Shown one piece after another: positions 1 through 64,000 of a stretch of DNA of 64,000 bases. How positions within the stretch are numbered: the first letter of the stretch is position 1; every line of letters starts with the position of its first letter. The notes below the pieces were generated by a model. That model saw nothing but the letters and a program-made list of their open reading frames with translations, was not told the origin of the DNA and did not search any database. The position numbers and the translations under genes were made by a program. The DNA is from Dipteris shenzhenensis (taxonomy: Eukaryota). The stretch lies in the NCBI GenBank assembly GCA_047967505.1, contig CM106538.1. One strand, 5' to 3'.

Positions 1-1900
1 GCACAACGCCTTCTAGCTGCCATGAATGTATACCTTGTTACAAAGTATTCTATGTCTAAAGCCCACAATGTGCTTGGGGGTTGTAGAGGATATGGCCTTC
101 CTCATCCATAGGCAGCAACTCTGAGAGAATATGTGCGTTCTGGCCCACATGGTTTTGGCAATGATACATGGAACACATTATGGATCTCGGAGGAGGGTGG
201 TAGTTCCAATTGATAAGCTACTTCTCTAACCCTACGGGCCATAGCTAGTTTACTGTGGGTGTACTCCTCAGAGAGAGGTATCGATTTTGGTGGAGATGGT
301 ATCGATTTTGGTGGAGATGGTGGAGATGGGTGTACCCCTCGGAGAGAGGTATCGATTTTGGTGTACCCCTCGGAGAGAGGTATCGATTTTGGTAGATGCA
401 CAAAATCCCGTTTTGAAAACCAGGTACCTCCTATGTTCGTTCGCATAGTTTTCCACTTGGCTTGGGCTTCTTAGCCGATTGCAAAAGAGCCTCCCTTTCC
501 AAGTCATGTCGTGTCTGAAATTGTGGAAAGCATTCTTACTTTGCATCCCTACATTGCTTCGAATGTGTTCATCCAATAGATAAATGCTTGAATTATAAAC
601 AACTCTTGCCAAAGTGACTCTTAAATTTTGCACCTGGCAATCTGAGACGCTGAATACCATGTCTTGGTAGGGATGAGCCTATCAACCACAACATAGATGC
701 TGTCCCATCCTCTGTCTGGGATGAAGTCCATAGCTGTGTGTGCACATTTTCCTTCTGGAATGGGCAATGGCTGCAACAACCCAGCTGGAAGTTTGCTGTC
801 AACCTTATTGTTGGCATGGCAAGCACTCGGTAACATATTGCACCACACCTTTCCAACGACCCTCCCAAAACAAACTCTGTTTTATCCTTTTACAAGTCTT
901 TGTGATGCTCGTATGTCCTACCATAGGGGATGAATGCATTTCCCTCAAACACCAACATTCTATAGTGCGATTTGGAAACAAAATCCTGAAACCATAACAA
1001 GTAATTGTTCAATTTAAATTCAGGATGATCATCACGTGGGGGTCCAGAATATTGTTTTTGGCCTCAAATTCTGCATCTACTCATCTTGAATGCCATCTAT
1101 CAAGTCCTGGTAAAGAGTGATGACAACAGACAATGTGAGGCATCTACAAACACAATTTCTTTTCATTTCTTATATTCAATGTCAAAGTCGTATGAGTGCA
1201 CTGAAGCCAATCACCTCTATTGCTTGGCTAAATGGGCTAAGAAAGAAAATATTTAAGTGTCATGTGATTAATCTTGACTTTGATCCCTGCTGCCATATAG
1301 TAAAGATGTCACTTTTGAAAGCATGTAGAATTGCCAACATCTCTTGGTCATAAACATGGTAAGTCAGCTCTTTGTCATTATACTTTCTGCTTTCAAAAGT
1401 TCACACCCCATGCTTTTGCCTTCAAACAGTCTCCAATCCTGTGTCACTGGCATTTGCCTCCAGAATAAACAACCATGAAAATCAGGGCATACCAACACAA
1501 GGGCATGAGTCAAATCGAATTCCAGAAAACCAGCCTCTGTGCCTCCATTGACAGGGGCTGTCCGTTTGGCAAACTGATGTATTGAATGCCTGGAAAAGGA
1601 GGCAACTCAGCTCGTAGTTGTGGCCATTCCCTTACACATTTCAACTTTGAATGGGTCCACTTGAATCCCACTCCTCCCCACAATGCGCCCAAGGTATTCA
1701 ACCTCTTCTGCCGCCTTGGCGAAGAGCTGATGCAGCTTCAAAATTTCGAGCACTTCCCTAACATGTTCAATGTGCTCCAATCTGCTTTTTTTTTAAATGA
1801 GGATGTCATTAAAAAAACCAGCGTGCAACAGAATAGAATTGGCTGCAATATCTTGTTCATCAGTGCCTAAACGTAGCCAGTGCAAGTCTGGGAGTCTAGA
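1..1900 (-). mobile_element. Degenerate Ty3/gypsy pol remnant (RT, RNase H, integrase, C-terminal region)
   Basis: Minus-strand fragments LLQPLPIPEGKC..AMDFI..DSIYVVVDRL (621-848), AYQLELPPSSEIHNVFHVS (102-446) and RT-like EHIEHVREVLEILKLHQLFAK..EVEYLG (~1690-1790); many frameshifts. Confidence 0.85.
257..392. repeat. Short tandem array (gtgtacccctcggagagaggtatcgattttg / gtggagatg units) inside the gypsy remnant
   Basis: Four GGTATCGATTTTGGT cores read directly. Confidence 0.85.
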
Positions 1901-1944
1901 CCCAAGATCCAGGTCTAGGATCCCAAAGTCAGAAGTGTTGGTGT

Positions 1945-4033
1945 CACAGTTATGCTGAAACGTGTTTCCCACCATTTTCCCCCCAAAATGCCGTTTCAAA
2001 ACCTGTGTTTCTGTCTGGAAACGTTTCCCCAGACAGAAACAGCTGGAGAGATGTTTCGTGAAACCTTTTCCTAGGGGGAAACACACCGTTTCCCCCTGGT
2101 CTACACTCCAAAATCCTGAATCATCTCCATGCCTTACCTCCTTCAGCCCTCCTTCCACTCCTTCGGGATCTTCAGCCCTCCTTCAGCCTCCACTCCTTCA
2201 GCTCTCTCCTTCAGCCCTCCTTCAAAGTTCAGCCTCCACTCCTTCAGCCCAGTCTTTCAGCCCTCCTTCAGCCCCCTCTTTGAGCCCTCTATCAGAGCTC
2301 TCTTCCACTCCTTCAGCCCTCTCTTTCTACGTGTGGCCAATAAGTACGAGCCCGAGGGGGAAGCATCACAGACATGGAGGGAAGCACATTAGGGCTCTTG
2401 TACGAGTTTATGGACAAGATTGGAGAGGCCCTCAACAGAAACACTTCCCTATCGCCTGATAAGTAAGACTATGTATGTACTATTATCTATAGTCTATGAA
2501 TTTTGCATGCATAATGCATTCTAATTTCTTGTGGCATGATTTAGGGTTGAGTCCATCCGTGCTATATGGAATAAGCGGTGGAATTGGTTCCACCGCCCAA
2601 TCCATGCGGTGGCACATGTATTGCATCCGCTCTGGCGCAGTCAAGAGCAATATGAGAATGACGAGTTGGAGGAGGGGATGCAACAGTATCTACCAAATTG
2701 GACGGGTGGTGACTTGGAGATGCAACGAAGACTGGAGGATGAACTTCTATTGTTCCGCAATCACAGCCTCTCCTTTGGTTGACCTACGGCTAGGCTCCGA
2801 GAGACACAGTTGCAACCTGTCTCCTGGTGGGAGAAATATGGCAACTGTACTCCTACTTTGGTAAGAGTCTAAGAGACAAGTTCCAACGCCACTAGTTGGA
2901 GCTTAGTCGTTAAGTAATTTGAACTTTTATCTACTACAAATATGTTTAAAGCTATCAAGTTCCTGATACTTATCTCGGCTTAATTGGCTTATGGCAGAAA
3001 CGCCTTGCTATACGTGTTCTCTCACAGGACTGCAGTTCCGGTCCTTGTGAGAGGAACTGGAGCACTTGGGCCCTCTTTCACACAAAGAAGAGGAACAGAT
3101 TGAGCACGGCTCAATTGGAGCGGTTGATGTTTTGTCATTGCAACCTCCGTCTCCTTGAGTTCACCGCCGGCTGCCCCGAACCTCGCCAAGTGAATGTAGA
3201 CAAGGTGGACGTGGAGAAGATGGATGTCATACCAGATATCCCACGGGAGGAGCTGGACATATACACCATGTTGTATGAGGAGCTGTCAGCACCAACACAC
3301 CACACACGATCATACACTCAACCATCTGGAGATGGTGCTAGTACTTTAGTTGCACCCGATGGTCCTGATCCTGATGTTGATGATTCTTCTTCAGACAGTG
3401 ACACAGATGCCTCGAACTTATCTGAGGACGCAGAGGATGACGATGACGAGGAGCCCATGGATGATGCAGATGATCAATAGTCCTACTGCTTTTTTTTATA
3501 TCATCCATGAGTGCTTTTATTTTGAGTCTTGCATATCTCATGAGTCATGAGTCATGAATCATGATCATGAAATTTGTGGACCATGAATCATGATCATCTA
3601 TGGAGTCTGGACATTGAATACTTTCAAGTTTCAAGTTTCAAGTTTCAAGTTTCAACTTGTGTGCTAAGTTTAAACTTTTAAGTACTTCAAACTTCTAAAT
3701 TTCAGATTCTTGTAATGCCAAACTTGTTAGTCATGACTCATGATACATGTTGATTTCAGATTATTGAAGCATCATTCAAGAATTTAGAATCATAGAGGCA
3801 TGAATCATGAATGATGCATTGATGCTTGAAGGCTGAAGCCTGAAGCTTCAGCCTTCAAGTATAGATAATTGTAATTTATATTATGTATGATTTGCACTCT
3901 ATTGATAGTTATATTATGTATAAAAAATAAATTTTTATACATAAATTGTATCATATTGCCGTTTCTTCCGTTTCCGTTTCGGCGGAACCCGGAAACTCCG
4001 TTTCTTCCGTTTCCGTTTCGGCTGATAACTATG
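1945..4033 (+). mobile_element. Internally deleted hAT DNA transposon (C-terminal transposase with dimerisation domain)
   Basis: Imperfect TIRs CACAGTTATG..CTGAAAC (1945) and GTTTCGGCTGATAACTATG (ends 4033). Subterminal ccgtttc repeats at 3955-4020. Coding remnants RWNWFHRPIHAVAHVLHP..PVSWWEKYG, intron 2861-2997, then RLAIRVLSQDCSSGPCERNWS..HTKKRNRLSTAQLERL. Confidence 0.85.
2138..2325. repeat. Pyrimidine-rich ttcagccctc/ccactcc tandem repeats within the hAT element
   Basis: Repeated cttcagccctc units read directly. Confidence 0.8.
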
Positions 4034-4039
4034 CGTGGA

Positions 4040-4490
4040 AGGTCGCCCATATGAAGGGTCTCTCTAGCCAGGACCCTGGGAATGGTTGCTTGTAGGTAGA
4101 GAACTCAGCCCTCCAAGAGTTTGGGCAGAAAGGGGCAAAATGGAGAGGAAGGTGAAGAAGAAGAAGAAGATGACATGGCATAAATGGGCTCAAGGAGGAT
4201 CATAGTGCTCTTATACCATGTTGAGGAAGTGAAAGGAAAGCATGAAGCTGAACACAAATGAGAGAATGCTTGCTTGCTTATGGAATAAAGAAAGGTGAGG
4301 TCCATATGTAGGCACCTCTACATGAGCCACCAAGCTCCACAATCATCTCCTCAATCAGCTCCTAGAATCTCTCAATCATCCTATGTGGCATCTACCACCA
4401 CCTAACAATGCTTATGGGCACCTAACTGCGCCTCTAGCACACACACATAGAACCCAAGGTGTGCCTGAGGCATACACCTTGAGATATCCC
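4040..4490 (-). mobile_element. Copia-type leader/LTR-adjacent fragment
   Basis: Reverse complement of ~4080-4103 (gttctctacctacaagcaaccattc) matches the post-PBS leader of the copia at ~41330. Confidence 0.5.
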
Positions 4491-4499
4491 ATCAACCCG

Positions 4500-7400
4500 G
4501 CCTTATGTTTTTAGAGGCCGATGCAAGTGATTTTGCGATTGGGGCAGCTTTATTCCAAGAGAGCAGACCTGTAGCTTTTGAGAGTAAGAAGCTCGACGAC
4601 ACCCAATATCGTTGGCCCACACTAGAAAAAGAACTCTATGCAGTTGTGTATGCTCTGACGGTTTGGAGACACTACTTGTATGATTCGAAGTTTCTTGTAT
4701 TGACCAATCATTAGTCAATCAAGTATGTGTGTGACGGATCAGAATTGAGGGGAAGAAAGGCTAGATGGGCAGACTTAATGCAAAATTTTGTATCGAAAGG
4801 GTTCCATGAATAGTGTGGCGGATGCCTTAAGTCGTGTCAAGTTTGTAAATGCTATGTCATTTACGAAAATATCCTCAGACCTATTTCAATCCTTGAGAGG
4901 GCCTTGCAAAACTGATAGTCATTTCAGTTCTTATTGGCAGAAAGTCCAGGATGGAAGCTCCATGGTTGACCAGGACTCATGGATTGTGCCACCTATGGTA
5001 TAGGCGGCTGGAGGTCAGTGGATGATTAGGAATGGCTTGTTGTTCCGGAATGGAAAGATATATGTGCCAGATATTTCGGATCTTTGATCCAAGATTCTCT
5101 GGGAGTGTCATGATGCTCCTAGTGCTGGAAGTATACATCGGACTCTATCTCTTGTGAAACATACCTTGTATTGACCTAAGATGCATGCATTTATTGAAAA
5201 CTATGTGGTAGGTTGCCGGGTTTGTCAAGTTACTAAGGCAGAACGCCTTAGAAGCACGGGTTTATTACAGCCCTTGCAAATCTCGGGTAATAAATGGGAA
5301 AGTATTTCCATGGATTTTATTACAGGTTTGCCTAGAACGCGCAAGGGTCATGACTCCATTTGGGTTATAGTGGACCGTCTGACAAAAATGGCTAGATTCT
5401 TACCTACTAGAACAACCATTTCAGCTGTTTAGCTGGCTCATGAGTTTGTGGACCACTTGTTTAAGTTGTATGGTTTACCACCTGACATACTCAGCGACAA
5501 GGACTCGAAGTTTACAAGTAACTTCTAGACACTTGTTTTTGAGAAGTTGGAAACTACTCTAAGTATGAGTTCCTCAGATCATGCACAATCTGATGGCAGT
5601 ACAGACAAGGTCAACCAATTGGTTGAAGATATGCTTCGGGCATATGTTTCTAAGAGACAGTCTTCATGGGAAGATTATCTTCCCATGATCGAATTTTCTT
5701 ATAACAGTGCAAAGCATTCGAGTACTGGTTACAGTCCTTTTATACTTATGTTCGGGTTTCAACCTAAGTCACCAGTTATGGTTGGGTTCAAGGTAATTCA
5801 AAATTATGCTGCAAAGACATTCTTGCAAGACATGCAAGAAATGTTACAATTTGCCAAGGAGTCTATTAGAAGTGCCCACGATCAAGACAGATTTTATGCT
5901 AATAGACATCGTTCACCCAGAGAGGTCTCTGAAGGAACAATGGTATATTTGCGTATTCCTAAGGAATCCAAGAGCCTAAGTACTCGTTTGGTTCCAAAAT
6001 TATCCCCCCTAGCTACTGTGGTCCTTTCAAGATTATTAAAAGAATTGGACCACTTGCATATAAACTAGAATTGCCTCCTGATGTAAAGGCACATCCAGCA
6101 TTTCATGTCAGTAGACTGAAAGAGTTACTGGGTGCGGATGATGAACTTGTTTCTCCTCAAGAAATAGTAGAAGTTACCAATTTGACTTTTATTCCACACA
6201 AACCTAAGTGTATTCTTGATTTTGTGGGAGACAAATTCGTAATAGAACTATCACGGAATACAAGATCAAGTGGAACGATCATGTTGAGGAGGATGCAACA
6301 TGGGAGACATTACAGAACCTCCAGAGGACATCCCTAGGTTTTTTAGCGAACTCAGGAGTGAATTCTTAGAGGAGGGAAAGTATGTCATGTGCACGGATTG
6401 GTATCTGACGTGTACTGGGTACACAAGACTAGCTCAAGTAGCCTGGGGAGGCTTAGGGCTAGGCAGGCTTGCTTCTCGGGTCGAGTAGCAAGGGTACGAA
6501 CCAATTAGAGGTCTTCACTATTTTTGGTGCATGGGGCAAAAGTCTATTTAAGGGGCCCAGAGGTTCAGTTCTCAGAGAGCCGATGGGAGCAAGTCTCGTT
6601 CCCAGGTACTAGGTCTGATCCTGGATTGAGTCGCGGACACGCCCTGCATCATAGCGTAGCCCAAGGCACAACAGTAGATCCCAGGCTTCACAACGCCACC
6701 TGATGGTATGGGACACCAAGCTGGTTAGGATCTGGTTGGGAGTTTGTGCCAGTAGCTCAGCTCGTGGCTCGGAGGGGACATCTCCTGATTCGGGATCGCA
6801 TCCCGTAGATGTCATGGTTGGATGGTAAGCAGCCTGCTTAGATTCCTCATGGTTGGTGTGTTCTTGTGTTTGCTTGCAGATCAGAGGTTTTAGAAGTGTT
6901 GGAGTCGTGTCAATTGGCACAGTCAATGTGGAATGCCATAGCCTTGCTTGGCAGTTGAGCTACTGTGCACTAGAATTGGATGCAGGTTGTAGCCAATGTT
7001 CGACTTGGACAGCGGAATTGATAGTGAAGAAAAGTACAAGGGTGAGCCCTTCTGGGATGGAAGCTTTCTCTCATGTTTTTCCCTGAACCTACAAGTTGGT
7101 TGCTAGGTCTAGGGCTGTGTGTCAGCGTTGGACAGTTTCAGTGTATGGAATTCACTACCACTTTGTACATGGAGGATCTCCTTCTGTACTCTAGTCAGCT
7201 ATAATATCCACAACTGGACAGCAAAGGATTGGCATGGGTAATAGCCTGGGTAGAGCTGTGTGGCAGTTGTTTTCTGTGCCAAAGGGATTGATGCTGGACA
7301 GTGCCTAGTTTGTTTATGTGGATTCCTTGAGCAGCTTGTCAGAGAATGATTGCTGCTTTGGATGTCAGCTTGCCAGAGAATTTGTTTTGCTTCTGGTTGC

Positions 7401-8004
7401 CGGTTTGGCCATGGATTATGCTCTTGGATATGTGCTGGATTTTGGATGCCTTGTGCTATGGAATTATGCATTGAGGCTGGATGCCTTTGTAAGCCAAGGA
7501 TTGGCTTGTGTTGCAAGTTGTTAAATGCCTGCCAGGATAAGATTCGTTTGGCTAGTTCTAGATAAGTGCAAGGTAGTATTTTTTGTCTTCTAAATAAATT
7601 CAAGAAATACTGAAAGGGGCGCCAACGATTTTGGGGCAAATCTAGTGCCGCACTCAAGGACAATCTAGCTCCTGAATATTGTTTCAGTAGGTGCTTGGCT
7701 TTGCTGGGTATATTTCTAAGTGGCTGTAATAAGTATTGAAGTGGCTGTAATGGATAACTAATGGCTGTAATTGAAATGTATGCAAGTTAGTTATGGTTTA
7801 CTGCCCTTTAGGAAACTGAAGGCTGGTCTCTGAGCACAGTCTATTTGCTAGTCTGCTAGTCTGCACATACACATGAATGTTGTGAAATGTGCACACTTGA
7901 TGAAGCTTGACTCCATAGTGAGACACCTCCGCGTGTAATTCCTGGGCTAAACTATCAGTCTTCCGCTGTGGGATACCCTCTGGAGAGATTTCACTTTTCT
8001 AACA
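4500..8004 (+). mobile_element. 5'-truncated Ty3/gypsy (chromovirus-like): RNase H, integrase, chromodomain remnant, PPT and 3' LTR
   Basis: EADASDFAIGAALFQ..EKELYAVV; LLQPLQI..WESISMDFITGLP..VIVDRLTK; HPAFHVSRLK; YKIKWNDH..EDATWE-like chromodomain. PPT agaggagggaaag at ~6368-6380; LTR starts TG at 6383 and probably ends ..ctaaCA near 8004. Confidence 0.88.
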
Positions 8005-8522
8005 CCACCTCCTTTGCAACCTGCCAACTGTCAGTCATGCAAATTAACTTTGACAGGCTGCCACCTCCCACAACAAACATTGGTTCTAAGCCCTGCCCAC
8101 ACACACAGGATCCCCTTGCCTATTTCCATATGTGATGTGTAGCTTTGATACCACTTTAGAGGCCCAAGTGGCCATGTGTTATGTAAAGGGGGATGCAAGG
8201 TAAACCTGTTGCCATGTGTCAAGACTGTGCCCTACGAGGGGGCCACCTAGCCATCTTCTACATGCTCCTGTGCCTTGTAGAAGGGAAGGCCCCAAGGTAT
8301 TGGGGGGAGAGGGCATTTATCCCCTTATATCTTAGTCATCTATCATTCAACATATGCATTTCACCCTCATATGGTACTTAGCGCCTTCAAGAGGACCTTA
8401 GCCCCATATATTCACATCATCTTTTAGTCATCAGGACTTCCAAGGAAAGGGGGGAGGTCTATGCCTCGACATAAGAGTTATGTACAAATTATCCAGAACA
8501 AAGGACATCTTTGGCGTCTACA
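8005..8522 (-). mobile_element. LTR plus PBS fragment of another LTR retrotransposon
   Basis: agctttgatacca at 8141-8153 is the reverse complement of a tRNA-Met PBS. Adjacent ~365 bp LTR has inverted-like termini (tttagaggcc..ggcgtctaca). Confidence 0.7.
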
Positions 8523-8949
8523 ACGTTTGTGCAATTCTTTTCCTTGATTTTCAGATTTCAGTCAACAAAAATCTTTAAACTTTGCATCTGTATCTATAAT
8601 TAAAAACTTGTGAAACAAGATTTCCTATTCCAAGTTCAAATTTTCCAAAAAACTATTTGAGGTCTTCTACACTCCGAGAGGAGTTTCAAAACTGTATGAC
8701 TACTAACAACTCCCTCTAAATCGTTCAAAATCCCACTAAATCTATTGGAACATCAGCCTCTCTCAACAGGTTTATCCAAAGTAGGTAACATGGCCACTCA
8801 ACGGCTTTGAGACATCAGTTAGAGAACCGCATGAATCCAGATTTCTTAGGATTTTCATGAAAATTTCAAGCCATAGAGAGATAAGGAAGACTTAGGTTGC
8901 AAATGAATCCATGGGACTTAGGTTTGCAAATGAACCCATAAGAGTGATA

Positions 8950-8953
<4 letters not shown>

Positions 8954-8992
<39 letters not shown>
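8954..8992. repeat. (CT)n microsatellite
   Basis: Direct reading. Confidence 0.95.
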
Positions 8993-8994
<2 letters not shown>

Positions 8995-9252
8995 CTCCCC
9001 CTCTGCCTAACCTAGCCTACTCCGCCTACTACAGCAGCGTAAACAGGGCCAACGTGCAGCAGCAGTAGCACCTCCGTTGCCGCCCTAGCTGCCCTAGTTC
9101 CGCCTTCGTCAACAACAGCACCACTCCCGTCCCCCATCGTCAGCAACACCACCACTGCCAGGAGTTCCAGCCGCCGCCAGTACCCTAACCCCGAGCTGAG
9201 CTGAACCCCCAGCCCAGTTGAGGGGTTAGCTCAGCCAGGGGGTAGCAGCAGA

Positions 9253-9900
9253 TATGGCCAGCATTCAGGTTCTTGAGGGACCTGGCAAGCAGGCAGTAAT
9301 TGATGAGCCTGTAAAATCTTGCAAGGCTTCCCCCCCCACCCCCCAGCTAGTCTCTACAGTCAAAGATCTAGTTGACACTGAAGTACAGACCGCTTAGAAG
9401 GAAGTGATTGTGGAAGTGGACACCAAAGCAAGTAAGAATGATATTCAAGCAGAGATTAAAGAACATGAAGCTAGACATAATAACGCGCTGAAGATCAGAA
9501 TAGGGGACTCCCAGAAGATTGGTTCAAAGAGGAGGACACATATATTGAAATATTGACAAGGATCAAAGCAGCCTTGCCCAACATTGAATGAATGGATGGT
9601 GATGAGGAGGATGATGATGATTCCAGGCCAGCTTCTATTGAACAATCTAAAAGTCATGCCATCCTTACATTGAAGTCAAAAGATATGCGGATCAAGCTCC
9701 TCCGACAATATTACAAGCTGAAGGATACCAAAGTATGGATAGCTGAGGAGCTTACACAAGCTCAACTCAAGAATAAGGCAAATGAATTAGCTAAAGTCAG
9801 GGCTGCCAGAAAGGATGGATAATGGGCAGTTTACCATGAAGGCATAGCATTAATCAAAGAGTTTAAAACAAACCAAAAGACTCTCAATCTTAAACTAATG
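9253..9900 (+). pseudogene. LINE ORF1-like remnant
   Basis: RIKLLRQYYKLKDTKVWIAEELT..ELAKVRAARKDG*WAV resembles the LINE ORF1 C-terminal LKGTKIWISEDLT pattern; in-frame stops present. Confidence 0.55.
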
Positions 9901-10184
9901 TATGGCTGATTACTCTTTCAGACTATTATGTAGGTACTCTAAATAAATTGGGGTTGCTTTTGCACTCCCTAGGAGCTGCCATGTGCCCTCCCTAAAGCAA
10001 ATGTACTAGATGGTTTCTTGTTGTCCCATAGACCTATTGGTCTCCCATGGACATTGATAGACTGACTTTCTTTATTGATTTCTCTCTCTCTCTCTCTCAG
10101 TTTTGGTATCTCAAAATCACATCCTTTCAAGGCGATTTGCAACGCTTAAGAAACGTACTTTAACCAGCCGAATTGATGTGATAA

Positions 10185-10450
10185 CAGGATCGTGACACGA
10201 CCAATATGGTTCTGCTCCTTACCAGATAAAAATCAGGAGTGATATCAGAAGTAAAGGACGTCTTAAAATTAGGGCAATTCACAATCTACGAGCCTTAACG
10301 TACTTTACCCAGAAGGATCGACGTGACAGCAGCCCAAAAGAAAATCTTTAGACGACCAACATGGTTCTGCTCCTTACCAGATAAACAATCAGGAGTGAGA
10401 TCTAAAGTAAAAGACGTCTTACAATTAGGATTATTCACACTCCACGAGCC
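10185..10450. repeat. Diverged tandem duplication of ~100 bp
   Basis: acgaccaa(t/c)atggttctgctccttaccagataaa..gacgtctta..acgagcc at ~10196-10294 and ~10352-10450. Confidence 0.85.
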
Positions 10451-10601
10451 GTAATGGTGGTCATTCTCCACGAGGCTTAATGGTGGTAATGAACGTGCTC
10501 CCTTAGAGCTAAATAGAACAGGGCTTAGGGTCTCGCAAGAAACACTACCCTCACAAGGAACATTAAAATAAGGAGTTAGGAAAAAATTCAGTGTAAAATA
10601 C

Positions 10602-11093
10602 CTGCATAAGGTAGAAAGACTCCGCAGCATGCTTCTTCGCCTGATGTTTCATCTCATTCACCACCTCCCATTCGGGATCGCCAGGCTTCACCCATTTGCA
10701 GACGGGCTTTGAGTTGTTTTGTTTGCGAGGTCTCTCGGCGAACATAGTAACCGCAGCGGGTATAGCAGTCACAGGCCGTGGCACTCCCTTTATCATCAAA
10801 GGATGCTCCTGAATCTCTTTCACAGCACGAGTGGCTTCTTTAGGACTACCCATCTCCACAATAACACGTCTAGCGGCGAACTTAGAATCGAGAGGATTGG
10901 AAAGAATCTCCACCGACACAACGGCGCCAAACTGCCCCATAGCGGTCTGGATCATGGGGACAGTAACATGGGGAGTAACGTCGTCAAGCAAGAGACATCG
11001 TTTCACCTTTTCTTGGAATTTCTCGAGCTCAATGGCGCTGTTGGAAGGAGGGGAGCGGAGTTCTGAGGAGGAAGGCTCGGCAGAGAAACCCAT
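10602..11093 (-). CDS. AIPP1: Exon 1 of an RRM protein, ASI1-immunoprecipitated protein 1 (AIPP1/EDM3)-like
   Basis: FQEKVKRCLLLDDVTPHVT..AMGQFGAV..VEM..PLMIKGVPRPV..MFAERP..W..DP....KKHAAE matches the AIPP1 family pattern. Phase-0 donor CAG|GTATTT at 10602/10601 after 164 codons. No exon 2 recognised in the window. Confidence 0.82.
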
Positions 11094-11499
11094 GTCTCTA
11101 AATGCTCTTCTCTCCCTTCTTCTGTTTGGTAAATTACAGTCCCGAATAGTATGCGAGCTGTCTGAGCCTGTCTCTGCAATTCTTCTTTTATCTCACCATC
11201 TCCTCATGCCTTCGGATCGAGTGTAGCATACGTTTATTTGCCTTGTCCTTTGTTCATGCCTTTTCCATGCTACATTTTCCAAAGCAATTGATTTTGGGAA
11301 AGCCAAGTGGCAACGCCACTTAGATGAATTGTATTCACCTATTAGTCAATTTGTGCCCCCCTTGCCAATGAATAGGTCCCCCCCTCGATAGGACACACTT
11401 TCATTAATTGATTTGTTGGGGTGGGGGGCCTCCCTGCTCAATTAACCTAAGGTTTTTGTGATTTAATTAACGTGAGGGGAAGGGCTACAATTTAATTGA

Positions 11500-12245
11500 G
11501 GGAGGGGACTATGAGAAGCCACCGAATCCAGAATGTTTTGCGCCCAGTATAAGAGGAGAAGGGAGGCGGTAGAGGGCAGCAAATCCAGAAAGGGGGGCTA
11601 TGAAGCCCTCCCCAATACAAGGAAGGAGGGGGAGAGAGGAGTGGGAAGGAGGAAGGAGGGAGTGGGAAGGAGAGGGGAGGAGGAAGGAGGACGAACAGTG
11701 GGAAGGAGGCCGGGGAGCAAGGAGGATGAGTGAGCGGAGGAGGGGAAGCTGAGGAGGAAGGAGGGAGCTGAGCGGAAAGGAGGAAGGAGAGAGAAATGAG
11801 GAAGGAGGGGAGGAAGGAGGAAGCTGAGGAGGAAGGAGGAAGAAGAAGCGATGAGGAGGAGATTAATCGAAGGAGGGGATGGGAGGAAGCGAGGGAGCAA
11901 GAGATTAATCGTGGCGGAGAGGGAAGCTTTTTCTTAACAAAAATTAAGGACACAAGGTTAGAACTCTAGAAGGTTCTTGGTTCACGAAAATTCCAACTGC
12001 CTCAATCGTTGACATAAAGCTGCCTCTGTTGAGGGAGAAAGGTTGAGGGGGGGAGACAAAGGAGGTAGGACTGAGCGAGGAAGTGGGAGAGGGGGGAATT
12101 TGAGCAGAGAGAGAAGGAGGTGAACGAAGGGAGAGAGGGGAGGGAGAGGGAGGAAGGAGAGGAGGGGGGAGGTTGAGGGAGGCAGAAGCGAGACAGAGGA
12201 AAGGGGGAAGGGGAGCGGCTCAACGATGGAGGGGGAGAGAGAAAT
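11500..12245. repeat. GA-rich low-complexity tract (probable transposon subterminal region)
   Basis: Nearly pure purine runs on the + strand; similar tracts at ~36960-37210 and ~54110-54600. Confidence 0.75.
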
Positions 12246-12437
12246 ACATGAGTGTTAGGTAAATATTTACCGCTGAGAAAGGTTGCAAACACTCCTCAGC
12301 AATTTACTCCTCAGGTGCTTACTCCTTAAGTGCCGGTGGGAAGCTCCACTGCTTCCAAAAATGTCATGGGAATTTCATTCGAAAAATTATGAACAATCTC
12401 CAACTGCTATAGAGCTTGCTAGGCTAATAAAGCACTT

Positions 12438-12625
12438 TTATTAGCACTGTCTTGCCTAGGCCAGTGCTTGTAGTGATCATTTGATAGGGATTCGTGCGAA
12501 TTTCCATGTCATTCTTTTTTCCCAAAATTATTATTAGCACTACCTGCGTAGGGCAATGCTTCATTGATCAGGTGATAGGGATTCGTGCAAATTTCCATGT
12601 CATTCTTTTTTTCTAGAATTATGAT
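12438..12625. repeat. Tandem duplication of ~93 bp
   Basis: tattagcact..tgatagggattcgtgc(g/a)aatttccatgtcattctttttt occurs twice. Confidence 0.85.
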
Positions 12626-14759
12626 TATGTGTAACTATGTGGCGGAAGTGTAGTGACAAGTACCGGTTGATTGATTGTCTACATGGGAAGGTTTCTCCCA
12701 CCTGACATGTTTCTTTTGTGGGGGGATTGCTAATTCCTGCATGTTCTCTTGCTCTCGATGTTGCTTGTTGCAAATGCTCATGTAAACTTTGAATGGTTAG
12801 TCCTACCATGTGACAGATGTTTGAGATTTTGTTCAATGTTGTCGTACTAGTTGGGAATTGCGAGTGGTTTTTTTTCCTTGGGATTGCAACATGAGATTGT
12901 GTTCACCATTTCTTTCAAGTGACAAACTCGGCTTTTGTCTTCATAATATGTGATCAACATGTGAGAGTTTCTCAAAATGTATGAAAACAAGTTGTTCTAA
13001 TTTGATGTTGGTGGACGATACATGTTGAGTATGGTGAATAAATGGTTGTGTTTTGAAAGTTTTGTAATTTGGCTCTTGTCTCAATCTATTCTTCACAAAT
13101 TATCAAACAAAGAAAAAAAAAACCAAAGGTATTAGAAAAGGATATCAAATAGATGCAATAGATTACTACAGTGAGACAACTTACCACCCATTAAGACTCC
13201 TTGATGATCCTACACTTACATATATGCAAACAACAATCTTAATCCAAGAGGGATGTTGGTAGAGAACTGCAATAGAAAGGTTAATTAGTCCAATGGCTTA
13301 GTCAATTGTTGGCATCAAAAAAGAAGACGACATCATTTGGATGCAATTTGGAGATAAGGAAGTTGGAATGCAAACAAGATCTGAGGAAAAAAATATGTAA
13401 AGACCATCCATAAATCCTAAATGGAGATTAATTTTCCACAATACAAAAGAAAAACAAAACTAGCATACTTATGAGGAGAGCAATTTCTATTTACCTAGTA
13501 GAGGGTTCATGTCTTGACAATGGAAAATCTATTTTTCTCCTCAAAAGGTATCCATACACATCACCTTGCATACATAGCACTATCTAGAGTAAAATAAATG
13601 AAAACCTCTACATGCTAGAACCATTTCAAGAAAACACAAAATGCAAACACAAAAGACAATTACTGCAAGATGAAAAAATAATGACATAATGCAAACACAA
13701 AAGACAATTACTGCAAGATGAAAAAATAGATACTCCAAACTTTAAAATAAACACTTCCATATAGAATGCTATTGTCAACATTGAACTTGAGATCCTTTTC
13801 AAACAAAGAAGAGGAATAGGTCCCCTTCCTTGATCCAAAAATCAATAGCCTTTCTATTGGGATATTTCTTTTATTGCTTCTTTTATGCTAGAATGTTTAG
13901 GTAGGATCACTCCATTTTTCATCTATAGTGAAGATGTGATATAATCTTTGATTTAATGCCTAAGATTCCAATCAAATTGTGTTCCAATGATTTTCTAGGG
14001 GAAGGGATTTTCTAAGTTTGGGTCTATTAGCTACAAAAATAACTAGGTGGTGTAGTTGATTCTGGTGCAATTTTGAAAGGCAACATGTCAATGTTTGAGC
14101 ACTTGCAATTGAAAAGATATAGAATTCTTGTCCATAGTGTAGAGGCATAAGGATGGGAGACCTTTTGAGCATTGCTTCATTTCCTAAAAGGCCCATTTTG
14201 CTCCAAATCCCACTTGTAGTGTTGATCCTTTTTCATGATCTTGACCAAGAGCAACTAAGTTTGCACACTTTTGACATCAACTTGGTCTTCACCAATTGCA
14301 GCTTAAGAGGTGAAAGTGAAGGTTAACTTGTATAGCATTGTACATACTTCTTCTACCACACTCTTTTTGCACTTTTGTACATCATTTTTTATCGTGTATT
14401 TTTGTTGCCATCATGCAACATTCAAAATGAACATGTAGATCTATATTTTTGGTCTATGGATAAAGAGGTCATTGACTATAGTCGAGACTTTGAGGGTCAT
14501 ATTTCTTGCACTTTAGCACACTAGTTGTGTCACTTTGTACAAGAAGGACTTAACAATTTGGGCCCTAGCTCCAATGAATGCCACTCGGATATTGGTTTCA
14601 GAAGCTATCGCAATGTAGAATTGCACCAAGCCTCAAATGTCTGCACTTAAATCTAAAAAATAGATCTAGCACTCTTCAATGACCTAGACCTTTAAACTAG
14701 ATCCCTAATCTACTCAGAGTGGAACATAACCCTCATATCAAGACCTGAGATAAAGAAAT

Positions 14760-17140
14760 CACAATTTATATTTGTATTCCAACAATTTGTTGACATGCTC
14801 TAGGAGTGACAATATTCTAGGTTGCTGCATCAAGCCAACCCCTTTGATCAAGAGGGCAATGAGGTAGAATAGAAGGATGCGCTCCTCTCTAAGCACTTTG
14901 GAGCCTAATGAATGAACAATGCTTAAGCATAGACAAATCATCAATAACAAAGCATATGTAGATTGAACAAATTGAGTCACCTTTGACCAAACAAAATATG
15001 GTGGATGAATAAAGTGGCAATAAATGTAGTTCAGTCAATAAAATGGGTGACTTGAACCAAACTATAGACCAAATACATTTGAAAATAATGTGAATCAATT
15101 CAAATAATGGTGACTTGTGCCCAAAATGTAGACACATGGAAGCTAAGAAAATTGAAGCATAGGAAACACAAGCATATTGAGTAGAAATTAATGAAACAAA
15201 GGGGTCATGCGATGAAATACACAAAACACTCTTGACTAGATCCTCATACAAAAATAAATCCAAACCTAGAAAATAAAATTAAGAGTAAACACAAGATATG
15301 GGATGAATTTTTGATGTCACAAAGTCCCCCTTCTATTAGTTCGATGATGTGTGATGGTCCTTGAAGGTATTGACCACTGCATGAAATTGGCGTTTTGGCT
15401 TGTAGTGTTTTAGTTGGAGCTCGCCTTGCCCACTTCCCTCTTCTTATCAAGGTGGCAATCTGCAAAGTGCTTCTAAGTTTGTCACACAAAGAACTAGCAT
15501 TGAGAGCATGATGATGTAGTTTTCTTGGAAACTTTGGAGGTGTTCAGGAACTAGTTGTGAAATAGGGAGCCTCTTAAATTGAAAGAGTGTTGATGAAGAT
15601 CCTATAAAGACCTATGGTGAAATTGTGTTCCACAATAGAAATGGCTGTCAATAGGTCAATGAAAGGTTATCGATCAACTTGAAATGAATGAATTGCTAGT
15701 GGCACAAAGTTGAAGGGGAAATTGAGTCTTTATAGAGGTCATGATCTGAGGTGGCAGTACCTCAAATCAAGTCATTTATGAAAATATTAAGATCATCAAA
15801 AAATATGAATCATTCATGAACCTCTTATACGTTCTTGGATTACTTGGCTCCCAAAAACTCCAAGCATGGATATACACATAATTTTTAGTTTATCTTTGGA
15901 TGCTATTCGTATTGATTATTCCCCTACAAAATGGTTCATGAGACTGTATAACTCTTTTTTTAGTATCTAATAAAAATTTTGATCAATGAAAGGGACATGA
16001 TATGAGTTTAGAACTCTCGCCTTGCAAAGATGCCTATAATCAACATCGACTCTTACTGTAGTCAAACTCCTTTTAGGGACCACCACAATGGATGAACACT
16101 AGTTAGGAACTCTTATGGGAAAAATGAGTCTAGCCTCTAGAAGCTTCATTATTTGGGCACAAACATACTTCTTAGAGTTTTTCTACCAATCTTTGACACA
16201 TTTGCTAAATTGGTTTTGCATTAGGTTTAAAGGGAATTTTATGCACCACTCTCGACAAATGCACTCTTTTGAGATTCTACAAGTACATGCAAAAACATCC
16301 ACAAATCCCTTACGCTCTATGAGCTGTTCTTGAAGAATAAGTACAGATGTGCTTCTATTTGAATATTCTTCACCCCTTTAGGGTTCCCAAATTGATGGTT
16401 ATCACATTGGCTTCTCTTATTATGGGATCTTTATCACCAAAGACAGCAAAAATCATCTCTTAGATTTCATTCTGGAATATTTTAGAGATCTTTTATAAAC
16501 ATCTCGCAACTCAAACTCACACATTGTGGATTCTAAGTCATCATCCGTTGTTGAGGTGTAATTTATCTCAGATAGCTTTGCTATTCTAAAAGCAATGCTT
16601 TGGGATAAACATTAATCATTATTACGTCCTTACCACATCCCATGATTAAGTTTCCCATGTGGGTGCCTATTTGGTACTCTACTCTAATTATACTTAGGTC
16701 TTGCAAGTAACTTTGAATACTACGAATAAACTTCTACCATTGGTATAGGTACTTGATACAACATCTCCTTTGCAATAACACTCAAATTATCAGCCATTCA
16801 GGTCTACAAAGCTAACCTTGATATCTTAAGATGTAACATATGTCTAACAGTTCATCTCATTTATACTTGACTTGACAGGACTGTTGTGTCTGCCACTATG
16901 GTCTATCCATCTATTTCTATGTCAATTTTAGGGTAATTCTATCATGCTATCATCAAAGCCACTTTTTTACCCTTGATGACACAAATGTATCGATGATGCA
17001 CTTCATACCTCAAAATAGTGAACTCATTGTTCGATGAATGTCTATAAAAACATTCTATGTCTTGCAACATAGACATAGATACAAGTAATTTAGATGAATT
17101 CCTAGCAACTTCAAAAAGGTGTAAAAGCCTCCCCACATAA
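14760..17140 (-). mobile_element. Highly degenerate LTR retrotransposon (3' LTR plus internal remnant)
   Basis: Minus-strand PPT-like agaagggggact followed by TGTGACATC at 15321. Internal coding traces are weak and boundaries approximate. Confidence 0.4.
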
Positions 17141-18559
17141 ATGGATCTAAATTATAGTTCCTTAATTCTAAGTGAAGAGCTCATGGTAAGGGTGGATTTT
17201 GAAGGAATTTTACTTCTCTTAAAGAGGATGAGGGGCATTAAATACTTGCTTTGCCAATTTGGAGGGCTTAGATGCATTCCCACTCTCATCCAATGGTGTA
17301 TAATAAAGCCTCTTATGGCCATTGGATCTTTGATCATGATCCTACGGTGTGCATTTGATACGTTTTGGAGACCCTTGGATGGTAATGAGATTCGACAATG
17401 TGCAATGGTCGCTTGATTTGGTCCATTGGATGATTAATGGAATCCAATGGCTATAAATACACATAATTATTACCCTCCAGGCCATGTGAGAGATGGAGGG
17501 CAAATCCAATGGTGCGTGATTGGTGCCTATTTCATACCATGGGATGATTTTGGATCAAACGGTCCACGACTGGCGCCAAATGTAGCCATTGATCTCAGTA
17601 GTGAATAATTCAGATGTCCATTAACTCCACATGTGTACCATGGGAAATGAGTGCACCATGTGCCCATTGCACAGGGCCTCTTTAGCCTATACCATGTGCC
17701 CATTGCACAGGGCCTCTCTAGCCTATAGTCTACCACATACATTAGATCTTGGCTAGATTTAATGGCCCAAAGCCGGCCGCCTTGCACATTAATAGTCGTG
17801 AGCACCAATGAATTTGAAGCATTGGATCTTCTAAGACCAAGGACCTCATGGAATTGTAGTTTAGATTGTTGATGCCTTAATCTAATCTAATGGCCAAGAT
17901 TGTGAGCCTAGATCTCGAATTTTCCTTTAAGGTGGTGAAAGGGGGAAAATATCTGACAAGCCCTCCTGTCCACCAATGAGAAGGATTTTAGAATCCTCCA
18001 TATTTGTAATGCATGAGTCTCCTCATTGGCCAACCCCCTTATCACATTTCTTAAGGGCCTAATGCAAGAGGCCCTTTTTTAGCTCAAAATTCCCCTACTT
18101 AGTAGTGGATCAGTGGTTCTCTTGAGTTTCCCCCTCTGCCCTAGTGTTCCAATGTTTTTAAATAGTTAGAGGTGAATTTTCATTTGGTTAGAACTTCCCA
18201 GGTTCTTCCCTACAACTATGTTAGGTCGACAGAATATCTCTAATAGATTTTTCTCCGAATAAAACTTTGTTATAGTCTTGGATCAAGTCAGAATATTCAC
18301 ACTTGTCTATTATGAGTGGAAAAAAGAGCTTTGCATCCCACACAACTAATGGCTATTTATTTTGACATGGATGCTTCATCAATTGCTTTCCTCTTAGAAA
18401 TCATGTGACTTTTTCTCTAGATTTAGTGGTTTTTAATGGTGGTTGCATAGCCCTAGTTTACTTTTAGCTACATCATGCCACTTCTCTCTACCAATTTCTT
18501 CCTTGTGAATAAGGCTTGTAACAATAGGTAAAGAGAATGTTGGGACAAAACGTTTCATG

Positions 18560-20440
18560 AGCCAGGTATTTGCACCCTACTTGGGAAAGTTCATAACAGT
18601 GTTTCTGGATGATTTTTGCATTTATTCAAGCCGTGTGGATCACTTGAAAAGTTGAGGATTGCATTGAAAAGTATTGATGACGCAAAAGGTTGCCTTAATC
18701 TTGCAAAATGCCATTTGGTCAGGAAGAAGGTGGCTCTGTTAGGACATGTTATCTCAGAGGAATGTATAGAAATGGATCCTGAGAAGGTACAGGAAATCAT
18801 GGCCCTTCCACCACCTAGTAATGTCAGAGAGGTGAGGGGCATTTTGGGTAAAACAAAGTATTACCAATGCTTTGTTGATATGTTTTCTAAAAAGATGTAT
18901 CCTATAAATTTATTGACAAAGAAAAATGTATCTTTCCAATGGGGACTAGAGCAAGATGAGGCATTTGTTTGCTTAAGGAATGCATGATCCAAAGGCCAAT
19001 TATGCAGCCTCCTAGGTGGGAGGATGATTTCTATGTGAATCCAAGTGTGTCAACTCATTCAGTGGGAGCTATACTACTTCAAAAGTGTGAGCAACGACGC
19101 ATGCAACCAGTGTATTATGCAAGTCGGCAACTCACGGAGGCTGAGGAGAGGTACGGTGAGATGGAGAAAGAAGGTTTATCTTTGGTCTTTGCAGTGAAGA
19201 AGTTTAGGTTATACTTGCTACCTCACCCTTTTTTCTTCCTTATGTCTCAACCTGCTTTACAATTTTTGGTTCGCAAACCCAATCCTACTGGAAAGTTTGC
19301 TAAGTGGATTTGTGAGCTTCAAGAGTTCTCTTTCACTTTTATTACAGAAAGCACCACTAGAGCTTTTCTGGCAAATTTGCTTACAGGTAAGGAGGAAGAA
19401 GAAGTAACAAAGGCAAAGGAAGACTTAGATGAAGAGTTGGAGACCCCGCCAATAGCTTTCAAGCTGCATTTTAATGGAGCCTTTAGCCCTTCTAGGAAAT
19501 GTGGGGCTTGGGGGATAATTCTATTTGATCCAGAAGGAAAAGAGGTATGGAAGGGTAGGCAATTTCCTGAAGCAATATCAAATAATGTGCTGAGTACAAT
19601 GCATTGATCTATGGATTAGAATGTTGCCTAAAGGAAGGAGTGAAAGAGGTAGAGGTTAAAGGAGACTCTCAACTAGTCATTAGGCAAATGAAAGGTGTTT
19701 ATAAGGCACAGAGTCCTAATCTACAAGATCTTTATAAAAGAGCGATGGAGTTAAAGGAAGCTTTTGAGTTTTGCAAGTATGTGCATATTCAAAGAAAAGA
19801 TAATCATCAAGCTGATGAGATCGCTACTAAAGCTATGGCTTCTTTCACTAAAGTTACTCTTGCATTGATAGATACAGGTCTCCCAGATGCAACTTGTAAT
19901 CATTTCATTGTGAAATATAAAGAAATACCGAAAGGGGCGCCACGGTTGGCCAGAGCTCCAAGATGTTCAATATTACTTGGATGAAGGACATTTTCCTCAT
20001 GGATTGACCCCTCAACAAAAGCAGAGGCTCACAAGGAATGCTCGTCCTTATAGAATCCTTGGGGATGTTCTATACAAGCAAGGTAAAGATAAGGTTCTTA
20101 GGAGGATAATGAGCTTGGAAGAATCTAAAAGGATTATGGAGCTATGTCATGAATGTTCAGGTCACTTTGCTTCAGCTAGCACTACTTGAAAGATCCTTAA
20201 CACAGGGTATTATTGGCCCCGACTCAACAAATATATCCATGAGTGGTGCCGAAGTTTTGAGGTATGCCAAGCATATGGACGTAAGCAATTGGTTCCTGGG
20301 CCCTTGAATCCCATTCCAGCATATGGTCCATTTGAGAGGTGGGGGTTGGATTTTGTTGGCCTCCTTTCTTGTTCTTCACAAGGGAAGTATTAGGTATTAG
20401 TTGCAATTGATTATGCAACTAGATGGGTGGAAGCAAGTCC
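18560..20440 (+). mobile_element. Ty3/gypsy pol fragment with an additional RNase HI domain (Tat-type): RT, RH, aRH, integrase N-terminus
   Basis: LLGHVIS..DPEKVQEI; PVYYASRQL..EKEGL; LHFNGAFS..SNNV..ALIYGLE..VKGDSQLVIRQMKG..N..AD; CHE..GHF..GYYWP..WGLDFVG..IDYATRWVEA. Frameshifted. Confidence 0.9.
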
Positions 20441-20589
20441 ATTCTCAAATTGGACTTTACACAAATCCAAAAAATTTGAATAGTGTGTTTGTTACTTTAA
20501 TGATGAAACACTTTTGGTGCATTGTCAAAAAATAACTTTTCTTTTTTATACATAGTTGATCAAATGGTAGAATTTTAATATAGTTTGAC

Positions 20590-21130
20590 ATTAAGTTTTA
20601 GATATGCTCAATGCCCCACCCTCTTGATATATATATTTTCCTCCAAGATTTATACACCCCTTAAATGGACAATCATCAATAAGCCAGGTATTACTAGGAA
20701 AAATGGCAAGCAAGGGCTTAAACATGCATTCAAAATTTGGCTTGTCCGGTTGATATAACTTATTTAAGAGTGGTATGTAGCATTGCACTTGACCCATAAT
20801 TTTGTAGAATGTGTGCAAATCCTCAATAATTCTTATCAAATGAGCCACATTTGTACTTAATGTTGTTGACCATTTTTACACATGATAGTAGGAATGTTTT
20901 TATCGAAGCTATGCTTATATATTAATATAAAATCTTGGCAAAAGCTTTCAAGCCCATTTTTTAAGTTTCACAATATTAGGTCTTTATAGCTCGTCGGTGA
21001 GCTATTGTTTCAAGCTATTTATGCTTGGCTCAACCACGAATGAAATGATGCTTCTACTGCTTGCTTGCCTTTGTAACTTAACGACGGTGATCTATTGATC
21101 CAAGGTATTTATGATGAGATCTTGTCCTCT
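20590..21130 (-). pseudogene. Degenerate FCP1/NIF (HAD-family phosphatase-like) domain fragment
   Basis: PSNTWLIDDCPFKGCIN resembles the NIF motif NTLLIDDSPYKxxxN. Upstream RPNIVK and EDLHTF traces. Confidence 0.5.
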
Positions 21131-21970
21131 AATAAAACTAGCTCCGTGGTTTCCATTGAGTGTTTCCTATGTTTATGAAATATATTGCCTGGTTTTATTA
21201 TTATTTATACTTGCATGGTGATATGCAAGAATTATAACTAGCCACTAGTTATAAAATTGAGACATAAAAACACTTGAAAAACTTACAAACTTGCAAAAAA
21301 AATTACTCGCAAAATGTAAAAACCCCAAACATCCTAGTTGCTTAATAATCATGCGAAACATGTAGCTTGTCTACATACATCTGCAATGCACTATAGGAAT
21401 GTGTAAATGAGTTTTCATCATAATTCAATAGATATTTACAAAACTGCTTCTAAATTCATTGAAGTTTTAGGGCTTCTGACTTGATCTTTGGGATGCAATC
21501 TTGGACTTAGCAGTTTCTAGTCAATACTTTCTCAATCACATTGTCCATGCTCATCTAAGAATTTTTGGCAGCACATCTAATGAGAGTGCTCTCAATGAAA
21601 GTGGAACGGAAGAGGGTGAGAGAGAGGGAGAGCCAAAAGTGAGCCACACAAGTTTTGGTGGGTGCAGAACATCTTTTATGTCATCCATATATATATGTGT
21701 GTGTGTGTTTAAGTATTGTACATAACTGAGGTTAAGGCACAATGTCCTTTAACCCTCACAACCTTCCACTTAAAGTCTAATGTGTCTTTAAGGAAGATCA
21801 GCCAATGTACGGAAACATGGCTCAGAACTGTCAGTAAGGACTACAGAACTGTCAATTCAAAAAGGAATAAGATAATCTTTTGTCTGACTAACACGATTTT
21901 GCATTAAATATCTCCTTAGATTTTTTTTTGTTTACCAAAGATTCCGCATCTCTTTTGCCGACGTTTGCAG

Positions 21971-24953
21971 GCCTTTCATGAAGAATCCATCACTGAACTT
22001 GGTGATTGCAAGTTTTCAAAATATTCACATGGATACCGCCACACTTCCACGATTCATGTTATAAAACGACTATAAGATTGACAAACAAACTTCGCAACCT
22101 CAGAAGCACAAAAAATGGCCGATACTAGTGAGTCACTATCTCAGAAGAAGCGATTACACCATCTTCACATCGACTTAGAAGAACAATATGATCCAGTACA
22201 AAAAAAGGATACGGTGCTGAATGCTTAACAGCGGGAAAATATGAGAAGAGAAGGGCTTCAACATATTGACTTATGGTGCGATGGAAGCATATATCCAAAA
22301 TGTCAAGTAACAAACTCTACACCTCCATTTGACAATCCCACCACATTACTGAGGTTTGCCGGCGATGGACAAAATGGACTTCTTGGTTATATTTCAACAT
22401 AGTCTGCATTTGTGGAAACGTATAAAATGATGTACCTACAAGAAAAGGGGGCCAAGATGCAGGAGATAGCCATTCGTGCAAAATTGGAGCAGCAGTTGCA
22501 AAATGAAATTGAGGAGCATTCAAAGAGTAAAAAAGAGTTGATAAGAGCAAGAAAGAAGAGAATCGTACTTGGAGACAGACTATGTAGCAGGAAGATTAAA
22601 AACATTGCAAATTTGAAGGCTGGGACTGGTGGATGCAAGCGACGAATTCAGGAAGCAAGGTTAGATTGAAATTTATTATTTTGTATACTCAAAAAGGCTC
22701 TCAAATGACTATATCTATTTCGTCCCTTACCACAAAACAAGAATGGGGGTGTTGAATGATATAGGCATATTGTGTTGTTACTATAGGAAATTATTGGAGC
22801 CTGTAAAAGAAAATATGGATCCGAACCTTCTTCCTGTTAAACAAATGAAAGGATTGCTTTCTTGTGGTGTAGCAAAAGGTTTGATTGAGGAAAAAAAATA
22901 CAAAATAGTCAAACGCAATGTTGTAGAGGACTTTGTATCCAATAATCAAGTTGATGGCACTATAATCCAAGAGGCTCTTAATGTTAGTGGAGTTAGCAGG
23001 AAGGGATATAGTTCGATTTTCCATGCGATATCCTCAACTTTGAAAGATCAAAGGATTAAACGAGTTTTACTGCCAAATCCAGCAACCGTGTGGAGGATAA
23101 GAGGTCATTTGAATGAAAGTATAGATGAATTTATTGGGCAATATATCCATATTAAAGAAATATTTCATGGTGGTAAAGGAACCACTGTGTATGATCCTTG
23201 GAAAAATATATTTGTAGATCTACAACAACTTCAAAGAAGAATGGTCGAGTTTTATGGAATAACATTTGAGGAGTGCAAAGGCATTTTGAAATTTGTTATC
23301 AAACTGGATGAATGTGAGGTTGTAAAGGAAAAGAAAATGGAAAGAGTTACCATTACATTGATGAATGGAGCAATTGATACATCATTGACTGAAGCGAGTT
23401 CGAAGTATTTTAGTGTGCAGTCAGAGAAACACATATGGTGGTTAGGCTCGTTCCAGGTATGATCATTTTTTGTTTTGTACTTGATTTTGGTCATTGTTTT
23501 CAAATCTATTATAGTAAGACTTTTGTTTTCTATAATCTGGCAGGTGAAGATAGAAGACCATGAAACACTAGATTAGGTGTTTCACCACACAGGAATACCA
23601 AGAATAATCAAAAGACAAGTGAAGGCGAGAATCTCCATGTTGCAGGAAAAGGTGATTTTCAAGTAGAGTGGCACATGGCCGGGGATCTTAAAACACTTAA
23701 GTGCATGTATAACGTTAGTAAAGGAGGCAACTCAAAGTCTCCTTGTCTTTACTGCAAAGAATCAGCTCAAGTAATGGATTCAAAATGGTGGAAGAGAGCA
23801 CCTAATAGAGATAAAGTTGACCCTGACTTCAAGGCCATTCTGGACATTCCACTATGTAATGTTCACATCTGCACATTGCATGGTCTATGTCGAATTATTG
23901 AGAAATTGGTATTTTTATATATTGGATTTGCTTGGAAATTCCGTCCCGAAAAAAATAGAAAGGATGCTCTTCAAGCATTGGAAAAAGTGTTATCCGGTCT
24001 GCATGGAGGAGATGTTCAAATCACAAAGGATTTTAAAAAGTCTACCAATGGCAAGGAGGTACCAATCAAGCCCTCTATTGGTGGTGTTAAGGCAAGAAGA
24101 TTCTTGTCTCGACCCAAACACAGTAAGCAAGTAAGGCAAGGTAGAACAGTTTCAAAGATTAATTATGGATTGTGGAAGCAAGTCCATAATGCTGTGAAAG
24201 ATCATGAGGCAGATGGGGAAGCACGAAATAGGAAGGCAGAGGTGTGGAGGTCTCTTGATCAACTCTTCATGTTCTGTGACAAAGTAACATGGACAAAGAG
24301 TGATTACAAGAACTTTGAGGAGGCAATTAAACATTTTGGGAAGTTAATGAAAGACGCGTGGACAGCCTGCAATATAACTCACTACATGGTAAGGTTCTAT
24401 CTTCTTCTTTTACTTAAGTGTGATCCTCTTTTTTTTATTACTTACTATGCATTCTTATGTCTTACAGCATATCATCTACAACCACCTTCCCTATTTTGTC
24501 AAAAAGTATGGATGCCCAGCAATTTGGTCTACCCAAGGCATGGAGAAGTCTCACTACATGGCACGTAATGCATTTTTCAGACACACACAACACTATGGAG
24601 GGAGTCAAAAGGCAAATAGTCTAAAAGAAGTCTTCCAATGGTTTTACCGAGGCATACTACAGAGGCTGCATGCTAAAAGAAAAGTTGCTAGCTCCAAAAT
24701 CAAGCTTGCTTTTCTTCTAGCCCAAAAGCAAAGACGAAGACAAACTCTAGACAATTCAATGGTAGCAGAGAGACATAGACAATGGAGGGAATCGAAGATA
24801 TTTAGAAACCATAAATGGACAAGTAAACATGAATACAACTCATTTGTAACTTATTGGTGTTATGTCCACATGTTTTCAGACTCAATCAATAGAATTTTTT
24901 TTTGTGGAACAAGTGACTCTTGGTGTTATGCATCAAAAGTATTTCTTTTGTGA
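21971..24953 (+). pseudogene. RAG1/Transib-like DDE transposase, intron-containing and disrupted (exons ~21971-22659, 22787-23456, 23544-24388, 24468-~24953)
   Basis: Motifs in order: KFVIKLDE, HMAGDLK, SKSPCLYC, ICTLHGLCRI, THYM|HIIYNHLP, WSTQGMEKSH. These parallel RAG1 core D600, D708, CxxC, DALH, TNYFHKTLAHVP and WASEGNESGNK. GT-AG junctions keep the frame; several stops and one frameshift. Confidence 0.78.
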
Positions 24954-25246
24954 AACATATGATCTAAACGTAATACAATTTGTTCACAATTTCAATATAT
25001 TGTTTGTTTAATATTTAACAACACCACTCTATCTAAATGTACAAATCATTTCATCTTCAACTTATTGTTCATTTATACAAGATCATACCAGACATCAAAG
25101 ACTTTGTACAAATCAGTTTAACTTTAATATAATGTGTGGGAGTCAACTATTCCAAAGCAAAAACATTTCTCATCATCAAGGAAGAATTCCACAGGGCCAA
25201 AGATAGCAAAACAATGAGGTAGAAGTGAGAACTAAATCAGACATAG

Positions 25247-26880
25247 GAATTTGCAGCAAAATGCGATGGGGGACCATTTGGAAAATATAAAGCACTCTCC
25301 TCGCATTTTGTTGCAAATTCTCCAGTTCTGTTCATATGCATGTCAAATCAAACACTAGGTTCATCTCATTGATTCCTAGACAGTATGATTTGATATGCAA
25401 GAGAAAGGCTGGAGCTGAGTGAAGCTTTTCATGAGGAATGTGTCAACAACAGGAATTTGCAGCAAAATGCGATATGGGCTACTTAGAGATGTATAAACCA
25501 CTCTCCTCGCATTTTGTTGCAAATTTCTAGGTTCTATTCATATCCATCTCCAATCAAATTCTTGGGTGATTTGGTGATTTACCACATTCTTGGATAGTAT
25601 CAATTGAATATGTAACAAGAAGGGTGGAGCTGAGTGAAGACATTTGGACATAAAAAATCCAATGGATGGAAGAAATATATGTCAAAAAACATTGAAAACA
25701 ATCTAGAATTCTGACCTTTTTTTTCCTTTTCCATGCTGTTGGAGTTGCACTGGTGAATCTTCTGCTCTTTCACTAGCTTGAACTCTGCACTCTAGGTAAC
25801 CTGGAGATCTGGCAGTGGTAGTACTCTTCAGGTAGGTTGCAGTCTGGATGGAGTGTGCTGGGTAGGAAAGGATCAGAGAGAGAAGGAAATGGAAGATGCG
25901 AGGGTCCTGGCAGGGATGAAAGATTGGGAGGCAGGGGAGGGAAGAGTGGTTGTGGAATTGATTATGAAATCATGAATGGCACAAGTTCCAAGGCATAAAG
26001 TGTACCTTTCACACGTGCCAAATTTCAAACTCCAAGAGATCTGGGTCCCATCCACACGTGTGAAAAACAACTACATTCCACATGTGTGGGATTTAGTAGC
26101 TGCCTTATTTGTATTTTGCACTTATTTGTGGTATCCTGTCTCAGCCCTCTTGCCCTCCAATCTTTGCTCTCTTGCCTCCCTACCTCCATACTCTGCAACA
26201 TCAGCATCCTGACCAGCGGCACAGGTTCATCCCCAGCACAGGGTACTCATCAACAGCACAGCACATCCACAGATAGATTTCAGGTCAGTAATAATGGGCT
26301 CTTCCCTCAGTCTCTGCAATCTTCTTGCTTACCATAGAAACAATCCATCCTGCATGGAAATGCATAGACTCAATCCATATTTTATTTAGTTGTCAAGACA
26401 GAGAAATCACTGTAGGAATGCAGATCTTCAAGTGTGATATTTGCATGTGAGGGTAAAACTGTACTTATGGGTTCTTCCTTCAGTCTGTCCACACTTCTTG
26501 CCTTCCATAGACTCAATCCATCCTGCATGGACATGCAAACACCTTCAAATGACTGAAGGCATATTCCAGCATGCTCCCTCATGAATTTGCAAGAAAACGC
26601 GAGGAGAAGGCCTTAGGAATTTCAAACAGCCGAAATCGCGTTTTGTTGCAAATATTGAAACGTTGCTTCATCCACCCCTATCATTCTGGTTTTGTGACTT
26701 CCATAGCTAACCATGGCTGTACTCTTCTTGCATAAACTCCATTCATACTGTATTTAGTTGTAAAGACAGAGAACTCACTGTAGGAATGCACCAACATGTC
26801 ATTTCAGGAATTTGCAGGAAAACGCGATTTGGACCTGTTAAGAATTTCAAACTCCTCGTATCGCGTTTTATTGCAAATTT
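25247..26880. repeat. Four palindromic modules (20 bp inverted arms, 33-34 bp spacer)
   Basis: GAATTTGCA..AAAA(T/C)GCGA-N33/34-TCGC(A/G)TTTT.TTGCAAAT at 25247-25320, 25453-25526, 26583-26655 and 26808-26880. Confidence 0.9.
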
Positions 26881-26985
26881 TTCAATGTTGCTTCATCCAC
26901 CCCTGTGATTGCCTTTTTTTTTTCAAAACATGTTCTCCATGGCTGTAATCTCTTTCCATTGCTTTCTATGCAGTTTGTCAGAGTG

Positions 26986-28309
26986 ATGGCAAGAACCAAG
27001 TCAACTGCAAGGAAAGCTGGCAGGTAGATAAGGTTAAGATTGTTGAAGTAACCCACTCAAAGAACACCAGAGGGAAGACTGCTTATGAGAAGTCATTGAA
27101 GCAGCAAATAAAAGAAACAAAATCTGTTATAGATGTGGAGACTGGAAAGAGGGAGCTGCAGATACATAGAAGGTTGCAGGAGCTGGGCCCTAATATAGTT
27201 GTCCATATTGAGGATGAATTTTCAGTGAATGATTTTGACTTGACAAAACCATGCTTGGCAGCATTGGCTCATAAGAATGAGTATTGCTCAGATACTATCA
27301 TTCTTGCAATGCTCTAGTAAGTGTCTATTATTTTACATTTTTGGCAAAACAATCCTCCTTGTACCTCCTTTATACCCTACCCTAATTATTTTTTGGTCCT
27401 ATGCAGCATGATGAGAAGTTGGCTTCACCCCTCTATACAGCATACAGTCCATATTATTGATCCTGCCATTTCTTCTAAGTTAAGAGATGCAAAGGAAACT
27501 CCCATCAGTATTTCCAGCTGGTTCAGACACTGCAATTTTGAAGTAATTGATGTTTTGCTACTTCCATACCATAACAGGTATGTGGGTGACTACTTCTTTT
27601 AAGATTCTTCTTTAAGATTGAGAACTCTTGCAGCCTTTGATTTCCTAATGCTTTTTTCCTTATGCAGTGACCACTGGATTTTTGTTTCTATTGACATCCA
27701 CCAGTAGAAGCAATGCTTTATATTCAACTCTCTTAAAAACACACACAGAGAGCTGAAATTGTAAGTGTTGTGTGTGCTTTTTGAAGTTAAACTTCATTAT
27801 TTTGATATCATACTAACTAAATTATATATATTGCAGTTGCATTAGAAGGCTTCTAGATGCATTGGATCACTGTCCTCCTAATGTCTCTCTTTTGGATTCA
27901 ATAGAGCCAATAAATCTAGAGGTAAAAAATCGTTCCCTCTACTGATGTCTATTTCATGCTATGCCTTTGAACTTATTGAATAATTTTGTTTTGTTCAGAT
28001 GTTAACAGTTTCTAACATATCTTTCCAACTGTACAGACACCACAACAAGATGATTCTAGTAGCTGCGGATGGAGAGTGCTGATCAGTGCAAAATATCTAC
28101 TTTCAAGCTATTTTGAGAAAGAATAGCCAGACCTTGTAAGAAAAAATAATTTTCATTTAGCTTGAAGAAAATTCATAATGATACAAAGTGTTCTAAATTA
28201 TCATATGCCATTGCAGATGAAAGAAGATAGCTTCAGCTCAAACTATGTATATAATTTTAGAGCTCATACAATTTGGAGGTTTTTGAGCTATGCCTCCCCC
28301 AAACTGTAC
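26986..28309 (+). pseudogene. Ulp1/peptidase C48 (SUMO-protease-like) gene with H3-tail-like N-terminus; six exons, disrupted
   Basis: Exons ~26986-27316, 27407-27577, 27668-27760, 27837-27921, ~28037-28135, ~28218-28309. Spliced motifs YCSDTII..LLLPYHNSDHWIFVSID..FNSL..PQQDDSSSCGWRV..FRAH. Starts MARTKSTARKAG with a 1-nt frameshift before the main frame; two in-frame stops. Confidence 0.82.
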
Positions 28310-28557
28310 CCTGGATTTGCTATGAGACTTTTCTCTTTCTTGGAACTTCCCTTTGAACTATGATTTGCCCCTTTGCACACTTAAGGCTTCATCTTACTTG
28401 TTGTCATCCATAAACTTCCATCTAATCTCATTGACCAACAAGTTACCCATAACATCATCAAACTTTAGTACTCCACCCTCACTCCACCAGGTGCAGAGTT
28501 AAACATCAGCTATACAAAAGTCTCTACATCAAAATTCAGCTTTTGACCTTGAAGCTT

Positions 28558-29105
28558 ACTGAAAATAATATTGAATTCATTCAAGTGAGAAGCACTGGAG
28601 ACCCCTTCTTCATTTACAGCTCAAACAACCTCTTCATGAGATAAACTTTATTAGGCAGTTTCCTTCTCATAAGTGACACATAATTTCTTTCACAATTCTT
28701 CCTTAGTCTGATCATTTACTATTGTGAAATAATTTAACTTTGTAAGATGAAATCTAACAGTAGACTTTGCTAATGTATCATACTCATTCCAATCATCCTC
28801 AGACATAGCTGTAGACTTAGCTCTAATTCCGTGCTGAAAATAATATTGAATTCGTTCAAGTGAGAAGCAATGGAGATCCCTCCTTCATTTACAGCTCAAA
28901 CAACCTCTTCATGAGGTAAAATTTATTAGGTAGTTTTCTTCTCATAAGTGGCACATAATTTCTTTCGCAATTCTTCCGTAGTCTGATTATTTACTATTGT
29001 GAAATAATTTAACTCTATAAGATGAAGTCTAACAATAGACTTTGCTAATGCATTCTACTCATTCCAATCATCCTCAGACATAGCTGTAAGCTTAGCTCTA
29101 ATCCT
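28558..29105. repeat. Tandem duplication of ~275 bp inside copia gag
   Basis: ctgaaaataatattgaattc..cagacatagctgta..ttagctctaat occurs twice (~28559 and ~28834). Confidence 0.9.
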
Positions 29106-32100
29106 TTCCAAGGATTTGATCTTATTCTTTTGAACAAGCATGTCCCTTCCATAAAGGAAAAATTTTCCCATCAAACTTTTTAATATTGAAAAAATCATTT
29201 TCAGACATGGAAGAGGATGCCATGATGCAAATAAAGCAAAATCCCAAATGTTAGTGCCTGCAAGAAAGAATCACACCAAAAAGTCAGGTGCACCAAATTA
29301 TGTATGCCACAAGGGAAGGAAATATCATAAAACCTCAAAGGCTCAAAGCATTAAAAAATGCAACTGACTCATGTGTATATATTGTGCATCCATATGAGCA
29401 AATCTGGCCCAAAAGAAAATGTCAAACTGCAATGACAAAACAATGATAAACGCAATGCCAATAAGAACCAAATGCCTCAAGCATAAACACCGTCCATGGG
29501 CATAAGCATCAATAATGTCTCATCCAAGAGAGCATAGTACTATCAATGCATTAATTGCAATGTGTCAAAGATGTCTCAGCATAAAATAACATCTGTGTAC
29601 TAAACGTCCATCAATAAAGCATCCCACAAGGCAATTTGAACCTATTAGCGCATCCAACAAGAATCGCAATGCATCGAAATGGCCTGTAAAGCATCCACTG
29701 CAACCCAATGCAAACCACAAATAAGAGCACATGGCTCAGATTGCAACCAAAGTGACCTGCATAAGGTATGTTTCAAAATCATGGGCCCACAACAATGGTC
29801 GCTACTGAAAATAAAATCTCAAATGTCTCAAAACCACTGTAATCTTTGAATACACGGCATTAATGACATGACCTACACTTTCTATGACTCAAAGAATACT
29901 TCTAGAAATCACTCTAGATGTGAGGTGAACCCAAGTTAAAGCTTGCGATTGACCTGTAAATGAAACCTTAGAAGCCTAAGGTTCAATAAAAAAATGCCAC
30001 TGTAAAAAATCAAAGGTTGGAACCTTTGAGTGGAATTTTGACAGAGAAACAAACGATTCGACGTCTCAAAGAGATGGAACTTCTCCAAATCTCCATAGAA
30101 TCATGCAAGAGTTGACAGATAGGGGTTTTTAGGCCTTTGGAATGAAATAAAATAGACGATTTTGATAATCGTGGTCCCAAACATGGAGTCCAACACACAG
30201 ATTGAAAAATATTTTAACAAACACATACGTTTGTAAACACCATCGGAGTGCGAATGATGAGCAACACAGATATTTTAAGACCTCCTGAGTCCACCGAAAC
30301 TAACAGATTTGCGAATGGTTGCTTTAAACTTGAGTTCCAACACATTGGTAGAAAAACAATAAAGCAAAGACAATGAGTCAGAAATCCAACGAAATGATCC
30401 CAGATTTAAGAATGAAGGGGTTTTCAAACTCTCAAAGTGCAATGGACACCCAAAGCAAGCAATGGTTGCCTCTGCGAGTCATTCAAGACTCTCAGTCGTT
30501 GAAAGAAACAGGGAAATCATCGAAAAACATCTTTTTGCTCCAAAACCACATGTAGGCTTGTAAATAACCACTCAAAGACTTCCATAAACCACTTGCAGGC
30601 TTCTACAAGGTTCCAATACCACCTGGAAAGCTCCAAAAAGCACCCACAGGCTTGCTCTGTCTTCCCACAGAGCTATAGGAGTAGAGTCCAAGCTCCAAGC
30701 ACACACATGGGCTTAGCTAGATCACCCACAAGCATCAGATAGACCACTCGAGCTTTGATACCAATTGAGAATGCTCTCAACGAAAGCAGAATGGAAGAGG
30801 GTGAGAGAAAGGGAGAACCAAAAGAGAGTCACATAAGTTTTGGTGGGTACAAAACACCCTAATCTTCTATGTCATCCATATATATATACATACGGTGTGT
30901 GTGTTTGAGTATTGTACATAACCAAGATTAAGGGACACCAGCCTTTAATCCCCACATCTAATACCATGAAGAAAAGTCATGATCCGAGAAGTCAAAGGAT
31001 ATAACAAGACAGGAAGTGCTTGAGCAAGAAACCAAGAAAAGAGCAACGTATGCAAGAAAAGAAAAGGCCTGAATAGTCGATCATATTCCAGAGACCCACG
31101 GATGTCCTTATAAAGATTACAAACTAGTAAAGTGAATATGTAGTCCATTGTAGCAACTAATCCAGACTTATACAAAGTAAGTGTTCATCACTAAGCTAAT
31201 ATTTGGAGTTAACCAATACCTTTGAATAAATCTATCACACTCTGATGGTGCAATGAGGAAGGAAGGATTCCATGGAATGGGACCAAACACAAAGTTGATC
31301 CCTAAAGTGATTGATGATAATGTCAATGCACACAATCCAAAGGACACAAGTGGTAGGAATAGAGTTGAGAGAAAGAGAGAATTTATTGAGTCTTAACTTA
31401 CTAGATGAAGCTAGAGTAATGGCCATTCTACCTTCAACATAGCTTTGGTCTTGATTTACTCGATGAAGCTCAAGTAACGTCCATCCTGTCTGCTTATCCT
31501 TTGCATTGAATGACTTTGTTTGATCAAAAAATATAAGGCTTCCCTAGTGAATTAATAGTTGTTGCTCTTCAAGAATCCAACGTGGCACTATTTTGTCAAG
31601 AACATGGGTGTTGTATGAGGCAAAACTAGAATCTATAAATGTTCAAAATGCAAGGGCAATCCAAGAGGCACAAATGAGTTTTGCAAAGAACTGTGAAGAA
31701 GTGAGAATAGAGAATGCAAGGGAAAAAATTGCTTTAGCACAAAGATTGGAAGACGTCCAAAGGAGGAGAGAGGAAGCTATGCGGCCACCCACAATTTGAA
31801 TGTAACTAAAACAATTTCGCAACACAAAGAGATAACCAAAGCATATAGTGCAATGAACGTAGAGAATGAGAAAATTCAAAAAGGAATCTCTTGCTCATGA
31901 ATTGACAACTGTATGAAAAGAAAAGAAGCCACATGATAAATAAACTAGACAATTCCTAAATGAGTATGCCTATCTTGTAGATATTTTAAGATGGTATTAG
32001 TGTTCATAATATAAATCAACTTTAAGAGATTCGGCATGTGGAAAAAATAAAATTTAAGAGATTGGACATGTGGAACAAATAAAATTTACACATAGTTAAT

Positions 32101-32788
32101 AGTGAACACTTTTGTAGTTAAAATTGGATTCAACATTGTGTAATCAAGTTATTTGTGATACAAAATGCAGACACCAATTATTGGGAATGAAGCCATATAA
32201 GACAACATTTGGATTCATGGTGCACAAGGGTAGGCAAAAAGGTCAAGTTCGAACATGTTTTACAATCATCAAAAGTTGGTGAAGCGAGTTGGTAGGTAGG
32301 GCCTTTATTATATGTTTAAATATCATCAAAAGTGGAAGAACGTATTTAATAGGTAGGACATATGAAAGCATGGGTCGAGGAGAGTTCTAATGGAAGGAAA
32401 TGAGCAAGGGAGTCAATTGGATAGCTAGATGGCAATCTAATCAACAAAATCAAGAATGTGATGCCCATGTGATGCCTTTCAAAGAGGAGGCATATGCTAG
32501 CAAGCAAACTTAGATGTACAAAACTTTGAAAGCTGGCTATATGGGTATGCCAATGGAAGGGAGATGGCTAGTCAAAGGAGCTAGTGAAGCTCACCAATGG
32601 CCCCATTAATATAAAGTAGAAAGAGATTAAGAGGAATTGCTGCAATTCTATCTTTTATTGGAAGAGTAGTGGCTAATAATCAGACCTGAGTGAAGCTTCC
32701 ACCAATTAGTGTTAAAAGTAGAAATAAGTTAAGACCAAATACATATTTGGAAAGAAAATAGACATGTTCTTTAGATAAACTTGGATGG

Positions 32789-35464
32789 CTAAGTGTAGAG
32801 AGGGCAATGTGGGAGATGGGATACAACACCACTAGTGCTTGAAAGGGCACAAGAGGCAAGAGGGCAATGGTCTGAGAATTTTTGGCCACCCCACCAATCA
32901 AGGCCTTGGCCACGAAACCCCATTGTCAGACTCAAGAATACACCCATGATTGCAGTGCCTGCATCTAATGCAGCCGATAGCACATAGTTGTAGCGCTTCC
33001 ACCAATCTTTCCGATATCGTAAGATATAGAAGTTGAAGACCATGCCCACCACAAACCAAGATGTGTAGTTGATAGTTCCTGCAGCTGGCATCCAACCCAC
33101 GGCCCCGAGCAACACAGGAACATTTATGAGCTTGATCCAAGGTGCAGCTCGGGGGAAGGCTTTGGCCAACAACCACACCGCCACAGGACCCACTAGCCCA
33201 AAAATTAGCACCCAATACATGAGATTCTTGTAAGGACCTTGATTTCCAAAAGTCCTACTAGGGCCCAACACCCCCCATACTATGGTGGTGTCAAAGGCAA
33301 CTACATCCCAAGGGCAAGTCCATGGACTTGAGGTGTCAAGCTTTCCGTCCACGTTGCACATGTGGGGTATCTTATACAACCACCATGCAGTACCCAGGTC
33401 CACTGTCCCTGCGACTACGGTACCTATCACCTGCAATATCCTTAAGTTAGGTGAGCTTTGGAAAGATTTATGTATTAGTGGTAAGCTCTTTAAGAAGCAA
33501 TGTAACTCACCTGGACCAAGAACATGCTCCTAGGAGGGATTTTCATATAATGTCCGAGCTTGAAATCTACCAAGAAATAGATGGCTTGCTGCATGCTCAT
33601 GTGTCCAAACAACTTCAGACCCTGGTTTGCGATCGGATTCCCAGGAAACAGGTACCCTCCGACGAATTGCATCACCACCATCAATGACGGCGTCTGCCAC
33701 CACACACACCCCTACATCGTTACGGGTTTACCTATACACGTCAATCAAGCGAAATCGAGAGAAACCATTTCGACTTATATACCTACCAGATTTGTGGTAG
33801 CTGCGATCACCCCGATGGGTAGCGTCAGGGCTGCAGCTATGGAGCAGCCCAGCACAACTCCCCACCATGGAATCCCTACTTGAGCCTTGAACTGCACACA
33901 AATCACGATAACCCCCACCAAGCACATCACCAAGAGCCCCAAAAACCATCTGTCTGGGATATCTGGGTAGTGGCTCATCAATCGAGTATGCACATCCGCA
34001 CGCCGCTTCCCCGCGTAGTGCTGCAAGGTTTCCCTGATGTTCAGAAGACCAGGATTAGAAGCGTTGTTTGACGCTGCAAATTATCTTCACGAAAAGGTAC
34101 CACTAAACAAAGATTGATACCAGCTACTTACGCGCCGTGAAAGAAGACGAAATGAGTGATCGTAGCCAATGGAGCTGCGAACAATAAGGCGAGGCTAATT
34201 GCAAAGAAGCTACTCAAGTACAAGTCTCCTTGTGTGAAATCTCGTTGTAAAGCAGCTGTAACGTTATATACACCCCCGGCTGCCGTGAACAGTCCCGATG
34301 ATATGATTGGAAAGTTCTGAGCTTTGTAGGCGTTGCTCCAGTAATACGTAAGGGGCGTTACTATGTAGATTATGGCTCCAGCTCCTACCGCCATGTTAAC
34401 GAGGACCGATGCAGGGTACACAAGTGGGCTACCTAAGAACGAGGAAACCGCAGCCCAGTCTAGTGTGAATGCCCCGACTCCGAGTCCTCTGTAGCCGGAA
34501 CCTATCTGTTGGGCCTTTACGGACCTCGGCCAAATCAAACATGCCAGTGACATGCAAGTAAGGAACGGCATAAAATAGCCTGGGAGAACGTAGTATGCAA
34601 AGCTCACGATCGTCATGATGTAGAAGCTTTGAATCCGCGACAGGCCCGATCTTCCCTTGTTTTCATCTGTTTCATGCAACGTCCTGGACATCCCACCATA
34701 TATAATTTACCTTCATTCCGTCCAAAACTGGGAGCTCTCAGAAAATTGAAGGGCACTCAGACTCTTACCTGAATACAGTCACCTGCACCATGGTAGTTGG
34801 CCACCACATGTGTGCAGGATCAATCAACTGCTTTCGCATTAAGCCAGCCCAACCATATCCAATCAACTGCAAAATTTATCTTCAGCAAGAGTGAGCTTTG
34901 CAACGCTATAGCAAGTGTGCAATCGGAGTGCTTCTAGTAGATACGTACCTGACTTGAAAGCACGAGAACGAGAGCTACAGCGAAAGTAATCCGTAAGTGG
35001 TAAAATAGCTTGATAAGGTTCACCATCTCAACGGCAAAAGCCCCTCCATAACCAAATGCATTCCCTGCATTGGCGAAGATAGTGATAAGCACATGTTCCT
35101 TGACACTGAAAGGTCCTGGATTTAGAGAAAAGCCCCAATCGCGGAAGGGGATCCGGACCACGGTTTTGGGAAGAGCATATGCCAAGAACTGGCCCATAGG
35201 AAGGGCTGCCAAAGTGGCTGAGAGTGCGGTAATCTTCATGGGTTCACTACGATACTGGAAGAACTGGTTGACAAACGCTAGCCCAGCGCAAGAGGCCAGG
35301 CCAAGAACCCACATTCGGACTGTCCATACAGGGAGTGTTGGATCATCAGTAGTAGCTACTGTCATGGCGACTTCCTCAACTGGTGAGACCTCGTCGTCTG
35401 AAAAGGCAACTTTTTCCTGCTGGCCGGTTTTCCCGAGTGGAATCATCTCGACGTTTATCGTCAT
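32789..35464 (-). CDS. OPT: Oligopeptide transporter (OPT family); exons 35464-34949, 34866-34769, 34683-34132, 34033-33787, 33693-33511, 33430-32789; 745 aa
   Basis: Signature motifs SPVEEV, DDPTLPVWT.RMW, NPGPFSVKEH, KLGHYMKIPPR and YNYVLSAALDAG. Canonical GT-AG introns give an open 2238-nt CDS. Confidence 0.95.
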
Positions 35465-38400
35465 GATAACCCGTTGGAAGCAAATATCCAGAGGCGTCTA
35501 ATACAGGCAGCAGCAGGATGCGTCACAAGCAGAGCTCTCCCTTGGCGTTGGAGAACAAGTATGATGAATCGAAATCCATGGCACAGGGTTTCTCTTGGGG
35601 TCTATCGTAGAAGAAAGAGTTCCCAAGGATAAACGTAACACAAGGACGGAGAGCAGGAGGGGAAAAGATCTCTAGGATCGATGCAATAAGTGTAGACGGA
35701 GAAGAGCGATGGGGCTGAGAGGGATCGCGATGGCGATGTAGTAACAGAGCAGAATCCAGATGCACGTTTCTTTGACTGCTTTTCCAGCAACCTGTCCACG
35801 CTCAATTCCAAAGGCATTTTTACCTTTGACAAGACCTTTCATTTGGCATTTTGGAGGGAGTAAATTTTGGAAATCTAGGAGGGTTTAAGTGGCGTGCCTT
35901 GGAGATCCAAAATCAAAAAGAAGATGAACGGGATGCCTAGTAGGAAAAAAGAGGGGGGGGGGGCGGGAGAGAGAGATGACTCACCAAGAACTAAAGAGGA
36001 ATGATACTAAAAGTGGCAACAAATTATACAATTCAAAAAAATAAACAAATCCAAACTTGCAAAATTTTTATTTATATTTTCATATTAGATTTTTCATATT
36101 TTCAATAAAGACCTTCAAAATTTTCAACTTAAGGTTTTTTATGTGTTTAGGAAAATGGTTTCTCTCATCGTTGGTTTTTTTCTAAATAAATAGGCCTAAT
36201 TTATGAAGGGGGTGGTCAGCCCTATCAAAAAATAGATCAACATTCTTTGGAGGTTTGGTCCCATGCAAGATGAAACATCTCTAGCCTCGCTAGAAAAGTC
36301 GATGTGAACGGAGGTTTAGCTTGTGAATTGGAGGTGCAAAACTTATCTCCTTCCATTCGACCATTCTCCTCGTATGCAACTTTTGGGTGGGGTCCAAAGA
36401 GATCTACGCTCGCGTCTTCATGATGGAGTGTATACCTTCTAAGTAGGTGTCATTCTCTCTACACATTTGAAGTTTGTCTCAACCACTGTACCTTGCTAGG
36501 CCTTTCCTCTGAGTCTATCCCGTCTATACATCATCTCTCTGCATCAACACGTAAGAAAGCAATGGATTGGAGCTGTGCTTACAGCGATGTAACCATCAAA
36601 ACATCCATCCATGTGACAAGAACTTCTAAACTTATGTTTAAAGAAGAGACTCTTGGCACTCCCTCCATAGAAGAAACCGTGTTAACTCTTCAACCTTTCA
36701 TGGCCCCTGACATGCTATCTATATGAGCATCTAGAGTTAGTGCAATGTACTTCTAAAAAAATATCGTAAAATGGATCATCTATCCCTATATAACATGCTA
36801 AATCTAGAATTTCAAATATCTAAAACAGCTCTCTCGACTTTAAAAATTTGAAACTATCAAACAGACACACCATTTTCAGCTAGAATCAATTGGAAAACAT
36901 TGTGATTTTCGAAAGAAAATTCATCTATACAAAAAGGTATGTCTCCTCCCAACAAGTGAGATAGTGAGGTAGAGAAAGAAAGGAGGCAGCGCATGAGATA
37001 TTGAGGGAGAGAGGCTGAGGGGAAAGAGAGAAAGGAGGGAAAGCACTGAGTGCTGAGGGAGAGAGAAAGGAGATTGAGGAGGGAGCGAGAAATGAGATTT
37101 AAGAGATGGCATTTGAGCAAAGGAAGAGAGGGCGAGGGAGGTGAACAAAAGGGGGGGGGGAGAGAGGACGTATGGATAGAGGAAAGGGGGGCAGTTGAGT
37201 ACAGGAGGAGAAGACAAAACTCGTTTCACGAAGATTCCAGACTTTGTCGAAAGGGGCATTCACAACCTTTATTAATCATTCGCAGGTGGATAACTCACTA
37301 ATACTAATTAGGAATTTTTGAACATCATGGGCTCATCATGGGGACCTATTTAGCAAGCAGTGTAAAAAACAAAGAGCTAGTTTTTTTTTTGGGGCAAATT
37401 TTTGACACCCTCGAGGACTTTGGGGCAAAAATATGGCTCAAAAGTAAAAAACTATCACCAAAGATTTGACTAAGATAAGATTTTATAGCCATTTCATGAT
37501 ACTATTAAACATACTTTTCCAAGGAGGAGTGTTGAAAAATATACAAGCAATAGGTTAGCATTCTACTTGTCCTCCTTTGATCAACTATGCTAGGGATAGC
37601 TTAGCAGAGTACGGCTCTAGAAATTTTAATTGCAAATCCCTTTTTAATCCATTAAGTAGAAAAACTTGGCAAAATGCTTTATCAGTTGCTAATTAGGCTC
37701 GTGCGTCACCATATCATAGAAATAGAAAGCTCACCTAGCTATTAAATCAAGAATCTTCTAAATTAATGGAAATTTTAGAAGTGCACATAGTTTCACAAGA
37801 AGTTAGCAAAGTCTCTAATTGGACGTAGTGTCTGTATCTTGATTAGCAATGTCTTCCAGGTCACCCACTAGCAATTACAAGAATTCCATGCAAGCATTTA
37901 ACACACGCACCCTCCTTTTAATAACGACACGTATTGAAATATTAAGGCACAAAAACAACTCACCATGAATAAATTAAAGTCATATCATCATATCATCATG
38001 GTTGCGTTCTACACTAAGAGATCTTTCCATATGCATTTACTACTTCAAATTTCGACAATGCATGCAAAACTTACATGATTTTGAGACATTTTCAGCATAT
38101 GTTTTTTTTTTGGGGGTTTAACCCCCTTTTTAGGATATTATGTAAAATATGCCAAAATCATAAGATCTTGCATATTTTGTAAAGGATATGGTTTATGCTT
38201 TGTAAATTTTCATATTTCCCCTTATGTATTTAAGACTTTTGTAGAAGCATGCATATTCTACACTTGAGTGTAGTAGTATAATACATATTGAGTTGAAGAG
38301 GGGCAATGACACTCGGGTCGGAATCAATCTAGGAGTCAGTGTTCACTGAAAACTGAGGTCTAATGTTAGGTGGATGAATGGCTCAAAACCTTTAAAATTT

Positions 38401-38479
38401 TCAATTGGCTGGGACCAACATGTAAAGCAAAAAGCAGCTGAATAGTTCTGAGCGTCCATGTGCCTTTGACAATCAAGCA

Positions 38480-39318
38480 TGCTATCGCCTGTGAATGCAA
38501 GGCCCGGGACAGGAGTCCTCTATACCCGGAACGGAACGTAGTGTAGAATCCGCGGCATCACACATAAATTTATTCAGAAACGAGCTTTGGGAAGGTCTCA
38601 GAAAATTGAAGGGCACTACGACTCTTACCTGACTGGACCCAGTCGGGCACCATGTATATGTGTTCAGGATCAATCAACTGCTTTCGCATTAAGCTGTCCC
38701 AACAATATTCAATCAACTGCAAAATTATCTTGGGCTCGAACAGCTTTGCAAATTTGCAAAAATCGGAATGGATGTAAGTAGATAAGTACCTGACTTGCAA
38801 GAACGTACCTGACTTGCAAGAACGAGGACCAGAGCCACAAGTAATCATCAAATCCTGATAACGTTCACCATTTCAACAACAAGAGTCCCTCCATAACCAA
38901 ATGCAGTGCCTCAACGACAACCACATATTCCTCGACACTCTAAGGTCCTGGATCTAGGGAAATCACCTTTCTAGGAATGGGACCAGTAATTTGGGAAGAG
39001 CATATGCCCATAGGAGTGGCCACGCCAATCGTACTGTCCATACAGGGAGGGTTAGATAACCAGTAGTTGCTGCTGTCACGGCAACTTGATGAGGCATCTG
39101 TTAGTGAAAAGGCGTCTTTTCCCACCTCGCGAGCTTTCCCAAGTGCAACCATCTTGACATCTATCACCAGTTTTCCCGAGTGCAATCATCTCGACGTCTA
39201 TCTCCATGACAACCCTTGGAAGACCAGGTCAAATATCTAAAGGCATCTGAAGGAGCCTGAGTCTAGATGCGTCACAAACTCTGATGTTTTTGAAAGCACG
39301 TATGATGATAAGGGGGGG

Positions 39319-39365
<47 letters not shown>

Positions 39366-39510
39366 AGTGGCACCTTGCAATGGATGAGGGGACAGGGGCA
39401 TAATAGCGAGGGTGGAACCTGTGGAGAACGTGCACGTCTCTTCCGACTGCTTTGTCCTGCCCAACCCCAAGTCAGAGATGTGAGGCGAACTTTACCTTTC
39501 AAAAGGTCCA
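38480..39510 (-). pseudogene. Degenerate partial duplicate of the 5' part of the OPT gene
   Basis: Collinear similarity to 34600-35830, e.g. ctcagaaaattgaagggcact, caggatcaatcaactgctttcgcattaagc, cctccataaccaaatgca, ctgtccatacagggag, aatcatctcgacgt. Many deletions; introns retained. Confidence 0.9.
39321..39362. repeat. (GA)n microsatellite
   Basis: Direct reading. Confidence 0.95.
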
Positions 39511-40071
39511 GATCGAAACTTGCAAATGAACCTGAGAAGACACACACTAATGGACAAAACAAGTTGAATACATTCAAAAGGCAAGGGGTAGAGAGAAAGG
39601 GGAAGAAAAAATGGGGACCAAAATAGCAAAAAATCCACATCATTTTCCCTTTCTTAAAGAGAAACACCTTTACTAAAGCCTTCCCTCCGCAGGGCACGCC
39701 AACAAAACAAGGTGAATCCCATTCACTAGGCCTGCCCGAAATAAAAAGACGACCAAAAAGCATGAAAATTTAAGGAAAACCGAATTTTCCCTTTCGCAAG
39801 GGGGCTAATAAGGCTCTCCTAAAACAACGGCCACTACTATGGATTGTTGTTGCTATTTATAAAACTAGCAATGCATGACCAACCATGCTCATAATCTATT
39901 TTTCAAAAACTGGTTTCTATTCATATGAACCATTGAATAAGACATTATTTATGCAGCACGGGAGCACTGGCTTTGGTTTGTGAGCTGCGTGGGTCTCTAG
40001 ACACATGGAAGACTTATTAGGACCTGTAGTTCCAATCAAATTGATTAGGGCACAAAGTTTTTTGTTAAAGG

Positions 40072-40955
40072 CTAGTAAAACCGGTGCTTTATATAAAAAA
40101 AAGAAAATCCAAGTATTAGAAGGTAATTGGGAGCTATTTTGCTTTGAACATTGGCAACTGCACTGGGAATTGGTTTGCGGATGTAGACGGGGTCATGATC
40201 AAACCAGTATGCTTGCGTTGTTCCAAAGAAACTACTCGTCAAAGTTGCGTTTGTCCAAATGTGGTCAATTTGAGACCCATAAATTGTTGTGGAGCTTTTG
40301 CTCACTAATAGCAGGTGATTTTCTTCCATGAGATTTTGTAGTTGTAGTTGCTTTTGAGAAGGTTGTAGCATCTTAATGTTGAAATCCCCTAGCACAAAAG
40401 TTGGATAGAGCGATCACCTTTGGTGTAACACACGTGCGATTTGTTCTAGGAAACCTCAGAGGCTGCATGCTTTGATATGATATATTGCCACTATAAACAT
40501 CACTTGCCTCGGTCGAAAGTGAGCCATGATCATTTCTAGGATGGGCATTGTAAACACTTCGTGTGAAACCAAAGAAAGCATGCATTTGTACAGAAGTGAT
40601 GTACCCATTCCTGCAAATGCTCTAATAGTATCAAATGATGTTGCATTGATATAGTGTTTTGGGTTTACGATTCTGGTTTCATTAAGGCAAAGCACGTCAG
40701 AGGCTTGGATGCTATTGTCTGCGTTAATATCCTCAAAATGCAATTGTAAAGAGCGAGTATTTTAGGTTTGTATAATGGTATGTGTTCGGCTCCAGTTTTT
40801 GAGACAAGGGATGCGAAGCTGCAGTTGTAAGGAGTCTTCCCATTTCAGCGGTCACAGTTATATCCACATGGAAATGTTTGCTATCTAAGGGTTGAGGAGG
40901 TAAAAGTTTTCTTTAGAACGTACTCTTGAGAGTGTTGTATATGTGATGCCATGTT
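40072..40955 (-). mobile_element. Helitron/Helentron 3' coding fragment: Pif1-helicase tail followed by EEP (AP-type) endonuclease
   Basis: HGITYTTLSRVRSKEN (helicase motif VI-like), then LHFEDI..DVLCLNETR..IVAIY..LGDFN..TT..GSQIDHIWTN..FDHDPVYI. Frameshifted. Confidence 0.8.
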
Positions 40956-43098
40956 GTGTGTGACCTAAGTGATGATGTAAGCCAAAGGCCCCCACATGGG
41001 AGGTTCCTTTGATTTAGGACAGTCCCACTGATGTAGGGGCTGATTGCCACTGATGTAGGGAAGGTGCCACCTTTTCCCCTTTCTATAAGAGAGAGTCACC
41101 TCTCTCACAATCTATAGTGAACAACATTTTGGTTACATCTTGTGCTCTCACTCCTCTTCCAAGATGCATCCATTCTATCCCACATGATTCTACATTTGGT
41201 ATCAAAGCTTTAGGTTATAGATCTAGCTTAGCCTAGCATTAGATGCTCTCTCTAGCATGAACTACTAGATTACAAAGATTCCTCATCATCTCCATTTTTC
41301 TCTTTCCTTCCAAAATTTTGTGTGAGCTTGTTCTCTACCTACAAGCAACCATTCTTCAAGCCCTTTGTGTTGTAGAACCATCTCTGTAGGGCGCCCCTTC
41401 AGCTCGAAGCTTGTCGCGAAATTGCGCCTCCATCGCCTGTGCCAATAAGAATATAGTCCATCGATGTATCATGTAATGCTGCCTCTTTGGTTACTCATTT
41501 GTAAATTCCTCTGAGCTCGAGTTGGGCGACACTACAAGCAAGCTGCTGATGAAGTCTGAGCCCGTTTGGTCAAGTATTGGAGGAGCAATAGACAAAAGAC
41601 CAGTCGACTTTACTAAGCTTGGCTATGGTGACCTGGCGCAACATTGTGCCTCTTCTTGCTGGTAGCCCTGGTCTGGTATACGAGTGTTATTTTGCATAAA
41701 AATCCCCTTGAATAGAGCTATGAGCTATGCGAATTGCACCTTCCAATCTACCTTGGTCTCTGTTGACAGAATTCTGCATATTTTGGTCAAAGGGTGTTGA
41801 GCAATCACCATAAGTATGGGGCTTCTATTATTTATTGCAAACTTTCATTGTTTTGCTTGTACTTGAGTAGTAGAACTCAGTCATGGAGCTCATAAGTGTC
41901 CTTATACTTTGCATTTAGAATGATGACTATGTGATTCTCTTTGATGAGTACTTGAATTATAAACATGACTAAGCCCAAGCAAGTAGAAAAGTTTGATGGA
42001 ACTAGTTTCATACTTGGCAAACAAAAGCTAAGTTTATGCTTATGAAAAAGGGGATATGGAATGTTGTGAATGGAAAGGAAAAAGAAGAAGCTAATTGGTT
42101 GATCAAAGATAAGAAGGCTCTTGCTATCATTGCTTTGGGATTAAGTGACTCATACATTCACCACATTGATGGCTTTGAAACTTCACATGAAGCTTGGGAT
42201 CATCTTCTCATAGTATTTGGTGCACAAGGGAAATACTTCAAATATATCTTGCTTATTAAGTTCCTTTGGCTACAATTGGAAAAGGGAATGAGTTATTCCA
42301 TGAAGAACAACAACTCCAAAGAGAATCAAGCATTTCTTGTGAAGAAGGGCTACTTCAACAACAAAGCAAATCTGGCTGAAGGAAGGACTCCATCAGCAAA
42401 TGAAGAATCAAACTTTGAAGATAAAGACTCTGCTTTTTGAGCACTTTGTCTTTTTTTTTATCATCACTTGGTCAAATTTTGAGGTTCTCTGCCTGGAGTA
42501 GTACTCCAAAAAGAATGTCATATGTTTTGTCTTTTGTAAATCACCTCTGGTCACCATATGATGTAGACCATGTGATATGTGTTTTGTCTATCCCATTTTT
42601 GTGAACCTCACACCCTTGGGAACCCTTGCTAGCATGAGATCCTAGTGGCCATAGATTTATCCTTGACCACCATGAGATGGCATCAGAAACTATGAGACTA
42701 GATGTATCCTTCACATTGCAAGAGGCAACCCCTTTGAGGGGGGGTATGTTGGGATCAGTGTGATCAAGGGCTTGCTCTATGGTGCATGTGTGCATCTAGG
42801 GGAGTCACATGTGTGTTTGTATGTGTTGTAGAGGCACATCAAGTGCTATGATTTGTCTAGTGTGTGACCTAAGTGATGATGTAAGCCAAAGGCCCCCACA
42901 TGGGAGGTTCCTTTGATTTAGGCCAGTCCCACTAATGTAGGGCCTGATTGCCACTGATGTAGGGAAGGTGCCACCTTCTCCCCTTTCTATAAGAGAGAGT
43001 CACCTCTCTCACAATCTATAGTGAACAACATTTTGGTTACATCTTGTGCTCTCACTCCTCTTCCAAGATGCATCTATTCTATCCCACGTGATTTTACA
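40956..43098 (+). mobile_element. Small non-autonomous copia element (gag remnant only); 5' LTR truncated
   Basis: Near-identical LTR sequence at 40956-41194 and within 42747-43098. PBS tggtatcaaagc at 41197. PPT tgagggggggta at ~42735. gag EKFDG..KGIWNVV..KALAIIALGLSD..AWDHL. Confidence 0.9.
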
Positions 43099-44283
43099 AA
43101 AACCAGACCCAACTTAGATGTACTCTTGAACTAGGCCCATCGACATTCATTGTGATGTTTATAAGTAGAGAGAGCAATTGGTCAGCATTGTTGGATGGAC
43201 TAAGGGAGTTGCAGTCAGGGTCATTGTTTGCTTCCGTGTAGCCATTTTTGGTGAGGTTCAGGGACTTTTCTATATCTTGCATGACCCATAACTTATGCAT
43301 TGCTCAATGGAATTCAGCAAACTTTGTCTTCAAGTTGTTGTACACATTCCAAACTTGAACATGAGAGAAAAAAATTATGTAATAAGTATTTGGAAGAAAA
43401 CCGTTAAAGCATAACAAGTGCTATGTTGCATGTGAAGCATGCATCTTGAAGACTATAGGATATAGGAATTTATTCAAAAACATCAAAATTTTATTCTATA
43501 TATACATGCAACCAGGTAATCATTCTAAAGTACACTATGTGAGCTTCTCCTCAACCCAAGGACACACCTAAATGAAATCATTATGCATGGGTTAATGGGC
43601 CTCCAATGTTGTGCTAAAGTGATGCATACCCATTTGAGGGCACGCTCCATAACTTTCTTTTGATTTGTTGAAAACCAAAACGGATTGAAAATTTGGAATC
43701 CAAACTATTGGGACTAGTACATGGTGGTCTTGAAACATTGATAGTTGTTGGCATTGGTATCTAGATTTAGCATAAAATGGAAGAAGTTGGAAAAGTGCAA
43801 TTTGTGCATGTGCAAATATATTTTAATAAAACCAACACTATTTACAATTTTGAATTGTTTCTTTTCCATGCACTTGCTTACTAAATGGCTCATAAGCATG
43901 CCAAAGGTCATTGCATTTAATAATACATAGCATCAAACCTGATATCATGCCCTTTGGCCTATTTGTATTTTAAAGAATTTTAGGCCACATTGCACTTGTT
44001 TGGGATATCCAAGTCTACTGACGTGTATCATCGAAGGGGAAAAAATCGACAGTTGAAATTTTGCTACTTCTGTGAATTTTGAATTTTCACACCTCCCGTC
44101 CATCAAATCTTGGAAGATTAAGTACTCGCAACCTGCCCCCGCCCTACAAATGCCCCGCAACCTCGATGTGACCTTGCACAGACTTTGGTTTGCCATTGTC
44201 TTCTTTCAGGTAAGTTGTCTTCTATTCTTTGCTTGCCTTACCAACTAGCTTCTCTGGGTCTATTTTGGATTGATCGCGGCCAT

Positions 44284-45130
44284 GGCGTCAATGGTAACAT
44301 GCACCTCGCCATGGCTTGCAAGAGAAGCAGACAGAGGCTATGAGACAGGAAAGCCGAAAAACCAGGTCAAGGCATAAGGAATAGAGTGTGGGTCGAGGAA
44401 AGCACTGGCACGATATTGAATCAACAACAAAAGACACTTTTGCAACATCTGCAAAGGGAGAAAAAACGAGAAGAAAGAAGACTCCTTGCAGAGCAGCAAC
44501 AACAAGAAGCGGTTGCAAATACACACATTCAATCATTGCTATCGGAGCAAAGAACACAAGCTGTGGTGTCATGATTGGTGGGAGCATTCGAGGCAACAAC
44601 ATCAAGCCATTCAGGTGATAACCAATCTCAAGTCTTAATAAGCTTTAGCTTGCACCCTAAAGTGCATAGAGTAACAACCCTACCAACACCTCAGGAGATG
44701 CATGCCCAAGAGGCGATGCTCTCTAACATGAGAAATGACCTACAGAAAGTGAAAGGGGTGCATAGCTTAGATCAAGTAGCTCTACAAAGAGGGCGATATT
44801 ACCTATGTTGGTGTTCCCTGAAACAAACGAAAAATGGCTTGGGCACACGATGTCGAAGATGTTGTCTATCAAAAGGACCAATGTGGCTCCAGCGGTTGAA
44901 TGTATCTGAGCAAAAGCAATGCACGATCATCCCGATTTGAGAAGTCTATGGGCTTCAATTGAACATAAGAAAAGGAGAGATAGCCTAAGTGCGGAAGTCA
45001 TTGCTACAGTGACAATGTTTTGGCACAAAAATACAAGAGTTTCTCCAAATAGAAAGGACATCTGTAATAAGCAGACGGGACGCAAGGTTATTCAAGAGCA
45101 CATCATACACATGCTAGATACAACATAGGT
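44284..45130 (+). pseudogene. Degenerate DNA-transposon ORF N-terminus (possibly Sola2-like)
   Basis: VTMFWHKNTRVSPNRKDIC resembles the V..F....SR..P..KD motif of Sola2-type transposases. No catalytic core seen. Confidence 0.4.
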
Positions 45131-47289
45131 CAGTCATGCCTAAACTAGCTCGGTGGTTATTTGTGATTGAGCTTTGGGATAATTTACTTGTTTTATAAAC
45201 CAGGCTTGGACCAAATGTGATTATCCTAAACCAGCCCGGTGGTTGGAACATCATGCAACCATAGGCTAGTTCAGCTCAATCGCCAATTATGTGATTGTCC
45301 TAAACCAGCGTCGCTATCTCTAATCTTTTTGCCTTTAAGGCTCTCAGCAATTGTCGAGTTTTTATAAATGTAAGATCCTCTATTTAATTTTCTCTTGGTA
45401 TAAGTTGATAATTTTTATATAACCTGTTATTGGACATAGATGTACATTGTAATCTCTTTTTCTCAATTTTCACTCGATAAATTATACTTTTGCCCTCATT
45501 TATATTTACTACAACAAGGACTAAAATACGAGAAAAGAAGGCCTACAATTTCCTTGGTTTATGACCGAAATAGCACTAAAATAACTCCAACGACCCCACC
45601 ATTGTGGTTGCATGGAGACACATCTAGGAAAATACAATTAAACTTTCAAAAAATGCAATTGATGATAGTCCCCTCTACGGGCAAGGGCCATATCAATGTG
45701 CATTATACAATATCCAGGATGCCACTGGCATGTCGATATGGCCCTATTGACGTGCATTATACGATATCCAGGATGCCACTAAACAGAAATGGCATGTCGA
45801 TATGGCCCTTGAGGGGTCTCGATATGGCCCTTGCTCCTAGAGGGGACCCCTCAAGGGCCATATCATCAATTGCATAACGGAATATATTTTTCTTGTTACA
45901 CAAATATATACCTCAAAGAACTAGCACGGTGGCTTTCATAGATCTCCTTTTGTTGCCAGTGTGATTCTTGGCGATGATAGGTCATCAGGCTCGAGACTGC
46001 ACTGAGGTGGTCTCTCCAAAATTGATAGATTGCATCTCATCATTATGACAAAAATCAGCGTGGTGGTCGCTCCAAGCCAACATATGATTTGCATGGGCTG
46101 TGGGCAAAGATGCAAAGCAAAAGGTTGCACGATGACAGATGTCAGAGAGACTACACTACGACAGTGTTCCGAATGATAGATTACATCTAATTATTATGCC
46201 AAGAACTAGCACGGTGGTCTCTCCAAGCCAACCAATGATTTGCATGGGTGCGTGCCTAGTGACAGGTGGCAAAGCTGTGATAAAAGGCTACGTGATTATA
46301 AGTGATCAGGCGGTGTAGGTCAGAGACTGCACTATGCTTGCGCTAGGCAAAGTAGTGTAGAGATGCCATGTGTGGAGCTATGCGGTATTCTGAACTAATA
46401 GATTGCATCTCAGTGCGGGTCCACACAAAATTCAAATATTCACCTAGAAGCGCATTGTGTCGCGGCCCCAAAATGGCCTTGAAAATAGTTTCGCAATTAG
46501 CTACACCCAAGCAAACATTGACCCATACCCTCAACCAAATGGCGCATGGTCAGACATGTCACATTGCTATGCAATTGGTTGGTTACTTGTTAAAATAGCC
46601 AACTTCCTTGTGGGCTACAGGTCTGCATTGTCAAGTGATCAATTATACCTAGGGCATGTAATAAAGATATTGTGGGATTGTAAACTCCAATTGTGCTAGA
46701 ATGAGCCCCAGGAATGGATGACAATGGACTTTTTGCTAACCAAACTACATGCACACAATGTTGATGAACATGATGCAATGTGACCAATCGTCGATGACAT
46801 GAAAACTTATCTATAAAATGTGCAATTTTGACATCTCATCCTATCTCAATTTACAAGGTAGATAGCTTAGTGTTCACAGAATGATGTTGCTAGTTGGCTT
46901 GCAAACATTGTTCGTTTATTAGTCTTGTACTTTTTAAATATTCCTAAATCATATTTTGCACTGTTTTGAAATCGATGTTGGAGAACATATGGTTTGATAT
47001 TTCTAGGAAACAATCTTTTACAATTGTATGAGAAGCAAATGTTGGAATGTATGTATGTCTCATGTCCTAAACTTGTATCTTTGCTATTAGGATTCCATGA
47101 TCATAGTTCACCAAAACAATGGCATCATCATCAAGAACACCCTCTCGACCATCCATACAGGTCGAGTACCAAGCACAAGATGAATGCACACTCTATAGTC
47201 AAGCGATGAACTTCATCATGGATGTGGGGCTGACACTATCATGGAACGGCAGCCCAGGAGAGAGCAAACAAAGGCAATTGCCATTTCTA

Positions 47290-47600
47290 GTCCTTTCCAT
47301 AACGCTGAAGGCATGAAGTGGGAAAATGTAAAGGCCCTCGTCTCGAATGACAATGTAGTGGTTGTATGGTATCCAAGCATAGAGTCTGTTGACCATGGAC
47401 GATGGCCCATTTTGTGGTGTCATAACCAAGCCATCAAAGAGAATGCATCCATCATTTGGGAGATGGTTTTCACAAAGAAATGTCACTTTGATATTCCCCT
47501 TTACTTTGCAAAGATGCTATACGCAAAGTTTGTGCTTGGTTGTGAGTCGACTTTACCTCAAATGCTCGAGTACACGAGCAACCACATGTGACAAGAGCCA
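47290..47600 (+). other. Protein-like ORF remnant of unknown, probably transposon-associated, function
   Basis: MKWENVKAL..GRWPILWC..IWEMVF..IPLYFAKMLYAKFVLG looks globular, but no family was recognised. Confidence 0.3.
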
Positions 47601-48309
47601 GACTTATGGTAGTTGATGAACCTCCAGCACGCGTCAACAATCCAGTGTCAGGTGACTATAATATTTAAATATCATGTCAACTTTTTGCTTCGGATTTTTT
47701 GGGAGAACTCCACCCCAACATCAACTGATAAGTTTGTATGTAACCTTATTAGACGTGCCTTGCCTACCTTATGAATACTCTAAAGGTGAGAAGTGCATGT
47801 GCAGTGTGCAACACTCGTGTGGCACGTGAATTGTATGACATGCTCGGCATCGGCACAACGTACTCTCCTGATTCAAGGCTACGTAGAATTTAAATGATCA
47901 GGAGAGAAATTTTTAAAATACAATTTGACATATAATATTAAACCATTTTTTGGCATGTATAATCAATTTACAATAATTGTATTAAAGGTTTGTTTCAATG
48001 GTGTATTGTAATAATATTTGTTTTGTTTTCAATTCTGGTTAAATTGTTTTATGATGGTATATTGAATCAATTCTCATAAAGTGTAACACTTTGTTTTAGT
48101 AGTAGTCCCACAATGCCGATCATCCTTGCCATCCTGATGCTCATCGCCTGCATGGTGCTAGGAGTCACCATTGTCTGCGGATGCTTTGTGGTTTTGTATT
48201 GCCATGGCCTACACATTTTACTGGGGGCTCAAAGCACCCACCAGCCTCCACCCATTGCCACACGAGCCCCCATGTGAAAAGCTTCTATATATTTCATTTT
48301 GGCATGCAA

Positions 48310-48470
48310 CACCCATTTTGTATGGATATTGCCATTTGTTGGCTTATTTTTTTGTAGGGCCTATTTTGTATGGATATTGCCATCTATTGGATATTGTATG
48401 GATATTGCCATCTACTGGCTTATTTTTTTGGTGGGCCCATTTTGTATGGATATTGCTGGGCCCATTTTTT
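48310..48470. repeat. Tandem ccattttgtatggatattgc repeats
   Basis: Four TGTATGGATATTGC cores. Confidence 0.85.
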
Positions 48471-48999
48471 GTAACAGTAATGTTTCTGAACAGTGGAGAA
48501 GCAAACTCCAAGAAACGAATACAAACAGCTTGTAACTTGAAATGTATAACAATATGTTGATGCTTATTATAACAACATGTTTGTCAAATTATTATTGTGA
48601 AAAGGTTGAAGTGCTTCACGTCAAATTGTCATACTTTGGAGTGAAATTGTAAATAATGCAATGATATTATCACACTTCATGCAACATGTGCAATTGACGT
48701 AACTAACATAGATGTTTAAATAATTCAATGCTATAGCATGAGTGGTATTATGTCAAATTATTATTTTGCAATTGTTGAAGTCATTAACGTGGATGCATTG
48801 GGATATGGCTTGCACAATTGTCATAACTCATACTATGAAGTGGAATTGTAAATAATGCAATGCTATTATCACACAATTTATGAAACATGTTGCAAAATTA
48901 GTTTCACCATACGCAACGTACAAATTGTAGACTTTTGTCAATTAAATTAAAGATCTACAATGCTCTCTCCCTTAACATCATCCAAAACTCTACCATTTG

Positions 49000-51030
49000 C
49001 ATAAACATATACTAATTTCTCTGCTCTTTTTGTCTTCAAGCGATTTCTTGTGATTGAATGTACAAACTTGTAATTACTCCAATTTCGTTCACTCGATGAA
49101 TTGTTGCAAGGCTAGGATATCACTTTCAAAGCCAATGTTTGCAAATGAGGTGTCGATGCTCCACACTCTTCCCACCATCTACATGCAGGCATCTCCTTTG
49201 CAAGGTCTTGTATTCTTGTATATGCAAACAACCCTTCCCTATTTTAAAAAGTGGATATTAATTTCCTGACAGTGGCAGCATATTCAGATGTATCCTCAAA
49301 AAATCATCCTAAGAGATTATGCCAAGATTGGATTATGTGTTCCAATGTTTCCGGGTGATACTCCAATCATTGAGGATCTAAAATATGACCAGCATAGTGA
49401 AGGACATTGTGAGCATGACTCCATCACTTTCAAAACATCTTTTGCAAAGTGGCACAATGACCAGCGCTGTAGCCCAATGCCATCACTTGTGGATCTTCTA
49501 TTTTCCTTTAGCAGTTCACCAAGCCATGTAAGCACTAGCCAAACTTGGATCTTTCATGTCTAGTTTTCAAATGCCAAACCTTACCGACCTCATTGCATTG
49601 GCCACATCAACTATTCTCTTCCAAAAGCTAGCATTGTGAGCGATTTGCTTCATCTCTATGAATTTGCTCTAGGAGTTTTGTGAAGTTGACTCAACGGCGT
49701 CATTGCATTGGCCACATCAACTATTCTCTTCCAAAAGCCAGCATTGTGAGTGATTTGCTTCATCTCTATGAATTTGTTATAGACGTTTTGTGAAGTTGAC
49801 TCAACTATCCCTCGTTAGCTTCTACACTAAATAATGTCTTGGTTACAACTCCTTGTAGCTTGAGCAAACGGTCCAACATTATATAGTTTGTTCCAAAATG
49901 TGTTTCGCCAGGTTTCAAAAACTATAGTGGATGTTCAGTAGCTTGGTGGTTTTTGAATATGCCCAACAATCTCTCGTGGTTGAGGAAGTACAAAGCCAAT
50001 CTTCATCCTTCATCTACAGTGGCTTTGAACCATAGGGTCTCTCTTGATTTATACCAATCCTTAAGCACAAGGTCAAGGCAATGGCAAGAGCACGACGATG
50101 CCCAATTGGTTGGAAATTTTTGATTTATAGCTTTTCAAATTTCCTATAGTTCTTTGCATTGTCGGTGATTATCTGAACAACATTACGCTCCCCAACATCG
50201 AAAATTACAGCCTCCAATTGTTCAGCAATGTATTCACCTATCTTGGCATTACCACTTGTGTTAATGGATTGATGAAAAGCCTCTCCCTTAAAGGTCACGA
50301 CCATGATATTGATCAGAGGCCTCTTGGTGACATTTTTCCATCCATTACTAACAATGGTGTATCCTGTTCTCTCAATACCATTGTATACTACTTACTCCAT
50401 CTCTTGTTTCATCCTCTCATAGTATGCATCCAAGTAGTTGTTGTGAACAACATTGTAACTTGGACCCGCCCTTGCTACAGAAGCCATGGCTGTTTTCCAA
50501 TGTGGATATTGAACCATGCTTAGTGGGTAGATGGTGCAACAAATCGCCTCAAAAACTTCTTGTTGCGATTTCTCTAAATGTTTTTGTTTAAAGACTTTTC
50601 CAAAGATCTTTGTTTGCGGACATGCATGCGATTGTGAACGAGACACGTCGCTACCTTGTCCACTCTCCATATACTTTATAGAGCAGCTTGTGGTTATGTC
50701 AACGAGGCCACACCACTACTTTGAGGTGGCACATCTACAACTTGGCTAGCTTGAGGTGTGAGTATATCATTAGGCATAGATTCATATTTACCTAGTTGTC
50801 TGTACTTTTAGGAATTTGTCCACCTGGAGTGACTATAACAACTCCTGGCCCCTTGCATTTTCCAATTTGTTTGTTGCTATCACCCAAGAAGTGCTTTTTC
50901 ATTCTTATGCTAGAGCCTGAGTACTCCTCATGACAAAAGTTGCATTCCCACTTCTTATTAGGCAACATCATAATGTAATCGCGAGCCTTTGTTGGGTTTC
51001 TTCCTTGTTTTTCTAGAGCCATGCTTGCAA
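49000..51030 (-). mobile_element. Degenerate hAT transposase (BED finger plus DUF659 region)
   Basis: WECNFCHEEYSGSSIRMKKHFLG; YPHWKT..ARAGPSY; IITDNAKNY; CSCHCLDL; PGETHFGTNYIMLDRL. Includes an internal ~110 bp tandem duplication at ~49588-49806. Confidence 0.85.
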
Positions 51031-54000
51031 TGAAGAATGTAAGAGAAACATACAAAAATTATATAAGTAATATGCGCATTCACATTAATTTTCATGTTCT
51101 GGATACTACCAAATCATTTATGTTCTAGGACACATAACAATATTTGGAATCGTTTAGAGTTCTACATCCAAAATCAATGTGGCTATTTGCGACACTAACT
51201 TAGAATACTCCATGCAAGCTTGATAGACCTCGAGAGAGAGAAATCGTCCAATTGTCTTGCCCCCTCCCAACATAATTGGATGATTGTGAATGTGGTAATA
51301 TACCTGTTAAAATAGGTGTGGGATGACAAATTATCTTTTCCCATGTTCTTCTCTCTCTCTCTCTTGTAAGCATCTATCTACACCATGATCATCTGCAAAA
51401 TCATGCTCTATTGAGGATGTTGGTATTTTACATACACTAGTGTAGTAGCTATCATTACTTACACAAGTACTTATAAACAAATTTACTGCTACTTTCTAAG
51501 CTAGGAGACTTTGTTAACCTAATACCCTCAATCCTCAATATTATTTTTTTGTACGTATATATGAACTATGGAGTTTGAGTTCTAATAAGGGCTACAAATT
51601 GCAATGTATGCAACATAATCATATCTATTTTATTTCACCTAATAATGTATAAAACATAAGGATAGTAAACCTATGTATACCACTATCTCTCCACATGTAC
51701 ACGCCATAATTTTGTGAGTTGCTACGAGCTAGCAATTGCGAGCCCCACAATTGGCTAGACTTCGAGCAAGATGAAAATTGTTGGCATAGGGGAGCCCGCA
51801 ATCAGCTCGAAGTCAAATATTTCCTCGTCACTCTTAAATCCTACTTTGTAGGGTTTTACTAATACATAGTATAGATTTTAACCACATACGATATGTTCCA
51901 GGTCACGGCCTAAGTGAACCTCTAACCAACACGTGGTATAATATTATTTATCAATGAATGCATTGTTCCAGGTCAGCTTAAGCAAACCTCCAACCGGCTC
52001 ATTGACTTTTTTTTTGAAATATAGTTACAAGCTATAACTACATGCTTATAAATAAATACATATGCTAAAATTAAGAAAAACATACACACAAACATAAGAT
52101 TTTCCAAAATTAAATCATTTCATGCATCTTGTAATGTCTAGTATTCCATTTTGCCAAAGCTTGTTGCCAGTAACTACGATATTTCATGCAACTAGATCGA
52201 AATCTTAAGTCATACAACTAAACTAAAATCCCAAGCCATGCAACTAACAAACTCTTGACCTAGTCCTAAGTGACAAGTCTTTCCAAAGAGTCTAGACAAG
52301 TTCCAACTCAAATACTTCATGCAAAAAATTAAAATCATCTAAGCCATGTACAATGTCACAACTAACTTACTCTTTACCTCCACTGCATACTTTGTGAGCC
52401 ATTGTGCGACCTTGCCTACTAAAGTTAACTCAAAAGCTACTTCCTGTCGGAGGGCGGCAGATTGTTGAACTCATACACCTTCTTAGATTGTCATACATGA
52501 GCATCTTGGTCATCCGATTTCCCCCCTGCAAACTTGGCATACTTGACTTGGCCCACCATCACAGTGCCTCTTACGTTTGGTGCTCCTCCTCCTCCAAATA
52601 CACACCTTGATCGAAGAGATTGTGAGAAGCAGCTGAAACCCTCTTCTATGGCTTGTTCTATGTAATGTTCAATGGGATGGCTAAGATTTCTATGGTTGTC
52701 GGTCAGGTTCCTACCTTTCTACATACAAAGAGGTCAATTGTTCTACTTTTTTTGGCCTACTTCCATACCCACTATTGTCACTTGGGTATTGATGAACTTT
52801 TGAGAAGTGCAGCAGCAATGAACTAGGAATGGAGAGAGAGAGAGAGCACACCTACAAAATACCAACATTTGGTTCTTGCTGTCCACACATTCATTTGAGC
52901 TTTTGTTTTCATTAGGACATTTCATCCCATAATATCCTTTAGTATTTGCAACTGGAATCACTTGATTTCTATCATGTATTAGCTCATCATTGCTTGGCTC
53001 ATCACGTATCTTTTCATCCATCAGGCTTGCTTCAAACCATGTGGGCCATGCCCTCCTGATGCTTGCAGTGTCTCCATTAGCTACTACTACCATTCTGCTC
53101 AGCTCGAGAGAGAAAGGGGGCGAGGGGAAGAGAGATAGAGAGAGATTGGGAGAGGATTTGTATGTGTTTCATGGAAAGGTTTATTGTGACTAACACAGCT
53201 TTTTAATTTGTAGGGCTTTAATTATGCTAGGACTCAATGTCATATTCAGTGCCCCCATGAAATTCCTAAAGTAGAGTACAAATGAGTCTTAGTGGAAACA
53301 ATGCAATAGCACGAATATTTTGGACTAAGAAATTTCATTGAAAATTTGGGGAACTAACCTTGCAGCCTGTATTCTCCTCTTTCAGGCACCACTATTGGTT
53401 GACAATGCATCCAGAGATTGCAATTGTCTTTTCCTCTCCTTCAGTCCCAAAAGTGTTTCCTTCAACTTTTTTACTCGTTCTATCGACTTCTCTCGTTCCT
53501 TCTCCATAGCACGTTGAACTTGGCCATAGATAGACCTTTCCAAATCTTGTTTGCTTTCAATGAGCTTTTGGATTGATTTTTCCAATTCCTGTTGCTCCAA
53601 GTCCAGTGCACGTACTTTGTCTCACTGAGTTCTTTGTTTTGCAATCAGAGATCTTGCATGCTATTATGCATTGCCACAATAGTAATATTTCCCAAATGTG
53701 CACGTTCTTTTGCTTGGGCTCTCTGCACCTCGATTGCTTTGCATATCCAATGTCTAAGAATGGTTCAATCGATTGCAATAACCAAGCAATCCAGCATGTC
53801 CATTGCCAACAAGCTGAACAACATCATGCACTGCATGAAAAGGAAGGCTCTTTTGGGTGGTAGGGTCTAAAGGATGCAAGTTTCCATCTACCCAAAGGTC
53901 AAGATGCTTCTTCCCTTTTGTAGTCAAAGACTGGGAAGCACACTTTGAGGAGTTCCACTATATTCCAAATGTGTGTGCTTGCATATTCTACCTCCACTTG

Positions 54001-54109
54001 TAGGTTCACATAGTACTTGTTGGATATGTCCTTGAATGGCGCCATGAGTACTCAAAGAGAGGTATTAGTGATGCAGGCTAAAATGTAGGGGAGAGCTGGC
54101 AAAGATGGA

Positions 54110-54600
54110 GCAATGAGAGGGAGAGAGTAGCAAGGAAGAGGGAGGAGGAGAAGTAGATTAGGGCAAGAGGAAGAGGAGGAGGAGAAGTAGATCAGGGCAA
54201 GAGGAAGAGGAGGAGGAGAGTAGGGCGACAGGTGTAGAAGGGAGGGGAGGAGGTGCTACAGAAGGGAGGAGGAGGGGAGATGCTACAGGAGGGAGGAGGA
54301 GGGGAGAGATTCTGTAGGAGGGAGGAGCAGAGGAGAGGAAGCCTGGGTGACAAGAGAAGGAGGGGAGAGGAAGGAGGGAGGAGGAGGCAGAAGGAGGAGG
54401 AGGAGGAGGAGGAGGAGGAGGGGAGAGGGAGGAGGGAGGAGGAGGAGAAAGATGGACGAGGGGAGATGAGGAGGGAGGGGGAGGGAGGGAGAGGGAGAGG
54501 GAGAGGGAGAGGGAGAGGGAGAGGGAGGAGGAGGGAGGGAGGTGGAGGGAGGGAGGGAGAGAGAGGGGGGGAGGGAGAGGGAGAGAGGGAGGGAGGGAGA
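54110..54600. repeat. GA-rich low-complexity tract
   Basis: gagga/gagagg runs. Confidence 0.85.
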
Positions 54601-54849
54601 TTCAAAATTTGAAATTCAAATTTCAAAAAGTGGCCCCCTCCCCTCATGGATGGGGGGAGAGGTGGGCTCAAATGTGGGCTTAACCCACCTAGGTTGGGAT
54701 GGTTAGGCCTCTTTGGGACCCTCCAAGCCCCTTGCATTGGCCCACTAAGCATTCCATAATCCATTCCTTATGAGGCCCTTTTGAGACCCCAATTCTCCCC
54801 TAATTTGAGTTTGCTGAGCTGTTTATTATTTCCTCCATTTGTGATTGAT

Positions 54850-56592
54850 TTAGTTACCCAATCTCCCTTAGTGTCAGCATACGCAATATGTGTATTGCAT
54901 TTTCCTTGTTTTCTTGTTCAACATTGCTATTTGCATTTTGGCCTCTCTGCCATCCACCATGACCTCTTTGGCTCCCCCTGCCTCTAAGGTTACCACATCC
55001 TCCTCCATAGGACTGGTTTTCTTCAATTTGCTGCATATTCTGATTTCTGCTATGGCCTCCAGATTGGCCTGCTCTACCTCTACCTCTACCTCTTCCAGCA
55101 TTTGAGTAAAGACAGTTTCTTTTGAACTTCCTCTTGAAGAAGATGCACCACCATTTCTCTGCTCTTCAGAAATTAGAAGAGCAATCAACTCCTCAAAATC
55201 AGGAAATTTTTCACGGACGGCAATGGATGTCCGAAACTATGCATAATCCTTTCCTAGACCATTCAAGGTCACAGAAACTAAATCATCATCTTCCACTGAT
55301 GACCCAATGGAAGTAAGTGCATCTGCAATCTTCGTCACCTTCATGTTGTAGTCATTGATGCTCATATTTTCTCTCTGCACATTATGCAACTCTTGCTTGA
55401 GCTGCATTTTCCTGGCTTGCGTATTTGTGCTGTACATTTTTGTCAAAGTATTCCATGCCTCCTTCAGTGTGCTTGCATCCTGAATATGCACAATCATAGA
55501 ATCTGAAATATTGATAGACAACCAGTACATAACTTTCCTAGCTCTCTCATGCCATCCTTTAAATGCATGCAACTCCTGTTAATTGGGAACATTAGGAATA
55601 ACTGGTTCTTGTTCAGCTCTAGTAATGAACTCCCAATAGCCTTTTCCCTTAAGGAAATTTGTCATTCTAAACTTCCATTCTTGGAAGTTGTTCTTGTCAA
55701 GCTTTGCAGTGACTATCTGTGAAAGAGCATCAGATGCCATTATAGAACACTGCAAAAATATTCTGTCATTGCAAAAACCACAACTTCTGCCTTAAAAGGG
55801 CAAATCTGCAAAATTGACGAAAGTGGTATTTGACCACACAATCACTTCCTAATGATGATTTTGCATCAACAGGCAATAAGAATGATTCTATCACTCTCAA
55901 TGTCTCTGTGCACATGCATACGATGCAATTTTTGCGGTAACTTTTCACCAATCTGTGGAACAATGGTCACATAGCAAAAATAGGGGCACTTTTTTGAGTG
56001 CCTACGAAAAACTTCCGCCACCAAAACGGGCCCCGAAATGGCCTCAAGTCAAAAAAATAATGTCACCGAGGACTTTGCCCTTGCCCATAGCATATACTAC
56101 CCTCTTGCCACACTGCGAAGGGTGTCTCAATCTGAGACAGTGCACTCTTGCACTTTTTGGCTGTGCTACCTGCAGAGATTTGCTCCCAAACTCGAAAAAG
56201 GAAAGAAACACTGATCCTCTTACCAAGACACTGTGAACTTGGTTTGCTTCCTTGAGCTCGTTACAACGAACTGAGCTCTGATACCATGTGAAGAGAGTGG
56301 GAGAGAAGTAAGGAGTCTCACTTGCAACTTTCTCACATATAGAATGGGGGAATACACACAAAGGTGGAGGCTGAAAACAATTTTCCTCTTCTTAGTTGTG
56401 AAAACCAAAAGAACTCTTTCTCTTAGTACAAAAGGAATAAATGAACCCTATATGTGGGTCTCAAACCAAACTTAGCTAACCTAGGTGGCATACTAACTGA
56501 GCCACTAACTAAAGTACATAAAGGTAACTATCATCCAGCTATTATGCATGGGCGGTGTACCAACCGCATCTGTAGCTAACAAGTCGGTAACA
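54850..56592 (-). mobile_element. 3'-truncated Ty1/copia: 5' LTR, PBS and gag
   Basis: LTR 56287-56592; PBS complement gagctctgatacca at 56273-56286. gag from ~55740: KLDKNNFQEWKFRM..ARKVMYWLSINISDSM..ARKMQLKQELHN..LNGL. Confidence 0.9.
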
Positions 56593-56869
56593 TAAATGCA
56601 CAACGGTCACCCTGGCATATCACGAGTGGAGCTCAATATCTCAACAGAGGAATCCGAGCACGATGAAGGATCCAAGCATGATCAGGGGTCCTCTCAATCC
56701 TTCCACACAACTAACTGTGGAACTAGAGAGGTCTCACAAGAGGGAAAAAATAGTCCAATCAATCATGATCAACTGCCCCTCCCTCCTCTGTGGGGTCCTG
56801 TTTGATTTACTTGTGCAACATGCAGGCGGACATCAATTTTGCGACTGGTGTATTACACAGGTTTTCCAA

Positions 56870-57960
56870 TAAATCCTAGGAGAACCATTGGAGGGCAGGG
56901 GTGTGGGTGCTGAAATACATCAAAGGCACACTTGATTATGGCATCACCTATACCAAGAGCAACATCTTGACCGGATTCTGTGACTCGGATTGGGCAGGAG
57001 ATGTGGATAGCAGGAGGTCAGTGACAGGTTACTGTTTCTCACTTGGATCTGGAGCTGTGTCATGGGTCAATAAGAAGCAACCCACAGTTGCTCTTTCTTC
57101 AACCGAGGCTGAGTACAAATCAGCATGTTTTGCTTCTTGTGAGGCAGTGTGGTTGAGGAGGATTTTAGGGGACATGGGTGCAGTGCAAGCCTACACAGTT
57201 ATCATGTGACAATCAGAGCTGCATGGCGATTACAAAGAACCCTATGTTTTATGCTCACACAAAACACGTTGAGATTCAATATCACTTTGTATGCGAGCTC
57301 ATCATGGATGGAGAGGTCGACTTGGTGTACTGTCCGACTACAGAGAATGCTGCAGACATCTTCACGAAGGCTCTTGGAAGAGACTTGCTGGAGAGGGATC
57401 TTCATTGACTTGGCATTGGGCCGAAAAAGTAAGTTCACTAGCAGGTGTACATTGAGGGGGGGTGTTAGATATCAATGCTCCACTCTCGTGTAACTATGTG
57501 GGAACCAACTAACTCTACTTGTAAGCCCCCCATATGAGGAGAAGGCATTTGAGTAGCTCGGTTATCCGGTAGGTCTTGGTTTGGACACTAGAAGGGGGCC
57601 ATGTGTGGCCTGATGGATATGGTGCACTGCCAACTAGGCTACATGCAAGTGCGAGAAGGCATCCCATGACTGACCGCATAGAGGGTGGATGGAGCATTTC
57701 TCAGGGCAGCCCACTCTTGGGTTGCGGGGCCCGTTTGGAGCCCCAGATGATCCCAGATGACTCTAGTCCCACGAATGCATACCGTACATCAGTTGCTCTA
57801 TTTTGCACACTGGTTCTATCATGTGGTCGATAGCCTATTTTGGGACTAACCCCCAGTCGGGCCGGATTGGGCCAGTCACCCAATTGGGTCTAACCGACTA
57901 CGACTGGAGGCTATATAAGAGTAAGCTTGTGAAGCCCATTTTATCACTGGGTACAACAAC
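56870..57960 (+). mobile_element. 3' end of a Ty1/copia element (RT tail, RNase H, PPT, 3' LTR)
   Basis: GFCDSDWAGD..RRSVTGY..SSTEAEY; CDNQS..HTKHVEIQYHF..ADIFTKAL. PPT ttgaggggggg; LTR begins TG at 57463, right end uncertain. Confidence 0.9.
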
Positions 57961-58169
57961 CCTGATTCCTTAGCATCCAGCCTCCATCCTCTACTGGTTC
58001 CATCATGCAATCGAAGCTTCTCTCACAAGAGCGCACGGCTGGGAGGTAGCACCATCTATTGTATCAGTTTTGCAGTAATCAAATTTTTGATTCTCCATAC
58101 TATCTACTTTTCTCTCTTGCATACGAGATCCTATTATCTGTTGAGCACAGACGTTGTATTGTTTTCTTA

Positions 58170-59715
58170 TAAGAACATCGGGCTTTGAATTCCCAAATAC
58201 ACTCCTAGCTCTAAACCTAGTTGATAGAGAGTCAATGCTATTGTCATTTTGCTGGCCAGGGACATTGACTGCTGCCGTCAATGCCATACCTTGAAAATTG
58301 GTTACAAAGGCATTGAGGGCAACCATGTGGTTCACCAAAATGACCTTGTTAGCATTGCCATTGATGTCAGCATGACCAATCACTCGTGACAAGGCCTTGC
58401 ACTTTAGGAGGTCATCAATGCCATGTGGAGAAAACGTTTTGTGAATAACCACAAAGCACCCTTTTACTTAGCCAAGGTAATGTGCTAGTGAGTGATTTGG
58501 GCTGAAGCTATTGTGAGCAAGGCATTGCCGAGATGAGAATAGGTCGACCTCAAATGCCTCCTACAATAGTCCAACATTACATTGGAATTCCGTTAAAGCA
58601 AAATTATCCCAAGAAATTCAAAGCTCATAGTTTCTTACCACTATGGAGTCATCATGCTCAATCCCTTCCTCTTTGCCAATGAGGATAGATTCAGAGGCCT
58701 CCTGTTATCCCGGATGAGATGTTGAGGCTTCTTTTGGAACATCAGGTAGATCGGAGTAGATTGATGTCGATCAAACAGGCCTCATATGCACCATTGCGGG
58801 TTTTGGAATTTTTGAGCTCCTTACACGATGTCGAACACATTTGCCTTCTGTGCCACAGTGAGATTCTTTACTAAATTGCTCAAAAATGACCATTATACAC
58901 AAAAATTTATCTGATAGCATGCATTTGAACATAATAGTGAATGAAAATATTAATGCCAACAACAATTAAAGTTACAAAATACAATGACAGTATAAAATAA
59001 ATTTTGTAAAAGAACACAAAATTGGGCACTGTATAAAAATTATATCTGTATTCATATAAAATAAAAGCTCTATACAATAAGGCTTTAGAGCCTTTCTCTC
59101 TTCTCTAAAACACTGAGAACATTGGGCTTTGAATTCCCAAATACACTCCTAGCTCTAAACCTAGTCGATAGAGAGTCAACGCTATTGTCATTTTGTTGGC
59201 CAGGGACATGGCTACTACCGTCAATGCCATACCTTGAAAATTGGTTCCAAAAGCATTGAGGGAAGCCATGCGGTTCACTTGAATGACCTTGTTAGCATTG
59301 CCATTGATGTCAGCATAAACAATCACTCGTGACAAGGCCTTGCACTTTAGGAGTCATCAGTGCCATGTGGAGAAAATGTTTTGTGGATAACCACAAAGCA
59401 CCCTTTTGCTTAGCCAAGGTAATGTGCTAGTGAGTGATCTCGGCCGACCCTAGTGTGAACAAGGCATTGCCGAGATGAGAATAGGTCGACCTCAAATGCC
59501 TCCTCTAATAGTCCAACATTACATTAGAATTCCGGTAAAGCAAAATTATACCAAGAAATTCAAAACTCATAGTTTCTTACCACTATGGAGTCTTCACATG
59601 TACTCAATCCCTTCCTCTTTGTCAATGAGGATGGATCCAGAGGCCTCCTGCTATCCGGAGGTGAGATGTTGAGGCTTCTTTTGGAACATCATGTAGGTCA
59701 GAGTAGATTGATGTC
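58170..59715. repeat. Direct duplication of ~600 bp (~58170-58768 and ~59116-59714)
   Basis: gggctttgaattcccaaatacactcctagc..gagtagattgatgtc is present in both copies with scattered substitutions. Confidence 0.92.
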
Positions 59716-61069
59716 TCTGCATCTTTAATTTTGGCTAGTGTTAAAGCAAGAACTCTTCTATTGAATCATCTACTCCTAAAAACCCAAGTCCTTGCATAGT
59801 CTTGTCCACCTCGTATCCACATAGGACACCAAGAGCTTCATTTTCTTGGAGACCAAACATAACCTTGATGTCATGGAGAAAGAGGCATGTTCTCCATCGA
59901 CTAGAAGGGGAGCAAAAAACCATATCATTGTTGCGGGGTCAACAGAGGTGGTGCCCGAGGTGGATGGAATTTGAGAAGTACAATGGGGTTTAGGAGGTCA
60001 CTGGAGCACTACAGGGCCAATGCAACTTCCCGCTCCTCAGCTTCTTCATCTATGGGCTCTTCATTGTAGATGTTCGGCTCATCTATAGAAATAAGAGGAT
60101 CAGAAAGGGCAGGGGCAGGGGCAGGAGGGCTTGAGGTCAAGGCCTCCTCTTCCATTTGTCCCTCCTAGAGAAGGAAAATAAAGGTCATTTCCCAAGATAG
60201 GAACCTATTTTCTGTGTTTTTGATGACGCTGCATGCTAGGAGGTCATCGATTTCCACCTCCCTAAACCCTAGGGGTGTGAGTTAGGCTCAAAAGTGATCT
60301 AAACACTTCATGAACCTAGGTTCTTGATTGAACAAGTACTTCAAATAATCAATTGGGACCCATCTTTTTATAGACTCATCAAGTTGATATGCAAAACTCA
60401 CGATGTGGTCTTGCATGTACTTGATGAGGTCTTCAAAATCTCTCGGGCTCCCACGTAGGTGCCTAGGACATCTATGCTCTTATGAAAGACTGAAAATAAC
60501 TCTATCAACTAATGGAGTATGGGAGATGAAATCGTGGAAGGCATACCTAGCAAAATCCATGGTAGTTTGGTAGCTAGGAGAACTATGGCTATGATAGTGA
60601 AACTAAAGTAATTTTATAACCTATATATAACCAAATGTTCTAAATATAAATAATACAAAGAATTATAAAATTTTTGGGAAAAACTTGACATTGACATGAA
60701 ACAAAACCATTCAAAACATCAAAATTAATTGCAGCACTATTAATTGAAAAATGTTAAAATCCACGTCCCTTCAATTCATGCAAAAGATCACCTCTTTTTC
60801 TGTTGGGAAGCTTATGTGAACCCTTGGCAGATCCTCTCATGACTATCCAATCATTCAAGCTGTAGGTGCAAGGCACCCATTCACCCAGTGCATTTTTGCT
60901 CCTGTGGGACACATAGTACATGTATGGTCTCCTCACCATGCTTGTACAGAGGTCACAACAACAATAGTGGACTAGAAAGTGTAGCTTGGAGGAAGAGAGC
61001 AGCTCCAATAGAGGGAGAGAGAGGGAGAAGGTATAGAAGGTGCAACTGAAGGTTGAGAGAAGCTCCAAG

Positions 61070-61290
61070 AGGTATTGTAGCTAGGAATGGAGGGAGAAAG
61101 AGCAGAGAGGGATGAGCAACTACTCCAGGAGGTGTTGTAGCTAGGAATGGAGGGAGAAAGTGCAGAGAGGGATGAGAAGCCACTACAGGAGGTACTGTAG
61201 CTAGGAATGGAGGGAGAAAGAGAAGAGGGGGATGAGCAGCTGTTGCTGTAGGAGGTTCTATAGCTAGGAATGGAGAGAGAATGAGCAGTT
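61070..61290. repeat. Tandem repeat with ~60 bp period (tagctaggaatggagggagaaag..), ~4 units
   Basis: tagctaggaatggag at ~61078, 61138, 61198 and 61261. Confidence 0.9.
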
Positions 61291-61730
61291 GCTACACGAG
61301 GTGCTGGAGAGGGAGAAAGACAGTGGACAAGAGCAAAAGGGGGCAGAGAAGCTACCAAATGAGTTCCCACGTTTGAAAAATGGAGGGAGAATGGAGCTAG
61401 ACCAGAGAAGAGGAGGGGGCAGTCTGAGAGGGGGAAAAGATTCACCCATAAGTACCCACCACCTCTTGAATGACTTGTAGGTTTGTTTGGGGGAGGTGCA
61501 TATGGGAGAAGGGTCAAGCATGGGTTGAGGGGGGGGGATGGTTTGAGTGTCCCCAGTGTAAGAGGAGTAGCCAATAGGGGCTATCTGTAGGTCTGCCCAC
61601 CCTCCACCTCAACATGGCATTACCCCACAAAAAGGAGCACTCCCATTAGTACACCTCAAATACCTCAATAATCCCTTGAAATTAGGAAACACTAATTGGG
61701 GGGCCCTTTGGAGACCCTAGTTCACCCCTA

Positions 61731-62950
61731 ATGTTGCATCTCTTCAAAGATAAAATTATAGCTATAACTCAAAGAGAATTCATAGAAAAGGATTTAAAAG
61801 AACTTCAAGAAAAGCTTGATTGGAAGAATCAAGTCATGAATTGGATTGAAATTTTAATAGGATGCAGCGTCAACACATATGAGGAATCATCAATGGCAGC
61901 AATAAAGAACTTGATGAATGTTTCTAACTTATATTTGTGGGATTCAGCATGGAAGAATATGAAAGAAAAAACAAAGGTAGCTAAGAAAAGATTACTAGAC
62001 ATTGATGCAACACTTGCAAAAGCTAGGATGGCTTATTCTAAGTCTCAAAGAATAAATGATAGCATTGGAGATGAGGAACATAGCCTAAAGTAGAAGTTAC
62101 ATGCATCTTATTCTCAATTTGAGAATTGCCATATAATGGTATTTTTGATAGAAAACGAGATTATAAAGGGAGATAAGCTTGATGAGGGAGAATATGGGAA
62201 TGCTTATAAAGTCAAAATCACAGGAAATCCATGGCTTATGGATTTTGCTTGGTATGTAAGAAAACAATTCAAGGGTCAACCAACAATTCAAGACTCAAGC
62301 TATTGAAGGAAGATGAGAACAATCGATGCAAATTATGCACCCTACTCTTGTCCATGTGATTGCAGCCACTAGTGTAAGACCTTTTTGAAACATTACCATT
62401 GTTTAATGGAGTAAACTTACACCAATTCATGCTTAAATTTCCATTCAACAAGGGGAGCTACACCAGATACATTCATAGAAAAGGAATTGAAAAAAGAAAG
62501 TTTGAAAGGTCTCAAGGGAAGCTTCCTAAACTGTAGATCGCATCAAAGGACCTTGAAAAAATTTGCAATTTTGGTAAGGCTTTACCAAGATGCTTGCATG
62601 CCCTTGTATAGGGAATGCATGCACTACATGATGGACAATGGATGCATACTGATTTGCATACAAGCAACATCATCCTTGACTTCACTTCTAGTGGGGACTC
62701 TAGAATAAGCATCATAGACTAGGGAAGCACACTTGATGTCACAGAGGATAGAGTGGCATTTGATGTAATGAGAAAGAATGAAAAAGAGAGTGATGAAACT
62801 TTCCAAGCTCGAGTTGCAGTAGAAGTACAAAGGAGATGTGCAATGAAGTGGATAACACCAAAATTACATAATCCATTGAGAAGTGTACACTATTCTCGAG
62901 CAACGGATGTCTATGCATTAGGTTGGATTCTAAAAGATCACGTGTCTCTT
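61731..62950 (+). pseudogene. Degenerate protein-kinase-like ORF preceded by a coiled-coil region
   Basis: Across frameshifts: YGNAYKV, HTDLHTSNILLD, IID*GS and YSRATDVYALG (catalytic-loop, DFG-like and subdomain IX motifs). No introns evident. Confidence 0.65.
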
Positions 62951-64000
62951 TTATGAGAATTCTAGATACCTTCTTGAGAAGGTGTCTAGAATTCCAGATA
63001 TCCAAGTATAAAGAAGGTCAAAGAATGGATTATAGACAATGTGATGAATGTCCACGTGTTCATTACTGTTTAGAACAAGTGGACAACTTCTTTATAGGTC
63101 TTGGTTTCAAATGGTTTCTTGCCATGTGTCCTCGACATGAAATGGATCTTGCAATGGTTTTGGGAGAAAATACACTCTTGGAAGTCCAAAGAGCAAGCTA
63201 TAAGACCTTGCAAGAAGATCATGATAGATGTTTTCACGAGCTTGCCATGGCTTTTGACAGTTATGAAAAGCAGTCGGTTGTCTTGAGAGATTTCCAAACT
63301 AGAGTGGAAGTCTTGGAAATGGCCCATGAAGATGTTTTTCAGCAATTTACATAGCTACAACAGATGCTGAGGGACTCAGATGAAGTTGTTGCATAGAGTG
63401 AGCAAAAAGTGGAGGAGATGAAGGAGAACATCCACAGCCTTAGGATGAGGGAAGAAGGAATCAATAAGAAACTTCGTCATGTACAGAGCAAGACTATGGT
63501 ATTGATGGCTACAATAGTTAAATCATATGCCTATCATGTTATGTAGCAGGGTCTAAAATGCATGGTCTGCCATACCCCCATCATAGATGACTATTGTAAC
63601 CAATGGCCTGCGTGCCATCGCCCTATGTATATTTTTTTCTTTGGAGTGTTTGAGCATACAAAATCGCTATATGTAGAGAATGCCATTTGCCATTGCCCAG
63701 GTCATGGACAGATCAAATGTGCCTACTTGCTACAACTATCTAGGATGAGAAAGTAGATGCTATAGCTCAATTTGCCATTTGGGCAAAAGATCTTAAATAC
63801 AAGGTGCTCAAATTGAAGAAGGCCAAGACCTAGCCTAATTGTGAGGAAAAGGAGCCTGAAGGGAGGAGCCAACCCCCTTCAGGAAAGGCGTAAGAAGGGC
63901 CGAGCTTGCAACCAGGAAGCTCAAATCCAGGAAAGAGGAAGCAGCATGAAGGGAGGGGCTGGGGCCCCTACAGGAAGGAACCAGGCCCATTCTGGAAAGG

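Follow-up and report, generated by a model that had tools for sequence, protein, structure and literature searches.

The segment at 21811..28304 (6494 bp, plus strand) of the window, by which we mean the whole stretch of 64,000 nucleotides analysed here, is probably a single dead copy of a cut-and-paste DNA transposon that is very abundant in plant DNA, whose transposase has the RAG1/Transib architecture and whose passenger gene couples a histone H3-like part to a protease. An earlier note, made from the letters alone, had described a single mobile block of about 6.5 kb that contains two co-oriented, intron-containing, decayed genes with four structured palindromes between them. That description stands: the genes are confirmed by GT-AG exons, stops and frame breaks, the palindromes by comparison with shuffled sequences, and the block by the coincidence of a depth step, the read ends of other copies and a TGTAC duplication.

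The limits of the element are set by its other copies. In DNA runs X2 and X3, respectively, the summed contig depth is 22-54 and 2-34 over 20500-21402, and 1.5e5 and 3.4e4 from 21704, so that the climb from 21403 to 21704 and beyond is about 1000-fold or more. At the other end the depth is 1.6e5 and 9.5e4 over 28025-28325 and drops again past 28325, to 312 and 419 over 28326-28626. Steps down to background are found only at 21811 and 28304, where RNA reads of other copies also break (four and three reads, respectively), and X1 has loose ends at the right boundary, before 28309 and before 28312. Read from the sequence, the 5-bp direct repeat TGTAC flanks the element on both sides: its left copy (21806..21810) abuts the loose end before 21811, and its right copy (28305..28309) the loose end behind 28304. 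Reads of other copies place the termini at 21811 and 28304, the very coordinates given in the earlier note, with a target-site duplication of 5 bp at this one locus. The very high abundance of the family is a property of at least one sequenced plant.

The element begins with GGAAAC and ends with CCAAAC. No significant terminal inverted repeats are present at 21811/28304 (the best inverted alignment of the two ends is matched by 262 of 500 shuffles), and the CAC heptamer (consensus CACAATG) is absent from both ends; inverted repeats and heptamer may have been lost through decay of the window copy. Two direct copies of CAGAACTGTCA lie just inside the 5' end (21823..21854, plus strand), a sequence that matches at three places in the window where 1.9 would be expected, which alone is not significant. 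RNA cover of the element is low and comes from both strands, and no spliced joint is listed for the RNA. In the left flank, 21581-21760 is an LTR-like repeat that resembles 30766-30956, and short minus-strand ORFs in the flanks look like copia gag; a Pfam search of these ORFs gave no match. Further upstream, 18960-20393 is a fragment in gypsy order (RT-RNaseH-integrase), not copia. The block is foreign to its surroundings, as its depth indicates.

Palindromes 1 and 2 (25247-25320 and 25451-25528) are set in tandem units of ~206 bp, and palindromes 3 and 4 (26585-26653 and 26809-26879) in tandem units of ~225 bp that are inverted with respect to the first pair. In all four, arms 18-22 nt long enclose loops of 31-34 nt. 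The arm core is ACGCGA/TCGCGT in pair 3/4, as against ATGCGA/TCGCAT in pair 1/2, and the loops are complementary between the pairs. Folding z-scores range from -4.6 to -6.1, and for each palindrome none of 200 shuffles was as stable. The arm motif occurs eight times in the 64-kb window, always inside the four palindromes, whereas 0.04 occurrences are expected by chance and none of 100 shuffles reached eight.

As part of the same joint reading as the transposon itself, we consider it likely that a hairpin array with CGCG-type cores, upstream of the passenger gene, belongs to the element. The palindrome region might instead be a nested, unrelated non-autonomous (MITE-like) insertion or a small-RNA hairpin locus, and no working part of the element, which we regard as somewhat unlikely. 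The inverted pairs bracket ~1.05 kb and in this resemble the ends of a small element; moreover, the spacer between the genes has a depth of 2-9e4, 3-10 times shallower than the gene halves (1-5e5 each, about equal), and 25526-26664 is skipped in some copies (3+2 contigs). Nevertheless, the arm motif is found nowhere else in 64 kb, and two related loci, L001 and L013, own similar palindrome arrays with ACGCGA/TCGCGT-type cores that adjoin the start of their second genes. As for a small-RNA locus, the region resembles miRNA precursors weakly (29 bits for MIR8001, whose gathering score is 90), but no RNA reads lie over it. The co-occurrence of palindromes with homologous transposases, which the earlier note had proposed to score, is seen in these two loci.

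Gene 1 is a transposase pseudogene on the plus strand, extending over 22115..24956 (3' end approximate), and is delineated by tblastn, alignment A2, translations and fold evidence. Its exons (22115-22659, 22787-23456, 23544-24388 and 24468-~24956) all have GT-AG borders, and full-length relatives cover 22145-24842 in tblastn. In-frame stops occur at 22226, 22400 and 23574, and one nucleotide has been lost near 23621; other copies have an extra C after 23621 and lack the frameshift. Relatives number 208 at E<=1e-3, with full-length forms of 490-900 aa, and the N-terminal region is a long coiled coil. The candidate for the first catalytic Asp (KLDE, 23307..23309) occupies the nearly invariant column D404 of alignment A2, which in the predicted model of a relative falls on the first strand of an RNase H-like sheet. 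The second Asp candidate (HMAGDLKTL, 23684..23686) lies among the nearly invariant columns H497 and D501-L505. These are followed by a CxxC in a conserved column (23744-23755), an H..C..H (23864-23881; nearly invariant columns H580, C582 and H585), and a candidate catalytic Glu (QGMEKSH, 24543..24545) that is conserved in those rows of A2 that reach the region.

The fold was modelled with AF2 not on the broken protein of the window itself but on a relative, P0131, which is 26-31% identical, with the window exon included in the alignment (pLDDT 73.4, pTM 0.67). In a Foldseek search all 36 listed rows at E<=4e-5 are RAG1, BbRAGL or HzTransib (best E 2e-11), and Hermes comes next at 2.9e-3. VIA-align gives Z 19.8 against RAG1 (368 aligned residues, rmsd 4.2), 18.2 against BbRAGL of amphioxus and 14.9 against HzTransib of Helicoverpa, followed by the P element at 11.6 and all others at 6.5 or less. 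The match to these three structures spans about 330-380 residues, and for RAG1 it takes in the zinc-binding insertion. Likewise, the top Atlas clusters bear RAG1_ZnC2/ZnH2 (score 0.97). The predicted fold thus supports homology of the transposase to the RAG1 core, that is, to an RNase H-like DDE domain with a ZnC2/ZnH2 insertion, and the earlier description of the gene as RAG1-like is sustained by structure, RAG1, RAGL and Transib being the only strong matches, and not by sequence statistics. Sequence similarity to Transib/RAG1 transposases is not significant: among PDB sequences neither phmmer nor a family profile picked up RAG1 or Transib, and Pfam assigned no family at cut-off to gene 1, the 15 long relatives or the 83 family members, two of which match PF12940 (RAG1) below cut-off, with E values of 0.003 or weaker.

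Of the structural matches seen, none is a CMC/CACTA transposase, and the match in fold does not by itself distinguish Transib from CMC. It is conceivable, though in our view unlikely, that the transposase is of the CMC type (CACTA/Mirage/Chapaev), or of an unnamed sister superfamily, and that RAG1 is merely the nearest solved fold. The element lacks both a CAC heptamer and terminal inverted repeats, its RAG1 Pfam matches are sub-threshold, Plavaka (0.92) and Transposase_21 (0.91) clusters appear lower in the Atlas list, and RepeatMasker files Transib under CMC. Against this placement stands the RAG1 match of ~370 residues with its zinc-binding insertion. Transposase_21 and Plavaka have no match in the window ORFs, the 15 long relatives or the 25 listed of 43 families for the 83 members, and of the CMC/CACTA features (a TNP2-type Transposase_21, CACTA termini, a 2-3-bp duplication) none is found at the window element. 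The target duplication of CACTA elements is 3 bp, whereas that of the window element is 5 bp. According to PMC1131882, a length of 5 bp typifies the duplications made by the Transib superfamily and in RAG-mediated transposition.

Motifs and two sub-threshold matches suggest that gene 2, itself spliced and decayed, encodes an Ulp1-like protease. Its plus-strand exons (26986-27316, 27407-27577, 27668-27760, 27837-27921 and 28037-28126) have GT-AG borders and agreeing phases. A non-catalytic N-terminal portion (27023..27316, VDKVKIVEV...ILAML) is 75-85% identical to P0168, P0169 and P0170, and the putative Ulp1-like (clan CE) exons follow at 27407..28126, where motif reading places His at 27672, Asn at 27726 (Asp expected), Gln at 28043 and Cys at 28064. 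Decay is evident from a stop codon (27705) and a break in the reading frame (27022). In profile searches run exon by exon, on unjoined exons, the His-box exon (DHWIFVSID) matches Peptidase_C48 (PF02902, E 0.044) and an ElaD/SseL-like family (PF22102, E 0.028), both below cut-off, while the Cys box TPQQDDSSSCGW has one PDB match (E 0.59), aligned on QQDS.SCG.W.

How regularly does such a gene accompany the transposase? In a comparison set of 18 related loci, whose transposases are at most 57% identical to that of the window, none has an Ulp1 neighbour, and the protease is for this reason best regarded as a lineage-specific passenger rather than a conserved partner. Seven of the 18 have a convergent ORF2, which has no Pfam family and yields a mostly helical model of low confidence (pLDDT 49); the window transposase nests in a clade with an SH-aLRT support of 99, whose seven informative loci all have this ORF2. 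In two of the 18, L008 and L012, a co-oriented H3-like gene lies about 0.1-0.4 kb after the transposase (clear matches to Pfam Histone, E 5.6e-26 and 7.3e-34, respectively), and the two H3-like genes are 64% identical to each other. The earlier note held that homologous loci generally lacking Ulp1 would indicate a chance juxtaposition; such a lack is found, for distant relatives only.

A chance composite, in which a fragment of a Transib-like transposase sits beside the relic of an unrelated Ulp1-bearing element (a MULE or CACTA, for example), with palindromes from a third, would accord with the missing Ulp1 neighbours, with the ORF2 borne instead by the closest relatives, with the shallower and sometimes skipped spacer, and with the want of inverted repeats tying both ends together. 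We find it quite improbable, however, given that both halves are about equally deep, that depth steps to background only at 21811 and 28304, precisely at the loose read ends and the TGTAC duplication, that no ORF of the block contains a MULE or CACTA transposase family, and that in two other lineages the same family of transposases has H3-like genes beside it. Under the preferred reading of a single transposon, depth and shared termini suggest that the two genes are linked in other copies too, no single contig spanning both.

Gene 2 starts with MARTKSTARKAG (26986..27022, plus strand), which appears to be what remains of an H3-like histone domain, with a deletion junction after 27022. Only 12 residues of an H3 tail are left in the window copy, and nine of the first ten equal canonical H3; a 20-aa query had no match in the PDB. 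P0168, however, which is 75% identical over the N-terminal protease exon, has in the same ORF, upstream and in frame, the stretch ...FEDSMLVAAHAHRVTLMVKDF..., corresponding to the last ~30 residues of the histone fold (PF00125 Histone, E 1.4e-4, below cut-off). This stretch matched 152 PDB chains (best E 0.039), and the 60 listed of these are all H3 or H3-type. Contigs of X1 diverge on both sides of 27022: by hand translation, some run on from it into an H3-tail-like reading, and some reach it from a linker, LLIPPTRKLK, that matches P0168. We therefore conclude that there is an internal deletion at this point. Judging from these sequences, gene 2 of intact copies is most likely an H3-like domain fused to a SUMO-type (Ulp1-like) protease, and, within the same joint reading as before, the window copy has probably lost its H3 core and kept MARTKSTARKAG alone. 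That MARTKSTARKAG is a free-standing histone-tail mimic, adjacent to H3-like sequence in relatives merely by coincidence, is very improbable: this copy does retain a tail only, placed at the first ATG following an acceptor-like site, but tail and protease exon are in different frames, X1 contigs extend the tail with more H3-like sequence, and P0168 joins an H3 C-terminus in frame to the same exon. The earlier proposal of a chromatin-directed protease with an H3 mimic is thus kept as regards the link to H3 and given up as regards a short mimic.

The element resembles Transib, RAG1 and RAG1-like systems (ProtoRAG, HzTransib) in its predicted fold, in its DDE triad with a CxxC...H..C..H insertion, and in its 5-bp duplication. 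It differs from them in having no CACAATG-type heptamer, detectable inverted repeats or significant sequence match, and in its plant host, its introns and its long coiled-coil N-terminal region. RAG1L-RAG2L elements of the ProtoRAG type have a convergent RAG2-like gene with kelch repeats, with or without a PHD finger, whereas the partner in the window is co-oriented, H3-like plus protease; the convergent ORF2 of relatives likewise differs from RAG2-like genes in its lack of a Pfam family and its mostly helical, low-confidence model. CACTA/CMC elements share with this one a plant host, cut-and-paste movement, more than one spliced gene and repeats in subterminal position; the window element is set apart from them by its 5-bp rather than 3-bp duplication and by the absence of a Transposase_21 match and of CACTA ends. 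Plant MULEs that carry Ulp1 (Kaonashi / KI-VANDAL, melon, rice) share a captured Ulp1-type protease gene as second ORF, but they have a MuDR transposase, as opposed to the RAG1/Transib fold, H3-like fusion and hairpin-palindrome motifs found here. According to PMC13317346, the accessory protein of VANDALs counteracts silencing and recognises short motifs that are repeated in the non-coding sequence of its own family. CryptonF and CryptonS of oomycetes, as far as the consulted section of PMC3212892 describes them, are also mobile elements with an extra C48/Ulp1-type peptidase gene, but they use a tyrosine recombinase, and that section reports no histone-like part.

These features suggest how the element might have worked. 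The transposase would be a DDE enzyme with an RNase H-like core and a zinc-binding CxxC...H..C..H insertion, making the 5-bp duplication upon insertion. Downstream and in the same orientation, intact copies would encode the H3-like domain together with an Ulp1-like cysteine protease. The H3-like part could place or tether the protease on chromatin, either incorporated together with H4 or bound to the partners of H3, and the protease could then strip SUMO-type modifiers off silencing factors and so delay epigenetic silencing of the element, while the palindromes may provide the passenger gene with a promoter or with sites that bind proteins. Both of these functions, of the fusion protein and of the palindromes, are conjectural throughout. 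More broadly, we raise as a tentative possibility that a RAG1/Transib-fold transposon lineage, found in plants and in other eukaryotes, carries an H3 variant of its own in repeated instances, here fused to a SUMO-type protease, and that the element writes itself into chromatin by placing a variant nucleosome or a desilencing enzyme at its copies or close to them.

Transib elements were at first described as absent from plants (PMC1131882), and a later survey counted 39 Transib-like proteins in plants, in a passage that leaves the elements undescribed (PMC9435367). The plant Transib-like element described here comes with defined limits, a 5-bp duplication, accessory genes and a gene model, together with evidence that it is very abundant. 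In the literature searched, we found no published report of a transposon-borne H3-like domain fused to an Ulp1-type protease. Such a fusion would make it possible to study directly the ways in which DNA transposons manipulate chromatin, and the element adds a point of comparison for the question of why RAG1-type transposases gain chromatin-linked partners. If the tentative picture above is true, the H3 variant could help explain the very high copy number of the family, and it would constitute an independent, histone-based counterpart to the dependence of RAG1 on the reading of the H3 tail by RAG2.

The stretch 21811-28304 behaves as one discrete unit, and the element family to which it belongs is very abundant. 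We mapped onto 20500-29500, at 80% likeness, the DNA contigs of two sequencing runs from one organism (X2 and X3) and of a small run from another organism (X1), together with the raw reads of an RNA run (X21). Summed contig depth, which by the tool's own warning is not equivalent to copy number, is 22-54 in X2 and 2-34 in X3 over 20500-21402, and then 1.5e5 and 3.4e4 over 21704-22004, 2-3.6e5 and up to 5.6e5 over the transposase gene, 2-9e4 and 1.3-8.7e4 over the spacer (25015-26820), and 1.6-2.4e5 and 0.9-2.1e5 over 27122-28325, before falling to 312 and 419 over 28326-28626. The sole drops to background in these two runs lie at the two ends of 21811-28304. Four RNA reads begin to match at 21811, with foreign sequence before it, and three cease to match at 28304, with foreign sequence after it; thus, other copies, elsewhere, end at identical bases.

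The earlier note had left the true termini and the length of the target-site duplication (TSD) to be defined. Depth and read breaks place the ends at 21811 and 28304, and TGTAC, found directly outside both (21806-21810 and 28305-28309), gives a duplication of 5 bp. According to Kapitonov and Jurka, no eukaryotic superfamily other than Transib makes 5-bp duplications, and the duplications of RAG-mediated transposition are mostly 5 bp (PMC1131882). An inverted-repeat search of 20300-29600 returned no terminal pair, the end-to-end inverted alignment of the element ends is not significant (262 of 500 shuffles were equally good), and the CAC heptamer is absent from the element ends, which read GGAAAC... 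and ...CCAAAC. Two candidates for an empty site were rejected: the sole left-flank paralogue within the window (30766-30956) ends 50 bp from the insertion point, and the X1 loose ends before 28309 and 28312, ...CAATGTTCCGTG(CCT), resemble the left flank ...CAATGTAC too faintly to count.

The window around the element is plant-like nuclear DNA filled with nested mobile-element debris, including a gypsy-order RT-RNaseH-integrase fragment (18960-20393), copia gag fragments (gag-like ORFs) that flank the element, and a hAT fragment. The only evident host gene nearby is an OPT oligopeptide-transporter gene on the minus strand (32792-35497), with three exon-sized ORFs (Pfam OPT E 1e-29, 3e-29 and 2e-25). 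Direct repeats at 21581-21760 and 30766-30956, 80.6% identical, bracket the element together with the gag-like ORFs, and probably represent the LTRs of a short host retroelement that received the transposon ~50 bp from its left repeat. The flanking gag-like region also contains a 269-bp tandem duplication (28559-28827 and 28834-29102, 92% identical).

The transposase gene occupies four plus-strand exons with GT-AG borders (22115-22659, 22787-23456, 23544-24388 and 24468-~24956), and tblastn with full-length relatives covers 22145-24842. This copy is dead, with stops at 22226, 22400 and 23574, and with a frameshift at a point where an additional C follows 23621 in 1+7+4 contigs of other copies. 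Other-copy contigs (five in X2, eight in X3) join straight onto 24931 from sequence like 24860-24886; judged from these joins, the window copy seems to carry a ~45-nt local duplication (24887-24930) at the 3' end of the gene. A further fragment of this transposase family, more diverged and comprising only the N-terminal ~170-200 residues, lies on the minus strand at 53274-53948 (tblastn E 2.7e-14 with the relative P0151 and 1.9e-10 with the relative P0162).

An exhaustive search found 208 relatives of the transposase at E<=1e-3, mostly gene fragments, and a word-indexed search for longer proteins found 18, of 490-900 aa. Nearly invariant columns in the relatives' alignment are LDE (Asp 23307 in the window), ER, QSE, H..GDLKTL (Asp 23684) and H.C..H (23864-23881); CxxC (23744/23753) is invariant in a closer alignment, A3, and MEKSH (Glu 24543) is kept in those rows that reach the region. 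Pfam recognised no family in the window ORFs or in 15 long relatives, and none above cut-off in 83 aligned members, where the sole transposase-type family was PF12940, RAG1 (2/83, best E 0.0032). Against the PDB, phmmer with the exon-3 ORF gave one irrelevant match (E 1.7) and no RAG1, and a profile of the family alignment A1 gave three irrelevant matches (E about 0.5).

For structural comparison we used an AF2 model of the relative P0131 (26-31% identity with the window), built on an 83-row alignment that includes the window exons. The model (pLDDT 73.4, pTM 0.67) has an RNase H-like order of strands and helices, and places the first Asp on strand 1 and the second immediately past strand 4. 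Foldseek returned 49 PDB matches at E<=1e-3; all 36 of those listed to 4e-5 are RAG1 complexes, amphioxus RAGL or Helicoverpa Transib, and the next is Hermes, at 2.9e-3. An independent structural aligner, run over 48,161 chains, gave RAG1 a Z of 19.8 (368 residues, rmsd 4.2), RAGL 18.2, Transib 14.9 and the P element 11.6, with all others at or below 6.5. Residues 97-523 of the model align with RAG1 506-978, and Glu507 falls close to RAG1 E962. A language-model atlas returned RAG1 ZnC2/ZnH2 clusters (0.97), with a low recognition value for the query. The RAG1-like transposase proposed from the sequence is thus borne out by the fold of the P0131 model, without a sequence-level PDB match. Because the sequence-only PDB searches were null, because terminal inverted repeats and the CAC heptamer were not found, and because no CACTA/CMC structure stood among the fold matches, we class the enzyme, by its fold and TSD, as RAG1/Transib-like; its membership of the Transib superfamily itself would be incomplete on two defining features.

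Gene 2 very probably encodes a clan-CE, Ulp1-like protease, on plus-strand exons with GT-AG borders and consistent phases (27023-27316, 27407-27577, 27668-27760, 27837-27921 and 28037-28126). The expected protease motifs occur in order along the gene: the His motif ..LLLPYHN.DHWIFVSID.. (His 27672), then ..FNSL.., with Asn 27726 where Ulp1 proteases have Asp, and then ..TPQQDDSSSCGW.. (Gln 28043, Cys 28064). There is an in-frame stop at 27705. The match statistics are weak because each exon is short and was searched singly rather than as joined sequence: the His-box exon alone gives Peptidase_C48 at E 0.044 and ElaD/SseL-like at E 0.028, and the Cys-box exon alone gives one PDB chain (E 0.59), aligned on the catalytic motif. 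When exons 2+3 were read across the intron, with X in place of stops, the Pfam score was no higher and the PDB gave no match, and the N-exon had no match in the search among longer proteins. An FBA identity for a 59-aa protease exon was rejected, since the best atlas cluster reached only 0.83, below a useful level.

The same gene opens with MARTKSTARKAG (26986-27022), in which nine of the first ten residues are those of canonical H3. This start and the next exon lie in different frames in the window copy, and a 20-aa H3-tail query found no match in the PDB. A relative, P0168, shares 75% identity with the window copy over the protease N-exon, and the same ORF upstream holds the end of a histone fold (Pfam E 1.4e-4); phmmer matches that upstream stretch to 152 PDB chains, over H3 residues ~103-132, and every one of the 60 listed is H3 or H3-type. 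By hand translation, one X1 contig tracks the window to 27022 and then reads ..KGPGLAATAA, which is H3-tail-like, and another reaches 27022 from ..LLIPPTRKLK, like the P0168 linker ..LLIPSTRKSK. The frame break of gene 2 falls exactly at 27022. The P0168 fusion, the X1 contigs and this frame break indicate that MARTKSTARKAG is what remains of an entire H3-like domain, whose core the window copy would have lost by internal deletion. Intact copies most likely encode one protein composed of an H3-like domain, a linker and an Ulp1-like protease. Of the ‘H3-mimic SUMO protease’ in the earlier note, then, a protease with an H3-like part is supported, and a free-standing mimic is very unlikely.

Metagenome contigs scanned with the transposase alignment yielded 18 related loci, 32-100% identical to the query P0151. 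Seven of them (L001, L002, L004, L007, L009, L013 and L014) have a convergent ORF2 of ~400-630 aa on the minus strand downstream of the transposase. Two have a co-oriented H3-like gene there (Histone E 5.6e-26 for L008, which has one in-frame stop, and 7.3e-34 for L012), and the remaining nine are too short or hold nothing recognisable downstream. An Ulp1 neighbour, expected at transposase homologues if the two genes form a system, was found downstream at none of the 18 loci (no match better than E 0.17). The H3-like genes of L008 and L012 are 64% identical, both have a long loop 1 and an extended C-terminus, and give slightly better matches to CENP-A-type chains than to canonical H3 (3e-28 vs about 1e-26). 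Past the H3-like gene of L012, a plus-strand ORF (2714-2858) opens with the H3-tail-like MVRVKKTPTRTN... and is cut off by the contig end; that element may have a second histone-like gene here.

ORF2 has a conserved C-terminal block (..IYHN.LS...FKTL..LGG...EK..LVEK..), no Pfam family, and no homologue within 21811-28304. We considered it as a RAG2-like partner and rejected it, given the lack of a Pfam family and an AF2 model (pLDDT 48.9) that is mostly helix and disorder. Elsewhere in the window, 59096-59448 (minus strand) gives weak, mutually consistent tblastn matches (E 0.2-0.5) to the C-terminal part of ORF2 from L013 and L002, and may represent either a degenerated piece of ORF2 or chance similarity. 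A quick maximum-likelihood tree was built on 32 rows of the exon-3 region, with hits covering <170 query residues left out; in it, the window falls inside a clade (SH-aLRT 99) holding all seven ORF2 loci, and L008 and L012 fall in another (SH-aLRT 98). Thus, the accessory gene is modular. H3-like genes are linked to the transposase family in at least two separate lineages, and Ulp1 is specific to the window's family.

The element also bears four hairpin-forming inverted repeats, set as two pairs in tandem units of about 206-225 bp; the second pair is inverted with respect to the first. The arm motif has eight matches in 64 kb, all within the four palindromes (0.04 expected; 0/100 shuffles), and each palindrome folds far more stably than shuffles (z -4.6 to -6.1). 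The arms read ACGCGA/TCGCGT in pair 3/4 and ATGCGA/TCGCAT in pair 1/2, a CpG-to-TpG type change on both arms that preserves pairing. Contigs of other copies (three in X2, two in X3) join 25526 to about 26664, so the number of palindrome units varies among copies. No X21 RNA reads lie over the palindrome region, and Rfam gave only sub-threshold, hairpin-like matches to the palindromes. Similar arrays (..ACGCGA../..TCGCGT..) adjoin the second-gene start in L001 (5009-5257) and L013 (5051-5291), and are absent from nine further regions searched. The arrays thus look to be a recurring component of elements of this kind.

The nearest precedent is found in the VANDAL/Kaonashi MULEs, which carry Ulp1 and whose accessory proteins are reported to recognise repeated motifs found in their own family and to induce hypomethylation (PMC13317346). 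C48 genes are also described as cargo of oomycete Cryptons in a passage of PMC3212892. Transib was at first held absent from plants, in the relevant lines of PMC1131882; a 2022 letter counts 39 plant Transib-like proteins in a passage that describes no elements (PMC9435367), and an excerpt of a 2021 survey reports only 35 Transib transposases recovered in all (bioRxiv 10.1101/2021.09.26.461848). In the literature searched, no Transib-like element was described as carrying Ulp1 or a histone gene.

Our data show or strongly indicate a bounded, abundant element that encodes a DDE transposase of RAG1/Transib fold, is flanked by a 5-bp duplication, and bears both palindromes of its own and a passenger gene in which H3-like and Ulp1-like parts are joined. 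In such an element, the transposase would excise and insert the unit in the manner of Transib and RAG, and the palindromes may provide the second gene with promoter or binding sites. The H3-like part of the passenger would deliver the protease to chromatin, where it would strip the SUMO-type marks required for heterochromatin formation.

Follow-up and report, generated by a model that had tools for sequence, protein, structure and literature searches.

Results

A probable decayed transposase gene in Dipteris shenzhenensis

In the 64-kb stretch of Dipteris shenzhenensis DNA analysed here (the window), positions 22115-24953 probably hold the decayed transposase gene of one copy of a cut-and-paste DNA transposon that belongs to the CMCT clade and is RAG1/Transib-Chapaev-like. 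The predicted protein is likely a DDE transposase of this clade with a RAG1-type core. A preliminary description of this DNA had proposed a DDE-type transposase gene with the RAG1 order D..D..CxxC..HxxxxH..E, split by three GT-AG introns, one of them directly ahead of HxxxxH. Our reading of the sequence agrees with this, with a motif spacing almost that of RAG1, and all six motifs that were listed are present in that order on the plus strand. The gene start had been placed at 21971, but the ATG lies at 22115. The gene model and its motifs are as follows.

22115-24953, plus strand: transposase gene copy, ATG at 22115, stop codon TGA at 24951-24953
22115..22659, plus strand: exon 1, with the ATG, a conserved N-terminal domain (DLWCDGSIYP..FAGDGQNGLLGY), a coiled coil and a GTGGCKRRI motif
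22660..22786, plus strand: intron 1, 127 nt, GT..AG, phase 2, GC 0.31
22787..23456, plus strand: exon 2, with KFVIKLDE and a putative helix-turn-helix-like stretch, GVSRKGY (read by eye only)
23289-23312, plus strand: KFVIKLDE, exon 2, D1 codon at 23307-23309
23457..23543, plus strand: intron 2, 87 nt, GT..AG, phase 0, GC 0.26
23544..24388, plus strand: exon 3, with EDHETL, AGDLK, CxxC, CTLH and THYM
23678-23692, plus strand: AGDLK, exon 3, D2 codon at 23684-23686
23741-23755, plus strand: PCLYC, exon 3, CxxC at 23744-23755
23870-23881, plus strand: CTLH, exon 3
24377-24388, plus strand: THYM, end of exon 3, joined to HIIYNH
24389..24467, plus strand: intron 3, 79 nt, GT..AG, phase 0, between THYM and HIIYNH
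24468..24953, plus strand: exon 4, with HxxxxH, WSTQGMEK, the C-terminal region and the TGA stop
24468-24485, plus strand: HIIYNH, the HxxxxH motif, start of exon 4
24525-24548, plus strand: WSTQGMEK, exon 4, catalytic Glu codon at 24543-24545

The three introns are AT-rich (GC 0.26-0.31) and are backed by alignment to homologues that read straight across each junction. At the intron 1 site, an insert is read through in P0001 and P0206, and the sequence is contiguous in P0012 and P0168; intron 2 corresponds to a 29-codon insert relative to P0206 in the alignment. The intron ahead of HxxxxH recurs in many relatives: 11 of them (P0001, P0007, P0206, P0010, P0011, P0013, P0016, P0018, P0088, P0170 and P0172) diverge directly past (T/S)xY(M/L/I)V, as do the metagenome loci L004-L008, L013 and L017, and the junction is contiguous in P0012, P0168, L001, L002, P0147, P0115 and P0158. 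Exon 1 gave tblastn matches to P0206, P0001 and P0170. No splice joints were seen in the RNA reads over the window copy, so splicing in Dipteris shenzhenensis itself is something that we infer.

How would such an enzyme work? An RNase H-like fold would bring the D of KLDE, the D of AGDLK and the E of QGMEK around two Mg2+ ions, and the CxxC and HxxxxH motifs, 212 residues apart, would jointly hold one zinc clamping a large insertion domain, as modelled on C727/C730 and H937/H942 of RAG1. A dimer seated on the element ends would then nick them, turn the flanking DNA into hairpins and insert the element anew.

Copy number and decay

Another question is whether this DNA is native to the plant. 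In sequencing run X2, 6821 contigs match the 64-kb stretch, and their summed depth reaches 1.2e5-3.8e5 over 21670-24945 as against 7-37 over 20500-21435; 100 and 227 reads from two RNA runs also match the stretch. The window copy belongs to a very high-copy repeat, and this plant and its close relatives carry the transposon in great abundance. The copy is native high-copy repeat DNA, which supports the earlier conclusion that it is no contaminant. The window also holds a second, partial relative, detected by tblastn with P0018 (E 8e-21) and P0170 (E 1e-18).

53274..53948, minus strand: second, partial relative of another subfamily, with the N-terminal domain and coiled coil only

The preliminary description made no mention of a broken frame. 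The gene copy is a pseudogene with four lesions.

22226-22228, plus strand: in-frame TAA, exon 1, private to the window copy
22400-22402, plus strand: in-frame TAG, exon 1, almost private to the window copy
23574-23576, plus strand: in-frame TAG, exon 3
23621..23622, plus strand: frameshift by a 1-nt deletion, one base absent relative to some other copies

Position 22226 is C (CAA) in 134459/134459 of the X2 contig depth and in the single contig of run X1, and position 22400 is C (CAG) in 127590/129716 of the X2 contig depth and in the X1 contig. The extra C behind 23621 occurs in the X1 contig, in 9181/67279 of the X2 depth and in 8 of 14 X22 RNA reads. Because the 1-nt deletion is thus common to most of the X2 depth, the amplified form of the element may be defective. 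The window copy, with three in-frame stops and the deletion, is dead and unable to make the enzyme.

Distribution and conservation of the family

Searches for related proteins gave 206 clusters at E<=1e-3, 91 at <=1e-10 and 17 at <=1e-30, together with 18 longer relatives and 28 metagenome loci that encode relatives, many of the copies at these loci being decayed. The family reaches a fern and a prasinophyte alga; its named members come from Cymbomonas tetramitiformis, and fragments lie within gene models of Adiantum nelumboides. No relatives turned up in viral contigs or in contigs of prokaryote genomes, and a profile search of a large protein collection with alignment A5 returned the query itself only. 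The family is spread through the green lineage and has no Pfam model, none of its clusters having a Pfam match; as a result, copies are now annotated 'hypothetical' or left unclassified. With intact 850-900-aa ORFs in public data, it would provide an abundant plant system for study.

Could the motifs have arisen by chance? They are beyond chance because they coincide with conserved columns of a family. Counted over the covered rows of the 88-row alignment A2, D1 is kept in 37/40 rows, D2 in 56/60, the K that follows D2 in 63/64, the two CxxC cysteines in 53/61 and 54/62, and the C and H of CTLH in 69/74 and 74/76, respectively. The catalytic E is kept in 9/12 rows of A2, a count blurred by intron read-through, and is invariant in the 7/7 full-length rows of A3. 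Apart from the algal P0147 and P0115, which have lost both CxxC and HxxxxH and retain D, D and E, all rows contiguous at this site contain HxxxxH. Read by eye only, a beta-beta-beta-alpha-beta pattern surrounds D1 and D2. For the loci L017 and L018, dN/dS is 0.12, and, at the level of sequence comparison, purifying selection acts on the family protein.

Probable affinity within the CMCT clade

To which branch of the DDE transposases does this family belong? The order D..D..CxxC..HxxxxH..E is given in the accessible text of PMC12730594 as the signature of the whole CMCT clade, including plant CACTA and moss Lanisha elements, with the ligands C(2)C and H(3-4)H. The alignment rows of the family display this zinc-ligand signature; since it is common to the entire clade, motif order alone does not single out RAG1/Transib. 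The family shares with RAG1/Transib transposases such as HzTransib, the group of enzymes from which the antibody-gene recombinase of vertebrates arose, the succession D, D, CxxC, long insertion, HxxxxH, E. In the window copy, the spacing D1-D2, D2-C, C-C, C-H, H-H and H-E is 97, 20, 3, 212, 5 and 20, near-identical to the 108, 19, 3, 207, 5 and 20 obtained for mouse RAG1 from the residue numbers available in PMC4914335.

Exon 3, exon 4 and the profiles A1, A3 and A7 were run with HMMER against the sequences of solved structures and retrieved no RAG1/Transib chains at E up to 10; the matches were chance ones only (an epoxide hydrolase, a coiled coil, TIR-APAZ proteins and a ribosomal protein). 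Pfam searches with the window exons (6 stretches) and the 18 rows of A1 (15 homologues and 3 window exons) found nothing relevant in a library that lacks the new RAG1 models (PF26100). None of the Pfam models for hAT, CACTA, Mutator or Harbinger matched; hAT, Mutator and Harbinger were rejected on this ground and for the wrong motif pattern.

One additional line of evidence came from a protein language model queried with the homologue P0168, whose hits are leads only, the statistics being unmeasured for protein parts. For the whole protein, the top match was a cluster bearing DUF1280 (score 0.95, 199/256 features), and RAG1 clusters scored 0.85-0.88. For the core (400-860), the ten rows of named clusters listed were all RAG1_RNase_H/ZnC2/ZnH2 or DUF1280 (0.90-0.95), 9/10 best matches shared a family or clan by the tool's own count, and no CACTA family stood among the rows listed. 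According to the consulted portion of PMC3985635, DUF1280 represents Chapaev and groups with RAG1, and Transposase_21 (CACTA) groups with DUF1258 (Mirage); both PMC3985635 and PMC4411706, as far as their available text goes, place Chapaev alongside RAG1 or Transib. The proposed relationship to RAG1/Transib is supported in part: the spacing is almost that of RAG1, and RAG1/Transib and Chapaev provide the nearest named language-model clusters. HMMER and Pfam detect no sequence similarity to the Transib/RAG1 core, for which the language-model neighbours are the one line of support. Within the CMCT clade, the family looks most like the RAG1/Transib-Chapaev side.

It nevertheless differs from each of the named groups. 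Its N-terminal domain is unlike that of RAG1/Transib proteins, with no RING or zinc-finger Pfam match, and its hosts are green plants and algae, whereas the RAG1-type transposases of classical reports come from animals and from a rust fungus, and plants were in 2005 reported to be free of recognisable Transib (PMC1131882, in the text available). Chapaev, too, is described from animals; unlike it, the A1 rows have no HMMER match to DUF1280 (PF06918), and no counterpart of its Chapa domain, a complex zinc finger at the N-terminus, was detected. Literature searches on land plants, green algae, Viridiplantae, moss and fern yielded no description of a plant Transib, only RepeatMasker rows and Lanisha. 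The latter has been put forward as a superfamily on the basis of a moss, Ceratodon purpureus (GenBank MT647524; Repbase Reports 2020). Like our family, it is an abundant, previously undescribed cut-and-paste element of land plants that has C(2)C and H(3-4)H ligands and falls in the CMCT clade, and the family may be the lineage already named Lanisha.

If the assignment is true, a widespread and expressed family of green plants and algae with RAG1 spacing would place this architecture deep in eukaryote history.

Element ends and alternative explanations

The following features surround the gene.

21581..21775, plus strand: left copy of a ~190-bp direct repeat, TG..CA, with TCTAA just ahead
21823..21854, plus strand: two direct copies of CAGAACTGTCA, upstream of the gene, the only exact copies in the window
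25248..25525, no strand: two palindromic hairpin units downstream of the gene, arms AATTTGCAGCAAAATGCGA
26584..26879, no strand: two more hairpin units of the same kind
30766..30956, plus strand: right copy of the direct repeat, with TCTAA just behind

The copies of the direct repeat are 81% identical and bracket the whole region. An inverse 9-mer lies at 25323-25331, and the CAGAACTGTCA pair might conceivably be a subterminal motif. The hairpin units have DNA fold z-scores of -5.6 and -5.7 (first pair) and -4.5 (second pair), and their arms occur 8 times in the window as against 0.04 expected by chance. Similar hairpin arrays follow the ORF in L006, L007 and L009. The X2 contigs join 25526 to 26664, so the number of hairpin units varies among copies.

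The CMCT clade is characterised by 5'-CA..TG-3' termini and target duplications of 2-5 bp. Element termini were not defined by inverted repeats, CAGAACTGTCA, the complement of the sequence at 21811, CACAATG, the continuation of flanking repeats, a read-derived 20-mer or comparison of metagenome loci, and these searches revealed no RSS-like terminal repeat, terminal inverted repeats or secure 5-bp target duplication. Since no ends or secure duplication were found, we infer mobility by the element's own enzyme from copy number alone.

Does the element belong to the Transib superfamily proper? A strict member would fall within or next to Transib/RAG1 in a tree, make 5-bp duplications and carry RSS-like ends built of a CACAATG heptamer, a spacer and a nonamer. 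The spacing of zinc ligands and catalytic residues, almost that of RAG1, the H(4)H form of the motif and the language-model comparison, whose nearest neighbours include RAG1 and arthropod RAG1_RNase_H clusters, would fit, and a bona fide Transib transposase, Nozomi, is likewise described without an InterPro match in the available part of its report (bioRxiv 10.64898/2026.08.26.747230). There is also a CACAATG at 21738, close to where the high-copy region has its left edge, with an inverted copy at 32134-32140, and an identical 5-bp TCTAA pair surrounds 21581-30956. However, CACAATG is not enriched in the window (19 found vs 13.9 expected), the sole inverted match at this pair is 8 bp long (21738-21745 with 32133-32140), its flanks TAAGG and TAATC match at 3/5 positions, and the heptamer at 21738 sits inside the direct repeat, with homology running on past it, while the TCTAA pair flanks TG..CA repeats that are direct, not inverted. 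The failure of HMMER to recover any RAG1/Transib chain and the protein length of 800-900 aa, with an unrelated N-terminal domain, compared with the ~700 aa stated for Transib in the text of PMC1131882 at hand, also speak against strict membership, which we regard as unlikely. CACTA/EnSpm elements are the usual members of the clade in plants; a highly divergent one is a decidedly improbable identity, even though the plant host, the shared C(2)C and H(3-4)H signature and the short-repeat arrays that adjoin the gene, as in CACTA subterminal regions, are what such an element would have, and Lanisha, a possible identity of the family, is itself described as similar to EnSpm (PMC12730594, accessible text). 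Transposase_21, Transposase_24, DUF4218 and Transpos_assoc were absent from the 18 A1 rows at E up to 10 (25/30 families listed), the language-model rows listed contain no CACTA family, CACTA termini, which go with a 3-bp duplication, were not found, and in place of a TnpA-like second gene or ORF the relatives carry a histone-like gene.

The direct repeats raise the further question of whether the gene is cargo of an LTR-type element at 21581-30956, multiplied by retrotransposition and not by its own enzyme. The repeats, ~190 bp long and 81% alike, run from TG to CA and have identical TCTAA on both outer sides. Against this, the first 89 bp of the left repeat are far shallower than the gene (3364 in the bin 21436-21669 and 134053 in the next), and the gene is 90-99% like most matching contigs, so the gene-bearing repeat is younger than the direct-repeat shell. 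In addition, no primer-binding site or polypurine tract was seen by eye next to the repeats, the introns are kept, and the interior of 21581-30956 also contains unrelated fragments; we therefore give retrotransposed cargo very little credence. That the sequence is a host gene derived from a transposase, and not a mobile element, is scarcely credible: its conserved introns, the purifying selection between lineages and the RNA reads mapping to the window copy would suit a domesticated gene, but three stops and a frameshift break that copy, one sequencing run contains similar contigs by the thousand, a second fragment lies within the same window, and many decayed copies are present among the metagenome loci. 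The preferred reading, a transposon of the CMCT clade with a RAG1-type core, thus remains the probable one.

A histone H3-like second gene

In several subfamilies, the relatives carry a histone H3-like gene downstream of the transposase, unlike RAG1 systems, in which the partner is RAG2-like. The Pfam model PF00125 matches L027:883-1377 (E 3.7e-31) and L001:1675-2226 (E 7.3e-34), and comparison with H3.3 chains gives E 4.9e-33, which identifies the product as histone H3. If confirmed, a transposase-linked H3-like gene would be a new kind of transposon cargo and would bear on how mobile elements handle host chromatin. We tentatively suggest that the green lineage (land plants and green algae) could have its own old RAG1/Transib-Chapaev branch, with RAG1-type zinc and catalytic geometry and an ancestral H3 variant gene, its N-terminus a copy of the H3 tail, that would serve as a transposon-borne histone or tail mimic against chromatin silencing.

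In the window, only the 12-residue start of such a gene is kept.

26986..27022, plus strand: ORF start MARTKSTARKAG, which copies the N-terminus of histone H3 and is followed by GT

This segment is probably a remnant of the family's H3-like second gene, and the X1 contigs break at 27022 on both sides.

Structure and decay of the transposase gene

Reading of the stop-to-stop frames across 21000-26000 revealed a four-exon transposase gene on the plus strand, the model and lesions of which are as follows:

22115, plus: ATG of the reading frame
22115-22659, plus: exon 1
22660-22786, plus: intron 1 (GT..AG)
22787-23456, plus: exon 2
23457-23543, plus: intron 2 (GT..AG), a 29-codon insert relative to P0206
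23544-24388, plus: exon 3
24389-24467, plus: intron 3 (GT..AG)
24468-24953, plus: exon 4
22226, plus: in-frame TAA, by translation
22400, plus: in-frame TAG, by translation
23574, plus: in-frame TAG, by translation
after 23621, plus: missing base, shifting the frame just before AGDLK

The three GT-AG introns of the preliminary description were all recovered; they are AT-rich (GC 0.26-0.31), and the copy is colinear over the four exons with P0206, the closest long relative, at 40-57% identity per segment. All six protein motifs reported there were located by coordinate in the order claimed, THYM and HIIYNH being joined once intron 3 is taken out; the start given there, 21971, precedes the ATG by 144 bases. 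The reading frame is broken by three in-frame stops and the loss of one base; the observation is real, but the copy described is dead.

Copy number and transcription

In the public data of organism B, 6821 contigs of one DNA run matched window 20500-27500 (1499 at ≥99% identity, 2428 at 95-99%, 2257 at 90-95% and 637 below 90%). The summed depth was 7-37 over 20500-21435 versus 1.2e5-3.8e5 over 21670-24945, and beyond 24945 it was lower yet still high up to 27500. The window transposase is a repeat, not a single gene. Because other copies read C at both 22226 and 22400, the exon-1 stops are private or nearly so to the window copy. An extra C after 23621 was found in a single contig of organism A and in 8 of the 14 reads from one RNA run, and it accounts for only 9181 of the 67279 organism-B contig depth; therefore, the frameshift is common to many genomic copies.

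Over 20500-27500, 100 reads came from one RNA run and 227 from another. No splice joints were found in them at the reporting threshold, and of nine reads at 24463, seven include the 3' end of intron 3; that transcripts are spliced in the organism is therefore something that we infer. At 53274-53948 (minus strand) lies another piece from the protein family, which belongs to a different subfamily and comprises the N-terminal domain and coiled coil only.

Catalytic core and spacing

In an 88-row alignment, the motifs of the preliminary description correspond to conserved columns, with the conserved residues (numbered after the relative P0012) D404, D501, K503, C521, C524, C582, H585, H755, H760 and E779. 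Two algal-looking proteins from metagenomes, P0147 and P0115, have lost CxxC and HxxxxH and kept D, D and E. Judged from these sequences, the zinc module seems dispensable in their lineage. The loss fits an enzyme in which an acidic triad does the catalysis and the zinc site is accessory. RAG1 carries D-E-K after D708, compared with D-L-K in the transposase family, and H(3)H in plant CACTA compares with H(4)H in RAG1 and the transposase family.

Spacing of core residues in the spliced window copy and in mouse RAG1, the latter computed from the residue numbers D600, D708, E962, C727, C730, H937 and H942 in an excerpt of PMC4914335
D1-D2: window copy 97, mouse RAG1 108
D2-C: window copy 20, mouse RAG1 19
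C-C: window copy 3, mouse RAG1 3
C-H: window copy 212, mouse RAG1 207
H-H: window copy 5, mouse RAG1 5
H-E: window copy 20, mouse RAG1 20

The motif order had been taken as a mark of RAG1/Transib. Both the order and a near-RAG1 spacing hold, but the match, as far as it can be read from sequence, is close without being specific: the signature is general to the group named the CMCT clade in the consulted part of PMC12730594.

RAG1/Transib, Chapaev or CACTA?

A key question is on which side of this clade the enzyme belongs. None of six exon-derived stretches and 18 rows of a second alignment (15 homologues and three window exons) matched a Pfam transposase superfamily in a library from which the newer RAG1 domain models are absent; with E up to 10 allowed, these rows gave 30 families with one row each, unrelated among the 25 of 30 listed. 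A genuine Transib transposase also lacks an InterPro hit according to a section of a preprint (bioRxiv 10.64898/2026.08.26.747230), and therefore the Pfam silence is compatible with Transib. No RAG1 or Transib chain was listed among solved-structure sequences in five HMMER searches at E up to 10.

Protein-language-model neighbours, which the tool itself warns are leads only, were also obtained. For the whole of P0168, a full-length relative, the first match was a cluster from nematodes in which DUF1280 is present in half of the members (0.95, 199 of 256 features), followed by RAG1 clusters (0.85-0.88); for its residues 400-860, all listed rows of named clusters carried RAG1_RNase_H/ZnC2/ZnH2 or DUF1280 (0.90-0.95). 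In the relevant passages of PMC3985635, DUF1280 denotes Chapaev, DUF1258 Mirage and Transposase_21 CACTA, and RAG1 is grouped with DUF1280; according to a figure legend of PMC4411706, a broadly drawn Transib superfamily includes Chapaev. As leads, the language-model neighbours favour the RAG1/Transib-Chapaev side over plant CACTA. From its residues, the enzyme is probably a CMCT-clade DDE transposase with a RAG1-type core. The label "RAG1/Transib-like" is fair for its build and probably describes how the enzyme works, but Transib membership drew no support from the HMMER searches.

We found no description of Transib-like elements in land plants in the papers searched, and a preprint passage on a broad DDE transposase screen reports only 35 Transib transposases, with plant Transib unmentioned. 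The moss element Lanisha (MT647524) is described in an excerpt as 1-5.8% of the chromosomes of Ceratodon purpureus, and a passage of PMC12730594 places it in the CMCT clade, "showing similarity to EnSpm". By description only, the transposase family could well be Lanisha itself or a related lineage, the chances being about balanced; it may thus already bear that name, and this possible identity limits its novelty.

The protein family and its spread

Exon 3 alone as query matched 18 longer proteins and, in a representative library, 206 clusters at E≤1e-3 (91 at ≤1e-10 and 17 at ≤1e-30), mostly fragments. Full-length relatives (P0012, P0168 and P0170) have 857-900 aa, and relatives are encoded at 28 metagenome loci, with intact ORFs of 787-845 codons in L004 to L007. 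Few sources bear organism names; among them, the P0158 cluster is a "hypothetical protein" of the prasinophyte Cymbomonas tetramitiformis, and in the fern Adiantum nelumboides short stretches of the family occur within two gene models. Scans of contigs from viruses and from prokaryote genomes gave no relatives. In a 28-row tree, the window copy clusters with P0001, P0206 and locus L017 (support 100/99), and the algal rows form long basal branches. The dN/dS of 0.12 between loci L017 and L018, at dS 0.61, indicates that the protein was constrained in the past.

Eleven proteins and seven loci part from the alignment directly after ..HY(M/L/I)V, that is, by GT read-through, while P0012, P0168, L001, L002, P0147, P0115 and P0158 show no such break. 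The intron preceding HxxxxH is therefore an old one in this family, which bears out the guess of the preliminary description.

A histone H3-like gene 3' of the transposase

In some relatives, a histone H3-like gene lies 3' of the transposase on the same strand:

L027:633-1377, H3-like gene
L001:1723-2226, H3-like gene
L002:2210-2698, H3-like gene, containing one stop
L019:2658-2888, H3-like gene
window 26986-27022, plus: ORF start copying the H3 N-terminus

L027:883-1377 matched Pfam Histone (E 3.7e-31) and H3.3 chains (E 4.9e-33), and L001:1675-2226 matched Pfam Histone (E 7.3e-34); the two proteins are 40% alike across the fold, with a long insert in L001. The ORF starts imitate the H3 N-terminus (MARTKQTARK in L019, MARTKQTACK in L027) and are more diverged in L001 and L002. 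When the 28 loci and the 64-kb window were searched in six frames with a loose H3-start pattern, it matched at only seven places, each of them 3' of the transposase and on its strand. The carriers fall into at least three subfamilies of the 28-row tree, and no histone fold was found in 11 loci with at least ~820 bases downstream.

In the window, the only H3-like part kept is MARTKSTARKAG, followed by GT; no histone fold was found downstream, and the organism-A contigs break at 27022. Position 27022/27023 is either the boundary between two repeats or a site of insertion within the H3-like ORF. Organism-A contigs match up to 27022 or from 27023 and diverge beyond.

Surroundings of the element

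The ends of the element were sought around the gene and were not found. The following features were recorded:

upstream of the gene: two direct CAGAACTGTCA motifs, by motif search
25248-25525 and 26584-26879: palindromic hairpins (four units), confined to the stretch immediately 3' of the gene
21581-21775 and 30766-30956: direct repeats of ~190 bp, TG..CA, 81% alike, with TCTAA outside both

The hairpin units comprise eight arms versus 0.04 expected by chance (fold z -4.5 to -5.7). Copies differ in how many units they have, as a joint of 25526 to 26664 shows, and in loci L006, L007 and L009 comparable hairpin arrays lie 3' of the ORF. Besides the transposase copy, the direct repeats enclose 6 kb of further sequence; they may be an older LTR-type shell. 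Depth over the left repeat is far below that of the gene, and the gene is much closer to other copies than the repeats are to each other; therefore, the transposon is read as lying inside the shell. Transib hallmarks, in an excerpt of PMC1131882, are a 5-bp duplication and heptamer-spacer-nonamer ends. In the window, CACAATG at 21738 pairs with an inverted CACAATG at 32134-32140, with flanks agreeing at three of five positions, and this motif is not enriched within the window. A tandem 275-bp unit (two copies, 92% alike) occupies 28559-29102, with a minus-strand copia gag-like fragment recognized by eye.

Other features of the window

32792-35497, minus: oligopeptide transporter (OPT) gene of several exons, three ORFs matching PF03169 (best E 1.2e-29)
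105-678, 18613-20393, 55240-55791 and elsewhere: LTR retrotransposon pieces, coordinates by eye from ORF lists

The OPT gene is apparently a host gene. Among 51 ORFs scanned, the retrotransposon pieces included reverse-transcriptase RNase H, integrase, SH3_Tf2-1 and copia-type gag; one hAT dimerisation-domain match was also present.

Follow-up and report, generated by a model that had tools for sequence, protein, structure and literature searches.

The H3-like peptide encoded at ATG 26986 of the window (the whole stretch of DNA that was analysed, 64,000 nucleotides) is, very probably, the leftover N-terminus of a decayed and internally deleted member of a repeated gene family, in which a histone H3 and an Ulp1-like protease are joined in one protein. 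In intact members of this H3-Ulp1 family a single reading frame runs through an MARTK.TAR tail, a complete H3-type fold, a linker, a long helix and an Ulp1/C48-like domain, which is spread over 4-5 exons.

The H3-like peptide and the exons behind it

On the + strand, positions 26986-27027 encode MARTKSTARKAGR, which is closed after 13 codons by a TAG (27025-27027). Nine of the ten residues of the H3 start MARTKQTARK are identical in this peptide. A degenerate DNA pattern for MARTK.TARK, searched with up to two mismatches, matched a single place on both strands of the 64 kb and was found in none of 100 dinucleotide-preserving shuffles. The H3-like peptide reported in the preliminary description is thus real, and it is a true H3 N-terminus and not a product of chance. 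Codons 1-12 (MARTKSTARKAG, 26986-27021, + strand) are the remnant start of an H3-Ulp1 fusion gene, and 16 relatives share this start. The alternative that the peptide arose by chance, or that a transposon recently captured just the 5′ end of a host H3 gene in this lineage, can draw on the frequent capture of gene fragments by plant transposons (PMC13317346). Its probability is nevertheless negligible, given the outcome of the shuffles and the fact that relatives only 35-60% identical to each other bear the same N-terminus on a full fold. Upstream of the peptide, the pyrimidine-rich tttctatgcag (26963-26973, + strand) ends in AG 12 bases 5′ of the ATG, and from its sequence it may be the acceptor of a 5′-UTR intron. 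Other copies vary at 26966 and 26974/26977; the AG is retained.

The rest of exon A (27022-27316, + strand) lies in a frame offset by one base, in which the last part of the linker (VDKVKIVEVTH..) is followed by a helical stretch and then by the beginning of the C48-like domain (..SDTIILAML). This exon is 54-78% identical to the protein fragments P0002, P0003, P0005 and P0012, and is collinear with positions 883-1017 of L001, a metagenome contig. Four further exons follow on the + strand. Exon B (27407-27577; ..IIDPAISSKL...VLLLPYHN) belongs to the C48-like domain, has GT-AG borders and matches L001 1277-1453 and fragment P0052. Exon C (27668-27760) carries the His box (DHW..) and is homologous to the His-box exons of L001 and of a second locus, L002; it contains an in-frame TAG (27705-27707), and an Asn codon (27726-27728, in FNS) in place of the catalytic Asp of SENP1. 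Exon D (27837-27921), again C48-like, is collinear with L001, where it is joined to the next exon. The Gln...Cys box (TPQQDDSSSCGW) is encoded by exon E (28037-28136), which has its Cys codon at 28064-28066 and matches L001 1784-1879; an in-frame TAG interrupts it at 28124-28126, where L001 continues open. As had been described, this offset frame (ORF 26949-27317) does lead into exons with C48 motifs.

The tail and this offset frame had been joined on paper by a single-base frameshift. What lies between them is instead the junction of an internal deletion of about 0.45 kb, located at base 27022 (+ strand). Contigs assembled from two sequencing runs (X1 and X3) cease to match the window at this base, on both sides of it. 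In full-length copies the letters preceding the junction read as the family linker (..LLIPPTRK..), and the contig of another copy runs on past 27022 in the tail frame into a Gly/Pro/Ala-rich, family-like tail. On either side, the point at which other copies part from the window is base 27022, and the fold-less layout of the window copy is therefore the result of a deletion. Missing at this point, by comparison with L001, are about 150 codons, namely those for the remainder of the tail, the entire histone fold and the greater part of the linker, and the two sides of the junction meet out of frame. With 6, and then with 12, family or H3 proteins as queries, tblastn found matches in the window only at 26991-27584, and no remnant of a histone fold. 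The earlier remark that no histone fold follows the peptide is therefore correct for the window copy; it does not hold for the gene family, whose other members have the complete fold. The stop after 13 codons, together with the two later stops inside the protease exons, means that the window copy is unable to make a tail-protease protein. It is a pseudogene, and no functional protein comes from the locus.

The preliminary description had seen in the locus a fold-less mimic of the H3 tail, fused straight to an Ulp1 protease, which would act as a decoy or recruiter of tail readers and writers and would be functional at or near the locus after a trivial frameshift. Taken alone, the window copy invites this reading: the sequence leading to the C48-like domain starts within 36 bases of the tail, and the family does conserve tail residues. 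However, in every relative that reaches this region a full histone fold is located between tail and protease, other copies part from the window precisely at the junction, and the junction is out of frame and followed by two further stops. We consider the tail-mimic reading very unlikely, and for this locus it is largely refuted; the window copy resembles a mimic because its fold was deleted. Short histone-tail mimics are found outside the histones, in viral and methyltransferase proteins among others, and they resemble the present case in having an H3-like ARTK or ARKS motif on a protein of other activity. Those motifs are convergent and stand without a histone fold, whereas in intact relatives of the window copy a homologous H3 fold comes right after the tail. 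The term 'mimic' does not suit the family, since its motif is a genuine N-terminus that belongs to a homologous H3.

Architecture and conservation of the H3-Ulp1 family

The intact arrangement is best seen in L001. Its ORF extends from MARTKQTARR via the fold and the linker to the C48 start and, with GT-AG introns placed at the positions homologous to those of the window, no stop interrupts the 459-470 codons that extend across the His and Cys boxes. Whether the peptide can be in frame with Ulp1, a question raised by the preliminary description, is thereby answered: in L001 both belong to a single open frame. The linker conserved in the family reads KMRDILLIPP.RK...VK.VEVTH..TR.K.

Searching with exon A (HMMER) gave seven matches, six of which were short fragments of the H3-Ulp1 family. 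P0004 (2110 residues, 28% identity in nine stretches) was discarded as a false positive, a repeat protein. With P0003 as the query, a word-index search yielded 18 fragments, and no longer relatives of P0003 were present among 200 candidates, which is weak evidence. In alignments of the fragments that extend far enough upstream the histone fold is continuous with the homologue of window exon A. The close relatives, all of them fragments, are 61-172 residues long and stop short of the N-terminus, and for this reason the link between tail and fold rests, in the close lineage, on one loose contig end (30 letters) and on more distant relatives. A wider protein search supplied 26 proteins, 16 of which begin with M[AGT]RTK followed by the same fold and linker. 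At least eight relatives from the fern Adiantum nelumboides, named as hypothetical proteins, were among the matches listed. The metagenome loci L003-L024, which matched over the fold only and at about 40% identity, were taken as ordinary H3 genes. The sole H4 found among the metagenome loci is truncated and is located in L009. No description of an H3-Ulp1 fusion was found in the full texts searched, and one may exist elsewhere, for instance in subscription journals or repeat-database reports. Members of the family were found in at least one fern, as well as in several plant-like assemblies.

R2, T3, K4 and T6 of the tail are invariant in the 16 relatives (16/16), A1 and A7 are kept in 14/16 and R8 in 13/16, and conservation in the family tail is highest over the first eight residues. 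The preliminary description had regarded as fatal to its proposal intact homologues lacking the peptide or having it out of frame, or a lack of K4/K9 conservation among copies. For K4 this refutation fails, as R2, T3, K4 and T6 are retained throughout. K9 fares differently: next to the near-perfect H3 start of the window (9/10), just half of the relatives (8/16) keep this lysine, and S10 of the H3 tail is not retained in the family. When the window is compared with L001, five of the nine leading codons (A1, R2, T3, T6 and R8) show synonymous changes only, a sign of selection at the protein level.

The histone part of the family was recognized by the Pfam Histone model (PF00125) in L001 (E 1.8e-18), L002 (5.8e-28), P0012 (2.5e-19), P0030 (1.4e-27) and P0034 (1.8e-29), in all cases passing the cut-off. 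In a phylogenetic tree one long branch, with support 100/100, split 23 family folds from 16 ordinary H3 sequences. When P0003 was compared with PDB sequences, the best 60 matches were all H3-type chains, at weak significance (E 0.04 over 30 residues). The histone part of a predicted structural model was of moderate confidence (pLDDT 62-74); a fold search with this model placed H3, CENP-A or Cse4 chains in 47 of the top 50 positions, with a best E of 0.032 and no match at E ≤ 0.001. The family shares with ordinary H3 and its variants the N-terminal ARTK.TAR and the same fold, which is 40-48% identical to solved H3 chains over about 84 columns. It differs from ordinary H3 in a tail that is shortened and rewritten beyond residue 9, in the signatures Trp for Phe84 and AAHAH for AIHAK, and in the lack of a stop after alpha 3, where the chain instead goes on into a linker and protease domain of about 300 residues. 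PFQRLVR, the His of AAHAH and RVT.M.KD, which we take to mark DNA contacts and the H3-H3′ interface in ordinary H3, are mostly retained in the family alignment.

Assignment of the C-terminal part to the C48 proteases is based on single-exon scans. The His-box exon of L002 scored above the cut-off of the Pfam Peptidase_C48 model (24.5 bits, E 2.7e-5; cut-off 20.7), whereas that of L001 remained below it (17 bits, E 0.0055). The L002 exon had 19 matches in the PDB, every one of them a C48-type (Ulp1-like) cysteine protease (E 0.16-1.7), with the catalytic His aligned. Exon B and the Cys-box exon, including that of L001, gave no Pfam or PDB match. For the part of P0030 that follows the fold, the nearest clusters in a language-model search were plant Ulp1 at 0.82, a value that serves as a lead only. 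The window copy has the His (HW) and the Gln and Cys (Q..SCGW), and L001 has the His and the Cys. Like SENP/Ulp1 proteases, the family has a His box that aligns with that of SENP1 including the catalytic His, and a Gln...Cys-Gly-Trp box, in the same order. Unlike in SENP1, the position of the catalytic Asp is occupied by Asn in all three copies in which this exon is present (window, L001 and L002), and the targeting region is a histone instead of the usual N-terminal extensions. Because of this Asn, protease activity of the family is putative.

Copy number, neighbourhood and the question of mobility

From one sequencing run, 1162 contig pieces matched a 1.4 kb segment, with identities ranging from below 90% to above 99%. 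Matches were obtained in 20 sequencing runs, each of which contained at most 0.15 of the words of the stretch. Some of the matching runs are labelled as air or plant metagenome, from which we drew no conclusion about habitat or species. Several family fragments are frameshifted, and many are frameshifted or truncated. RNA reads were few, 23 and 9 in two runs; none was ≥99% identical to the window copy, and no splice joint was seen at the listing threshold.

The window copy lies amid retroelement and hAT remnants. On the same strand and 2 kb upstream there is a transposase-like gene with three large open frames (22665-24953, + strand), which may supply the carrier element with its transposase. 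Its ORFs had no Pfam match (E ≤ 10) and no PDB sequence match, and the single-sequence AlphaFold model was too poor for use (pLDDT 41). In a language-model search RAG1/Transib-like clusters (0.92-0.94) were among the nearest, with a recognition value below the guide line, and hence as a lead only; the third ORF may resemble the active-site region of RAG1. Just upstream of the H3-Ulp1 relic, 26288-26910 is taken up by an array whose diverged repeat units each contain a palindrome of 20 bases (AATTTGCAGGAAAACGCGAT / ATCGCGTTTTATTGCAAATT), and a similar array is found at 25245-25560. The transposase-like gene and the relic are enclosed by direct repeats of 180-190 bases, 81% identical, with the left copy at 21581-21760 (+ strand) and the right copy at 30766-30956; this is the only repeat bracketing the region. 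Between 20400 and 32000 there were only short or weak pairs and no convincing terminal inverted repeats, and neither element ends nor target-site duplications were found at the window locus.

The high copy number, together with the widespread decay, suggests spread by a mobile element. We consider it fairly likely that such an element spreads the H3-Ulp1 gene, with the transposase-like neighbour as the candidate source of its enzyme. The same observations may be read in terms of an ordinary host gene family, in which duplication, without any mobile element, multiplied an H3 variant that has a protease extension, and the window copy is a dead paralogue. This would agree with the failure to find element ends, with the neighbours of L001, which differ from those of the window (the L001 gene is accompanied by a phosphatase-like ORF and not by the transposase-like gene), and with the existence of intact-looking members whose tail is constrained at the protein level. 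The contig pieces of one run, over a thousand in number and graded in identity, the many frameshifted or truncated fragments, the paralogues named in a single fern, and the position of the window copy among transposon remnants and next to a transposase-like gene all speak against it, and we regard a host family as rather unlikely.

Possible function of intact members and known parallels

Our best guess for the intact members, put forward tentatively, is a SUMO protease brought to chromatin by its own histone. The histone module would pair with H4, and would be deposited in chromatin or ride the H3-H4 chaperone pathway. The SUMO protease would thereby sit on nucleosomes and could strip SUMO from silencing factors. 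The tail appears to retain the neighbourhood of K4 and to have largely lost the contexts of K9, K27 and K36; with these contexts largely lost, nucleosomes containing the family histone would be poor substrates for repressive methylation. In its most specific form, which we think improbable, though conceivable, the proposal is that an element-borne histone, built into nucleosomes, would plant a SUMO protease in chromatin; the element would thereby alter the chromatin lying over it and escape SUMO- and H3K9-dependent silencing, an anti-silencing device made from a histone itself. The anti-silencing role proposed in the preliminary description is likewise conjectural.

Alternatively, the histone module might not enter nucleosomes at all, but serve as a bait, which binds H3-H4 chaperones, or readers or writers of unmodified ARTK, and either brings the protease to them or titrates them. 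Such a role would fit the conservation of the first eight tail residues, the long branch between the family fold and ordinary H3, and the size of the C-terminal extension, which a nucleosome would have to accommodate on both of its H3 copies. On the other hand, the residues presumed to contact DNA or to form the H3-H3′ interface are mostly retained, and C-terminally tagged H3 is widely reported to enter chromatin. We rate the bait mechanism as a doubtful possibility, slightly below the chromatin-bound protease.

Each half of the fusion has parallels among known transposons. Plant Mutator-like elements (KAONASHI or KIU, and the VANC-Ulp1 genes of VANDAL) resemble the present family in that a C48 SUMO-protease-like domain was multiplied with a repeated element, and for VANC-type genes with an Ulp1 domain anti-silencing activity has been reported, with the role of the Ulp1 domain itself stated to be unknown (PMC13317346). 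The carrier of those genes is Mutator-like and they have no histone domain, whereas here a complete H3 precedes the protease and a Mutator transposase was not seen. The fungus Pyrenophora tritici-repentis has a divergent H3 gene, H3L, which was amplified by a DNA transposon and has truncated and frameshifted copies, as in our family; H3L is, however, a stand-alone histone without a protease, and its carrier is a hAT element (PMC3538342). The C48 peptidases of oomycete Cryptons offer another case in which a mobile element has a C48 domain among its accessory genes, but with a tyrosine-recombinase carrier, no histone and other hosts (PMC3212892). Ulp1-like proteases are recurrent passengers of plant transposons, in an unknown role, and transposon-borne H3-like genes are known from one fungus.

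For annotation, short MARTK open frames beside Ulp1 exons in these genomes are to be read as relics of this fusion gene and not as new effectors. A complete H3 with invariant ARTK, joined to a protease in one protein, suggests a testable idea, namely targeting via chromatin or via the histone supply chain. Regarded simply as an H3 variant, the H3-Ulp1 family would be unusual as well.

The relic in the window and its deletion junction

Positions 26986-27027 (+) of the window read as MARTKSTARKAGR followed by TAG, and the encoded peptide matches the start of H3 at nine of its first ten residues. A degenerate search for MARTK.TARK that tolerated two mismatches at most found one match in the window and none in 100 shuffles. 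The sequence tttctatgcag ends 12 bases 5′ of the ATG. The frame one base off that of the ATG is open from 26949 to 27317 and leads, through GT-AG introns, into exons having the motif order expected of a C48 protease (..LLLPYHN, DHW.., ..FNSL.., ..QQDDSSSCGW). The peptide and the continuation of the offset frame, both reported in the preliminary description, are thus real, and their presence in the window is not due to chance.

The two frames had been thought to be joined by a single-base frameshift. Contigs from two DNA sequencing runs (X1 and X3) were aligned to 26800-28200 at 85% likeness, together with raw reads from a pair of RNA runs; the matches listed comprise 16 of 1178 contig pieces. 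Among the matches listed, one X1 and three X3 contigs match rightwards from 27022, where they are preceded by linker-like sequence (..LLIPPTRK..). A second X1 contig follows the window as far as 27022 and then runs on for 134 letters, which in the ATG frame encode a Gly/Pro/Ala-rich stretch resembling the family tail. Position 27022 is thus a deletion junction. Relative to L001, a metagenome contig carrying an intact relative, the window copy lacks about 0.45 kb, or some 150 codons, comprising the rest of the tail, the histone fold and the greater part of the linker. The junction base is in codon position 1 on the left side and in position 2 on the right side, so the apparent frameshift is nothing other than this junction.

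No remnant of the fold was found anywhere in the window. The protease exons are broken by two stops in frame, a TAG at 27705 and another at 28124, and L001 reads through at the position of the latter. The window copy is dead, an ordinary pseudogene.

Five X3 contigs, one X1 contig and two RNA reads lack 3 bases of the window sequence at 27698, just 5′ of the TAG at 27705. The H3-Ulp1 family is polymorphic at this position.

Architecture and conservation of the family

Searching a representative library of 1.8 billion proteins with the 122-residue open frame gave seven matches, six of them short fragments; a match of 2110 residues was disregarded as a repeat protein. Two of these fragments, P0003 and P0008, reach upstream of the residues homologous to VDKVKIVEVTH of the window, and this upstream part resembles the last H3 helix, followed by a linker ending in ..MRDILLIPPTRKSK. 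Residues 4-27 of P0003 fall on the C-terminal end of the Pfam Histone model (E 2e-4, below cut-off), and its best 60 PDB sequence matches, all weak, are H3-type chains. A word-index search with P0003 retrieved 18 fragments from source contigs of 0.55-1.3 kb. In alignment A1, P0012, P0017, P0020, P0022 and P0023 have a complete or nearly complete H3-type fold (Pfam Histone on P0012, E 2.5e-19), continuous with the linker and with a homologue of exon A, whose part at 27022-27316 encodes the linker end and the beginning of the C48-like domain. By our reading of the fragment ends P0016, P0019, P0020, P0021 and P0023 go out of frame, which gives the picture of a decaying repeat family. The unrelated fragments P0016, P0046 and P0056 share their first five residues (MLFRS) ahead of the family sequence, which probably reflects adapters or contig ends of the assemblies they come from.

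Scanning metagenome contigs with the fragment alignment yielded 24 loci. L001 and L002 are 47-50% identical to it over fold and linker; the remaining 22, matching in the fold only (~40%), were taken as ordinary H3 genes. A single open frame of L001 encodes MARTKQTARR, a Gly/Pro/Ala/Lys-rich tail, a full histone fold (Pfam Histone, E 1.8e-18) and a linker (..KMKDLLVIPPVRRGKDKVKIEDVTH..), and runs on into the first part of the C48-like domain. The downstream exons of L001 are collinear with those of the window, and with GT-AG introns at window-homologous positions 459-470 codons can be read without a stop, beginning at the ATG and taking in the His and Cys boxes. This answers the check proposed in the preliminary description: the H3 start of an intact homologue shares its frame with Ulp1, but a whole histone intervenes. 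Likewise, the earlier statement that no histone fold follows holds for the window copy and fails for L001 and the family relatives.

Directly 3′ of the intact L001 gene, at 2808-3371 (+), lies a NIF/FCP1-type phosphatase domain (Pfam NIF, E 1.6e-17), separated from it by a Pro/Ser-rich open frame on the same strand. The domain may be a further module of the H3-Ulp1 protein or belong to a neighbouring gene; this phosphatase-like ORF has no counterpart in the window.

A profile search with alignment A3 returned 383 proteins. Among the best 120 of these, the top rows are members of the H3-Ulp1 family, at least eight of them hypothetical proteins of the fern Adiantum nelumboides, and the remainder are ordinary H3. 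Sixteen of the 26 retrieved sequences start with M[AGT]RTK, followed by a family-type fold and linker; P0030 and P0052 extend into the next C48 exon. Over these 16 N-termini R2, T3, K4 and T6 are invariant (16/16), A1 and A7 are each present in 14 and R8 in 13, and K9 in eight (Arg in five; Pro, Gln and Trp in one each). Position 10 is never Ser (0/16), G11 and G13 (12/16 and 11/16) belong to a G.GP..A motif, and the family tails show nothing recognisable as the ordinary H3 contexts of K27 and K36. Comparing the window with L001, all differences in the codons of A1, R2, T3, T6 and R8 are synonymous, hence it is the residues that are kept, not the DNA. K4 and its neighbours are constrained and K9 is not, so that of the two lysines whose conservation was at issue only K4 is kept in every N-terminus.

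In an unrooted tree of 23 folds of the family with 16 sequences of ordinary H3 from the A3 search, which includes neither centromeric H3 nor H3 of the window species, a single branch (length 0.92, support 100/100) divides the two groups; this shows separation, not direction. The family alignment retains PFQRLVR, the His of AAHAH and RVT.M.KD, which we take to be DNA-contact and H3-H3′ interface positions. An AlphaFold model of the family protein P0028, made with a 24-row family alignment, has the expected histone helices with moderate pLDDT (62-74), a linker without order, a long helix predicted confidently at residues 181-231 (pLDDT 85-94) and a small sheet-and-helix unit opening the protease domain. 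Foldseek with this model gave no match at E <= 0.001 (best 0.032); chains of H3, CENP-A or Cse4 fill 47 of the first 50 places.

The protease was scanned against Pfam and PDB exon by exon. The His-box exon of L002 scored above the Pfam Peptidase_C48 cut-off (24.5 bits, E 2.7e-5) and that of L001 under it (17 bits); the remaining single exons gave no match. Each of the 19 proteins matched in PDB by the L002 exon is a Ulp1-like cysteine protease of C48 type, with the catalytic His aligned. Opposite the Asp of SENP1 YDS this exon has Asn, as do the window (FNS) and L001 (MNS). For the part of P0030 following the fold, the nearest language-model clusters are plant Ulp1 proteins (0.82), a lead only. 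The domain appears C48-like, and its catalysis is putative.

Copy number, transcription and mobility

In run X3, 1162 contig pieces fall on 1.4 kb of the relic region: 196 with identity of at least 99%, 356 with 95-99%, 478 with 90-95% and 132 below 90%, a spread that shows a large, old repeat family. Summed depth, which is not copy number, stays at a few hundred before 26940, reaches about 20,000 on the tail and lies at 50,000-460,000 on the protease exons. The two RNA runs gave 23 and 9 reads on the relic region, mostly on exons; none of them was at least 99% alike to the window copy, and the listing threshold was reached by no splice joint. Relatives of the window copy are transcribed at low level in the organism of the RNA runs.

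Three large open frames at 22665-24953 (+), 2 kb upstream of the relic, look like one interrupted transposase-like gene. They contain CxxC and His-rich motifs and had no match in Pfam and PDB sequence searches; RAG1/Transib-type clusters were among the nearest in a language-model search (0.92-0.94, recognition value under the guide line), and a single-sequence structure model was unusable (pLDDT 41). Between this gene and the relic lie diverged repeat arrays (25245-25560 and 26288-26910) with units of ~150-225 bases, each carrying a 20-base palindrome with a ~30-base loop; these may be protein-binding sites of the element. A direct repeat of ~190 bases (21581-21760 and 30766-30956, 81% identical, 9.2 kb apart) brackets gene and relic, around which no terminal inverted repeats were found. 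Just 3′ of the relic stands a tandem pair of a 269-275-base unit (28559-29102, 92% identical). Other mobile-element remnants are an RT-RNase H domain of an LTR retroelement (18960-20400, +, Pfam E 5.6e-22), a hAT dimerisation domain (2950-3480, +, E 1.1e-4) and, by our own reading, an integrase-like frame (5529-6068, +). Several long open frames at 32789-35497 (-) resemble multi-pass membrane transporter exons; the closest ordinary host gene is probably this one.

The family is likely to be carried by a mobile element because of its copy number, the kind and ends of the element being candidates only. The large copy number thus favours the transposon-borne nature proposed earlier, whereas the absence of terminal inverted repeats and the different neighbours of L001 speak against it.

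Known systems and possible mechanism

Plant Mutator-like elements (KAONASHI, VANC-Ulp1) have multiplied Ulp1 domains, whose role is stated to be unknown in a review that nowhere uses the word 'histone' (PMC13317346). Crypton elements contain C48 peptidases (PMC3212892). In Pyrenophora tritici-repentis a hAT element multiplied an H3-like gene, which, unlike the fusion described here, stands alone (PMC3538342). Full-text literature searches, of incomplete coverage, did not find an H3-Ulp1 fusion. As far as could be found, the family is an undescribed variant of transposon-linked Ulp1 proteases and transposon-linked H3-like genes.

Domain order, conservation pattern and the death of the window copy are matters of observation; what intact members do can be proposed from their sequences. 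The conserved linker stretches DILLIPP and VK.VEV resemble, by our own reading, SUMO-interacting motifs and are putative. The main rival to incorporation into nucleosomes is that the protein acts as a bait or decoy for chaperones or ARTK readers, a reading we hold only slightly less likely. Our preference, a tentative one held at less than even odds, is that intact members would be incorporated into nucleosomes, because the interface residues look kept and H3 tolerates C-terminal fusions. The histone module of intact members would target their protease either to chromatin or to the supply chain of H3-H4.
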